A stretch of 64,000 nucleotides of DNA, from positions 26,228,001 to 26,292,000 of the forward strand of contig NW_024704742.1 in assembly GCF_018977255.1 (NCBI RefSeq), given 5' to 3'. Numbering within the stretch: the first letter of the stretch is position 1; every line of letters starts with the position of its first letter. Both the position numbers and the translations under genes were made by a program. The DNA comes from Callorhinchus milii (lineage: Eukaryota). This document shows, one piece after another, positions 1-64,000 of the stretch. The notes below the pieces were generated by a model. It was not told the origin of the DNA and ran no database searches. It worked only from the letters and a program-made list of their open reading frames with translations.

Positions 1-890
1 CAGGCTTTGGGTTTAATCATGCACATCAGTCAGGTCTAAAGGGATTCACTCACAACTCGCCAACCTGATTTAATTTAATTTAATTGTCAGAGAGAACACC
101 ATCAGTATCTGGGCTGGATTTCAATCCAAATCTCAGGAGGGTAAGGCCAGCCATTTAGAGATTGCATCTCTCAGCCCTCTGAGTATAGAAACATTTCAAA
201 AATATTACAAGATAAACCTGTAATAGGTCAGCCACCTGTGTTTCACAAGTGTTACTGCATGGATTAGATCGAATGACAGTGACAAAGAATAAAGGTCAGA
301 GGGCTGAATTCACTCATGGTTTTAAGACTAGTAATCTAGAATTTAAGGTATGCAGAGTTTTGAAATTTCATATATTTAGACACAATTTGGAAGCTATTTT
401 TCTACAGTTGGAACAGTAGAAAAGCAGTTTTCTACAAAACGCACAGCCACCGCACATTACAGTAAATCATTTGAAGTGTTTTTAGATGTCCTCCCAAAGG
501 AAAAGGTGCTACATCAAATGCAAGGATTATTATTAATAATCTATTAAGAGTGAATTTAAGAATATTCCAAAATGTTGCACGATCTTAAGCTTTAAGACAA
601 TGGTCTTTTCAGGCCCTGGTTGTTTGCACACTGACAAACTCTGCTCTCTAGACAGAATTTGTCACACAATAACATGCTTTCCCAACCATTGGTATCAACC
701 AGAACAATGACTAGTAGTATCACTGGTTAGCTCAGTTGGTAAACGCATCACTAATATAAAACCAAGCCACACAGATCCTTAGCAGTGCTCTGAGATGCTA
801 TCTTGTGTGAATGGTGCTATATAAAAGCAAGCTGTTGTTGTTGTTGAGCATCCCAGATTTAATCCCCATTCTATGAAGGACAGGACTAAC

Positions 891-1233
891 ATAATAATAA
901 TCCTTGCATTTGATATAGTGCCTTATTATGCCTTCGAGACGACTCAAAGCCTTTCGCAGAATATACTGTAAAGTGAATTAACTGTATATTTTATGGGCGA
1001 AACACGGCAGCCAATTGCGCACAGCAGTGTCCCACAAAACCTTGTGGATTGAGTGATCAAAATTTTTTTAAGGGACTATTACCACGGAAAAGCGATCCAC
1101 CAATCATACTGCTAGGTAAACAGAGGTGTGTGGAGTAAGAAAGCTTTCCCAACGTTTCGCTTTGCCTGGGAATCGAACCCAGATCCTCTCGCTTGCTAGG
1201 CGAATGTGCTAACCACTATGCGAAAGGATTCCA
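891..1233 (-). mobile_element. tRNA-derived SINE (chimaera SINE2-like), long variant
   Basis: Reverse complement has a tRNA-like head (B-box GGTTCGATTCCC), the core GGGAAAGCTTTCTTACTCCACAC, and the 3' tail TATATCAAATGCAAGGATTATTATT shared with the other copies in the window. Confidence 0.85.
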
Positions 1234-2215
1234 CTTCAACTTCAAAAGATCACTCACAGCAGGCAGGACTGTGTGGGGCATGTTCTCAGAAGGGTGGTAG
1301 TCAGCATTGGCTACACATGACCTGTAGATTAAAGATGGACTGGAATCCACAATGTTTCCCCTTTGACTGGAAAGAGAGTCCAGAAGACCAGGATGCAAAC
1401 CTAAAATTAAACAGGTCATCAATTTTTGAAATATACACCAAGTGAAAAATGCAAGATATGATAATTATCATCAAATCACCAATACTAATAGGCAATAATT
1501 GTCACAAGGATACAGAAATGCAGTCATTTTTCCCCACTCTCTGAAACTCCATCCCAGAATCCCTCCAACTGTCCTTTCAGTTACCTTTCTCTACCCTCAG
1601 CTCAGGCTCTCCATTAGCTGTGTGAAACCCTTTGAGGTATCCTCCCGACGTGAACATATACATTTATTGTTCTTGTTCTTATAAATCTGTCATTAATAGC
1701 AACTTTTGGACTGAACACTTTCTTTTCCACATCATTTGTAGGATAGCTTCACATTCCCACGCTTTCAGAATTTTTAATACATTTTTTTTCATCTAAAGCC
1801 ATTTTTCCTGGCCCAGTGCAGCATTTGAACTTTTAAAATGAATGTGTAAATTCTTTTTGAGACTGTACATGGGTGAAATAAGTTTGAATCGTTATGTTCT
1901 TAGCCCCACTATAAAATAAACTGAAAGATCAGTAAAAAGCCTGAGGAAGAAACCCTTCTCCCTACGTTTTGTGGGTGCTCAGGCCCAAATTTGTCATTAA
2001 GCACAATTCTCCATCTATAAACCATTCTTTAACTCTTTCTGGTTATAATAAAGGAACCAAATGAGTTTAGGAATATCGCAATTTTGACCCCAATATTTTT
2101 GAATGCTTTGGCTAACCTTGGTCAGGATTTGCAGCTGAGATTCCACTAATCTTCATGTTCCCCTAGAACGAAGGAACACAAGTTGGTCAGAGAAAATTAG
2201 TATTACAATCCTAAA

Positions 2216-2422
2216 TCAGGTTTCATTTAGGGATAACATTTGCAGCATTCCTGAAAGCTGCCCGTAGGTGCTTCCCTCTGCAGTTAAGTGGAGGATTTCT
2301 CTTGAAGGACCTACTGGCACCCTTTTACTAGACTCTGAAGTGAGTTCCTTTATTTTATAAGTATTAGGCTCGAATTCGGCTCTAGGTTCTTTTTTGATTA
2401 ATATTGGATTCCCAGGGTTCAT
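2216..2422 (-). CDS. C4orf50: C4orf50-like, putative terminal exon (MNPGNPILIKKEP...LSLNET*)
   Basis: Acceptor ttttggctcttctatgcag, phase 0 matching the upstream donor at 3004; open to TGA at 2216-2218. No recognisable homology, so tentative. Confidence 0.4.
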   Translation of the reverse strand: MNPGNPILIKKEPRAEFEPNTYKIKELTSESSKRVPVGPSREILHLTAEGSTYGQLSGMLQMLSLNET

Positions 2423-3003
2423 CTGCATAGAAGAGCCAAAATCTTCCCTCTCCCTGGTCAGGAAAATTAACTTTAATCAACAAGGCAGGCAGCCTCTTGG
2501 GTGAAATCGATCCCTAAATGCCAAGAAGAGAATTGGTTTCAGCCTTTCTATGCAGATTAACTGTGGCGGCTTTCAGGATCATGGTCGTTGAATTAAATCG
2601 TGCAATTTCAGGCCCAAACTAGTTATAATAATAATAAACTAGTTCTGCAATTTGTGCGGTGATCTCCACAACCCTAATGTCTCTGATCAAGCTCATTCTT
2701 TCCCCATGAACACAAGACTGTGATAATATGAGCCAATGCAGTCGAACATTTTCACAAAGTAAATCCTGTGGGTACCAGGACTGGCTGACTCATTAAAATG
2801 GAATAGAATTTGAGCAAAAAGTCTAAATGGAGGATAACCAGCAGCAGATTTTAAAAAAGAACTAAAGAACATGGGTTTGGGGAAAGGGCAGGGACTGAAA
2901 GGATTCTCTTTAAAAGAGCCAGCATACACACAAAGGCCTTCTTCTGCGCTGTAAATTTCTGTGATTTCTATGGAATATTAGTAGGAATGTCTCGGGCTCA
3001 TAC

Positions 3004-3186
3004 CAGTTGGCTGTACGAGGGCAGGAAGGTCCTCGTGTACTCCAGCACTGCAGTGTCATTCAGCAGATCCTCAGCCTCTTCCATCAGGCCCATATTGATA
3101 AAGCCACATCCACAGAGCCCCTTCACCAGCTTTATGATCAGGCTGTTCCTGTCGTGGCATTTCTGAATAAGGCAGGACACTTTGGC
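3004..3186 (-). CDS. C4orf50: C4orf50-like exon, DUF4527-type core (AKVSCLIQKCHDRNSLIIKLV...DLLNDTAVLEYTRTFLPSYSQL)
   Basis: ag|GCC...CTG|gtatg, 183 nt, phase 0/0. Resembles the recalled human C4orf50 C-terminus AKxASLVxKCxERNxLITHLLQEL...MLNDVALAEYTATFL. Confidence 0.88.
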
Positions 3187-3389
3187 CTGCAATTGAAACC
3201 ACAGCAAACGGGAGAATATTGAGTGTATTGGTCAATGAGAGTCTTTTAGTCTCTATACTTACGGTAACACTCATAGCCAAACAGAAAAGAGAAATAGGAA
3301 ATTGAAAGATAACTTAATTTTGTCTATTGTTTTTTGACAAATCAGTTTATCGGGAGAAGAATCACCAAAGATCCAAAAACTGTCCGGGG

Positions 3390-3920
3390 GTGTGAGGAGG
3401 TGGGGGCAAGAGATAAGCAGAGTTGGAGCTGAACTGGCTCTAAAGGTGATATGCTTGGCAAAAGAATGTTTTATTTATGTGTTGTCTCAGTTGTTTTGTT
3501 CCTGAGCCAGGCGAATACTCCAGGGCACTGCTGATGACACCTCAGCCAGTCTGGCTCATCTGTAGGTTTTAGAGGAACAGACCACTCAGCTCCCGTTAAC
3601 CCTGCAAGCCAAAGACCTAACGGATAGAGTGACGTTCGCTGAACAAGCAGCAGGATGCTTGCCAGAGAGTACTCTCAACAGCAAGCTACGCAGTTTTAAC
3701 TGGTTAGATTGCAGCAGTACCCCAACACTCACTTACTTTGGGTTTTGTCAACCTGCACCTAATGCTCTCTGGAACTAGGTAAACAGGGTGCATCCCTTCA
3801 GTGTGTGTATTCCACTCTCTGTGTCTATTCCAGACATAGGATATTTTTCACATGTAGGTGGCATGCATATGTGAAACATTGTCTGGTTTGGATACTCTTA
3901 AGCATGGTGACATGTTTCAG
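3390..3920. repeat. Unclassified old dispersed repeat, copy 1
   Basis: Collinear similarity to 35910-36410, e.g. ggagctg.a.tggctc...atgcttggcaaa.gaatgtt and cctgagccagg...actcca.ggcactgctgat.ac. Confidence 0.65.
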
Positions 3921-3973
3921 ACAAAACAAAGACTCACCAACTGTTAAAATTGTTTAAGGAATCTGGGTGCTAC

Positions 3974-4030
3974 CTTTAATGGAGCTACAAGCAGTTCAGC
4001 TTCTGTTTTTCTCTTTCCCATCTTTTCAAA
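3974..4030 (-). CDS. C4orf50: C4orf50-like exon (FEKMGKRKTEAELLVAPLK)
   Basis: ttctcttcag|TTT...AAG|gtagc, 57 nt, phase 0/0. Resembles recalled human LxELQKKQHEAKLAVTPLK. Confidence 0.85.
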
Positions 4031-4766
4031 CTGAAGAGAAAACAAATATCATTTAATATCTGATTTTATCCTAACTTAGCCTTTATTGTGCAATTTGTAC
4101 TGTCAACGCACACATCAGAAAGAATGAATTAAGAATTAATTTCAAACTGCTGCCTCCTAGATTTAACATTATTGAAACTGTTGTCACATTTCAAATTATT
4201 CATTGACCACTGCAGTGAAAAATGGACCCTGTGTGATGTAATAAATAATATTGCTCTAAAACCATTTATTACTTATAGTCCAGTCCATTAATGTAACCCC
4301 CAACCCCCCATGAAAGTTTCTATAGCCACCTTTATTGTTCCACACATGGAAGAGTTTAGGGATATTAGTTTCGCTCAATCAAACTGTTCTGACAATAAGC
4401 AGGTCAATGTAATAATTATCTCCAGTGCTGGCAATCAACCATGTCACATTTTCTCCCAATTACCCTCGAACATCTGGACTGATCCATGATCTACAGTATG
4501 TTATGTTTGAGCCAATGCTGCTATTTCCTAATTTACACACACTTTTGGAATAATGTCCTGAACACTTTGGTGGCTTACTTTTTGGCCTTCTCCAAAGCAT
4601 TTAATTGGATCTGGCACAGTGCTATCGTATGATCTATCACCAAAGTTATGTTCACGGTTAATTACGGTTCTCCACAATTTCATTTTAGCATTGACTGAGC
4701 TCCATAATCAGGTTTGGGGCTCTAAGATTGACAGGCTGTCTTAACTGTTTGGTGTTCAGTGGTTAC

Positions 4767-4889
4767 CTCTCTCTTCATCAGCTCAGAACTTGCTTTCAGC
4801 TCCTGTGCTTTACAGCTCCATTCTTCCAAGGCACAAAGTTGTTCTTTCAATTGGGAATTGTTTTCTCTTAGACTTACTTCAACCTTAGA
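4767..4889 (-). CDS. C4orf50: C4orf50-like exon (SKVEVSLRENNSQLKEQL...ELMKRE)
   Basis: ttctgtgtag|TCT...GAG|gtaacc, 123 nt, phase 0/0, coiled-coil composition. Confidence 0.75.
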
Positions 4890-5692
4890 CTACACAGAAC
4901 ACTGAGTCAGCATACATTACAGTATTCTCACTGGATCACAGCAGAGGTCAAGATTCAACATTTGTACCAGCAAGTCACGGATGGAGCGTTTTGTCTGGTA
5001 GCCAGACGTGTATTACACTGACCAACAGGAAATCTGCTCCGACACTCTTGAACATAAGTGTTGCAGGCCTCCCAGGGGTCAGCTTGATGCACAACCAGTT
5101 ACCATCAGAAGATGTTATTTGTAACATCCTGTTGCAAACATTGCACTTCTAACCCGTCATTGTGCTTTACAAAATATCACGTCTCCCATAAAGCTGTTGA
5201 AAAGTGAGCGTTGACCACTTTGATCAAACGTATCCAGATTAATGCTGGACACATGCAAATACTAACGGCTGATGCAGCCTCTTAATTTGATTTGAGATTT
5301 GAACCCTCGCTCGGTCGATGGCGGTTACCAGGAACTCCCTGCGAGCTTCTTGATGAGCAACACAGCTCAGCATGAAATATGCGAGAGCATCGTCACCATC
5401 CTCCTATCCATAGCTCGGAAACACATCCCTTCCCATTGAGCGATTAATCCACCAGTTGGGGGTGTGGAGTTTAAGCAACATCTGATTCCCTCTCTGTATA
5501 CCAATCCCAATCTAATAGCTGGGAGAAACCATGGCAGATTGGCAGAATATGCTGCCATCTGGTGGACATAAAATGTTAAACACCAAATGATCACACATTC
5601 TTGTAATAATTAGAGCCAATGAGAGTTAACAAATAGTGATAATTATCACATTGAAGAGTTTAAAAGCTAAACGTTTACCCCCACATTATTAC

Positions 5693-5845
5693 CTTCTCAT
5701 CAAATTGGTTTTGGAGGATCCCCAGCTGCTGTTCTAATTGCTGCAGTCTCCTCTGTAGAATGGTCTGATCTTTGAGACAAGACCTCAACGCCAGTATCTG
5801 CTGCTGAAGTGCCAGCTCTTGTCTTGTGCAGTTCATCGTATCGTT
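5693..5845 (-). CDS. C4orf50: C4orf50-like exon (NDTMNCTRQELALQQQILALRSCLKDQTILQRRLQQLEQQLGILQNQFDEK)
   Basis: cattccaaatag|AAC...AAG|gtaat, 153 nt, phase 0/0. LQQQILALRSCLKDQ resembles recalled human LHHQVLTLQCQLRDQ. This is a different frame from ORF-track 5700..5993. Confidence 0.8.
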
Positions 5846-7099
5846 CTATTTGGAATGATGAAGTCAAATAGATTTTTTTTTCCCTCTCATTCATCGCGTT
5901 TCTCCTCTTCCAGTGAAACCTGTGCTCACAACCACCCGAGCAAGTCAAGTCACCTCTCTGGCAGGGCAAGCCCGGCCTGAGCCTAATGACCAAGCTCTCA
6001 AGCTAGCTCTACGTTTCTGTATCTCTGCTTCCTCTTGTGAGGGCAGATTAAATTCCTTAGGTCGGACGTACTGCGATACCAATCCCAAACAATAGAGGGT
6101 CAAAAGCATAGCTGTTGACAGGTGCTCAATCCTTCCATAAAACAGCCATGTGCAAATTGGGCCATGTTCATCTATAAATATACATTTACTACACTTGACT
6201 CCAATTCCCTGTCAAGCGCATGCCACAGATAGACAAGGTCACATTAGGGTTAAGGTGTATTCTCATCAATCATCAAACATTTGGGGTTTTATTACATTAG
6301 AAAAATAACATTGAAAGTCACTCCTTTCCCTTACCAAAAACAGTCAATGATAACAATAATCCTTGTAATCACGATAGAATTTTAACATATTGTCGGGACA
6401 TCACAAAACTCTTCACAGAATGTTGTATACTGAAAAGTGGTGTGACCGTGTGTATTTTTTGTGGGCAAAGATAGAATAAAAGAAGAAAAGTAGAACAGGA
6501 ATAAAGAAACGACAGGGTAAAATTTCACTGGACTTCTTGTTTATATTTATTTAGGGGGTTAGGATTTATCTTATAATAATAAGACATGCTAGTCGATTGG
6601 TGGATTGCTTTCCGGCGGTAATAATCCCCTCAAACGAATAATAGTAAATCGGTCACTCAATCCACGACTGTTTGTGACACACTGCTGTGTGTAATTGGCT
6701 GCCATGTTTCACCTACAAAATACACTTTACAATGTTGACGTTTTTCAAACCCTCCAGGCTAAGTATATATTTATTTCATTTCTGTTTTCTCACGTCTTCC
6801 CTGACCTCTTCCTTTGCCACCCCGTCCACCATCTCTCTCGCTCTCTGACTTTGGTATCAAACAAAACCATGAGTGTCATTCCCTCTCTCTCCCCTTTGTG
6901 CTGCCTCCCCTAGCCCCGTCATGCCTGTGGGCTGACCATGTCCCACTCTTCTCTTGATCTCCGCGTGCGAGTTTTGGTTGCAACCCTGACTCAAGCTGCA
7001 CCCCCATCCCCCCGAAAATTCTCCCTCTTCTACTCCCCACTCTCCGCTACTCCCAATCAGTCCTTCTCTTCCACCACTCTCCTCGCCTTATATCAATAT

Positions 7100-7270
7100 C
7101 AATATCAAGGTTTATGGATGATTCCAAGCTTGAGTTTATAGTGAATAGTGAGGAAGATGGCAAAAGACTGCAGGAGGACTTTAAATAGATTAGCACATTG
7201 GGCAGATCAGTGACAGGTGAAGTTGAATGAAGCAAAATGTGACTTCTCATTTTGATAGTAAAAATCACTC
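7100..7270 (+). mobile_element. CR1 LINE RT fragment (degenerate)
   Basis: Encodes FMDDSKL (FADDTKL-like) followed by EEDGKRLQED. Confidence 0.55.
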
Positions 7271-7441
7271 CATTGTGAGTTTCAAGTGGGAAGTACACAG
7301 ATTTATGAAGGACAGAGGCTTTTGGAGATAAGGCAGGGCTGTGGATTTGAATGAACACCTTGCTCAAAGAGCCAGTACAGACTCAATGGGTTAGAAATAT
7401 GCCATAAATGTTATGATTCTAACTTGTTACTTTAATATTAC

Positions 7442-7549
7442 CTCAGTCCTGGGCTGCTTTACAGTTTTTAATGATACGTCTTCAGCTGTAAACATGGCCT
7501 CAGCTTGCATCAGACCACTTTGTTGAACTTTGTTTATCTCATCTTTTTC
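7442..7549 (-). CDS. C4orf50: C4orf50-like exon (EKDEINKVQQSGLMQAEAMFTAEDVSLKTVKQPRTE)
   Basis: tttctcttgaag|GAA...GAG|gtaata, 108 nt, phase 0/0, open frame. Confidence 0.65.
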
Positions 7550-8192
7550 CTTCAAGAGAAATGCAAGGATTTTTATTATTATTATTATAAAGAAGGTTTA
7601 CTTAGTACCATTGTATGTTCATTTATAGTGACAATGCACTAAACCCCCAGCTAAATGCTAATCCTAATCCCTAACATTTAAAATGAATAAAAAAGAATTT
7701 TAAATAAATGAAATAGACATAAAGAAAAACAAAAATAGCTATAGTTCTCTAATCACCACTGATGTGATGTAGCTCTGTTAATGCCATTAGCTAAACACAT
7801 CACCTGTGTCGAACTGTGGGCACCACATGGGATGGTGGGAGTTTTGAAACACAGATTTTTGGGGGACCTAGTCCCAAAAAATTCTGAATTCTGCATATGT
7901 GGAGTCTAGCTAAGCAAGGGTTTACTACTGTAGTTTCTTTTAAAAGTAAGCACCAAATACTCGTGAAGCACTTTGAGATGCTTTTGACGCGTTAGGGTGC
8001 TGTCAAGCCAGTCTTTCGTGGGCCCTTCACTTTTTTTTGATTCCATTCATCAAAAGGGTAAAATTGAAAATAATTTACCTTTTAAAAAGCCAGACTGCAA
8101 TTGAATGACGGTTTTTTAGCCCTAGATTGAAAAGAAATGTTGCGTTTTTTTTCCAATTATCCAACCCTTTTTTTGCTGCTGATTCTCCTTAC

Positions 8193-9805
8193 CTGAGCAG
8201 CACATTCCAGTTGTTCAGTTTTGTCACAGTGATAAAGAGCTTCTGGAGCAGCACCATTCACAACCAAGCCTTCTGCTGAGCACCGTCTCACCCCCTCTCC
8301 GATTAGTTTGGCCACACATTCTTCCTGCTGCGATCCCTTATTAGACCCCAGCTTTGAATCGTCAGTAGGTCCTCCAATGTCTTTCACTATAGGTGACTCT
8401 GTCAATCCATCATTAAATCCATACTTCTGCCTTGCCAGACCTTTGCTCAATGAAAATATTTGTTCAGTTTTGAATACTGTCTCCCCATCTTCTTTTACCA
8501 AAGAAGTATCCTGCAGTGATTGCTTATTTGGTTGCTCGAGAATCTCAGCAGATTCCACCAATTTGTCTTTTTCATCAGTTATTTCCACATTCATTTCTTC
8601 AATTTGATTTTCATTCAATCTCATCAATTTGCTGTTTACGTGCTCCAAACGGTTCAGTTTGTGCTGCAGGGCAGTGATTTGAGTAAGATACTGTTCTGCT
8701 TTGCTTTCTAATATATTGACCTTCTCTGAAAGCTCCTCGTTCTCTCCTTTCAACAGTTGCACATTTCGATGACCAACCTCTGCCTTCTCATTCTCAAGCC
8801 TGTTCATCTTGTTGAACAGTAGGTGATTATCTTGCTTTCCCTTTTCTATCTCTTCCTTCAGCCCTGTCATTGCATCAATAAGTATTTTATCTTCGCTTTC
8901 CAGCTCTGCTATTCTTTTCTTCAGTTTCTCATTTTGAGTACTCATTCCTTTAGCAGCCTGATGACATTCCAATATCTGCTGCGTATTTGCTCTCTGCACA
9001 GAGGCGAGCTGTTCTTCCAGTTTCTGCTTCTCCTCTGCCAGCATCGAAAAGTTCTGTAAAGCGTTCTGATTCTCTTCCTGTAACTCTACCTCCATTTTCC
9101 TCCGCTCATTTTCCAGCTTTGCTATTCTATTTAGCAGCTCCTTGTTTGTCTTCTCCAGCACTTCATTCTCCTTTCTCAAGTTGTTCTTCATCGTTTCTTC
9201 TTCCTTCATCTTTTCTTGCGTCACCGCATCAAGTTTCTCAGACAAATTGTGACTTGACTTTCTGTAGCGCACAGTTTTTTCTCCAGTTCACTTCTTTCTG
9301 CAGTTGTCTTGAGTAGCAGGCTGTTTTTGCCTTGCAAATGTTGGTCCAGCTCTGCTTTCTCTGTCTGCAGCTTTTGTATTTCAGCTTCAAGTGTGGTGAT
9401 GGTGCCTTTGAATGCCATGACCTCTGTGCTGGAGGATTCTCTTTGCATGTTGAGCTGTGACCTTGACAAAGCGTGACCATCAGGCTCACTATTGTCACAA
9501 CTGCTATACGTGTGTAGAGATGTGCTGCTTGACTTTGCGCCAGGGACTTTCTGATTGGCAAGCTCCAGTACAGCAGCCTGTGGTTGACTGGAATTGGGAT
9601 CCATTGTAACAACAGCATGACGTGTTATTTCATTGGGGTTAATTATGTCATCTCCATACTTCGTATTCTCCTGCTCTATCTCACTAGTACCCAGTTTTTC
9701 AGCCATGGATGAAGAGTTATCCTCCCTTGCTAATTGTTCTCTTTCAAGGTCCAACAATCTGGACAGCTCTTTTTGAGTCCCAGGTCTTTTAAGGACAACT
9801 CTGAC
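8193..9805 (-). CDS. C4orf50: C4orf50-like large coiled-coil exon containing a 1-nt frameshift near 9252
   Basis: ctttgtccatag|GTC...CAG|gtaagg, 1613 nt. Spans ORFs 9221..9757 and 8157..9272, which overlap in different frames; adding one base restores 538 codons, phase 0/0. Confidence 0.75.
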
Positions 9806-10869
9806 CTATGGACAAAGTGATGATAAACATGTACTGCTCAGTGAGTGGAAGTACATTCTAAATAATTGTAAATCAATTAATCAGTTAAGTCTTATAACTT
9901 CTTAAAAGCACATGAGGGCCACCCCCCCCCCCACCAGGTGAATTTTGCAAGATGTGTAAAACGTGTAAACTCATTACAGGTGCCCTTACTTATCTAATTA
10001 ATAAGTGAAACAAACTGGTATTTAAATTACAATAATTAATAAATGATATTGTCAAAATAAGCTTGCGTTTTCAGGAGTTAGTGCAGATTCTTCTGATGGT
10101 CCTTTGGGCCCTCCCTCCTGGGAGAGGAGCTCAAAACAGACTGTGCTCAAACATTCACCTACAAAGGATCTAAACTTTACAGCAAATCCAAGAGGTGCTT
10201 TGTAATGTCCTCCAATGTGAAAGGTATTATATGAAATTAAAAAAATTCTTACTATAGACATGACCTCAAAGCCCTAATGAATAGGATGGTCCTAGCTGGA
10301 CAGGTACTGTGTTGTGTGATCAATTGCTCAAAGTCCCATTGACATACAATTTCTTAAAGGTACACGAGGGACATCATTGTGGTGCTCATTCTTTATCTAT
10401 GAGCCTGAACAGTGATGGTCAGCAAGTGAAGCAACTGGTGGTGGGGGGAAGGGGAGGAAATCACATGTGAACCTAATCCTGTCCTCACTTCACACCACAC
10501 ATACACATAGGAGAGTGATCAGGAGCACAGTACAGCACACATCATGGGACAGTGATGTCAGCACAACCAAAACACTATCCTCCGTGAAGGGCGTGATATA
10601 AATCAAGCTGTTGTTGCTGTTTTAGTAATCAGCAAATTAAACTCTTGTCTGTTCCTTCCCCAATCTAGGATACTTGTTCAACTCTTATCTTAACCCATCT
10701 GACATTAGCTAGTTTAGTACAGACTGGTGTTCAAACCTGAATTTTCCTGTATTCTGTGTCCATTCCACATAAGGATTAACCCCACCCCAAGCCTTGAATC
10801 ATCAGAGAAGAAGCATCATATTGGTTGATGCAATACACAACCAAAACACGCAAACAAATCTTTACAAAT

Positions 10870-11025
10870 AGAACCATAAAATCATAGAATTATACAGCAC
10901 AGAAGGAGGCCATTCAGCCCATCGTGTCTGCGTCGGCTCTTTGAAAAGAGTTATCCAAATCAGTCTCACTCCCCCACACTCTCCCCATAGCCCTGCAAAC
11001 TTGTCCTCCCTAAATAATTATCTGA
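10870..11025 (-). mobile_element. CR1-type LINE 3' tail fragment
   Basis: Reverse complement of the tail ...GAATGGCCTCCTTCTGTGCTGTATAATTCTATGATT; the same tail occurs at ~25790-25945 (+) and ~33740-33878 (+). Confidence 0.65.
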
Positions 11026-11082
11026 ATAGTTGAAGTTAATGAAGTACATTCAGTAATGACCAATAGAAGAGACTTTCTTCAC

Positions 11083-11222
11083 CTGCTCCACATCACCGCA
11101 TCTAAGAGCCTGCATCATCTCTGCCAATGGAGAGGAATGTGATTCCAGCAGTGGTGTAAGACGACCTTCCTTGATAGCCTCTGAGAATTTCGGGTAATCG
11201 TAAATACATTCCGAAGCCAACT
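11083..11222 (-). CDS. C4orf50: C4orf50-like putative exon (LASECIYDYPKFSEAIKEGRL...CGDVEQ)
   Basis: gttctacttaacag|AG...CAG|gtgaag, 140 nt, phase 1 in / 0 out. Pairs with the phase-1 donor at 11363. Confidence 0.55.
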
Positions 11223-11362
11223 CTGTTAAGTAGAACACAAATATGTGGTTTATTTGACTTGTGCCATCTTAAGAGCAAAGCACACTCTTATTGGATAGAC
11301 AGTAGCATTTAAACAAGCAGAAAGGTCAATCTGAGCATGTAAAGCTGTGTGTAACACCGTAC

Positions 11363-11492
11363 TTGCAATGATCATGGCCTCTTGAACACACTGCCCTATG
11401 GAGGGTGTCTGAATCGCCTTGTTACGAGATGGATCCAGCAGAGATGTCCATTTGTCCCTCAGCAACTCTTCTCGAAACAAGATATCCCCGTT
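11363..11492 (-). CDS. C4orf50: C4orf50-like putative exon (NGDILFREELLRDKWTSLLDPS...AMIIA)
   Basis: cttggttccacgtag|AAC...GCA A|gtacgg, 130 nt, phase 0 in / 1 out. Confidence 0.45.
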
Positions 11493-12019
11493 CTACGTGG
11501 AACCAAGATGCCCGAGTTTAGTATTTGATTTCAGAGTTGAAAGATGATGTTCCAGCACTGAAATTATCGACTACAAATCAATATAACTAAACAAAAATAA
11601 AGGAACAAAAACGTCATTCTCCCCCTTTCTCCATCCTGCCCCAAGCCCATATCCATCTGCTCTTCACTGAATGGAGAATAGATGCAAAGGCTCCAAGACT
11701 CTGTCCCTTGTGAAGGGTGCAATCGCACTTCTGGTAACCACTGACCATGGGGCACTCATGATAAAAGCGGACCGGCACTCTAGCAAGACTTTTAATTATG
11801 AGGTCACCCTGTAAACGTTGGAGTCCATAACCTAGCCACCTTACAACTGAAGCAGCTCTGTATTGAATGGTGTTATAATAAGGTTCACCTGCAGTTAGTT
11901 AGAACAGTATTTTGTGCCAGTCTTACGGGTATATGTTAAGTATGTGGACAACAAGATACAAAATACATTTGTGTTGTGTCAAGCAGGAAGTAATCTACAA
12001 AGCCAATGTATTATTTTAC

Positions 12020-12091
12020 CTGGAGCTGAGATCGTAAGTGGCTCAAAGAGTTCTTCAAGTCTCTGTATCTGCTGGGAGAGCTCTGCTCCTC
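12020..12091 (-). CDS. C4orf50: C4orf50-like exon (EEQSSPSRYRDLKNSLSHLRSQLQ)
   Basis: tttgtttcctttcacag|GAG...CAG|gtaaaa, 72 nt, phase 0/0. Confidence 0.7.
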
Positions 12092-13349
12092 CTGTGAAAG
12101 GAAACAAAAACAAGTTTAAAATACCCACTGAAATTACTTCAGTTCATTTCAAAACATTTCAACAGCGCTGCATGAGGCAAATTGATCTTAATATGTGAAG
12201 ATGCATGTTTCAGTTGTGATTCATTTGAATACATCTGCCCAGTGATTGCATTAGAGACATCCTTAAAGCATTAAACTCATTGACAACATATGGAGAGCTC
12301 AGCAAATTTAATGGGTATGATTCAAATTTACACAGTAGTGAGTGACACTAGAACAATAAATTCGATATAAGTTTGCAATTAAATTAGTTTATTTAATGAG
12401 AGGACACTGAGTATGAATATGTGGCAATTTCTAATGGGATTCCTTAATAAAGAAACCAGAAGCACACCACACAGAAACTCTACTCCAAAGTGATCTGTGT
12501 TCATTCCTATGATTTGATTTTGGAGTGGAATTCCTACTTGACTGAGTGATGAATTTTTGATTAGACCTCAAGAATGCAAAGGGATTTTGTTAGGATGTGC
12601 AATAAACAGGGGATATAAAGGAAGGGGAGACTGTCAATGGTGCAAAGAGGGCACAGTCAGTATAATTAAAGAGTTTGTTTACATTTAGAATCCTCTTAGA
12701 CTATGCAGTATAAATGTTCAAACCAATAAACTAGGCAAATTAAACAAAGCTGAAAAAAATGCTTTTTCCCCAACAGTTTCCATTCCTTCAGCCCAGTAAG
12801 TAATTTTTAAACAGAAAGTGTTTGTGAAAAAGTATGAATAAATAATTTATCTACAAAGGTTCTCAACAGGTCTGGCTCTGATCGTTCTGTCTCCTTCTCA
12901 AAAATAGGCTAAATAAAAAAAACTAAAAGCAATTTCAAAATAAGTCCTAAAGTTTCAGAATCCAGTTCACTGGCAAAGGAAAAACGACACCAAGGATTCT
13001 AAAAACGAACTAGAAAATGGGAGAAGTTTCACTGGTTTGTCCAAAACTTCTACATTTTTTTTTGGCGCCAGCATTTCACACTGATGTTAACAAATCAAGT
13101 GTTAATGCCATCTATGCACACAAGTTTAGAAGAGGGAAAATGAACAAATGATTCATATTAATTATTTTACACCTAGAGTGGGCAATATGGTGCTTTTTGT
13201 ACCTATGCATTCCTATGCTCTTATGCATGTTGGGATTCATTTCTTGTGCGACTATAATAGTGTCTCCTGTGTTAACTGGATACAAAATAAAAGCTTGCAT
13301 GGATTATGCACTGACTCACTGTTGTGCATTGGCCAGAATGTGAGCTCAC

Positions 13350-13406
13350 CACATGGTGAAAGATTGCACTACAGAGGCTGCTCAGCTGCTTATGCTTTGA
13401 AGATTC
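13350..13406 (-). CDS. C4orf50: C4orf50-like exon (ESSKHKQLSSLCSAIFHHV)
   Basis: ttctctttctccttcag|GAA...GTG|gtgagc, 57 nt, phase 0/0. Confidence 0.65.
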
Positions 13407-13922
13407 CTGAAGGAGAAAGAGAAAATTTTGATTAGAAAGCATCAAAATGGCAGAGAGGGCACTACTCATCATGGGAGGTAGAACTGCATTTACACAAACA
13501 GCGTATTCAGCCAGGTGTGCAACAGAAGCCGCTCAAGACAATCTGTCGTTCGCAGCAAAACTCTAGTGCGCTACCCCCTCCCACCTTAGACATTTGATAG
13601 CCTTAACAACAACAACTTTAATTTATATAGCACACTTCCTGTGGGGTAGTGGAGAAATGAATTTACTGTAAAACGTCTGCAGGCCGCTGCCGCCGCTACC
13701 ATATGGCACTCACTGTAGCCCAGTCGCACATTTCAATTTTGTTGGTCAAGCATTCAAAAAAAACTGCTTTTCCCAGAAATCTGCCAACCCTCAGCAGCCT
13801 ACCACTAGTTTGCCTCTAGCTAGGGCATACCCTGTGTGCAAATACTTGTTCTCGTATGCATGTTTACACTAGACCCAATTTCCTCCGCTTGTGTGGGGAA
13901 ATGCACAGATTTAAACTGTCTG

Positions 13923-13944
13923 CACACACACACACACACACACA
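13923..13944. repeat. (CA)n microsatellite
   Basis: About 11 CA units, directly visible. Confidence 0.9.
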
Positions 13945-14589
13945 AAATAGCATTTTGCTCAGTATTTAGAAAACATCAGCAAAAGCACCACATTTATAAT
14001 TCCAGCTAAAGAGGGTAAACACTGAGCAGCAATAAGCTGTAGTCCCTGTAATGGAAGATAATTTATTTTCTATAAATTTAATAGATCCAATTAATTTTCT
14101 AATTACTGACATAGGATATTTAAAATTATGTTTTTTTCTCCCCAATTATCAATCCATGCTCTACAATATGGGCACGCAACAACAATAAAGAGAATCAGCT
14201 CAGCAGCCAAGAGTGTTTGGATGCTCTTTCCATCCTGGGACTTGTTATCTGTTTGTAACTCTAAAGCAAATGGTGCATTGATCGAAATTATTCCACAATG
14301 ACTGTGACTTCCTTGCTGCCTTAGCATTTAGATTTTAATGAGTTTTTTTCACATTTTGTTGAAATATAATCAATTCCAGTAACAAGGGATATTTCAGAAA
14401 ACCCAGACAATTGTAATATTGTATGGTACATATTTCACTCCAAATAATATTTCAGAAAATCCCAAACTGCACCCCCAGTGCATGGGCTACAACACCACAA
14501 ACCCATGCAGGCCTCATTCCATCCAGCCATTGCTTTGGCTCAGATACCAGAAGACTTACAGCAACTCTTCTTCCTATATATCCTTCCAG

Positions 14590-14985
14590 AGTCCAAAGAT
14601 TGAGGGTTCAAGTCTCATGTCGGAACTTTGAGCCCACACAGTCTAGGGTAACACTTCAGTGCAATACTGGAGGAGGGCTGCATTGTTGGAGGCGCGGTTC
14701 TTCAAATAAGACATTAAACCAAGGCCCCATCTGCCTGTTCAGCTGAACATCAAAGATCCCATGGGACTTCTCGAAAAGAGAAGAGTTTCTCATAGTGTCC
14801 TGGCTAACAAGCTCCAAACAAAATTAGTCACTCACTTCATAGCTGTTTGTCGGACACATTGGCTGCTGTATTTTCCAACAAAATACACAGTCACTATACT
14901 TAACAGTAAAATTCTTTGAAGTGCTTTGAGGCATCTCAATTATGTGATACAGGGCTATATCAAATGCAGGGATTATCATCATCAT
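14590..14985 (+). mobile_element. Deu-domain-type SINE (SacSINE1/AmnSINE-related), degenerate
   Basis: Central acacttcagtgcaatactgg...gctgcattgttggagg...gacattaaacc.aggcccc.tctgcc...aaagatcccatgg motif followed by the shared L2-like tail. Confidence 0.65.
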
Positions 14986-15205
14986 CGCTCAGTTTGACGT
15001 TGAGCAGTGAGTTTTCCAACTGAGCCAGCAGAAGGGGTATGTTTGTGCACTTCCATCAAAAGCTCATTTATTTTCATACTTGACAATGAATTGACAAATG
15101 TACCCTTGAGAATCAATAGAATAATTCATCTCTATAAATGTAAAAATGCTGCAAAGGAAAGGCTTGGATGGAATGAAATTGCTCATTAGCACACACTCAA
15201 GTTAC

Positions 15206-15625
15206 CTGTCGCACCACCTCACTAAGTTTCACAAGTAGCGTGTCTACCTCTGAGCCGCCATCAGTAAACTCGTGGAGCTGGCACACAGCTGTCACATACT
15301 GGTAACAGGTTTTATCGAAGCTAAGCTGCAGTTCCTCGTGCTCCCTAACAACTAGTTCATAATCCTCCTCCACCCTCTCCTTCTCCATCTCGGTTTGCAG
15401 CCTTCTCTTCTCTGCCTCCGCTAATTTCTGCTCTAAGGCTTTCATGCTCTCCAAAAGAGTATGAAAGTCTTTAGCCAGGCCTTGCCGCATGCTCTCGGCA
15501 TCCAAAGAGCTGATCCCGAGAGCCTGGTATTTAACCAGCACCCCTTCTTTCTTCCAAAGCTCAATTCTCAAAGCTTCAAGATTTTCAAGTAGATTTTGGT
15601 TTTTAGTCTTTAAGTTTTCAATGAC
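15206..15625 (-). CDS. C4orf50: C4orf50-like coiled-coil exon (VIENLKTKNQNLL...LSEVVRQ)
   Basis: tttatttttcag|GTC...CAG|gtaact, 420 nt, phase 0/0, inside ORF 15197..15664. Confidence 0.8.
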
Positions 15626-17002
15626 CTGAAAAATAAAATCATTAAACACAGAAAGAACTAGCAACTGGGGTCTACGAGCAAATAAAAATCATCTATTGGG
15701 AGATCTTAATTTGCTTTAAATTATGGGAAAAAAGCACAACTTTCTGCACAACAATCAAATGTGGGTGGTATTCAATGAGTCTGAGGTAATACAACATGAT
15801 CTTGCTCTGTGGGCTCTATCACAATCACTATCACAAGTGACACGATTGTCATATGAAATCCCATGGATTTTAAACATGAAACAAAACAATCCCAAGCATT
15901 AGTAATGGCTGCTTGGTAGATCACAGTGGTTGAGTCATTTCTGCCATGTGTAAAGTTGTTCAGTATTAGGTAAGCAATTTGGTCAAGTCTCCTTTCCAAA
16001 GGCTCAACTTTATGTAGCTTTCTATTTTGAGTGATTTTCAATGATCGATAAATAATTCAATGATTGATAGTTCATTAACTTAAACACAGGAAGATGCATG
16101 GAATCAACTGAAAAAACAATGGGCATTATCAAGCATTAACAGTTATTTGGTTAATACAAAGATGTTATCCATCATTCCTAACTTTAGAAACTTGGAAAAA
16201 AATCAACCACTAATCATAAATTGATTACTCAATATTGCTTTATTTAAACAAAATCTTATTGTAATTTAGGATATTGTTGTACTGAGAAGAAAATTGGCCT
16301 GAATAGGTTGCTGTGTAAGGGAGCAATGGCTATCTGAAATGAAATGAAATCCAGTCTATAAAATGCTTCATCCAGGATCAAACAAGAATGTTTCTGTATT
16401 ACTCATAACACTCTTTCTACAGCAATCTAATAGGTTCAAGAAGCAGCATTGTCAGAACTAAAAACTTCATTCAACCTCATTCATTCTCTTTTTTCTTCAG
16501 CAACTAGGTTATGAAGTTAGTTCAGGGCTGAAGGAAGTTGCTGGTTGTTCTGTTGTGTATTCTACTGTAAAGCACACTATGGACATCTTGTGGTAAGAAC
16601 CAAGTATTTCAACTGCACAAAGTATTTTTAGTCCCTAGATGCATAATAGCATTCTGGCATCAGAAATACAGTCATGGATTTAACATGATTTGACGTATAT
16701 GAGCACTGATACAGGTGCATTTTATTTACTGTACTAATAGAAATTACATAGCGGAATAACAGGAATGCTGCAGCTTCCAACCTTACTCCTTAGCTTCCAG
16801 ATTTCTAGCATCTGCAGTATTTGGTGTTTTGTTTACTCCTGAGCTGTTTTTTTCTAGCCACTAGATCTTAAATATGTGACGAGAAGACAAGTGTGTGAGT
16901 AAAACTATAACAAGAAACTGCAGAATTCTCTAAATTGCAGTTTGACATGATCAGAAATGGGAGTAAACATGGATAGTGTGTGGACGAAGCCTTTTATCTC
17001 AC

Positions 17003-17065
17003 CTTCTGAGCAATCTCTTGATCTAGCTGTACTTCACCTGTCCTGAAGTGTAATTCACTCTCGTT
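17003..17065 (-). CDS. C4orf50: C4orf50-like exon (NESELHFRTGEVQLDQEIAQK)
   Basis: gtttgttctctgttctag|AAC...AAG|gtgaga, 63 nt, phase 0/0. Confidence 0.7.
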
Positions 17066-17169
17066 CTAGAACAGAGAACAAACAGGGCTGCATGAGAGCA
17101 GGTAACATTTGTTTCTCTTGTGTCGTTAAAGTCATGAAAGGCAGTCCATATTGAAATATTGCTGTCAAG

Positions 17170-17770
17170 AATAATGGGTAAAAGCATCATCTGGGCCAGT
17201 ACTAGTCCGTACAAGACCCAAAGGTTGCAAGTTCAACTCCCAGTCTGTGCTGAGTTGTTGATCTTAGCCAGGGCAGCAGTTGAGGTGCTACAATTGGCCT
17301 CAGTGCCCAGGGCTAAGGAGAGGATGACCATTGATTGTTATCCAGAGACCATTAATGGACAGTGTGCACACACACGCACACACACACACACGTGTGTGAG
17401 TATATATACATTCAAGGCCTGAAATTCCACCTAATTTTAACCTGCAGGTGCAGTCTCCTTGAAAATTTAAGAATGATGGAAAATGCTTAAGTTCGGTCTT
17501 GATTTGGTTTTCCTCAGGGCTTAAAGTAGCCCAGCTTCCAAATTAATACCCAATTTAAGAAATTTCAAGTTTTGCACGATTTTACATTTTAGGACAAAAT
17601 GGTCTTACCAGTGAACACTAGGTAGAATTTCTGGTCTCGGTTGAGAACAGGGATGGGGCTCAATCCTGATGCCTCAAATCAGTCTAACAGCCTGAAGCAC
17701 TCAGTGTCAAGGCTCAGGCACGGTCACTCGAGTGAGGTGCTGGAGGGTGATCTGTGTCTTTGAAGCCATT
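17170..17770 (+). mobile_element. Second SINE-like family (tgtgctgagtt...ctacaattggcctcagtgccc...), interrupted by a MITE-like insert
   Basis: Related fragments at ~45140-45400 (-), ~47860-48070 (+) and ~61090-61230 (+). Confidence 0.5.
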
Positions 17771-17969
17771 GAAGAATAAAGAACTCAAAAAATGGGATAG
17801 AGAAGTCGAGAAAATTGGAGCAGAAAAATTGTTAAGAAGAAACAAAATAAGATGACGGGAGTCTTTTGAAATGATGATTCTTCAGCAAGGAAGACATGAC
17901 AAGCGGTGTTTTCTAACACTTAAGCTTATTTCCAATTATTGCCTCTTGCTGATGTCTGTGCCAGTGCTT

Positions 17970-18921
17970 ACAACAACAACAACAACTTGGATTTATATGG
18001 AGCCCTTCACGCTGGACAGCATCTCAGAGCGCTTCAAAATAATGGATACCGGGGCAGAGCCAGGGGGAGGGGGAGGAAGGTGATCAAAGGCCCTGTCGAA
18101 AAGAAAGGTCTTTAGCCGAGACCTGAAAATAGGAAGCGAGGGGATGAGGCGAAGGGAGTGAGGAAGGGAGTTCCAGAGCCTCGGGCCGTAGTAGCTGAAG
18201 ACAGGGCTGCCGATGGTGGAGCGGAGGATTCGGGGGACAAGGAGGAGGCCAGACCCGGTGGAGTGAAGAAAATGGGCACTTTTATGAGGAAAGAGGTCAA
18301 AGAGGTAGGGGAGTGCAGAGGAGTGGAGGGATTTGAAGACAAGAGTGAGGATTTTGATGTCGATCCTCTCTGGGACAGGCAGCCAGTGCAGTCTGGCAAG
18401 GACTGGGGTAATCGGGGAGCGGAGTTTGGTACAAGTAAGAATGCGGGCGGCAGAGTTTTGGATGACCTGGATTTTATGAATGGTAGTGGAGGGGAGACCG
18501 GCGAGGAGGGCATTTGAATAGTCCAGCCGAGAGGTGACAAAAGCATGGACCAGGGTTTCGGTGGCTTTTGGGGTGAGATATTGGCAGAGACGAGTGATGC
18601 ATTGGAGATGGAAGAAAACGGTGCTGGTGAGGGACCGGATGTGGGGGAGGAAGGATAATTGAGGGTTGAACCTGACGCCTATGTTGCGTATGGGTTCAGA
18701 GAGTTTTCGGGGAGGTCGGGTAGGTGGAGGAGGTGAGAACTGTGCAATTTAAGACGTTGACGAGAGCCAAAGGGTATGGTTTCCATCTTGTCAACATTTA
18801 GCTGAAGGAAATTCATGCTCATCCAGCTCTTGATGTCTGACAGGCAGGCTGACAGAACATCAGGGGAGTGGGGATCGCAAAGTGAGGTGGAAAAATAGAG
18901 TTGGGTGTCATCTGCATACAT
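17970..18921 (-). mobile_element. L2 LINE, 5'-truncated (RT C-terminus to 3' tail)
   Basis: MYADDTQLYFS...CLSDIKSWMSMNFLQLNVDKME, then LHWLPV/FKIL-type motifs, ending in a (TTG)n tail at ~17970. Confidence 0.9.
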
Positions 18922-19243
18922 GTGGAGTCCTGTAGCTCAGTGGTTAGAGCACTCGCTTTGCAAGTGGGAGACCTGAGTTCAATTCCAGACAGGGCGAAAC
19001 CTTGGGCAAGTTTCCTTACTCCACACAGAGCCTAATAATAATCCCTCCAAAACCAAAAACAATAATAAATTGGTCATTATCAATCTATGACTGTTTGTGG
19101 GACATTGCTGTGCGCGAGGCTGCCGCGTTCGCCCACAAATATACAGTCAATTCACCTTACAGTGTGTTCTGTGAAGCGCTTTGGGATGTCCTCCCGACGT
19201 GAAAAGCACTATATCAAATGCAAGGATTATTATTATTATTATT
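18922..19243 (+). mobile_element. tRNA-derived SINE, short variant
   Basis: A-box TAGCTCAGTGG, B-box GAGTTCAATTCC, tRNA-Ala-like TTGCAAG loop, tail ...ATCAAATGCAAGGATT(ATT)n. Confidence 0.9.
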
Positions 19244-19272
19244 ATGTGGAAGTGTACCCCATGTCTGCTTAC

Positions 19273-19989
19273 CAGTGCGCTTTCAAATGGTTGGCACCTC
19301 TCCTCCACTAAAAGTTTCAATTTTTCATTCTCTTCCAGCACTTCCCTCAGGTATTCTTCCCTCTCCTGTTTGTCTTCCAGCTCTGCTGTGAGCTTGCGTC
19401 TCTCCCTCTCCAGATCCTCCACCTTTTCTTGTAGGCTGCCCTCCGACAGCTTCAGCTGGTGGACCCACGAGCGCAAGTCCTCCAGCTTGTGGCCGAGGAA
19501 GTCCTCGTTGTCCTCCACCTGCTGGAAGCTGTGGCGGAGCTGCTCCTTCTCCTGGTTACCGGCCTCTTCCCTCTCCAGCAGCTTCTTCAGGTCTTGCTCA
19601 AGCATCTCAATGTGGTTCTTGACGTCGTCCACTCCATCCATCGGAAAGTTTCCTTCCTCAGGGAGTTCAGTGGCGGGCACTGAGGCACCTCCCCACGGGG
19701 AGCTCGCTTGCTCCTGCTCTGCGGCCTTTACTGTGGCCTTTTGCAGCTCAGTTCTCAGCACAGCATGGGTGGCTTTGCCCTCGATCATTCCTCGCTCCAG
19801 CTCGTAAACCCGGTTCTGCAGCCAGTGCTCGCGTTCCCTCAGCTCTGCCAGCTGCTGTCGCTGCTTCTGTTTGTGATGTTCAAAGTACTCGTACTGCTTC
19901 TTCACCTCCTCCTCTTTCATCCTCAGCTGGTTCTCTGAATGCCACCGATTCCTCCTCACCACCACATCTGCTCTCTCCTGTTCTGTAAG
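19273..19989 (-). CDS. C4orf50: C4orf50-like exon 3 (LTEQERAD...KLEDLRSWVHQLKLSEGSLQEKVEDLE...ESAL)
   Basis: catttctttgaag|CTT...CTG|gtaagc, 717 nt, phase 0/0. Resembles recalled human [27 protein letters not shown]. The acceptor could alternatively be at 19977. Confidence 0.85.
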
Positions 19990-20184
19990 CTTCAAAGAAA
20001 TGGTGAAGTTGTATATAATGTGGTCTAAAACGCGACGGTTTCAAGCAACCTTCCTGGTTTGGGGAAAGACGTTCCAAATATAGTATGAAGAGTTTTATCA
20101 GTACACAATAAAAGCCTACCACACTCCCCCAATGCACGTAGAGTCCGACTGTCACTCCTCTACCGTACACACAGAGTCTAACTG

Positions 20185-20610
20185 TCAGAGGATCGAGTTC
20201 AAATTCCTCGTCCTTGCTTTCAAAACCCTCCCTTGCTCCTCCCTACCTCTGTGACCTGCTAACCCCATACCGGCCTGTACGCTCCTTCCGCTTAATGGAC
20301 TCTGGCCTACTCCACATCGCCCGCCTGGCCTGCCCCACCATCGACGGTCGGGCCTTCAACCTTTCTGCCCCCACCCTTTGGAACTCCATCCCACAGTCCC
20401 CTTGCCTCAGCCCCTCCCTTGCCCCCTTCAAGGCCCGTCTCAAGACCTTCCTCTTCGACCGTGCTTTCGTTCACCCTTCTTCCATCCTCCCTGCCCTCCA
20501 CCCCTCCTGATGCCAACCACCAGCTCAGGTTCACCCCTTGACTGTCCAGCACTTTGGGACTTCCTCCCGATGTGAAAGCCACTATACAAATGTAATTTGT
20601 TGTTGTTGTT
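20185..20610 (+). mobile_element. L2 LINE 3' fragment
   Basis: RIEFKFLV...LAPPYLCDLL...GRAF...APTLWNSIP...FKARLKTFLF, followed by a (TTG)n tail. Confidence 0.85.
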
Positions 20611-21896
20611 GGCAGTGTCACATTCCCCTACTGTACACACAGTCTCACTGTCAGTGTCACATTTGCCTACAAAAGCAGAAACTATATATGAGAGTAATTA
20701 ATGTGAATCACCTTGAGAGAAGGGAATAGAGGGCTGTGGGAGAGAGTATTAAGATGGGTGGGGGCCTCACTTGGAGTACAAACACCAGCGCCGAATGGCC
20801 TATTTCCATGCTGGAACATTCTACATAATTCTATGCTGAGACGTTTATTGTGCTAAAGTTTTTTCCATGCCTGGTGGCGTCTTCAGTGCAAGTTGTAGTT
20901 ACACTGAACACACCACCAGGTGTCAATCCTGTGAATAAAATCAAATGTGAAGAGCCTTTTACCTGAGAATAAAATGGATTCCATGTCAGTTTTTTTTAAA
21001 AACTTTCAAAGCCTAGTTTGGTCTTGAACAGTTGTTTTAGTTCCTTTATTTTAAATACTTCACCCATTCCTTGCTTTGCTAGGGTAAGCTGATGCTTTTT
21101 TTTGTCAGTGAGATGATTTAGCCCAGCACAATGAGATAATACATACAGTGCACAATACGATTAGATTAGCTAAGTAGTGATAGTAACCCATCCAAGGTTT
21201 CATTAGTCAACACAAACCCGTCACCACTCCTCTGACACAAGCAACAACAACAACTTGCATTTATATAGCGCACCTCACGCAAGAATGCATCCCAGAATGC
21301 TTAAACACTCAGAAGCACTCATCTTAGCAGTACTTTACAAAAGGCTTCTAACATCATGCCTTGGGATGTCCTATCGACGTGAAAGCTATATAAATTATTG
21401 TTGTGTATTTAAATAGCAACATTCACTCACTTCATTCAAAGCGTTGAACTACAGACACCACTCAGGAGAGCTATAGATAAGAAATTAGTCGAGGTGTTTA
21501 AAAATAATCAATGCATTTAAGAAAGATGGATAGAAACTTGAGGAGTAAAAATATTAAAGGGTATGCTGTAGGTTATATTACATTAGCCCTGGTTTGGAAG
21601 TCGCGATGTTTCAGTATCACATAGAATCTATTAAGAAACAATGCATTTTTCACTCCCATCAATCTTTGGAGTGTTCATCGCATTAACTAACAGTGAAAAC
21701 TGTTTCTGAAGTAGGATAATGGTTAAAACAATGATTGGAAATGCATCAACTTGAAAACAAAGCTTTTGTCAGAATGGGACACCCATCGAGGACTGAGATA
21801 CCAACGCCTCTTTGCCATCTGGTCGAATGTCCGACCAAGATTACTTCAGGTGACTGTGATTTCAGGGAAGGAAACGATTGAAAATGAAGTTCTTAC

Positions 21897-22044
21897 CACA
21901 GCTGTCAGAGTTCGCTCTGAAACCTGCAGACCTCGGAGCTTTCCTGCCAGATGGGGCTCGCTGATCTCTGGCTGTAGGGACTTGGAATTCAGCTCATCTA
22001 TTTTACTCAATAGCTGCTTCTCAGACCTCTCCAAGTCTTGAATT
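21897..22044 (-). CDS. C4orf50: C4orf50-like exon 2 (IQDLERSEKQLLSKIDEL...SERTLTAV)
   Basis: gtttag|A ATT...GTG|gtaaga, 148 nt, phase 2 in / 0 out. Resembles recalled human RVQELELSERRLLRKVEQL. Confidence 0.85.
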
Positions 22045-22502
22045 CTAAACAGTTCAATAAAAGTTACCACAAGCATTCCAGCAAGATGGAGGAGAATGGT
22101 TTGATGAGGGATTCAGTAGCTCTCAGTGCTGAGCAAAGTTGTATACCTTTACACTGTGCCAACATTAATGGGGTCCAATTTTGTGTGATTCGCAAACTGG
22201 ATTTGTTGTGTTAATTGCGACCTGTGGTTTGCAATTCATGAATTTGACATTTCAACATTAATACATAACTTTGTATCCCAAACAACATCAAAATGACCAG
22301 CACTTTTGCGTTCTGTTTCTTTTTCTTTGCTGAAATAAGAGCCAGTCTCTGTGTGAAGAAATGCTCCTGACCTCAGTTCTAACTATCTTCCCCTTCATAA
22401 TAAATCCCTCTACCAGAGGGAAGAATCATTCACTATTTAACCTGTTGATTCCTTATTACCTCTAATTAGTTCAATCTTATTATAGATTACAATTTATATT
22501 TT

Positions 22503-22820
22503 TGTGGAATCCTGTAGCTCAGTGGTTAGACCCCTCGCCTCTCAAGCGAGAGACCTGGGTTCAATTCCCGGCAGGGCGAAACCTTGGGCTAGTTTCATTA
22601 CTCCACACGCCTAATAATAATCCCTCAGGAAAAAAAACAATAATAAATTGGTCACTTCAATCCATGACTGTTTGTGGAACACTGCTGTGCCCATTTGGCT
22701 GCCGTGTTTCGCCCACAAATATACAGTTAATTCATTTTACATTATATTGTGTGAAGCGTTTTGAGACGTCTTGAAGACGTGAAAAGCGCGATATCAAATG
22801 CAATATTATTATTATTATAT
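22503..22820 (+). mobile_element. tRNA-derived SINE, short variant
   Basis: Collinear with 18922-19243, including A/B boxes and tail. Confidence 0.9.
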
Positions 22821-23619
22821 AGCGCCAGTAGGACATCTTATTGACTTAATTTATAACCTTTCCCTTCAGAAGTGTTCCTGAACTGAACAGACAATCCCCA
22901 CAAAGCCAGTTTTTGTGAGGCATCTGAGGCTGGGTGCTTTTCCAAGGAACAGAAGTGAAAATTGAACAAGTTTTTTTTTACACTCTTTCATTTCGATTTT
23001 TCTCACTTTCATTCCTCTTCCCCAGGTATTACTGCTACCTGTAGCAGAAGCTCTCAATAGTTAAGAAAGGGCCCCTGTATGGTCGTAGTACCCTCTTCAT
23101 TCTACAGGTAATTTGGTTTTGCTGAAAATCCAGAATACATTAATTTGAACTATTTTCTAAAAAATTTTTTAAAAAATGATTGTAAGCAGGTTAGAAGCAA
23201 CAGGTTGTACAGCCTGGGTTTCACCTTAGTCTGTATGAATTTACATATGATGCTTGTGTGAACTCTTTAAATAACCCAGAAATATTCTATTAATGCTTCC
23301 CTTCATTTCAATGAATTATTGAGTGCAGCACAGTATGACCTACATGAACGTCTGTATTACCCCGGGTAAGTACTTGTGGGCAATCGGCAGGCATTCTCAA
23401 ACTGGTACTATTACCTGACATAAAACTGCTGGATGCTAATTGTTGTTCACTGTCTGGTATTTAGATCAATTACTATGCCTGGTGTCTGGTAATGGAAAAA
23501 AGAGTGATAAGAGACTTAATCTGATAATAAGATATTTGTCCCTTTCCTTCTAAGCGCACTTCTTGTAACCAGTCATAAATTGCCAAACGCTCCCCAAGTC
23601 AGTGTCTCTGTGTAATCAC

Positions 23620-24040
23620 ATTAATAATCCTTATTTTTAATATAATGCCTTTCATGTTTCAAAGTGCTTCACGGGAATTCACTGTAAAGTGAGGTGACTG
23701 TATTTTTTGTAGCAAGCCATGCAGCCAACTTGTGCATAGCAATGTCCCGCAAGCAGACATGAAGTCAATGATTAATTTTATCCGGGAATTATCAAAACGC
23801 CGAGACAAACTCCCTTCTCTTTTTGAGTCATGCCATACAATCTTTGACGTCCTCCTGCAAAGGCAGCTGGCACTTCGTTTCAACATCTCATCTGAAGGAC
23901 AGCACCTCAGGCAATGAATCAGACCCCCACAATGAACTAGAGTGTCAGCCTTAACTGTGAGTTCAAAGTCCCGACATGGGGCTTGAACGCACAACCCTCT
24001 GCCTCAAAGTCAAAAATGCTACCAATTGAGCCAGGCTGAC
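23620..24040 (-). mobile_element. Deu-domain-type SINE
   Basis: Reverse complement aligns with 14590-14985. Similar copies at ~33300-33620 (-), ~37860-38295 (-), ~48700-49050 (+), ~52700-53080 (+) and ~56750-57145 (-). Confidence 0.65.
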
Positions 24041-24142
24041 ATCTGACATTTAACAATCCAATAACATCTCAATTGCAACACGTGATTATGTTATACAGTT
24101 TGTGTCCATTTCGAAACAGATGAAAGTGTACAGTTTCTTTAC

Positions 24143-24414
24143 CTGTTTTGTAAAGCAGCCTCTGCTTTTATGAAGTTGCTGATAGTTTTTTTCAGCGTTC
24201 TCTCAGACTGCACGCACTCATCCAGCCTCTGCCTCAGGGTGTCAAGCTCGCTCTGAGTTGCCTGGCTTGCCCGTTCACTCTTTGCCTCCTCCAGGTCCTG
24301 CGAAGTCCAGGAGGTACCAATGGTCACATTAACATTTAGGACATCGAGCCCTTCCCTACTAGGTGAGGAAACGTGGTAACTGATCTCCTTCTCTCGGTCA
24401 ACAGAGGACTCCAT
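24143..24414 (-). CDS. C4orf50: C4orf50-like first coding exon (MESSVDREKEISYHVSSPSREGLDVLNVNVTIGTSWTSQDLEE...)
   Basis: ATG at 24414, donor AG|gtaaag, phase 2. Resembles the recalled human N-terminus [44 protein letters not shown]. Synteny downstream of JAKMIP1 also fits. Confidence 0.85.
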
Positions 24415-25231
24415 TTATAGAAAAGGGAAATTTGGGATCAAGAACACTGTGGAACGTGCTCCAGCTGGGAACTCTTCAGCCTCTAAATAAAGGCTTGCCT
24501 TTTAGGTTGGCTCAACGCAGGTTACTACTTTCTGCTGTCGACCTGCTGCTCAAATGACAGGCTCTTCGGTATAGTGGGAAAGATGCACTGACTTATTCAT
24601 GATTGGGAAGAGAAGTGCTGCCTGTTTTATTCAACAAACAGGTATGCAATATTAACAGACTCCAACAACGACACCACATGAAAGGTCCTAAACATTAGCA
24701 TTAGCCTTCCAGAACTCAACATAGCATAACGTTCCACATTAAATATTTAATGTCTAATTTTCATTCATCGCGTCGCTCTGAAATGTTTTTGTCGTTGAGG
24801 GGTAATCAAAACCTCAAGCTTGTTTCAGAGCTTAGGTTCACTCTGTCAGGCCTTACCTAACCTAGGGGCAAGGAGCACAGTTTTAATGTTACATTACAGG
24901 AGGAAATAATCTAGTATTGACCCTTGGGCCTTCGGCCACCCTCCTAGCCCCATGCCCTCCAAGCTCAGTAATCCCGACCCCCAGCCTGGGTCCAAATCCC
25001 TGACTGTCCAGCACCTTGGGACTTCCTCCCAACATGAAAGGCGCTATACAAGTGTAATGTTGTATTGTATTGGGCAACAGTTTGTTTTGAATGTCCATAC
25101 AAAAAATACGCAGAAGCCCATTGACCCAAGACAATATTTCCAAGCAATCGCAGCAAACACTATTTAAATTTCAATCTTTTGGTTTTACTGCATGGTTTAA
25201 CATTACTATATTCATATTAATCAATATAATA

Positions 25232-25513
25232 AACCTTAGGCAAGTTTCCTTACTCCTCACGTCTCTGTTTGCCTAGCAGTAAGTAGGAACCCGGTTGTTA
25301 GTCAATCGGCAGATCGCTTTCTGTGAGTAATCGCTTTCCGGGGGTCATTCAATCCACAACTGTTTGTGGGATATTGCTGAGCCTAATTCGCTGCTGCATT
25401 TCACCCACAAAATATATAGTCACTACACTTTACAGTATATTCTGTGAAGTGCTTTGTGATATCTCAACGACGTGATGAAGTGCGATATCAAATGCAAGTA
25501 TTATTATTCATTA
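25232..25513 (+). mobile_element. tRNA-derived SINE, long variant, head missing
   Basis: aaccttaggcaagtttccttactcc...ctagcagtaagtaggaacccggttgttagtc...tail. Confidence 0.8.
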
Positions 25514-26014
25514 TTATGTTATATATATTAATTAATGTAATATTAATCCTTCAATTTGATGTTGTAACATCAAAATATCTCAAAGCATTTAATTGGGGAT
25601 TTCTATCTACTGTGGTATTTTGCAAGCAAATGTAGCAGCCTATTTGAACACAGGAATGTCCTGCAAACAGGCATGAAGTGAATGATCAAATAATCTGGGG
25701 GATTGTTGGCCAGTAGAAAAACAACTCTTCTTTATTTGAATAGTGCCATTGAATCTTTAACACCCATCTGAACTTTTCAAGAGGGATATTGACAGATATA
25801 CGGAGAATACAAGCTTGAAGGTGTGTGGGAATAAGACAGGGAGGGCAGTGGGACTGAATGACCACCTTGCTCTGAGAGCTGGTGCAGACTCAATGAGCTG
25901 AATGGCCTTCTTCTGTGCAGTAAATTTCTATGATGCTATAATTCTGTGATAACTGATAGCATTTAGATCATGTTTATGTTTAACAAAAATAAAGATACTG
26001 CATTTTGCGCATAC

Positions 26015-28363
26015 CTTTTTGAAACCCTGAATCCTTGTCTGCAACTCTAACCACTTTTCTTGCCACTTCTTTACAGCTGTCTCTTTGTTTTGCAACTCGT
26101 GCTTTAATGAAGCAGAGAGATGCCGCTCCTCTTGAATCATTGTCTCTAAAGATGTGATCAACTGAGATTTCTGCGACAGGTGAGTTTCCAACACTCTCCT
26201 CTCTTGTTCACTGGCGGTTTTGACTTTTTTCACTTCACGCTCTCTGCCGTCCAGTATTTCCTCGAGTTGTTTCCTCAGGTGCTTGTTGCTTTCCTCATAA
26301 GCCTCCAACTCTTTTGTTCTCTTCTTCAAATGGGTTTCTAGGCTTGCATTTCCTGCCTGGCAAACGGATTCTTTAAACACTAGCTCTTCGATCTTCTTGT
26401 TAAGTTCTGCCATTAAATGTTTTTCTTCCTTCTGCGAGAAGTCAAGTTCATCAAATTCATGAGATTTATTTTCAAGTTGCACCTCGAGGTTGCTTTTGGC
26501 TGCTTCCAACTCATTTATCCTGTCTTTCTGACATTGTAGTTCATTTCTCATTTCCCGTTCGCTTTTCTCAAGGTCACAGCCCTTGACTTTCCATTGGTGT
26601 AGCTCCTCGCTCAGTCGACGCTGCTTGAGACCTAGCTCTTCATTACGCTCTGCCAGCCTTCTCTGAGTCTCTGCCATCTCTTTCAGCAAAGACACCTGCT
26701 TGACAATTCTCACTTGCAGTTTCTCCTCGGTCTCTTCTTTCATTGTCAGCAGCTTTTCCATTCGAGCTATCTTGTCCTGTAGGACCTTAGACTCGCCTTC
26801 CTGCATATCTTGCAGTAACTCTTCCATCATCTTGTTCCTCTCCAGGAGCTTCCTTTCAGACTCTTTACGTTGTCTAAGTTGCTCTTGCAGTTCACCAATC
26901 TCTTCGTTCCGACTTTCAATCTCATCTGTAAGTTTTTCCAATTCTCTGCTTTTTTCGCTCAATTCCATTTCAAACCTGCTGGTCATCTTTACAATGGATC
27001 CTGCCTTGACCAGTTCAGCCTCTGTCATCCTGCTTAGCTCTTCCTCAAGTTTCATCTTCTCCTTGAGAATCTCTGGAGGAATCTTTTGGCTTTCATGAAG
27101 CAGGTGTTCTGCATCCTTGCCACTCTTCTTGAGTTCTTCAATCGCCTGCATGCTTCTTTCTAAAGTTTCGCCTTTCTCCTCAAGCCGTTTGCGAAGCCTC
27201 TTAATTTTAGTATTTAGCTTACCCTCTACTCTTTTAAACTGCTCCCTTAATTGTTGCTCAAAGTGTTCCCAATCTCGGACAGTTTGCTCTAGATCTGAAA
27301 ATTGCTTTTTTATTTTCACTTCTCTATGTATACCCTCCTCCAAGTCAATCTTTAATTGGTCAATCTTAGCTTCAAGACAGTTTCTGGTTTCTTCCATTTC
27401 CCTTGTCTTCCTCGACAAGTCTTTATTAATCATCTCAAGCTGGGCATAAGCTTCATCCCTCTCCTTGATCTCATCGAGGAGCATCTTCATTTGTTCTTGG
27501 TTCTCTTCCTCCAAATCTTCCCTCTCTTTTTGCATCTTCTCCACTTGACTGTACCTCTCCTCCAGTTTCATTTCAATGTCTTCCTTCTGCTTTGTTAACT
27601 GGTCCAATTTGGCACAACGCAGGTTAAGCAGCCTCTCGTTCTCCTTCTTCTGCAAAAGCTGGCTTTCCAGTTCTTTTGATGCTTCTATCAGTTCCTTTTC
27701 ACTCATTTCTTTAATCCTTAAAAGTCCTTCTAGATTCTTGACTCTTTGAAGTAGCTCTGGTTTGGCAGTGCCACCATTACCTTCAGTCTCCTCCTCACTG
27801 CTGTGAGAATCAAGTGACTCCAGTTCCCTCACAGAGGCCAGTTTGTCTTTCAGGGCATCATAATCAAAATGTACTTGCTGATATGACCGTTCCATTTCAC
27901 TGAGCTTTTTCCTCAAGCTCCTCGACTCTTCAGTCCTTTCTTCCACTATAACCTCACATCCCCTCAATTTCTCTTCCAAAATCTTGCGATCATGAAGATC
28001 TTGATTTGCTTGGAATTTGGTTCCTCTTAAAGATTGGAAATTCTGGAATTGAAAAATATGGTCTTCAAGTTCTGCTGTTCTGTCATTCCTCAGCTTGTTT
28101 TCTGTATTTACTTCTATCGGTTGCGCTTGTAAAGATTTGATATTTAAATTTGCAGTGATTTTTTCTGGAAAAGACGCTAAGTCTTTTTTTCTCTTTTGTT
28201 GTGTGGGATTCTGCTCTGCTCCGAGTTTCACCCCTGTCACATGCAGTTCCTGTGACTTTACCCTACTCTTTGTACCAGTAGCTTGTTTTTTTCCCTGGTC
28301 GCTTTGCTTTTTTGTGAGTTTGTCCTCCATCATTTCTGAATCACAGACATTTGGGATTTGCAT
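26015..28363 (-). CDS. Large single-exon coiled-coil ORF (783 codons to donor; 811 aa if unspliced), uncharacterised
   Basis: Uninterrupted 2.4-kb E/K/L/Q-rich frame with heptad and 21-aa periodicity. Phase-0 donor AAG|gtatgc at 26015. The unspliced stop (25928-25930) falls inside a CR1 tail. Confidence 0.8.
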
Positions 28364-29407
28364 CTAATTTATTGGTTGAAGTCAATTGTATATTGGAATC
28401 ATCCTCCACGTCAGTGAGTAGATGCTTTGGAAAAATGTGACTGGCATCCTCCAGCTTGAATTCAGATGTGTGAGTATGTATATTTTCTGCTCGTGTTCAT
28501 TTTTGTCTTTAGCGGAAGCTATGAATTTAGTCAATGCCTCCTCCTCAATGTAATCATTTTGCTTTGTACACTTTGAAATTTGCTCTGTCAGCTCAGCTTT
28601 ATCTTTAGTTATCTCTCTTGCAGCCTAGTGAGAAGTAAGGGGTGGAAAATCACAAGTAAAAGGTCACAAGACAGGTCCGAAAGAAAAAGCCCCTTTGGGT
28701 CACTTGATCTTACCATTCCCACCCACCTTTCCATCATCCCGCTGCAGCATTCAAGCAGTGTCTTACAGGGAGTTCATGTCTTCACAGATTACAAACCTCT
28801 AAGTAATAATAATAAAATAATAATCCTTATATTGGGTATAGCCCCTCTCAAGTCAGGAGGACAATTCAAAGCACTTCACAGGGTGTACCATAATGTGCAG
28901 TGATTGTGTGTTTTGTGGGCAAAAGCGACAGCCAATCTGTGTGCAGCATTGTCTCACAAAAGGCCAAGAAGTGAGTGACCACTTTTTATTTGGGAGGATT
29001 GTTGGCCAGGAAACTGGGAGAAATTCCCTTTTCGCTTAAGTAAGGATCACAAACCTCTACAATACATGAGCTTGTTTAGTTGACCAGATTAAATCAGACT
29101 AGGGGCATGTGCCAGTCTAACTTATTGTACAGTCCCAGCACTCAGCAGCAATATTTTACCAAGTTGTGTCCTTAGTCATGTACTGTGTGGACCGTTTGAA
29201 AGCAGGGTTAGTTGAATGCAATAAGAGTGCACAGTGGTGCAAACCAATTTGGTGAGTCAGCCAAACAGAGCTTATTAAGGCACCAGACTGATGCACAGTA
29301 CATGGCTCACTTTCAGTGCATACAACATATATGAGCTGTACAGCCCCTGGTAGATTCTTCTTCAGCACCAGTCACAGTTGTTTAATAGACGAGAAGCTTG
29401 CACTTAC

Positions 29408-29480
29408 CTGCGTCTCAGGAGATGGTCTCTCAGGGCCAGAGAATAAAGGCTAAGGAAAAAAACAGGAACAAAAACAAAAA
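29408..29480 (-). CDS. JAKMIP1: JAKMIP1 last coding exon: tail-anchor TM FLFLFLFFSLAFILWP* (stop 29430-29432) plus 22 nt UTR to a donor
   Basis: cttttag|TTT...CCC TGA...CAG|gtaagt. Matches the recalled JAKMIP1 C-terminus. Confidence 0.95.
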
Positions 29481-29765
29481 CTAAAAGTATAAAATAAAAC
29501 ATAACATAAAGGAGACAAACAAAATAAGCAGGAGAAGGGAAGAGAGAGAGAAAAACAAGTTTAAAGAGGATAAAAATGTTAGTACAAAGTGAAAGTTTGT
29601 GCTACTGTAATGATTTTACTGATTTGAATACTAAAAGGAAGTACTGTACTGCAATAAGTTCAGTTGCTTATTGCAATTGTACCAGTGATGAACATTTTAA
29701 AGCATGCAAATGATTTTGTAATGCTCACAGCTGAGAGCTTACATTGGCACAGTCAAACATCTCAC

Positions 29766-29831
29766 CTTTTCTTCTATCTCTTTGATTTGTCTTTTCTGAA
29801 ATTCTATTTTGTCTTCTAGCTCTCGAATTCT
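29766..29831 (-). CDS. JAKMIP1: JAKMIP1 exon (RIRELEDKIEFQKRQIKEIEEK)
   Basis: ttgcag|AGA...AAG|gtgag, 66 nt. EDKxEFQKR is the JAKMIP1-type variant. Confidence 0.95.
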
Positions 29832-31773
29832 CTGCAAAGCAAAGAGGCCACAAACTGTTAAACACTAAGCAAAGGTGGGCATCAAAATGATCGTCTGTTC
29901 ATTTTCAAGCATCCACAATTTGAAAAAAGATTATAATATTGGTAGATTTTTCATCCTTTTCTCAGCACAGCCGAGTAGTCAGCGATTTTCTTAATGGAAG
30001 TGCTAACCAGCAAACACGGTTGATCTTTCTACCTGAATAACGGTAGATGCAGAGCTATTCACACAACAAGCGGTACAGCCATTTGGTACTTATTAAAAGA
30101 ACTGCACTTGACTACTGTTAAATAGGCTTAGGGAATTGTAAATCCTTGTCCTTTTATAAAACTTTGAAAAAGCACACATTTCAATATTGACCGGTTATTT
30201 AGGATTAACAAATTGTACCTGCTCCCAAGAAAACGTGCATTAATACGGAGCTACAACATGCACACGAGAGCCACAGAGAAAAGCAGATACAGCAAGGCAA
30301 CGCTGGTGAGCGATTGGGCTATGTTTCGTACTGTGCTTAAAAATGGAGATTAAAAGTCTGCTTGATAATCCGTTTTGAGGACAAAGGCCAATGTTCCCAG
30401 CAGCTGCTTAGTTACTGGCTATTCGAGTGTTAAAACACAAACAGATTGCCCCTGGGATTGATGCTCGTTCTGTTTTTTGTTTCATTTTCTCATTTCAGAG
30501 AAATGCATCCTGACCTTGAGAAAAAAATCAGTACAAACCCATGACGCTTTATACTGTAAATTGTCCTGAGAAGCACTCTCGATGTTGTATGGTTTTAAAA
30601 CAATAAAAATACTAATTTGTAAGAGATAAACATGATACTATTTTTCTAAAAGGTGTGTATTGGGAAAGGGTGCAAAATAATAATAATAATTGCATTTGAT
30701 ATAGGGCTTTATTACATTGTCACGACATCTTAAAGCACTTCACCGAATATACTCTAAAATGAATTGACTGCATTTTTGTGATTGCAGGCAAATGACTTGC
30801 TTTCAGCTTTCCATGCACTAAATCAAATGCTGAGTTAGTCATAATGATATATTCTCCAGGCAGACGGGGGATAGTGCAGTTAGATTCAAGAAGGCATTGG
30901 AGGGATTTTTTGAGCATGAAGAGCGATACGTGAGACCAGCTGAGTGAACTGTTAATACTCTTTTTCTCTGGTCTTACACATTCCCATCACAGGTCAGTGA
31001 TTTTCGGTAAGCAGTCGGAAAGGCAAGAAAAGTGAGGGTTAAAAAAGAATAATCCTAATAATCCTTGCATTTGATATAGCACTTTTCACGTCGGGAGGAC
31101 GTCCCAAAGCGCTTCACAGAACACACTGTAGAGTGAATTGACTGTATATTTGTGGGCGAATCTGCTGAGAGTTGATTGAGTGCAGTGTTGTAGCTGTGAC
31201 AGTGAGTGGTAGAACACAGGTTTCTGCTTGTGATTCCCTAACTTGCCAACTAGACTCAGCTGTGCCATTGTCGACTGGGGTTTCGAGGAAGTCAGGCCTG
31301 CCCCACAAAGAACCTGAAAGGCTCAGATCCCACATTGCTATCACATAATAATCATCCTGCCATTAATATAGCACCTTTCTCATCAAGAGGATGATTCACA
31401 AGATTTATTGTAAGGCGCAGTGACTGTGTGTTTTGTGGGCCAATCTGTGCACAGCAAGATACCACAACACAAAGTGATTGACCAATTTTATTTAGGCCGA
31501 TGAGGAAGTGACATTTTCTATGGATTTTCCTGGCCTGTGAAGAAGTTAAAATTTGTATTACAAATGAAGATGGTAAAACAGCACGGTTGCATGTGGTTGT
31601 GAAAATGTGCATACACTTTCCTGGATAATCATGCAGACAAAATCAGTTGGGATGTTTACAAGTGAGTTAGATCGGTGATAATATGGGTATCAAATATTGA
31701 GAAAAGGTAGGGAAATGGGACTAAAGGAATCAGTAAGTATTGATGCATTTAAGCAGAAGATAGATAGACATAG

Positions 31774-32083
31774 TAATAATAATCCTTGCATTTGATATAG
31801 CGCTTTTCACGTCGGGAGGACGTCCCAAAGTGCTTCACAGAACACACTGTAAAGTGAATTGACTGTATATTTGTGGGCGAACGCGGCAGCCAATTGCGCA
31901 CAGCAATGTCCCACAAACAGTCGTGGATTGAAGATGACCAATTTATTATTGTTTTTTTTTGAGGGATTATTATTAGGCGTGTGGAGTAAGGAAACTTGCC
32001 CAAGGTTTCGCCCTACCTGGTATTGAACTCAGGTCTCTCACTTGCAAAGCAAGTGCTCTAACCACTGAGCTACAGGACTCCAC
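31774..32083 (-). mobile_element. tRNA-derived SINE, short variant
   Basis: Full reverse-complement copy with A/B boxes and tail. Confidence 0.9.
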
Positions 32084-35000
32084 AAAGGTAGCTATATAGG
32101 GAGAAAGGAATAGAAGGTAGGGGAGGGAGCAAGGCGTGGGTGGAGACTCATGTGGAATAATAAACTCGGCACAGACTAATGGGGCCAAATGGTCTGCTTC
32201 CGTGCTGTACATTCTACATAAATCTGAGTCATGTCAGTGGTCCTGAAGGACATGTGAATGGAGAGAACTGTGGAAAAAGGTGAAGGAGAGACGGTCTTTG
32301 GGCAAATGTTCAAGAACACAGAATACCTTGTGCATGACTAACCCAGACCTTGTCAGTAGTTTAAGTGGAGAATTATCTCTAGAAATCATCACCAGTGTTC
32401 AGAGACAGAAGCAACAACTTGCACTTATATAGAGCCTTTCCCATAGGAAAGCATCTCAAAGAGACTTACATGGGATTCCCTGCAGAGAATGCAGCTACAA
32501 AATGCAAAGTATTTGGTCCAGCGATATTAGCACTTTCCTGAGAAGCACTTTCTCAAACCTCATTGACCAGCCTCCTAACCACTCTCCCCTAAATGATGTC
32601 CTGATTTGCTTCAATAGAGGCTCTGATGTATCTCTTCAGTCTTCTGAATGTTGTCATTAATCTCATTTGGAGGCCGGTGATGCATTATTAACACGACCTG
32701 CTCTGTATCGCATAGCACAGCCATAACTCTTTCTTAATCAATAGCATTTGTTAGACAGCTCTCTCGGTGTATTCCTGGTCTCTGCCTGGTTCAATTGAAC
32801 AACAATTTCAATAACATTCATGAACTTTCTTCTTCATTTCTTTCGCCTGTTCTACGATGAGCTTCTGAAAACACAAGTTACCTCCAGGGCTACAAACAAC
32901 TAAGATGAATAGGAGGCTATCTAAAGTAAACAGATTCCAAAGCATTTATTTCTCCCATTTCCTGATGTCTTTTGTTAATTACAGTGAGTTGACTTAATCT
33001 TTCTTCATTATTGGGTCTTCAGTCTAAATTACGCTCTCAGTTACATGTACAATTTCACATGACTGACAAATTCAATAAAAGGGTTTCATTAAGATGTAAA
33101 ACCCTTCCTCCTTCGAATTTGCATGAGGCTTAAAGCAGAATTAAGATGATGATCCATACATTTGAAAGGAAAAAAAACTCATCATTCCATAGCCAGTCGT
33201 TCATCTGATTTGCTTGACTTCTTTAGCTTTTCTGATTTTTTCCGACATTTAATTAAGTGTTTTACAGCACTTTATTACACTGAAACATCTAAAAATGTTT
33301 ATAGTAATTAACTTAGGCAAATGTGGCAGCCAATTTGGGCCTTCAGGGTCCCAAAACAGTCATAAAGCGAATGATTAATTAATCCAGAAACATTTTGGCC
33401 CGGATTCCAAGAGAAATTTGCTTCCCTTTTTGCAAATTGTCATAAGAATTTTAAAGTCCATTTCAACAGGTAGACAGGACCATGGTTTAACATCTCCTCT
33501 GAGGGATGGCATATTTGACAATGCAGTGCTGGATTTCACATTAGGACGTTGAAATCCAAATTTAGGGCTTGAACCCACAACCTGTTAACGTACAAGAGTC
33601 CTACCAATTGAGTTAAACTGACAGGTGACTTCAGTGAGTGAAGATAGTGAGGTCCTGATGGAGGCTGCTGTGCAACTAGAATGCATTGCCTAAAAGGGTG
33701 GTGGAATCCAATTCGATAACTTTTAAGAGAGAAGTAGATAATTATTTGGGGAAGACAAGTTTGCAGGGCTAAGGGGAGAGAGGGATTGAATTGAATAGCT
33801 CTTTTTCCAAGTGCCGGCACAGACACGATGCGCTGAATGGCCTCCTTCTGTACTGTATAATTCTATGATTCTATGATTACACAGTGACGAGCTGTTCCTG
33901 GCTGCCGAGATGCCTTTTATATGGTTTGGTGTTTTTCAACCACAGTGTTTTTTTAAGTGTACTTTTCCTTTGGTTGGTTACCAGTGCTAGAATTGATGTG
34001 TTACTGTTACCAGCGAGAGCAATGAGCAGAGGCGTCCAGCTCATTCGTGTGATGAGTAGGTAATGGCGTTGTCAGCACTCTGACACTGTGCACGATTGCT
34101 AAGTGTGAATAATTCAGCTGATTTATCCTTCAAAAGCTTCCTTTGTGACCACTTTAAATTCAAAGCATGTGCTTGGGATCAACAACTAGTTTGGAAAAGC
34201 TTGGTCACCACTTTATTAGCACTGAGGGATAAGCCAGTTCAGCCAAATAATCTTTTTTCACACAAAAAATATCTGGTAGCTGGAAGAGATTTTAATTCTT
34301 TCACAGTTTGCATTTACAAGAGAGCAAGAGTATCAATTTTGCTGCATCTATCCCAACCCCAACTCCTACACACATAATACAGTAAGGTTCTATCACAGTT
34401 AGAACTTAGTTCACATTGTTTCCTACACACAATTATTTTGTTCCCTGGACTTCAAGAATATGAAACTCTCTGCCTCCCTCGTCTTCCCTGGCATCTCCAA
34501 ACCACTCATGATCTGATACTTAGTTCTCTCTCCCACTGTTTTCAATTTCACAAGAAAAGTTCCACGAAAAGGGTTCAAAGTCCAGGGACAAGGATGATTC
34601 CAGGCTTAAAGCTTCGAGCAGAGGTGAAAAGAGCTAAACTTGCTGTCGCTGGGGAAAAGATTAAAGGAGACATGATGCGGGTATTTAAAATACTAAGAGA
34701 TTTTGTAGATGTAAATCGACATTTAGACTTACCAGACGTAAGCGCTTTGGGACATCCTCCTGATGTGAAAGGCGCTCTATAAATGTAATCTTGTTGTTAT
34801 TGTAAGAGAGATAGAGCAGTGTAGGGCTATTTATTGTATTTATTGTAATTTGGGTCTGGCTAAATGGACTGTATTAGTCTATTTTGGTCCTGTACATTCT
34901 TACCTTCCAGTGACTGGAATCTTGTACAAAGTCCAGCTCCACCCTGAATGACACTAGGTTTACCAGATATTTATTTCCAGAAAGTCACTTTGCCCGTAAA

Positions 35001-35909
35001 TAGGGATGACCCAGGCCAAAGTACAGCTTAGAATCGATAACCTTCAACAGATGGTACTAATATCTTCCCAATCGATACCTTCAAGATGGGAACCTTGAAA
35101 GTATTGACTCAAAACTACAGGGAGCATCAGTCCCAAAGGTTGCTCCTTAATGGTATCTGTGGGTTGTGGGGGACACAATCTTTTGGTTGGAAACTGTTCC
35201 GTGGGTCCGTGCTGAGAAGGGGCAAAGTTCATTCTGGTTGTTCTCATTTCTTTTCAAGGGCTGCAATGTCCCAATGCAGATAAGCTCATGGTGCATAATG
35301 TTTACCCAGACAGTTCTCCTTCATGGTACTGAGCAAACAGAAGAAGGATTTCCTTTGACCCATTTGTGAAGTCCAGGACCAAGCATGAATTTGTGGCACA
35401 AAAGGGAATCAGCTTAAAGGTGGGAGAGCTCTGACCTACACTGCCCAGTTGTTGAGCACACTAGAGGCAGAGGTGGCTTCATGGCAGGCACATTTATTTA
35501 GAACCTGGATCCGAGCTCCTGGATTAAGCACGTGGTACATACCAGGTTTAATCAACACCAAGTTTATTGAACACCGACTGATTAATCCAAGTCCTGTAAA
35601 GGTCCTCCCACCATGCTGAAGTTCTGTCGAATACCTGAAATCTCTGAGGCTTGGGACGACAGCTGCTGGAAGGCATGACCTGCAGTTCAGGTTTATGAAC
35701 ATACATTTACATATCCAGGGATCATGTTCTGCACCCCCAACTGGTAGTAGGTAGGGATGTGTGTCTGAGTTGTGAGCAAGAGGATGGTGGAAGTGCACTT
35801 GTGCATTTCAAGCTGAGCTGTGCTGCACACCAGGCAGCTCACAGGGAGTTCCTGGTACCTGATATTCAGCTCAAATCTATGTTGTCGGATTTCAAATGAC
35901 TAGCTATCC

Positions 35910-36410
35910 TCCTTGGTTGGGGGGGGGCAGGGAAGATGTCCTTGGAGCTGGATTGGCTCCAAGGTTATGTGCTTGGCAAAGGAATGTTGGAATCAAGACA
36001 GCCTTGATTAGTCTGGTAGTGTGTTTCTTAATCAGTTCTTAGTCCGGTTCCTGAGCCAGGTCCACAGTACTCCAAGGCACTGCTGATAACAACCCAGCCA
36101 GCTTGGCTTTGGTCAGACTGGTCGCTGGGATTAGTGATTGTTCCCACTCAGATACCATTAATCCTGCAAAACAAAGTCCTAATGGGTAAAGTAGTACTAA
36201 TTGGACAAACAACAGGAAGCTTTGTCAGACGGTGCTTTCAATGGCAAGCTAAGGGGTTTTAGCTGATTAAATTCCAAGGTACACTCTGGATAAAGGAAAG
36301 CAGGGTGCATCCCAATTGGGAGAGACTCAGGATAATGTCCATGTGTGGGTGGAATGATTATGTGGACCTCTTAATCTAGTTTGGATATTCTTAAGCAAGG
36401 TGATGTTTCC
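35910..36410. repeat. Unclassified old dispersed repeat, copy 2
   Basis: Collinear with 3390-3920; a partial third copy lies at ~37320-37560. Confidence 0.65.
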
Positions 36411-39174
36411 ACGTGGGTAGGACACTTGGCTGAGCAAAAAGGAAAGTGCTATTTCACTTTTACTCAGCTCACAACGTCACAATTCACATTGGAAAGTCTT
36501 GAAGAAAACATGATTTATAATTTCAAAGGGAAATCTGCGAGAACCAGTGTGCCTCTTGTTTGCTCACATGGCACATTATTGATGGATGTGAAGCTGAGCA
36601 ATAAATGCAGCAGCAGTGATTTCCTGTCTCGTTTTCAGTGGGGGCACAAGATAAAGCTGCTTAACGCACAAGGCAATCAAGAAGATTTACTCTGTGTTAT
36701 TGGAGCAGTGAATTGTTGAAATAAGTTCCATGGAAGAGATCTTCACAGGGAACAGAAATGGAGGCTGCAATTTGCATGAAATATTTAAATTTTTTAAAAA
36801 ACATATTGGCCCGAGGTCTTGCCAATGAAAATTACTTGTCACTAGGAACAAAATGTGAAAGGTCAGGCAATAGTGATATATTATCAGCTGCAGAAAGCGT
36901 AAGTGCTTTCCAGTCTCACTATGTTGGCGCTATTGCAAACAGAAGAATAAGCAGCACTTGGCACTAAAAGCCCTGAGCAAGTGAGGCCTTCTCAGGCAAC
37001 ACCAAATCAGAGGCGACTCCCTGGAGACGACCCCTTGTCCAGGTTGCATTTCAAAAGGAAAGTTTGAGACGTCACGTACTCTGAAGGCCATCCTAATCCA
37101 CTGTTCTGTGTCTTCCAACAGTGTGCAAAATTACTGCAGGATTTGGTAATATACCTTTACAATTCCTCACCGTAGGACTGTATTACACAGAGAAGTAGGC
37201 ACTGGACTGTTGCCTCTTGTAGACAGTTCTGTTCTGCCTGCCCATTTGTTCCATCTTGGCGTGATGCTGCACCGGCATGAGTCTGTGGGTCGCATTTTCC
37301 CCACAGTCATCTCAGACAGACAGTGCACTCAATGGCAAGCTATTCAGTCTAGCTAGTTAAACTCCAGTAGTTACCCCAGTGCACACTCTGGAGCCCCTAA
37401 GCCTTGGCTTGTGCCAGTCTGCATCTAATACTCTCCGGAATTAGCAGTAATGCGTCCCTCTAGGGAAAGAGTGCACACTCCATTTCAATACACGGGAATT
37501 TCCATATGTAGGTGGGACGCATGGAACTCTCTGTTTGGTTTTGTTACTGACAAGCATGGCATACGTCTCTGTATGTCTCAAACACATGGATAACAAAAAA
37601 AAAGGATGTGGGGCTCCGTGCTAGAGAGGCAATTTGCATCATTGGGCATTTTTTCAAGTTGAGATACCTTTCTTTGGTGTATTTCAATTTCTAAAACTTT
37701 TTTTTTAAATCATAATACACTCGGCTCACTGAAACAATGTAACTTTCAGACCCATCTGCAGCAGGAAGAAATATCTGTAGTATTTGTAAAAGTTCATGTT
37801 GGTACATACAGTGTATGCATGTTGGTTATTGGCTTGTGAGAATGCCTGCGTTACACATGCTAATATTCCTAATTCTTTACATTTTGGTACAGCGCATTTC
37901 ATGTTAGGAGGACATCCCAAAGCACTTCATGGGATATACAGTGAAGTGGAGTGATGGTGGATGTCAAGGGTGAACAATCTACCCACAGAACAAACATGCA
38001 TGAAATGAACGACCAATTTTATTTGGATGATTGTTGGCCAGGAGATCAAGAGAAAGTCCCTTCTCTTTTCGAAGGAGCCCATGGACTGCTATGGCATCTT
38101 TAACATCCAACTCCACAGGTAGAAGAGGATTTAGTTTAACATTTCATTCGAAAGACAGCAACTCCAATATTGCAGCCTACCCCAGCATTGTATTGGAATG
38201 TCAGCTTAAACTTGAGTTCCACATCCCGACCTGGGACTTGAAGCCAAAACCTTCTGACTCAGAGGTGGGAGTGCTACCAACTGCGCCAGGCTGGCAGACA
38301 ACAGATGTAACCTGGACTATGCAGATCCAGGTACTTACTACTGGGGAGAAATCAGTGGATGGAATACCTTGTTCTAAATAGCCCATTGTGAAGACTTATT
38401 GCTCTGAGATGCTATCCTGAATGAAGCACATGATATAAAGGCAAGTTGTTGATGGCTAGTCACTTCACCTCAGGAGCACCGAGTAACTCTAAAAGAGGCT
38501 TGGAGCAGGTCCCCCAACCTAAGTGCTTGACTTAAAATATTAGACTGGACAGAAAATAATAGGACTTGTACCCTCAAAAATCCAAGTCCACAATTCACAT
38601 GTAAACAGCAAGGGCCAAACTTTTCCCATCAACAGACTGGGTATGGGAAAATTGTGCCCCAGTACTGCATTTCTGATATTTCAAATTTGTTTTGTGTTCA
38701 CCGAGGTGGGACTTTTGAGTGTGTGGATTGAGTGTGCATGGGGGAGAGGGAGGGGGAAACTCAGCTTTGTATCACAGAGAGCTTTTGCATTTCACACAAC
38801 TAAGCATTGAGCACTATCAGCTCAGGTACAGCATTGATAAGATAAGTGAGGAAGCTGCTTTACTCTACAACAGTGTGCTCACCCTCAAAATATACATTCA
38901 ATTCACTTTACAGTATATTCTGTGAAGCACTTTGAGGCGTCTCAATGATGTGACAAGGCGTTATATTAAATGCAAGGATTATTATAATAATCTCAGAAGA
39001 GCCACTTCCCCACACGCACTCCATATCCCACACTATGGTCAGTGCTTTGCTAGCTATCCACAGCCACTAGGAAATGGATTAAGGATGCCCAGAGTGTCAT
39101 TTGTTGCAGAATCATTGATGAGCCCTTGCTTGGCTAGTTCTTCCTCATAATCTGTTGCTCTAGCACTAGGGTAG

Positions 39175-39597
39175 TAATAATAATAATCCTTGCATATGAT
39201 AATAGTGCCTTAGCACGTTTCAGCGCCTTCGGATGCCCTCATGACATGAAAGGCGCTATACAAATGTAATTTTGTTTTTGTTGTCTTCAAGAATATACTG
39301 TAAAGTGAATTGACTGTTGATTTGGTGGGCGAAATGCGGCAGCCAATTGCACACAGCAGTGTCCCACAAACAGTCATGGATTGACTGACCAATTCATTAT
39401 TATTTTTTCGATGGAATTATTACCCGGAGAAAAGCAATCCACCATCGACTAACAACCGGGTTCCTACTTACTGCTGGGTGTAGTAACAGAGGCGTGTGGA
39501 GTAAGGAAATTTGTCCAACATTTCGCCCTGTCGGGAATCGAACCCAGGTCTCTCGCTTGCGAGCCGATTGCTCTAACCACTGAACTACAGGACTCCA
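39175..39597 (-). mobile_element. tRNA-derived SINE, long variant, with an opposite-strand L2-type tail nested at ~39222-39284
   Basis: Head ggagtcctgtagttcagtggttagagc (rc) at 39570-39596; internal cagcagtaagtaggaacccggttgttagtc block present. Confidence 0.85.
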
Positions 39598-39693
39598 TGT
39601 AGAACATGTGCCTCTTATTTACTTCCGATATCCAATACCTTGCTTTTCTTTCAACAGCAGAAAGATTTTTCTGCATCAAGTTACAGCAATAAA

Positions 39694-40004
39694 TGTGGAG
39701 TCCCGTAGCTCAGTGGTTAGAAACTTGTCTTGCAAGTGAGAGACCTGGATTTGATTCCTGGCAGGGCAAAACCTTGGGCAAGTTTCTTTATTTCACATGC
39801 CTGATAATAATCCCTCAAGAAAAAAAAACAATAATAAATTGGTCACTTCAATCCACGACTGTTTGTGGGACACTGCTGTGCACAATTGGCTGCCGCGTTT
39901 TGTCCACAAATATACAGTCAATTCACTTTACAGCATATTCTGTGAAGCGCTTTGAGATGTCGAGAAGACGTGAAAAGTGCTATATCAAATGCAAGGATTA
40001 TTAT
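39694..40004 (+). mobile_element. tRNA-derived SINE, short variant
   Basis: tggagtcccgtagctcagtggttag...gcaaggattatta. Confidence 0.9.
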
Positions 40005-41308
40005 TTAATAACAATTTTACACTTAGACAGCTGCTTTCAGGTCAGGAGGATATCTCAAGGCACTTCACAGAGCCAACTAGGAGTCTGAGCTGAGGACGAG
40101 GGGAACTTGGGATGGTGCTGGGGAAAGGTGACCAAAAGGGTGGGCCATGAAGCCGGCCGGGGTTCATTGAGTGGAAGGTGTGGTTGGATGGTAGGGGTAC
40201 ACAAGCTCACAGAGGGAGGATGGGATGAGGACGTGGGGGTTTTGACACAAGGACAAGGATCTTGAACTTGACATAAGGACTAGAACTTAAGACCTTGAGG
40301 AATAATACACCAGGCAGAGTCACAAAGGGGGCAGTTTGGGAGCTCTAAGCATTCGATATGCTAATTATCATTGGTGATTGTTATCACATCGAACACTTAA
40401 AAAGTCTCAAATTTCACCCCAAATAATCTAAAGTTCTTCCTCACAGAAATGGTGGTGGTGGTGAGTGTTGGGAAAAGTTAACAATATTGTCTTCAACCTA
40501 AGTTAAAGCCTTCAGATTTTGAAAAAAACAGACTCAAGGAATCAATACAGACTCTCACCAGATCAAGTTTCCCAGCTCTGCCAATTCCCCTTTGCTACAT
40601 ACTTGAAGCCTTTAGTACTGAATAACCCACCCTCCCCACTTCCCTCCCTTAATCCCACCACCATCACCCAAGGTAGGGTATCCTTTTATCCCCAAATAGT
40701 CAAAATCATGTCAAAGTCATGTCTTTCTAAGACAGATTTACTGAAATAGTGTTCTTGAGATGAACATGTCGAATAATAGGAACTATTAAGCAACTTCATA
40801 AATGCATGATTCACATTGTTTCAAAAATTAACTTTGCCTGGGATTTCCTTCCTTCACAATTACAAGCAGCATTGCTTTCATTAACGGACACACTGCTTTC
40901 CAGCTGAAGAGATAAAATACACGATTATAATTCCTAGTGCTAATTCTGGTTTTGGAAAAGATACCAGCAAAGATTTTTTTTAGAAAGAAAAAATATACTA
41001 CAAAGGGTCTTATTGGCTCTTAAACTTGCAATCCTCTCCAGCCTGAGTAGTTGGCTTATTAATAAAACAAGAAAATAACTGCACTTATAATGACAAACCA
41101 TCTTATAGCGCTTCACAACAATTGCTGTCAAATATAGCAACTGTTTGCACCATAATTTACATACAATTACACAGAACATTGCAGTACGGAAACAGGCCAT
41201 TTAGCCCAAGTAGTCCGCACTGATGTTTATACTCCATATGAGCCTCCACCCCAATAAAATGACCTCGACAGGTCTGGCACTCCACGTGGAGCCTTGCAGG
41301 ACTAGTAC

Positions 41309-41512
41309 CTGATTTGCATGTTGCAGCAGTTCCTGACGCTCCTGTAAGATCTGACCGTCATACTCCCGGCTCTGCCTCAGCACCTGCCTCCTCCACTTCT
41401 CCACAGCCAGCTTCAGCTCTTCCTTCTGCTTGTCGCTCAGAGATTCGCTCACTCGGCTTCCAGGGCACTGCTGCAATGTATTGTACAGCGTGGCTTCCAA
41501 CTCCTGGATTTG
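41309..41512 (-). CDS. JAKMIP1: JAKMIP1 exon (QIQELEATLYNTLQQ...QELLQHANQ)
   Basis: ctccccag|CAA...CAG|gtact, 204 nt, phase 0/0. Resembles recalled human KIQDLEATLYTALQQ...RQSREFDSQILRERMELLQQAQQ. Confidence 0.95.
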
Positions 41513-41800
41513 CTGGGGAGGAGAATGTTAACACAAGAGCAAATCTCAATGCACGAGCCCATTAAAACAAAGGAGGTGTTCAAGAAGGGGAAAACAAGTG
41601 AACGGATGGCATACACATTGTCACCCGAACGTATGAACAATGCGTCTTAAAATGTACATTTGCAATGCGATAGGCTCAGTGCAGACAATAGGCACCTTGT
41701 GCAGTACACTATAAGAACAGCCCACGCAGCAGGATTGCCGCAAAGGCCCTGCAAGACCAGCCTTTTGTTTGGAAGTTTACTCTCGCACGCTGTGCTGCTA

Positions 41801-41817
41801 GGTTGCCATTGGCAACC
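41801..41817. promoter_or_regulatory. Palindromic RFX X-box motif
   Basis: GGTTGCC-ATT-GGCAACC fits GTNRCC(N0-3)RGYAAC with two perfect half-sites. Confidence 0.5.
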
Positions 41818-42539
41818 GATGACACATCAAGCATGGAGGCTGAGACGTGAATTGAACCAGGAGCTTACAGATTCCAGCACTTCATTCCACACACAGAGGA
41901 AATTTTCGCAAGGAGGTGGCAATGCGTGGAACTCTCAGGCTGAGTTAGATACTCTTTAAGTATTCTGACACATCCTGACCAAAAGGAAAAAAATAACTCA
42001 ATGACATACATAGGTCAAATTATAGTATCTCCTTAAATGAGATTCGAACGTGCAACTCTTTCTTTTTGGTGTTGGTGTAATTTTGTAAAGTTTGGCACTG
42101 CTCTGTAGTCGTCTTTTGCTACAAAGCCAGGTATTCATTTTGCGCCGACTGCGCCACATTTACAAATTGTTTTTCAGATTAATGAGCAAGTACATCTCAC
42201 ATTTATTTCATAACGAGCCAAGAGGAAACTGGAAAGGGACTTAGCAGCAAATGCAAACATACCCACCCAAAACTCTTTCAATGTTACAACAGTAAGAGGG
42301 TAGTGAGGAAGCTGCTGAAATCCTAAGGGATTCAAAGTGGGTTGAAAAGGATGGAGATTTTTTATAAGGGAGGACAATGAAAACAACCACTGCCCCCACA
42401 CCCACCCCATCCAACAGCCAGCAAACATTGTTTGAGCTCCAGGACTTGAACATGAGTGAGACCAAGATTCTGGATAATTAACACATCCCCTGAGATGGAT
42501 AACTGTACCCCAGGCTACGTAAGCAGATTTGTGCAGCAC

Positions 42540-43620
42540 TGATAGACATTATTAGGGAGGACTGGGGAGGTTCCATAGACTGGAAGCAAGCAAATGTTCC
42601 TATATTCAAGAACTAAACTTGCCAACTATAAACCCATTACCCTGACTCAATAAATGGAAAAATAATGGACTCAATCATCAGAAAGGAAGTAGAAGATTAA
42701 CTACATAAAAATAATCTAAGAATTGACAGCCAAAACAGGTTCAGAAAGGGTAGGTCTTGTCTGTCCAATCTCATAGTTTCTTTGAGGAGGAGACAGCCAA
42801 GTAGACTGCAGGAAGCCATATGATGTAGTATATCTAGACTTCGAAAAGGCATTTGACAAAGTACTTCATGATAGACTGATTCACAAACTCTGGTCACTGG
42901 GCATTAAGGGCAAGACATGAACGTGGATTCAGAATTAGTTAAAGGGAAGAAAATAGAGGGTTTTTTGTTTGGGGAAAGATATTAAGGGGAATGCCTCAGG
43001 GGCATGTTCTCGGACTGCCTCCTGTTCCTCCTATATATTAAGAACTAGATTTGCAGACCCAGTGTAAGATAGTTACATTTGCAGATGACACCAAATAGAG
43101 TTGGGAGGAAATTGGCTTCAGATAAAGCAGAAAAACCCTGCAATGAAAGCTTCAAAGGAGATGCACTTGCTGATAAATGGCAAATTAAATATAATACAGA
43201 TACATGCAAGGTATTACATGTAGGATGCAAGAATAGGAAACATTTCATGGATGGGATAGAACTTGCCAGGGGGAAATTGAAAGAGACCAAGGAGTATTTG
43301 TTGACTCATCACTCACTGTATCAGTAGAGTGTGAGGCAGCAATAAACAAGACAAACAGGTTGCTGCGCTATATTGCTAAATCAGTTGAGTTTAGATCCCT
43401 GAACATCATGTGGTACAGTGCCCTGATCAGACCGCACCTTGAATACTGCATACAGTTTTGGTCATCGCCACATAAGGGGGATACCCAAGCCCAAGAGGCA
43501 GTGCAGAGGAGAGCAACGCGGATGATCCGCAGACAGTAGAACAAGAGTATACTGGATTAAAGTTGTAATGAGCAATTTCAAGACAGATACCAGGAAGTGT
43601 TTCTTTACTCAGAGGGCACT
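42540..43620 (+). mobile_element. CR1 LINE RT fragment, degenerate
   Basis: DWKQANVP, NYKPITLT, FRKGRSCLSNL, VYLDFEKAFDKV.HDRL, PQG, FADDT motifs, with stops and frameshifts. Confidence 0.9.
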
Positions 43621-44929
43621 CGTCTTTCAGATGAGACATTAAACCAAGGCCCCTTGTGATGGTCATTCATTTCACAGCTGTTTGTGGGACATTGCAGGTC
43701 GCAAAATTGGCTACCGTGGATTTGTCCACAAACTCTCACTGTCCCTGCACTTTAGAGTAGCACAGTGCTTATTAGTGCTATCTTGCTATTTGTGCTATGA
43801 GACTCGCACTAGTGTTTTTTAGTGCCTCACAGCTTCCTAAAGCATTGTGAAGTACTCTAGAACATCCTCCCAATATGAAAGGCACCATACCAAATGTAAG
43901 AATTATTATTGCAATTGATGGACTCATTTAAAAAGTAGGTTAATGCCGTGATAGATTCTTCATCCAAACTAATCTTATGATTAGAAGTTTAAAGAAGGAG
44001 CCATTCACAAGCATGCTCTCCTGTGTAGTCCTTTCTGGTTAAGATGGCATCACCACCAACTTGGTGATCATAAGAATATATTATACTTTCCTGAGATCTT
44101 GGCCGATCAATAGAACGACTATTTCTTATTGGTCTCTGGTCCCAAACTCTCTGGAGAGTTTTACAGCAAAGCGAATTTGAGGTCAGCACTTTCAAAATAT
44201 TTCAGACATACAGCAAATAGTACCACTCTCTTCCTCCACCCAGTAACACTCTAGTTCCCTTCCCCACAAACCCCTCCCCACCCACCCAAAAGAGCATCTT
44301 CTCCATGTCCATGCTGCAAAGGTGATAAAGATAGACATCTCCACATCATTGGGCCACAGTACAGAACATGTAACAAAGACTGCTCCTTACTAAAGTGTAG
44401 AAATGTATAATGGAGGACAGCACTCTTTTCATTGAAGCAGTACAACAAAAGTAGCAAGCAAATAAGCATTTAGTCGTCACTTGCAAGATTCTTTTTAAAA
44501 AGCCAGAGATTTAAAAGATTAAAAAGTAAAGAATAAGGAATTACAACCTAACAAAAGCAGACGGTGCGCTTATAATAATAATAATCCTTGTATTTGATAT
44601 AGCGCCTTATCAGGTCTTCAAGACGTCTCAAAGCACATCACAGAATATACTGTAATGTGAATTGATTGTATATTTTGTGGGCGAATTATTTATAATTAAG
44701 AATGAGCAGCTTTTATTTAACAAACTGCTCCTTGCTCATATGATCAGTGTGAAGAGCACACACGCAGCTCTTGAAATAATTAAATTTGTCTTCACCTGAC
44801 TAATTAAACACGACATACTGTATGTAGTTAGTTTTCTGCTAAATAAGTTCATTTTTAACAACCAAATCAATCTTCATGTCAGTGTTGTCCAGTTTGGCAA
44901 AATATAAATAAATTACTGAATAAATTATT

Positions 44930-44990
44930 TATCGAGACAATCAACAAAAGATTTCAATCGAGACAATCAGCAAAAGATTTCAATCAGCAA
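44930..44990. repeat. 26-bp tandem duplication
   Basis: atcgagacaatca(a/g)caaaagatttca x2 plus a partial copy. Confidence 0.85.
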
Positions 44991-46475
44991 AACAATATCT
45001 CGCAATGCAAAAAATATTCAAAAAAGGAGAAAAAAAAACTAGTTATTAGTATAAAAATGTTCTCACTTCCCCACCCACCTGATTCACTCTGGAAGAACAG
45101 TTCCATTGTGAGCCATCCGATACATTGTCCAAGAGGCCATTCCTTACATCTAGACACGAGGATCATTGCAGCCTAGCCTATTCCAGAGCTGACATGCACA
45201 AACATTTCATCAGAGATGACTGCACGCTTTTTAGGAACATGAATCCTTTTCTGGTCCAGGTGTCCTCAGACCAACTGTAGTGCCCCCCCACCCCTACAAC
45301 TGACCTGGCAAAGATAAGCTAACTCGGCACAGAACAAAGATCAGACTTGAGAACTTCCTTGTTGGTGTGCATAGCCCAGTTTCACACTGGGGCAACTGTT
45401 ATCGCAACTTATCGGTTGGGAAACGTTAGCTCTTAAAGGCTGACATTAATGATTGTACATCTCAGGAAATTATCTTGTTTCAATAGTGAGTGACTAAGTA
45501 GCTTTGGGAACTGATTCACAGGAAATTAATTGAAGTGTTCACAATGACACATGTATAAGGGGTATTAAAGTTGGGGGAAGGGGGATGGGGGCTTCATAAA
45601 TTAATAACATGAATATTTTTAAATTTGTCTTTTCTTGGGGAGAGCGGGAGTCTATTTTTTCAGCCTCCCCCAAAACAAGAGAAAATTAGAAAGGAAAATT
45701 TGACACACAAAATAAACATGTGCATATCCTCCCAAGTTGAAAGGCGCTATATAAATGCAATTTGTTGTTGTTGTGGAAAACAGGTTAATTCGATGAAAAT
45801 AATAATTTATTTTGGAACATTTTGAAGCCACATGTCCTGAAACCAGAAATACCCAAATCGCCTTTAGTGATCATTTCTGAAACTTAAATGAGAGAGAGAC
45901 AGGCTTCTCACTATCTATTCTGTCATAATCCCTCATAATATAAAAGTCTTCAAGAGGTCTCCTCTGAACCTTCTCTATTCCAGTGAAATAGGGTAATTTC
46001 CTCTAGTCTCTGCTGTTAGGTCCTCGATGGCAACTAAGCTCTAAGCATAGGACTAAAAGATTTTGAGTAACAGTGAGTCCACTCAGTCCATCCCTCTTTT
46101 GCAGTAAATAAAATGAGTACTATATCTATCAACACGTCCCAGGATGGGGGAAACAGATAAGTGAGGTTTCCCTGGAGTTGAACTGGCTCAGAGGAGATAC
46201 ACATGACAAACTGAGGCAGGTCTGCAGTAATCCTTGTTGATGTTTGAACAACTTAGGGGTGGAAAGCTGGTCAACACCATAAGGCCAATTCCTGACTGGC
46301 AAATACTGTGAAACTCCCCAATGCTTCATTACGGTAAGGTTTCTATTACTTACAATCTACAGTATTCAAAATTGTGTACAGAGCTATTAAACAGTAGCTC
46401 ATCATCTCTTCCCCACATATCTGGTTTTCACTATTCTGTCCTGAGTGTGAAATGCACGAGAAGGGTTCGGGCTCA

Positions 46476-46622
<147 letters not shown>

Positions 46623-49221
46623 TCAACCCTCATGACCTGCTTTCACTCAATGTGGCTACAAAGAGCTTGTTGGCAAAATGGCATCTCAAGACACCTTGAG
46701 ACGTAGGGTGCATTCTACTCCACGTACCCCCACTGTATATCATACCAGCTCATAAACACCCAGCACTGACCAGAACACGCCTTGCAGTTGCACTCTTGCA
46801 AGTTGTTGTGTTATGTATGGCGTACCCTTATACTAAGAGCCAAAATAATTTTTATTCGCAAGGCATAATTTTAGCTGCTGTTTCTCCAATTGATGCTTTT
46901 TAAGCTCAATTGGCTCATTACCTCCCTCCTATGGTTTCTAACAAATCCTTTTTACATTTTCAAGTGCTGTTAATGTATTCGAATAATTTAGGGCAGCATA
47001 AAATATTTGTTCAGGCCGCAGTCGTTTAGGGGATAAATCGCACTTGTTTTGTGCACTGATGTACTCAGTGAATGGAACAGCACAAATGCTCTGCCATTCC
47101 AAACACATTGGAAGGTTATTTTATATTTCTCCCCACCATCAGTGTCCAGGTTTTCAACTTATCTACCCCCTCCCCGTGGAACACCATCCTGGAGTCTCTA
47201 TGACTCGACCCTTCCCTCGCCTCCTTCAAGCTCCACCTCAAGACCTTTGCTTTTAACGACACCTTCAGTCATCTTTTTCCCCCTCCACCTCCCTCTTCCC
47301 CCACCCCCAGCTCAGGTACTAACTCTGGACTGGGCAACTTGAGAGGCCTCCTCACGGGAAAAGTGCTATAAAAAAGTAAATTTGTTGCTGTGGTTGTTGT
47401 CATTATTTGACGATCGGAAAGTACTATAGGCAAGTCAAAGCCTCAACCCCCTCCCACTTGCTGTGATCCTTGAAAGACAATCACTCTCCAGTGGGAGTCA
47501 CAAGATATTAATTAGTAGTGGCAATGATGATCCAGGATGCTCCAAGCTAAGATCACTTTTTTCAGTGTGTAATAATATAAATAATGATCTTTGCAATTTG
47601 ATATAGCCCCTTATCAAGTAAAACTCAAAGTCTTTCACTGAATTTTTGGAACGTGTAGTGACTGTGTGTTTGTTGATGTATTGAACCAAGGATTGAACTC
47701 AAAAATGTTGCTCATCTGTATGGGTCTAGTACAATTACTCAATAATAATAATCCTTGAATTTGATCTAGCGCCTTATCATGTCTTTGAGAGGTCTCAAAG
47801 CAATTCACAGAATATACTGTAAAGTGAATTGACTGTATATGTTTTGTGGGCAAAACTGAACACAGAATCTTTTTAGCTAATGGTGAAATATACTGCCTCA
47901 TGTAAACTGAGCCATCACAGACTTTGAAGGTAGCAATTTGCCGACCACAGTTAACTGAACTCAGATGAGGCAGCAATGGAGAAAAACCGTAGGAAACAAT
48001 GTACTCAGCCCCCTGTGCCAGCAAAAATAAAAATATCAGGCAGGGTTTCCCATTCCTGAGTGCTATCCAGTGACACCATAGGTGTGTTGACTTATATTTG
48101 TGATCAGTTAACTAGAGTCCCCTAACTACTATCTTCAAGGTCTGTGTGGCTCAGTTTCGACCCTATGCAGCATTTTTCAACCGTTAGCTAAAAAAATACT
48201 GTGAGAAGCATCCCTGAATCCTTCCTCAGTGTGTAATTGCCCGTGTGTGGTGATGAACCATACAACCCAACAAATGGCCTACTGAGACTCATTGGCTGTG
48301 CATTCACACAAAGTCTACTTCAGCACGAGTCAGTGCTTTCAGAATAAGAGGGCAGAAAAGAGGAAAAGGAAAATAAGATATAAAAAATGCCTTGTGTTGG
48401 TGCAATACACAGATATTTGGAAGACATTAATACTGTGCAACCATTAAAAATAGGGGAATTTTTTACAGTATACCTCAATTAGTGGTGGAATAACAGATCT
48501 GTGTTAATTTAGAGGCCACATTTTACAATGTTTAGAGCGAAACTAAACAGTACGAGATGCACTTAGTGAAATACACTATGGAGCCACTAGATGACAGTGC
48601 TCCCTCTCAGAGCCGACAGTGCTTTACACTGGCATTAATTAAGGAATACTACAAGTTTCATCCTAAACTCAAAGAGAATGCACCTGTAGACAGGTACTAA
48701 TATCTGGGACTTTAAGCTCACAGTCTAGGTTGACACTTCACTGCTTGGGAGCACTGCATTGTTGGAGGTGCCGTCCTTCGGGTGAAGCGTTAAGCTGAGG
48801 TCCTGTTCAGGTGAATATTAAAGACCCCAAGGCACTATTTGAAAAGAGAAGGAAGTTTCTTCCAGGTGTTCTGTCCAGCACGTAAAATTGATCATTCACT
48901 TCATTACTGTTTGTGGGACATTGCTGTGCACAAATTGTCTGCTACATTCACTTATAATTACAGTCACTACATTTTTCAACAAAATCCTGTGAAGCACTTT
49001 GAGACATCTCAACGAAGCGATAAGGTGATATAGAATGGAAAGATTATTATCTTATCGTTTATCCCGCAAATTGTGCAAGTCAGCCAATAAGGGGTTTTGA
49101 GTGTTCATCTTAAGATGGTGCTCATTTAGCAAGTTCCAACATGTCTGGATTTAATATCCCAATAATCTAACAGGTCCCTGTTCTAATGCCAGGCTCGACG
49201 TGTCCCTAGGGTCTAATGTAC

Positions 49222-49290
49222 CTTTTCATTCTCCAGGTCCAGCATCTTCTGATGGAGCGCAGCCTCTGTGCCTTCAATTTGGTTCAGCCA
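49222..49290 (-). CDS. JAKMIP1: JAKMIP1 exon (WLNQIEGTEAALHQKMLDLENEK)
   Basis: cttacag|TGG...AAG|gtaca, 69 nt, phase 0/0. Confidence 0.95.
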
Positions 49291-52200
49291 CTGTAAGTTT
49301 CGAGGAAGCACAGCAGAGATGAGTGAGTTACATTTTAACATCATAACCAGCAAAACAATGACACAGGTCTGGGGCATTTTAAACAGATTATGATGGTAAT
49401 ATCACAACTTGTAGAATAGCTCAATTATACAAGATCTCTTTCAGAAGACTCAATTCATTTTATTTATAGCTGGTAGTAGAATTTTGATGTACAAAGCTAT
49501 GCTTGTTATTTGTCTTTAAAATTCTGTTCAATATAGTGCCTCATGTATCTTTTTTTAATAAGCAAATTTTATATCTTAAAGGAACACTCCAACATGGCAA
49601 ATGTAGGGCCTTTTTTATTCCTTATTAAAGCCACACATTATTTTCATCAAGACAACCACCTGTGGAATTGATTCCCATCTTTGCTCTTTGTTTTGTGAAG
49701 ACAAAGTTGCCCTTTTAAATGGAAGGGGAGCTTGCGATGTAACACAAGGTTACTGTCTATATTCCAGGACTTTGCTTTCACTGAGAACAGCAGTCAAGAG
49801 ACAGATGCTGCCCTCAAAGGGATGTCGCTTGTTGCATGTTTTGATACATAGGCTTAAAGTGAGACCATCTTTAACAAAATGCATCTAACAACCTTTTTTA
49901 ATTTAAGAGGTAGAAGATCCATGTGCGATACATAATATGTAAGTGGCACATTGGTGCAGTGACAGAACTTATACCATTGCACCATGCTTTTCAATACCTA
50001 AAGACATGGTTGAAAAAACTAAAGGCCAGATCTTCATGTCAGCTTCATGTATCAAGAGATGAGAGACTGTAGATAAGAAGTAAATTCTCAACACACACTA
50101 TGGGAAGGACACAATAAATGGATCCAAACTAATTTTACTTCCGGATTTTATTTGGTTGTGAAGGCATCCGAAATGAACATTTTTCAAACCTTGCTTCCAG
50201 AAACAGCAGTGAACTCATATTCCAGCTGCAGCGCAATTTAATGCCACTGGAAGCTGGGCTCCCTTTACACCACACTTAAAAGAAACCATATTCTTTTGAG
50301 GATTACAATTACAATTCAGGATCAAAATTCCAACAGAGAGACTCCATTTACTTTTATTCCCAGGAGACTAGAAACCTTTTATGGATCACTAAATTGACAT
50401 AATACTACTTTTAATATTCATCCGTAATGTGTCTCACTAATATAGCTGTCAATCTGCAATAAAGTGCTGAACTTAATTTTTTTTACTAAGTTAAACAGCA
50501 CAAGAATTACAGTTAGCTCTAATATCTTTTATTTGAATTTCACTGTTAAAAAGATTCTCATGAATAATTAAGGAAAGGTGCAATCCTACTCAATAACTGT
50601 ATGTCCCTGTCACATAAAGTTGTTGAGATGGAATCAGGAGGGGTATTTAAAAGAGGGACTTACAGGTATTAAGGGATATGACAAAATTGGGCATTGGGTT
50701 AAAAGGGTTAAAAGATCTGCCAAAATAAAATAAACGTCAAGCAGCTGCTCAATGGACTGAAAGGCCTCTTCCTGGTTTCTGTTTTCCCATATTCCTGAGC
50801 TTTCAAGCTTTCAATGTACTTTGTATGTTTATACACCTATCTATAGTTACACATAATTTTAATAATGGCCAAGAATATTCAGTATATTCATATTTCTGCT
50901 ACTGAATATTCTGTTAATCAAAGCTAAGGCAACGATTGCAACAATAACTAATTATGGCTACCTCACTCAGTACAGAATTGTTTTGAGGAAACAGAGCAAC
51001 TGATCTCAACTCCAATATGTAGCCCATGTAGAGAACAAATACATGGGAAAGTCATTGAGAATAACTGCTCAGTTGCTGCTTGTAAACTGTGCTAAAGTCA
51101 GAGTACTAGTGTACCCTTCAATGTTCTTGAGCAATGTTCTTGTGCTAACCTTGACTCTTTCCCTCACAAAGGCTTTGATAATTGTGCATGAATGTGTTCA
51201 TATGTTTAGCAGAAATGCAGCAGGAAATTTTAGGATATAAATTAATACACTTTAAGAAGTTAACGATTTTCTCGTGGAACAAATGTATTCTATGCTGAAA
51301 TCCACTTAAAACGCAATATTAGATAACAGATAACAGAACGTCTGCCCTGATCACAGAAATATTTTGCCAAAGCGAGATTATATCTTCATAATACATTAAA
51401 CAAAGGCTACATACAACATCCATCAGCACGCACTGTTACCAGCAATGTTTATTAGACCCGAGCAGCTTAATTTGATTCTCATTTTACAACTGGAGTGAGA
51501 TGCTCTTCTCAGAAGCCCATGTTTTGCTATGACAGCATTTCTCTAGATGAGGACCTTCTTGCTGCAAGGAGACAACAGCTACTCTGCAAATGCACAGCCA
51601 CATGTGAAAGTCGTCGCTGTAAAGGGAGTTTCATTGCCACACAGCTCATTACTTAAAGGTTTTAGTGCTGCCAACTCTGTCTGCCCAGAGTGAACGCTTG
51701 GCGCTGAACTCAATTATTACCCAAGGGATAAAGTCAGGTGCTTCTAATTGGGGATAGGTTTCTCAGGTGCAGATCTTGCCCTTGGAATGCTGAGAGTGCA
51801 AGCTGCTCTGTAGAGAAAGCAAACAAAGTCCTTGAGAATAATTCAATGAACTGGCATATTTGACACATGTGTTGTGCGTGAAATAATAGATATGAACATG
51901 CCTTGGGTCCTGCTTCAGCAAAACATTGCATTTTATATCCTGTGTCTTAAGAACCATTCCAGTTTATACAATGTATATATTCTTGGGGGCACTTACCAGA
52001 ATCAGCGATATCGCGCAATCTCAATATCTTCCAAGGACTCCACTGTACAAGTCTCGGCCACTCATGCAAATGTTTCAGACTGTGAAGATCTGCTTCACAG
52101 CATCCATCAGCCTGGAGGTTGAATGCGATCTTCTCCTTGAAATTCTTGATGTTATGAAGTGCTTTTAGATATCCAGTCGGGCTCTGTCTTGCAAGAGGTA

Positions 52201-54089
52201 GCACTCAGAGACTCACATGTGAGCCTTAACATGTCATATTTTTAGGTAAATGAGTCCATTAGGTAGAGTTTCTAACTCGGCACTGGTCAGCTTGCTTTAA
52301 GGAGTCCCTTAGTACCAAAAATGTAGTAGTTTTAATTGGTTAAACTTGGCTTTAAGTACTGCCAAGTATTAAAACAAAGTATGTCTTTAAATCTCACTCG
52401 GGAGCTTCGCTAATGCTACTCTGATATTGTCGAAGTTCAAACTGAGGATGCAGCACAAAATCAACCATGGTATCTTAACGGTGTTGTGTGAAAATGATCA
52501 GCAAATCATTGCCAGCCCAATAACATTTAACACGCGTGCATACACACACACTTTGCTGATCTGTCAGGTACATTTTCTAATAAATGTTGAAACTTACATC
52601 CACTTAAGAATGGTCTTTTACCAGATTGTTTCCGTTTAGTGTGAAAATACTGTGTATTGTTAGAACAGTTTAATAAGATACAGGCACATTGCAATTACAT
52701 ACATCAAGCCTGACTCAGGTGGTAGCAAATTTCACTTCTAGGTCAGAAGGATGTGGGTTCAAGCCTTACGTCAGGATTTGAATTCATTGGTCTGACTGAT
52801 GTTCTTGTGCAGTGCTGGGGGGAATGCTGCATTGTCAAAAATACCTTCATTGGGATGAGATCCTAAACCAAGTTAGTCCTCTGTCTGCTTTTAGATGGGC
52901 GTTAAAAGATCCCATTCAACTGGCCAACAATCTTACAGATTAATTTGATTTGGGAAAATCTGATAACTACACCATTTTTCCTACAAAACCAATCACTACA
53001 CTTAACAGTAATTGACTGTGAAGCATTTTTTTATGTTTTTGTGACCCTGGAAACATTTGTAACATGAGGCGGTATAGAAATACGTATTTTTTCTTTCTAA
53101 ATTGTGGTGCTATTTTTGGAGGTTTCCTGTGCACACAGCCATAGTCTCCTTCCTAGATACATTACCATCTTTATCATTGATTACCTTTATTGCACAGTGA
53201 GGGTGAAGGGCATTTACAGATAATTTAACCAGGTTTGGAGAAAGAAGTGCACAATAACATCATTGTAGAATGGCTAAAATTCTTTTCTTTTCTTTATACT
53301 TTAAAATTAAACCTATTACAAGATCTATATGTAAGTACTTCCTCATCTACTGCTGATCTATTTCCTCTAATATCTGCCCCCAACAGTACAGAAAAAATGT
53401 GTCCCTTGTTTTACAGTATTTATTCCTCTCATTCCGTACAACTCCAACACTGTCCTCAAGCAGGTACTTATCCAATGAGTTCATCAACCAGCAGCAACTA
53501 TTTTACCTGGTGTCTGTTCACATAATTACTACTCAGTGGGGAGAGAGAAATAGTTTAACTTATCGTTAAGTTTCCTGAAACATATGTGCAACCACAGTAC
53601 TATTTCTATTCATAAAATATACAGTTCATTCACATTACCGTAATTTATGTTCTGAGAAGTGCTTTGAGTGATAAGGCAGTGTATCAAATGCAAGGATTAT
53701 TATTTCCATGGTAACTCACTGCATTTTTTAAAAAAATAAAAGATTTGCTCTTTCTTTCCACAATAGATAGGTAGTTTCCTAATTATTTACAGTTCACAAG
53801 ATCAGTTCTGGTGTGGAAGGCCCGTCAGGTCATTTGATCTCATTCTTCCACTTTATCCTATTGTCTTCCCATTAGCTTCTTAAATTAGTCAAGCATCCTG
53901 GCCTCAACCACCCTTCTTTGGTAACCAAATCCAGTCATGAATTACTCTCTGGGTAAAGAAATACTTCTTGGTATCTCCTGAAATTGCCCCTTGCAAGCCT
54001 AAACGTGTTTGTTGTAAGATGGTTTACTTACGCTCAATAGGATTGTTTAGTAGCAGAATAAGGTTTTGAGAAAGTGTTTACAAGGTATA

Positions 54090-54740
54090 AAATTTGAACC
54101 TCAGCTGTCCTTCCTACCCCACATTTGGTCTCTGTCCAGAACGGCTTTCACCTACCTCCGCCTCCAACCCTATCTCACACCAAATGCCGCCGAATTCCTC
54201 AGCCGCTCCATCTGTCACCATCCACCTTGATTTCTCAATGCACTTCTCATTGGTCTCCCCAGTTCCACCATTCACAAAGTACACCTCATCCAAACTCTGC
54301 CACCTGCATCCTCACCCACACCAAAATGCAGACACCTTTCACCCCACTCCTCACTAGGCTCCACCGTCCCCTCTGCCTTCAAATGAATCACTTTCAAGAT
54401 CCTCATCCTCACATACTTTACACCTTCCCTGCCTCTCTGATCTGCCCACCTCCTTTGCTCAGCTAACATAAGCATGGTGTATGACCCATGAACTATTTGA
54501 GTCAGTATCAGTGGTCTTGCTTTCAGCCACTACCCTCCTAATCTTTGGAATTCCCTGCCTCAATTCTTCTGGCTCATCCCCTCTCTATGTTTTTAAATTC
54601 AACCTGAAAACCTACCTCTTCGACCTGCCTGTGGCCACTTCCCCTTCCTCCCTTGCTTGGTGTCCAACCCCATCACTTTACAGCACTCTGAGACATTATC
54701 CTTCGTGAAGGGCACTTTATCAATGCCAGTTGTTGTTATA
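54090..54740 (+). mobile_element. L2 LINE 3' fragment, degenerate
   Basis: C-rich sequence with FKILIL, LWNSLP-like and FKFNLKTYLFD motifs and an L2 tail. Confidence 0.75.
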
Positions 54741-56291
54741 GACCATAGTCTTGATTAACAATACAAGCAAGCTGGTTATGGGACAAAAAATATCGATCTT
54801 GTGCTGGAAAGAATGCTTTGTATATAGACACAAATTCTATGTGTTTTCACTGGGGCAAAAGTACCAACACATGTACCTATATATGATGCAATTACATAAC
54901 CAATAGCCTCATCCTCTGCACGTACATTTCACATAGACTGTTCTTTATAAAATCATTATCTGGTGTTTACCAAATGGTAGCATCTCAATGAGCACAGAGC
55001 TTCAGGACAATGAGCCCATTTACAAACACAATTCTCCACTCAGTGGGTCCTCTGACCTTGTAAGGCTGACAGAAAAGAGGTGCCAAGCAAAGGCTGGCCA
55101 ATTTCACCCATCGTCGGAGGGGCAACAAAGCATGCATTTCTCATACACCTCCCAATTAGGTCTAAAATGCACTACTTGTAAGGAGAAGTCACAAATACTG
55201 ACTCCTGCTGGTAATTGGAAGTGCATCACACGAGCTTGCAGGAACTTCACAAAGGAAGCAGACTAGATCGGAGCAGAGTGACTCACATTCATATCTGCGA
55301 ATGGAAGTGCAGGGATCTAAGTATCACTGAGAGAAGTCAGGAGAAGATTGCACCCCGGCGTTCTTCATAAGAAATACTACAGGATATTTCGAAACTGAAT
55401 CTAATACAGTGGAATGCTATTATAGCCTCCTTTGATATAGCACTGTCTCATTTACAGCATTGGTGTTCTGTGTACCCACACTAACTAGAAGCATGGTATA
55501 TGCCTTGGGACAGCCTCCCAATGTGAAAGGCACTATACAAATGTAATTTTGTTGTTGTATACCTTATTGCTTGTAGTTTCTCAACTACATCCTAAAATAA
55601 TGTCCAGTTGTCAGATTGCTATCACCATTGCTTTCTGCATGTTACACACATGACTGCTATGCACAGGAAGTGTCGCTTATATCATTTTGCGAAGGAAGTG
55701 ACATTCAGTGACACTTCATACAGAGTTCAGAAAGTGGCAACTTGACAAGCTGGAGGTTGGCCACTTTACAGCATATCAATAAGATATGAGATTAGTGGGG
55801 AAGCAATTTACTTAAAGGGAAAGAAAAATAACGAATAACAAATGACTTACCTGACTTATTTAAATGAAGCTACAGAAATTAAAAATGTCTCAAGTATTTG
55901 TTTTATGCATTGCGTTTACAGTACCTCTGCTGATCTGCCTTCAGTTAACAATACATTCGGGCTTTACAGTATTTGCAACAACAACATAAAAATTATGGAA
56001 CTGAAGGAAGTTACTCATCAACACAAAGAAACATAATGACAAGGCACTCGGAAATGAACTCAGTGACATCTGCAACACATCATTACTCACTGCTGTTCAG
56101 AGCAATTTGTAGAAAACAAAAAAACTAGACACCAGGGTTTTCATTGTGTTTCGTATGAAGAATGATAAAATTGGTTTGGACATGCTTTATTTTGTCAATA
56201 AGTGAACATGATGCAATATTCACACACACAGAGTTGGGATGCGAATGGACTGCAGCGTCACACAGCAAACAATCGTGATGGAGAAATGTAC

Positions 56292-56357
56292 CTTCTCACA
56301 GAGCGAAAGCACAGTGCGAGCTTGAATTACTGCAACCTGCTCTTCGTTTCTGAGATT
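56292..56357 (-). CDS. JAKMIP1: JAKMIP1 exon (NLRNEEQVAVIQARTVLSLCEK)
   Basis: gtgtttcag|AAT...AAG|gtaca, 66 nt, phase 0/0. Confidence 0.95.
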
Positions 56358-57513
56358 CTGAAACACAAAGACATGCGTAACACCCTAAGATCAAGCTCAC
56401 AACTGAAAGTTAACCAAGTCAGCCCAATGCAGACTGGAGCCCAAAATTAAACTTCTTGGGGAAGGGAATGCGAGTCCTTAAGACGCTCATTAATATCTTT
56501 CCTAAGAGACACATTGACTCTGAAACATAGGAGAATTTCGGTGGTACTGTGGTTTAGTGCACTCTTACTTTCACCTCCAAGACTTGGGTTCAAATCCAGG
56601 CAGATATGTTACCTCAGCAGTATATAAAAAAAGTTGAAAAAAGTTCCATTCTCCAACTCTGACATAGCTCATACTAATGAGAATCAACTCAAAAAGGCCT
56701 TTGTTTTAAAGACAGGCAAAAACAACCCATGGGCTTATAAGAACAGGAATGCTTATATGCGATACAGTGCCTTTCAAGTCGGGAGCTTGCTTCACAGAAT
56801 TTTCTGTAAAGTGTAGTGACTGTGTATTTTGTAGGAAGAAACAGCAGCCAATTTGCACATGGCAAAAGTCCCACAATCAGCCATGAAGTGCATGAGTAAT
56901 TTTATTTAGGGGATTGTTGGTCAGGACAGCGGCAGAAATTCCCCTTTCTTTTCAAATAGCGCTGTGAGATCTTTAACAACCACCTGAACAAGAAGAGGAT
57001 GCCTTGTTTTAACGTCTCATCCAAAGGACAGCGCCTCAAGCAATGTCAGCTCCCCCAGTACTGCATTGGAGTCTCAGCCTGGAGTGTGAGTTCAAAGTCT
57101 CGATGTGGAGCATGAACCCACAATCTTCTGACTCAGAGGTGAGAGAACAAGGTTGTGATAAAGTATAGTAAGATGCTAAATATTTGAAAAAAAAGGAAAT
57201 GTAGTTGACCAAGGGTCACATATAGCACATACTGACGGATCTAAACTCAACAACTGAACAATATACTCGGCTACAAAATACACAGAGGATATAGTGGAGA
57301 ATCATGTTCACTTACAAAATACACAGATGCAGCACTCCAGAGTAAAGTCTGTAAAGCGTTTTGAGGCATTTCAATGACGTCATAAGGTGCTATATCAAGT
57401 GCAAGGATTATTATTAGTGAGAGGTGTAGTGGGTGATCTGGAGGAGAGTCTGGAATGAAAGGATATTGTGTGTGATCACAATGGGGGACCTTTGCTTTCT
57501 AAAGCAACCTTAC

Positions 57514-57567
57514 CCCATTATCTCCCAGGATGTCAAGCTTCTTCATTAGGTCGGGGATAACCACATC
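57514..57567 (-). CDS. JAKMIP1: JAKMIP1 exon (DVVIPDLMKKLDILGDNG)
   Basis: ctcttccag|GAT...GGG|gtaagg, 54 nt, phase 0/0. Confidence 0.95.
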
Positions 57568-58575
57568 CTGGAAGAGAGGTGCCTGTTATTAACAAGGAGT
57601 TAATCAGTGCGAAAATTACCACAATAATAACTAGATCCTGTAATTATCTTGCCTGAAAGTGCAAACTATTGAACATTCACTGCTTCTCTTCAACAGACTT
57701 TTATTTTATTAATTCAAAATTAATCCAGATGTTTCCAGCTAAAGCTTTGCAGAAAGGGCTCCTTTGTTGATATTGCACAGAAAGCCACAGACTTAGATGA
57801 AACACACATTTGGGCAACTCATTTTGAAGCATATTCCTAGTACACCCTTGTGTCTACCAGCTATTTCCTTCAGATTTTCAGACATTGCTTCAGGCTATAG
57901 GAACCCACTTTATTCTTTTTCTTCCTGTATTCAATGTGCTTAGCACCACTGAAGTCAGAATGGTGTACGGCTTTTTTAAGCTCTTCCATAGATTGTGGTC
58001 TTGGTGTATACTCAGTTTGACTTTTCATCAAATATCAGGTTTGGACCACAATATTCCAGGTTTGTTATGTTTCTTGTATGCATGAGTTTATTTCACTTGT
58101 TAATTATGTCCTTAAGGGAAAATCATACTATTTCTGTTGCATTTCTTATTGGAAACAATACAAATGATCTCTAGAAATATACACTTTTAGACAAGTGTAA
58201 GCAAAGTAACATCTTCAAGCATGAGGGTTAATAAACAATTCCTATCATCTGGCTTTTAAACATTGCCTCTAAAAATACCCACAAGCATATTAAAGTGAAA
58301 TTGTTTGGTAATGTGATTTTCTCAAAAGGCACACACACGCACACTGGTAACAAGACTCTCTCTTTCCACTGCATTCTTGACTGAAAATGAGTATATCTTT
58401 TAATAGGATACATTTATTACATTATTACAGAAATCGTACTGAATATCACATTACCTCACAGAACATTCCTTACACTGCACATGATGTGTGGAGCATGACA
58501 ATGATCCATACAAGACAGATTAGTTTAATGGCTAGCCACTGTACACGCGACAGGCCTGAATGAGAAAGCACTTGC

Positions 58576-58674
58576 CTTAATACCCTCTTGTTGGCAGTAG
58601 AGCTGCAGAGCACTTCCACTCTCAGAGAATGCAGATATATGGAGGTTATAAGCAGGGGATCTTCGCTCTCGCTC
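58576..58674 (-). CDS. JAKMIP1: JAKMIP1 exon (ERERRSPAYNLHISAFSESGSALQLYCQQEGIK), GC donor
   Basis: ccatag|GAG...AAG|gcaagt, 99 nt, phase 0/0. Confidence 0.93.
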
Positions 58675-59982
58675 CTATGGAATGGAAATGTTTTACACCC
58701 AGTCAGTTTTTTTTCCCCCACATTAGGATCAAAAGAGCCCAACAATATTCCAGAAGCACAATTCACAATTGAGAATAATCTTAGGCAAACATTGTGTGAT
58801 TTGTTGTTAATTGCTGCTACACACACCACTGCTTTTTGTCCTTTGCTTTTAATTCACTTGATGCCTTGCTGCTTGTTTTAAAGTAATGCAAACTGACTAA
58901 GTAAGATAGCTCTGATGGGCTGAAATACTATTTTAATGTATGATAACTATCTTAAGAAAGCAAGAAGTAAAAAGATCACTGCAGCGGTAATCTAACCCGA
59001 TATCCTTCTTAAAGCAAATGCCATTTAAAACAAGACTGTTGTAAGTGACAGACTCAACTTTGGATTCAGTGATTAAAGCATTTTTGCAGTTAAAGGCAAG
59101 GGAAGACATTATTACAATCCCTGCAACATAACAGACAATTTAACACTGTTATTAGGTTAACATTATATATCCATACTTACTTCACATCTTGCTTATAGGA
59201 TGCTGTTGAAATGAACCGGATGGTAAAGAAGCAGAGGGACATTGGAACAAAATGGGTTTCAGTGGAGTCATGCTCAGAAGCAGGGCATCTCCCCCAAATG
59301 ATGGTAAATAATAGATCACATGAAAGAATGCAAAACAAAACAAATAAAAAACAAAGCTTTTGGGTTAGTGTTTCTGCATACCTTGAAAATACAAGGTTTG
59401 CACCTGTAAATTTATTATTTTTATTGTGAATGCAACAAAGTTATGACAAAAACAAAGATCAACGAGAGTGTTCCGATGAGTGGTTCATGGACTACAAGGA
59501 CTGACAACACATACTAACAAATAGCCGCTAGAACAATTGCAGACTGAGAATCTGGAATAGTTCAAGAAACTAGGCTCTAAGCTTGCAGGAAAAGTTACCT
59601 TTCTCTTTCAAGATTAACAGCTCTCTTGCTTGGTACAGTTTCCCCAATATATTCCCCCGATCAAAAATGTTTGCCTAGGCTTCTGTGTGTACATAGGAAA
59701 ACTATAGTTTAAAGAAAGGTCTTGCATCATATCATATTTCTGAATTGCAGTTTCCCAAGTTTTTCACAGTTTCTGCACATTAGTGTATGGTGCATGAAGG
59801 GCTCCAGTGTAAATAAGGGACGCAAACAGTACAGTGAGTGTGCTACAAACTGAATCAGTATGAAATATGATAACTGTAGGCAAACCCAAGCCCCCATGTC
59901 ATAGTGAATGAAAGAACAATGCAGGGTTAATGAAACACAACAATGAAATGCAATTAGTAGCAAAAAACAAAATAGTTGTTTT

Positions 59983-59988
59983 TTTATT
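59983..59988 (-). terminator. Intronic polyadenylation signal for the short JAKMIP1 isoform
   Basis: AATAAA 180 nt after the read-through stop at 60168, followed by the U/GU-rich element TTTTGTTTTTTG. Confidence 0.55.
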
Positions 59989-60167
59989 AAGTGCAAAAAA
60001 AATTATAAATTAGACTCTATTTGTACAATTCAAATCATCCTCTAGACAATTAAAAAATATCGGCAAAGCTGTTGATTATACCATAAACTGAGGCAGTGAA
60101 ACAGCGAGACTCGGTTTAAAGGCAGTGCTCTTTAGCACACCAAAATCCAAAATGGCTACACTTGGAA

Positions 60168-60377
<210 letters not shown>

Positions 60378-62551
60378 TTACTGTCTCACTGGTTCTGGAA
60401 TCCACCCGACTGTGAAAGTAACTTAGGTCTGAGCTACCCTTTCTGAGCATTTTTTACATTACGATAAGTCTAATTTCCCCGAGTTAAGAGATCTCCTGCA
60501 GGTCTCTGCACAGCAATGCCAGGGACATGACTCTCTTTAAAGAATTCCAGGGTCAGAGTAACAGCCGCTCCACATTTTTCAGTGACACGGTGTTTAAAAA
60601 CACTGCTTTGGTAAGAAATTGTAGGATTACAGACATCTCACCAGTGGAAAAAGCTCTCTACATCTGAATCTGTATCAGGGAGTACCTTTTATGTCAAGCC
60701 GACTCATGAGACCTTGGCTCTGACCGAAAATCCCCTCAAGAGTTGAGGTCTCGGGAGTCGATGGGATATATATGGGTTTCTTTGCCTGAGACACAGTTTA
60801 CAAGGTGCCTTATCTGGTGCCAAATGTGCTTTTGCAATCCCCCAAACCTTGTTCTACAACTCGTACAGAACTTACATAAAACAAACACTGCTTAAGTCAA
60901 TACAAAGCGACAAGGGATATTGAGAACTAATTATCACAGCTTCAAGTTAAAAACATGGGCGTCAGCTACCTTAACACCCATTTGGGCCCCAAGTCACCCA
61001 GGAAAGCAGGATTGTTTGGAGTTATCCCATCTTAGCTGTCGTACTAATTGAAGTACTTCATTGAACCTCATGTTGACTTGGTTTGAGAAAGAAAAGGGAG
61101 GGGAGTAAGGTAGAATTCCTGTTCTTGATCACTAACCAGAAATTCCTGCTGATAGGACAAGAATGGGGATTGGCTGTGACCTCCCTATGGTCAAACTGCT
61201 GACTCTCACTGTCAATGCTAACTGAATAATGACCGCTGGGGTGATAATAATAATAATTCTTACATTTGATATTGCACTTTTCACATCAGGAGGACATCTC
61301 AAAGCGCTTCACAGGATATACTTCAAAGTCTGTGTAATTTGTAGGCGAACCCAGCAGTCAATTTGCACACAGCAATGTCCTACAAACAGCCATGAAGTGA
61401 ATGCCCAATTTTATTTGGGGGATTGTTGGCCAAGGCACGGGAGAAACTATTTAGTCTTTTTGAATAGTGCCGTGGGATCTTTAACAACCACCTTTCACAA
61501 AAATCACCCTTGTGCTGTAAAATGCAAAGTTGAGGGAATTTTATATGAAAACAAATAAATTAAAATTTGCATGCTCGGCTGGTTCAGCCCTTTGTGCTGT
61601 GGCTACAAAGTATGGTCCATTTCATGAATTTGTAGCTTGCGTGCATTAAAATGTCAAGTACAAAACAGTAGACTTATTTCCTTTGATCATAATGCAAGTC
61701 ACGCTCCCTTTCTTTACCTCAAGATGTTTCAAGCTGTGAAGTAGAAGATGGCCATTAAACCGGTGTATGAAGCGAAATGCAAAATCTCGTACTTCAGTCA
61801 GAAAATACATAGTGTCAAACTGAAGACCGAGTGCACAAGAGTAAATCCAGAGTGGCTTTGGCCCTTTCACTCCAATTGTGTGCAACTTACATGGCCTTAC
61901 AATCATAACCTCAGCTGTGTCTCCCTACAGAGATCCCGAGGGTAGTTTGATGCTATGATGGGATTGCTGATAAGGTGGGTATTCTTGAGGGATGAAATCA
62001 AATGCAATTCAAATCAATCTTGTGACATTGTGAAAGGCTAGGTATTTTCATATGGGTTGGCGAGGGGAGTCAATACCAAAAATAATTAAAGCATCATTAG
62101 GGCAAGTATAGTCAGGCAGATATTTAGAGCATTTCCAGCAGCTATATACAAAGCAGCAAAGCCAGAGGCCAGGGCAGGTGTTCTAGCCACCCCCAGACCA
62201 GAGGTACATTAGGCACTGAAGGAAATTTCAATGGTTTTTCACTAAGAGACGATCAGTACTCAGACAGTGTTACTACACAACAGCAGCAAATGCAAGATCT
62301 CTGAGAAATAAAACATCAATTTTAGCGAGAACAGAAGGTAGTGCACAGCCCGCAGTAGGTGCAAATAGTCATATTAAGTCACTTGACTACCTTGCCATAT
62401 GAGGTTAGTTCAAATGAGCATGAAGAGCTCTTCTCCCAGCTGGCAAAGTTGAGGTTGTTAAATGAAAATATTGACCGTCTCCACGAGAAAGGACAAAAGA
62501 CAAGGAACCAATGGACAAAAGGCCAGAAAGTACAAGCACTGGGTCATTTAC

Positions 62552-62614
62552 CTTCTCTGCCAGTTCCTGGTTGTTTTTAAAAAGTAACTGTTTTTCTTCC
62601 ACCCATTTTGAGTC
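62552..62614 (-). CDS. JAKMIP1: JAKMIP1 exon (DSKWVEEKQLLFKNNQELAEK); the gene continues beyond the window end
   Basis: ttttag|GAC...AAG|gtaaat, 63 nt, phase 0/0. Confidence 0.95.
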
Positions 62615-63754
62615 CTAAAAATATACAAACGGCAAGAACAAAAAAGGAAAAAGTTAAAAAAATTATAAAACTGCCCCGCAAAGAAAAAACGCCAGGATAT
62701 ACCTTCACTGTCACTGCAACGAGCAAAAAATCCAATTATTGTGTTTTGAAAGGATAAAGAACATTTATTAAAAAAATAAAATATATTAAGACTATATATT
62801 TAGAGACATAAAGGAAATATAGTCTAACTGTTGACCACAGATGCTGCTCAAGTATCCATCTAAGCTCTGCTACCACTAAATTTTCTTTTTAAAGTAATGC
62901 AACTTTTTTTGTCCCTCTAATGGTGAAAATATATTTTTAAAGTAGATACTTTTAAAGATACTAGAAACAGACTTCACCGAGAAATACAAGATGCATTCAT
63001 TTACACACTTCTTTGTGCTCCCTCAACACTGAGCCATTGAGGTCACCAGCAACAGATAAGCAATGATACAACCAGTCCTGTCTTACTATAACAGTCCTCA
63101 GTCACTTGCACTGAAAAGGACTTGAAGCAATAAATAGAGTGGAATTTTTATTTCATAAAACTGTTTGTGTTTCTACATACTGTAACACACTGGTTCAACA
63201 GAAAGCTCTACTTACATATCTCAATAAATGGAGGGAGGATGGAAAAAAAAGATTCCGCACAGAAACTGAAATAATTTAAGATCAAATCCATGAAAATCAC
63301 AGCAAGCCAAATAAAAGCAGGACCTTCTAGAAAATGTGGCCGATTCAAATTCTATATTAGCAAAAAGCACAGAGGTAGTGAAATCCAATGCAAGTCAAAA
63401 CATAACCTTAGTGTTGACTGTTTTGTACAGTAATAGCCTGTTAGATGAGATTTTCTAGAGAACAGTTCATTGCCAATGATTCTATATTTCAAAAATTGAG
63501 GAAAGTAGGGGAGAAGTGTACTTTGTACTGAAGTCACCTGGCTATCTATTTTAAAACTACAGAAAAATCCCATGAAGGTGTAGATTAATAAACCTAGAGC
63601 TTGCCAGCCCTGGTAATACACTATGTACAAGCATGGCAGTGTGCAATCAGAATGTGAGAAGGGATTTTTTTTCAGGGAGAAACTACATTTATCGTATTGC
63701 ATGGATTAGGGAGGCAACCCAAACACAAATTCAATTTACGTCAACTCAATTTGC

Positions 63755-64000
63755 ATCCCTACCAACCTGCCCGCTCCCTCCGCTCCACTCATCAGGCTCC
63801 AGCCTGCTCCATGTCTCCCGCCTGACCCGCCCTACCATCAGTGGTCAGGCTTTCAGCCTCTCTGCCCCCACACTCTGGAACTCTATCTCACGGTCCCTTT
63901 GCCTCGCTTCCTCCCTTGCATCCTTTAAGACCCTTCTCTTCGACCATGCCTTTGGTCTCCCTCCCACCTCTCTGCCTTCCCTCACCCCTACACCACCCTC
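63755..64000 (+). mobile_element. L2 LINE 3' fragment
   Basis: Collinear with 20260-20510 (ggc.ttca.cct.tctgccccca...tggaactc...ctcttcgacc.tgc). Confidence 0.8.

What the first reader, a model, noticed from the sequence alone, without database searches (positions are those of the whole stretch)
26015..28363. Orphan 2.35-kb coiled-coil exon bridging JAKMIP1 and C4orf50: candidate giant fusion or polycistronic locus
Seen: a 783-codon intact frame sits ~1 kb after the JAKMIP1 stop exon and ~1.6 kb before the C4orf50 ATG, on the same strand, and ends in a phase-0 donor. The upstream JAKMIP1 donor (29766) is also phase 0. Recalled and unverified: human C4orf50 starts at the MEPT...SFSY exon and some human models share exons with JAKMIP1, but I recall no counterpart of this exon. 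Inference: the locus may make (a) an N-terminally extended C4orf50 of ~2,270 aa or (b), by skipping the TM exon, a soluble ~3,100-aa JAKMIP1-coiled-coil-C4orf50 protein. This could be an ancestral architecture lost or reduced in mammals.
Basis: partly seen in the sequence, partly recalled or inferred. Interest (0 to 1): 0.75.

Follow-up and report, generated by a model that had tools for sequence, protein, structure and literature searches.

The report
First coding exon of shark C4orf50
The long open frame is not an orphan: it is the already-annotated first coding exon of the elephant-shark C4orf50 gene, it encodes a long helical rod that mammalian gene models lack, and it shares an exon with the neighbouring JAKMIP1 gene without being fused to it as protein.

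Summary
The 783-codon frame (26015-28363, minus strand) is real and far beyond chance. It is not an orphan. It is the first coding exon of the Callorhinchus milii C4orf50 homologue and is already in RefSeq (XP_007895530.1, 2566 aa; XP_042196607.1, 1481 aa). Predicted orthologues exist from lamprey to salamander.

RNA contigs show the physical exon is 28624-26015. Its first 240 nt are the C-terminal tail of all four RefSeq JAKMIP1 isoforms (stop at 28384-28382). The conserved C4orf50 start (ATG 28333/28330) follows 48 nt later.

Stops close all three frames between 28624 and 28333, so no JAKMIP1-C4orf50 fusion protein can be read. A 2-nt insertion in all three RNA runs puts ATG 28363 out of frame.

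The donor at 26015 joins an internal acceptor at 24297. This bypasses a conserved 39-codon alternative start (ATG 24414), which is the one bear C4orf50 models use. Bear models lack both this exon and the C-terminal Ig_RIMBP2/SH3 part.

The exon encodes a roughly 75-aa disordered head and about 700 aa of helical rod, modelled as a parallel dimer.

Whether single transcripts carry both JAKMIP1 and C4orf50 remains open.

The parts
26015..28624 (-). Physical exon (2,610 nt): shared JAKMIP1 tail, short spacer and first coding exon of the C4orf50 homologue
   Evidence: In 3 of 3 RNA runs, contigs cover 26014-28623 (X1 and X2 as one contig each; X3 as two, 26014-26646 and 26688-28623) and carry 30 unplaced letters beyond 28623. 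The DNA contig (X9) runs on across 25902-29013. Acceptor ...cactag|G at 28624.
28382..28624 (-). 80 codons plus TGA: C-terminal tail of RefSeq JAKMIP1 isoforms X1-X4
   Evidence: 100% match to the last 80 residues of P0054-P0057. It was the only hit among 27 candidates, so no conservation outside this species is shown.
28368..28373 (-). AATAAA hexamer between the JAKMIP1-tail stop and the C4orf50 start; possible poly(A) signal, untested
   Evidence: Such hexamers are common (219 in the window), so the site alone proves nothing.
28361..28363 (-). ATG used as the start in the RefSeq models; probably not the true start
   Evidence: P0002 and P0027 begin here. A 2-nt insertion at 28341/28342 in all 3 RNA runs puts this ATG in a frame that stops after 11 codons.
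28341..28342 (-). Site of a 2-nt (TG on the minus strand) length difference between the RNA runs and the window/DNA run
   Evidence: table 4: present in X1, X2 and X3 contigs, absent from X9.
28328..28333 (-). ATG ATG pair: conserved translation start of the long isoform
   Evidence: 21 of 22 elasmobranch long models begin at the aligned Met(s). It is the first in-frame ATG in the insertion allele.
26015..28327 (-). Body of the coding exon: disordered head (about residues 1-74) and five helical segments
   Evidence: AF2 model: helices 75-112, 117-187, 200-418, 430-638 and 647-782. 55-64% identity to elasmobranch models.
26013..26014 (-). GT of the phase-0 donor
   Evidence: RNA contigs end here in 3 of 3 runs.
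24298..24414 (-). 39-codon alternative N-terminus (short isoform, ATG 24414); it is bypassed when exon 1 is used
   Evidence: 69% identical to the start of Pristiophorus P0028, 61% to P0029, 53% to bear C4orf50 (E 5e-7).
24143..24297 (-). Exon 2, acceptor CAG|G at 24297
   Evidence: RNA contigs X1 record 1 and X3 record 16; sequence; RefSeq join K783|D784.
21897..22044 (-). Exon 3
   Evidence: Same spliced contigs; tblastn.
19273..19989 (-). Exon 4
   Evidence: Spliced contig X1 record 1; contigs in X2 and X3.
29766..29832 (-). JAKMIP1 coding exon (RIRELEDK...EIEEK) with a phase-0 donor at 29766
29430..29480 (-). JAKMIP1 hydrophobic-tail exon with its stop codon; the likely ordinary end of long JAKMIP1
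   Evidence: Tail of UniRef model P0060; coordinates. Low-depth RNA contigs at 29001-29387 and an AATAAA at 28985-28990 fit its 3' UTR.
29408..29449 (-). 42-nt cassette inside the tail exon, read in another frame, that links 29766 to 28624 in RefSeq X1, X3 and X4

Best explanation
The frame is the first coding exon of the long isoform of the elephant-shark C4orf50 homologue (DUF4527 family). That protein is about 2,560 aa: a long N-terminal helical rod, then DUF4527, then an Ig_RIMBP2 domain and an SH3 domain; a further SH3 inside the DUF4527 stretch was detected in shark orthologues but not in the C. milii model. Translation most likely starts at the ATG pair 28333/28330 inside the exon, and the exon is spliced 26015->24297 to exon 2. 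An alternative, conserved short start (ATG 24414, 39 codons) sits in the 5' extension of exon 2, so long and short isoforms arise by alternative first coding exons. Mammalian models use only the short one. The exon encodes a disordered head of about 75 aa and about 700 aa of alpha-helix in five segments, which probably pair as a parallel in-register dimer. Inferred role: a dimerising, spacing or tethering arm for the C-terminal SH3/Ig scaffold. The physical exon begins 261 nt upstream of the RefSeq ATG (28363), at 28624, where it is spliced to an upstream exon. Those 261 nt hold the alternative C-terminus and stop of RefSeq JAKMIP1 isoforms. The two genes therefore share an exon at the RNA level, but stop codons separate them at the protein level. 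Shown here: the frame, its conservation, the exon ends, the stops and the helical prediction. Inferred: start-codon choice, dimerisation in the cell, and function.
For: RefSeq models of this species contain the exon at 100% (P0002) and 99.7% (P0027, named C4orf50 homolog, 2566 aa). Of 19 longer hits, 18 combine the exon with DUF4527, most with SH3 and Ig_RIMBP2. A whole-library HMMER search found 8 representatives at E<=0.001; those named include Mobula, paddlefish, gar, coelacanth, Pleurodeles, tarpon and a lamprey. In 3 of 3 RNA runs from two studies, contigs stop exactly at 26014/26015 and 28623/28624, and spliced contigs join exons 2-3-4 and further exons. The DNA-run contigs listed cover genomic stretches without such joins, and one runs straight across the exon and both of its ends. 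21 of 22 elasmobranch long models start at the Met aligned to 28333/28330. The 2-nt insertion in all 3 RNA runs removes ATG 28363 from the frame. All three frames between 28624 and 28333 contain stops. The short N-terminus is conserved to bears at 53%, E 5e-7. AF2: mean pLDDT 74, five helices covering residues 75-782. Two copies of residues 430-638: ipSAE 0.33 against a best control of 0.00. This mark was reached by 21 of 30 proteins solved as pairs of one chain and 0 of 23 solved as single chains (microbes), and by 17 of 29 and 0 of 30 on eukaryotes. The runs agree in at least 49% of contacts, partner pLDDT is at least 72, and contacts are in register with 3-4 spacing.
Against: The runs are RNA only by the tool's guess; their spliced contigs are the argument that they are RNA. 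The joins 26015->24297 and x->28624 are read from contig ends with 30 unplaced letters, not from a listed joint row, because the tables were cut. Contigs cannot show that one molecule carries all the parts. Of the 8 within-species differences listed in the exon, 6 change the residue and 2 do not, which looks relaxed rather than constrained. The sample is small and 22 further differences were not shown. The window itself has a 1-nt frameshift at about 9251 that splits the gene in the current annotation. The dimer pass is marginal, and coiled coils may pass by likeness to solved structures. No Pfam family and no solved structure match the exon.
Confidence: 0.9

Rival explanations
1. One transcription unit. 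Long-isoform C4orf50 mRNAs are JAKMIP1 read-through transcripts that skip the JAKMIP1 tail-anchor exon and its poly(A) site. They carry a complete JAKMIP1 frame (with the 80-aa alternative tail) followed 48 nt later by the C4orf50 frame, making a natural bicistronic mRNA. The second frame would be translated by reinitiation or internal entry, or these RNAs would serve only JAKMIP1.
For: All four RefSeq JAKMIP1 isoforms end in the tail encoded at 28624-28385, joined from 29766 or 29408. RNA contigs in 3 of 3 runs start with a splice at 28624 and continue unbroken to the 26015 donor. In human breast tumours JAKMIP1 is the transcript best correlated with C4orf50, r = 0.642 (passages of PMC13657826).
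Against: Contigs merge overlapping transcripts, so continuity does not show single molecules (tool caveat). The upstream partner of 28624 was not shown. Reinitiation after a frame of about 900 codons is not expected from established knowledge of eukaryotic translation. The tail has no hit outside this species (1 of 27 candidates), so the X1-X4 models may be prediction by-products. An AATAAA at 28368-28373 could end the JAKMIP1 RNAs before the C4orf50 start. The leader holds four short upstream ORFs.
Confidence: 0.2
2. Giant fusion protein: JAKMIP1 exons are spliced in frame to this exon, giving a soluble JAKMIP1-coiled-coil-C4orf50 protein of about 3,100 aa.
For: The 29766 donor and a hypothetical acceptor at 28363 are both phase 0. 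In the window's allele the JAKMIP1 tail frame and the main frame are the same frame, separated by only two stops, TGA 28384-28382 and TAG 28366-28364.
Against: RNA contigs pass through 28363 without a splice in 3 of 3 runs. Stops lie in all three frames between 28624 and 28333, and the 2-nt insertion allele shifts the frames apart. 0 of 19 longer hits and 0 of 8 whole-library representatives carry a JAKMIP domain with this exon. The sequence before 28363 is a poor acceptor with little pyrimidine tract.
Confidence: 0.02
3. Separate gene. In this individual the exon belongs to a truncated 1481-aa 'myosin-7-like' gene, as in the current RefSeq, because the 1-nt deletion at about 9251 is real and ends the protein before DUF4527.
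For: The window lacks one C relative to the older model, and the frame stops 9 codons later. The current RefSeq splits the locus into XP_042196607.1 and XP_007895530.2.
Against: The older model of the same species reads through, and the restored frame matches the elasmobranch orthologues. A single-base assembly error or a rare allele is more likely.
Confidence: 0.1

Closest known systems
RefSeq XP_007895530.1, 'uncharacterized protein C4orf50 homolog' [Callorhinchus milii], 2566 aa (and XP_042196607.1 'myosin-7-like', 1481 aa)
   Same: It contains this exon from ATG 28363 to the 26015 donor (99.7% and 100% identity) and joins it to the same downstream exons.
   Different: The models start at ATG 28363, whereas the conserved start is 28333/28330. 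They do not show the 261-nt leader shared with JAKMIP1. The current model is cut short by the frameshift at about 9251.
Mammalian C4orf50 (bear models, 1414 aa; Pfam DUF4527 PF15030)
   Same: Orthologous from exon 2 onward: bear residue 41 aligns to C. milii residue 783. Same short N-terminus as the 24414 start. DUF4527 is present.
   Different: No counterpart of exon 1 (best local matches have E >= 1). The protein ends with DUF4527 and lacks Ig_RIMBP2 and the last SH3.
JAKMIP1 (JAKMIP_CC3, PF16034)
   Same: Upstream neighbour on the same strand; also a coiled-coil protein. Its RefSeq isoforms X1-X4 end inside the same physical exon.
   Different: No sequence relationship to the exon was found. 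The reading frames are separated by stops.
RIM-binding proteins (RIMBP1/TSPOAP1, RIMBP2, RIMBP3)
   Same: The full C4orf50 homologue has an Ig_RIMBP2 domain (E 1e-13) followed by an SH3. The first SH3, inside DUF4527, was detected in shark orthologues P0003 and P0028, not in the C. milii model P0027. RIM-BPs also combine SH3 and Fn3/Ig modules with N-terminal coiled coils (recalled, not tested).
   Different: Only one Ig_RIMBP2 and at most two SH3 domains were detected. DUF4527 and the exon-1 rod have no RIM-BP match. These domains lie outside the finding and partly outside the window.

Membership tests
C4orf50 / DUF4527 (PF15030) gene | The exon is part of a gene product that carries DUF4527 | tested here: met
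   P0027 (same species) holds the exon and DUF4527 at E 4.2e-27. 18 of 19 longer hits carry PF15030.
C4orf50 / DUF4527 (PF15030) gene | RNA joins the exon to the downstream C4orf50 exons | tested here: met
   RNA contigs end at 26014/5 and 24296/7 with 30-letter overhangs in 3 of 3 runs. One contig joins exons 2, 3, 4 and five further pieces. The exon 1-exon 2 joint itself was not among the listed rows.
C4orf50 / DUF4527 (PF15030) gene | Position next to JAKMIP1 on the same strand | tested here: met
   JAKMIP_CC3 hits at 60171-60377 and 62408-62614. RefSeq JAKMIP1 maps to 62614...28385.
JAKMIP1 fusion protein | An open frame from JAKMIP1 exons into the exon | tested here: not met
   Stops in all three frames between 28624 and 28333; no splice at 28363 in 3 of 3 RNA runs.
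JAKMIP1 fusion protein | Orthologous models that combine a JAKMIP domain with this exon | tested here: not met
   0 of 19 longer hits carry PF16034.
RIM-BP-like scaffold | Ig_RIMBP2 domain flanked by SH3 domains in the same protein | tested here: inconclusive
   Ig_RIMBP2 and SH3 are found in P0027, P0003, P0020 and P0028. In the C. milii model P0027 only the SH3 after Ig_RIMBP2 was detected; both flanking SH3s together appear only in orthologue P0003 (SH3_2, 2 stretches). The full set of three SH3 and three Fn3 of RIM-BPs (recalled) was not seen.
Dimeric coiled coil | Long uninterrupted alpha-helices | tested here: met
   AF2 helices 200-418, 430-638 and 647-782 at pLDDT mostly 70-93. Composition: E 18%, K 12.5%, L 12.5% and 7 prolines, 4 of them before residue 83.
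Dimeric coiled coil | Self-association in register | tested here: inconclusive
   Model only: ipSAE 0.33 against a best control of 0.00, just at the 0.32 mark, with in-register contacts. No experiment.

The most novel reading that the evidence does not exclude
JAKMIP1 and the long form of C4orf50 are one ancient transcription unit. A splice choice at the JAKMIP1 tail-anchor exon would decide between two outcomes. One is a membrane-anchored JAKMIP1 mRNA that ends at about 28970. The other is a read-through RNA that encodes a soluble JAKMIP1 with an alternative tail and, 48 nt further on, the 2,560-aa RIM-BP-like C4orf50 protein. That would be a vertebrate bicistronic or tightly coupled gene pair, and the human JAKMIP1/C4orf50 co-expression would be its remnant.
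Probability: 0.15. Interest if true: 0.6.

Novelty: already known. Interest (0 to 1): 0.3.

Why it matters
C4orf50 is a human gene with no known function; papers call it poorly characterised. The shark locus shows that the vertebrate ancestor probably had a protein of about 2,500 aa: a 700-aa dimerising rod at the front and an SH3/Ig_RIMBP2/SH3 scaffold at the back. By their gene models, mammals keep only the middle. That gives a testable functional lead, a RIM-BP-like scaffold. It fits the reported co-expression of human C4orf50 with JAKMIP1, UNC13A, SYT4 and SCG3. For the scan itself the result is mostly corrective: the 'orphan exon' is annotated, and the proposed fusion protein cannot be read from the sequence. 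The exon shared with JAKMIP1 is the one point worth a wet-lab look.

Tried and rejected
- **Pfam on the exon and neighbouring ORFs:** nothing above the cut-offs.
- **phmmer against PDB sequences:** 0 hits at E <= 0.01.
- **Earlier findings of this scan:** nothing; one search was an error because the words were met in no finding.
- **The look-up of sequencing runs:** no RNA holder listed. The runs used are RNA only by guess.
- **Upstream partner of the 28624 acceptor:** Read laying did not show it. The joint and loose-end tables were cut (2069 and 4127 rows not shown), and the 30 overhanging letters are not printed.
- **Cover over the JAKMIP1 exon:** the bin 29576-30242, which holds exon 29832-29766, has no cover in X1. 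I draw nothing from this.
- **Frameshift at about 9251:** it lay outside the laid stretch, so RNA and DNA reads could not be checked there.
- **Conservation of the JAKMIP1 80-aa tail:** one word-index search found only this species.
- **Exon-1 counterpart in amniote genomes:** not possible, because no tool searches vertebrate genomes. Absence rests on predicted proteins only.
- **Literature:** 'C4orf50' gives 35 papers, 25 listed, none on gene structure by title or abstract. 'JAKMIP1' plus 'C4orf50' gives 2 papers. 'DUF4527' gives 0. 'C4orf50' plus 'coiled-coil' gives 1 paper, a GWAS methods paper. Among RIM-BP terms plus C4orf50, 10 of 36 papers were listed and none holds C4orf50.
- **Readings rejected:** the fusion-protein reading (see rivals), and a splice acceptor at 28363.
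Full report
**Observation**

The minus strand holds a stop-free run of 811 codons (25928-28363), the longest in the window; the next longest is 376. From the window's base composition the expected number of such runs over all six frames is about 1.5e-18. The frame opens with an ATG at 28363, immediately after a TAG. After 783 codons it reaches AAG|GTATGC, a phase-0 donor whose last exon base is 26015.

**Identity**

A word-index search restricted to longer proteins returned 19 hits.
- The best hit (100% identity, 100% coverage) is 'myosin-7-like [Callorhinchus milii]', 1481 aa, so the window is elephant shark.
- Its 90% cluster also holds XP_007895530.1, 'uncharacterized protein C4orf50 homolog', 2566 aa. 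This older model contains the exon at 99.7% identity and runs on through DUF4527, Ig_RIMBP2 and SH3.
- The other 18 hits are predicted proteins of 1838-2967 aa: 15 from 13 elasmobranch species (55-64% identity, 57-99% coverage), plus sturgeon, paddlefish and gar. All 18 carry DUF4527 and none carries a JAKMIP domain.

A whole-library HMMER search of 1.84 billion representatives found only 8 proteins at E <= 0.001. It added a coelacanth fragment (43%), a Pleurodeles protein (35%), a tarpon protein (34%) and a lamprey protein (29%, E 1e-18).

The exon is therefore neither orphan nor shark-specific. By predicted proteins it goes back to the vertebrate stem. No Pfam family and no solved structure match it.

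**Exon ends and splicing**

I laid the contigs of three probable RNA runs (two studies) and one DNA-sized run on 10900-30899.
- In all three RNA runs, contigs cover 26014-28623. They carry 30 unplaced letters beyond 28623.
- The DNA contig runs straight through 25902-29013.
- One RNA contig (X1 record 1) joins 24296-24143, 22044-21897, 19989-19273, 13405-13319, 11492-11363, 11222-11081 and more. Another (X3 record 16) joins 24296-24143 to 22044-21897, with 30 and 29 unplaced letters at its ends.
- These spliced pieces are the argument that the runs are RNA. The one-base offsets (26014, 24296, 28623) arise because the G after each donor equals the first base of the next exon.

The transcribed exon is therefore 28624-26015. 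It has a good acceptor (...cactag|G) and is spliced to some upstream exon. Its donor joins CAG|G at 24297, as in the RefSeq join K783|D784.

Two caveats apply. These joints are inferred from contig ends and gene models, because the joint table was cut. Contigs also cannot show that one molecule carries all the parts.

**Relation to JAKMIP1**

JAKMIP_CC3 hits at 60171-60377 and 62408-62614 place JAKMIP1 upstream on the same strand.

The 80 codons from 28624 to the TGA at 28384-28382 are, at 100% identity, the C-terminus of all four RefSeq JAKMIP1 isoforms of this species.
- X2 joins 29766->28624.
- X1, X3 and X4 insert a 42-nt cassette (29449-29408).

A UniRef model instead ends in a hydrophobic tail, exon 29480 onward with its stop at 29432-29430. 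Low-depth RNA contigs at 29001-29387 and an AATAAA at 28985-28990 fit its 3' UTR. That this hydrophobic tail is the family's usual membrane anchor is my recollection, not a test made here.

One physical exon holds the end of a JAKMIP1 frame and, 48 nt later, the start of C4orf50. The tail had no hit outside this species (1 of 27 candidates), which is weak evidence that it is not conserved.

**No fusion protein**

Between 28624 and 28333 all three frames contain stops. In the window's allele the JAKMIP1 tail and the main frame share a frame but are separated by TGA 28384-28382 and TAG 28366-28364. RNA contigs pass 28363 without a splice in 3 of 3 runs.

**Start codon**

All three RNA runs carry two extra letters at 28341/28342 (a third TG). 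These are absent from the window and from the DNA run (table 4). With them, the ATG at 28363 opens an 11-codon frame whose TGA overlaps the ATG pair at 28333/28330.

21 of 22 elasmobranch long models start at the Met aligned to that pair. The second ATG has A at -3 and G at +4. The real start is therefore most likely 28333/28330, giving 773 codons in this exon. The 261-nt leader holds four short upstream ORFs.

**Two N-termini**

The 5' extension of exon 2 (24414-24298) encodes 39 residues starting with Met. They are 69% identical to the start of a Pristiophorus 'C4orf50-like' protein, 61% to an unnamed 1605-aa protein, and 53% (E 5e-7) to the start of bear C4orf50. Splicing from exon 1 bypasses it. 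The locus thus encodes a long and a short isoform through alternative first coding exons. I saw no RNA contig proving use of the short start in the three runs.

**Mammals**

Bear C4orf50 (1414 aa) aligns to the shark protein from bear residue 41 to shark residue 783 onward. It has no significant match to exon 1 and ends exactly with DUF4527, without Ig_RIMBP2 and the last SH3. Most teleost models retrieved (about 1,450-2,000 aa) also start after exon 1.

This fits 'ancestral architecture reduced in mammals'. It rests on predicted proteins only, because vertebrate genomes could not be searched.

**What the exon encodes**

- Composition: E 18%, K 12.5%, L 12.5%; 7 prolines, 4 of them before residue 83.
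- AF2 with a 20-sequence alignment (mean pLDDT 74.1, pTM 0.22) gives a disordered segment 1-74 and helices 75-112, 117-187, 200-418, 430-638 and 647-782.
- Conservation is lowest in residues 1-120 and highest in 241-300 and 481-600. Ten columns are invariant from lamprey to shark, all between residues 538 and 679.
- Two copies of residues 430-638 were modelled as a parallel in-register pair with 3-4 spaced contacts. The score was 0.33 against a best control of 0.00.
  - This mark was reached by 21 of 30 proteins solved as pairs of one chain and 0 of 23 solved as single chains (microbes). On eukaryotes the counts are 17 of 29 and 0 of 30.
  - The runs agree in at least 49% of contacts and the partner's pLDDT is at least 72.
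  - The pass is marginal and may reflect likeness to solved coiled coils.

I infer a dimerising rod that spaces or tethers the C-terminal scaffold, which carries an Ig_RIMBP2 domain and SH3 (a first SH3 inside DUF4527 was detected in orthologues only).

In passages of one paper, human C4orf50 expression correlates best with JAKMIP1 (r = 0.642) and with exocytosis genes such as UNC13A, SYT4 and SCG3 (PMC13657826). This is in line with, but does not show, a RIM-BP-like role and shared regulation with JAKMIP1.

**Evidence against my reading**

Of the 8 listed within-species differences in the exon, 6 change the residue. That looks relaxed, though the deep conservation argues for constraint. The window also carries a one-base deletion at about 9251 that breaks the frame relative to the older model and to the orthologues. 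If that deletion is real, this individual's allele would be truncated.

**Verdict**

The exon is real, conserved and already annotated. What remains open and mildly interesting is whether JAKMIP1 and long C4orf50 are made from the same RNA molecules.

Noticed in passing
window 9245-9255 (minus strand): The window lacks one C relative to the older RefSeq model of the same species. The frame of the large C4orf50 exon (9805-8193) breaks here, and the current annotation splits the gene into a 1481-aa and a 1080-aa protein. The restored frame matches the elasmobranch orthologues, so an assembly error or a rare allele is likely.
   Followed up: partly
window 15197-15688 (minus strand): A 163-codon open frame, absent from the C. 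milii and elasmobranch models retrieved here, is 43% identical to residues 407-535 of an unnamed 1605-aa C4orf50-type protein and 39% to paddlefish residues 885-1007. Low-depth RNA contigs lie on it (15322-15658 and 15141-15375). It is probably an unannotated or alternative coding exon.
   Followed up: partly
window 28341-28342: All three RNA runs (two studies) have two extra letters here. The window, the older RefSeq protein model and the DNA-sized run do not. A TG-repeat length polymorphism is the simplest reading. RNA and DNA from one animal would be needed to exclude anything else.
   Followed up: partly
window 28368-28373 and 28343-28349 (minus strand): An AATAAA lies 9 nt after the JAKMIP1-tail stop and about 20 nt before a TG-rich run, an arrangement that resembles a poly(A) site just upstream of the C4orf50 start. 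The hexamer is common in the window, and RNA 3' ends could not be seen in contigs.
   Followed up: no
window 22466-22774 (+), 30720-30986 (-), 31749-32012 (-), 39693-40088 (+), 47635-48111 (-): Several ORF translations share a motif of the type ...IQSIHFTVYSVK.FE.S.... This points to a dispersed repeat family in the introns. The very high contig depths at 18.9-19.6 kb, 22.2-22.9 kb and 24.9-25.6 kb also indicate repeats.
   Followed up: no
window 17993-18748 (minus strand): A 251-codon open frame in a G+C-rich stretch (52% against about 40%), with overlapping frames on both strands and high contig depth in all runs. It is probably a transposable-element remnant inside a C4orf50 intron.
   Followed up: no
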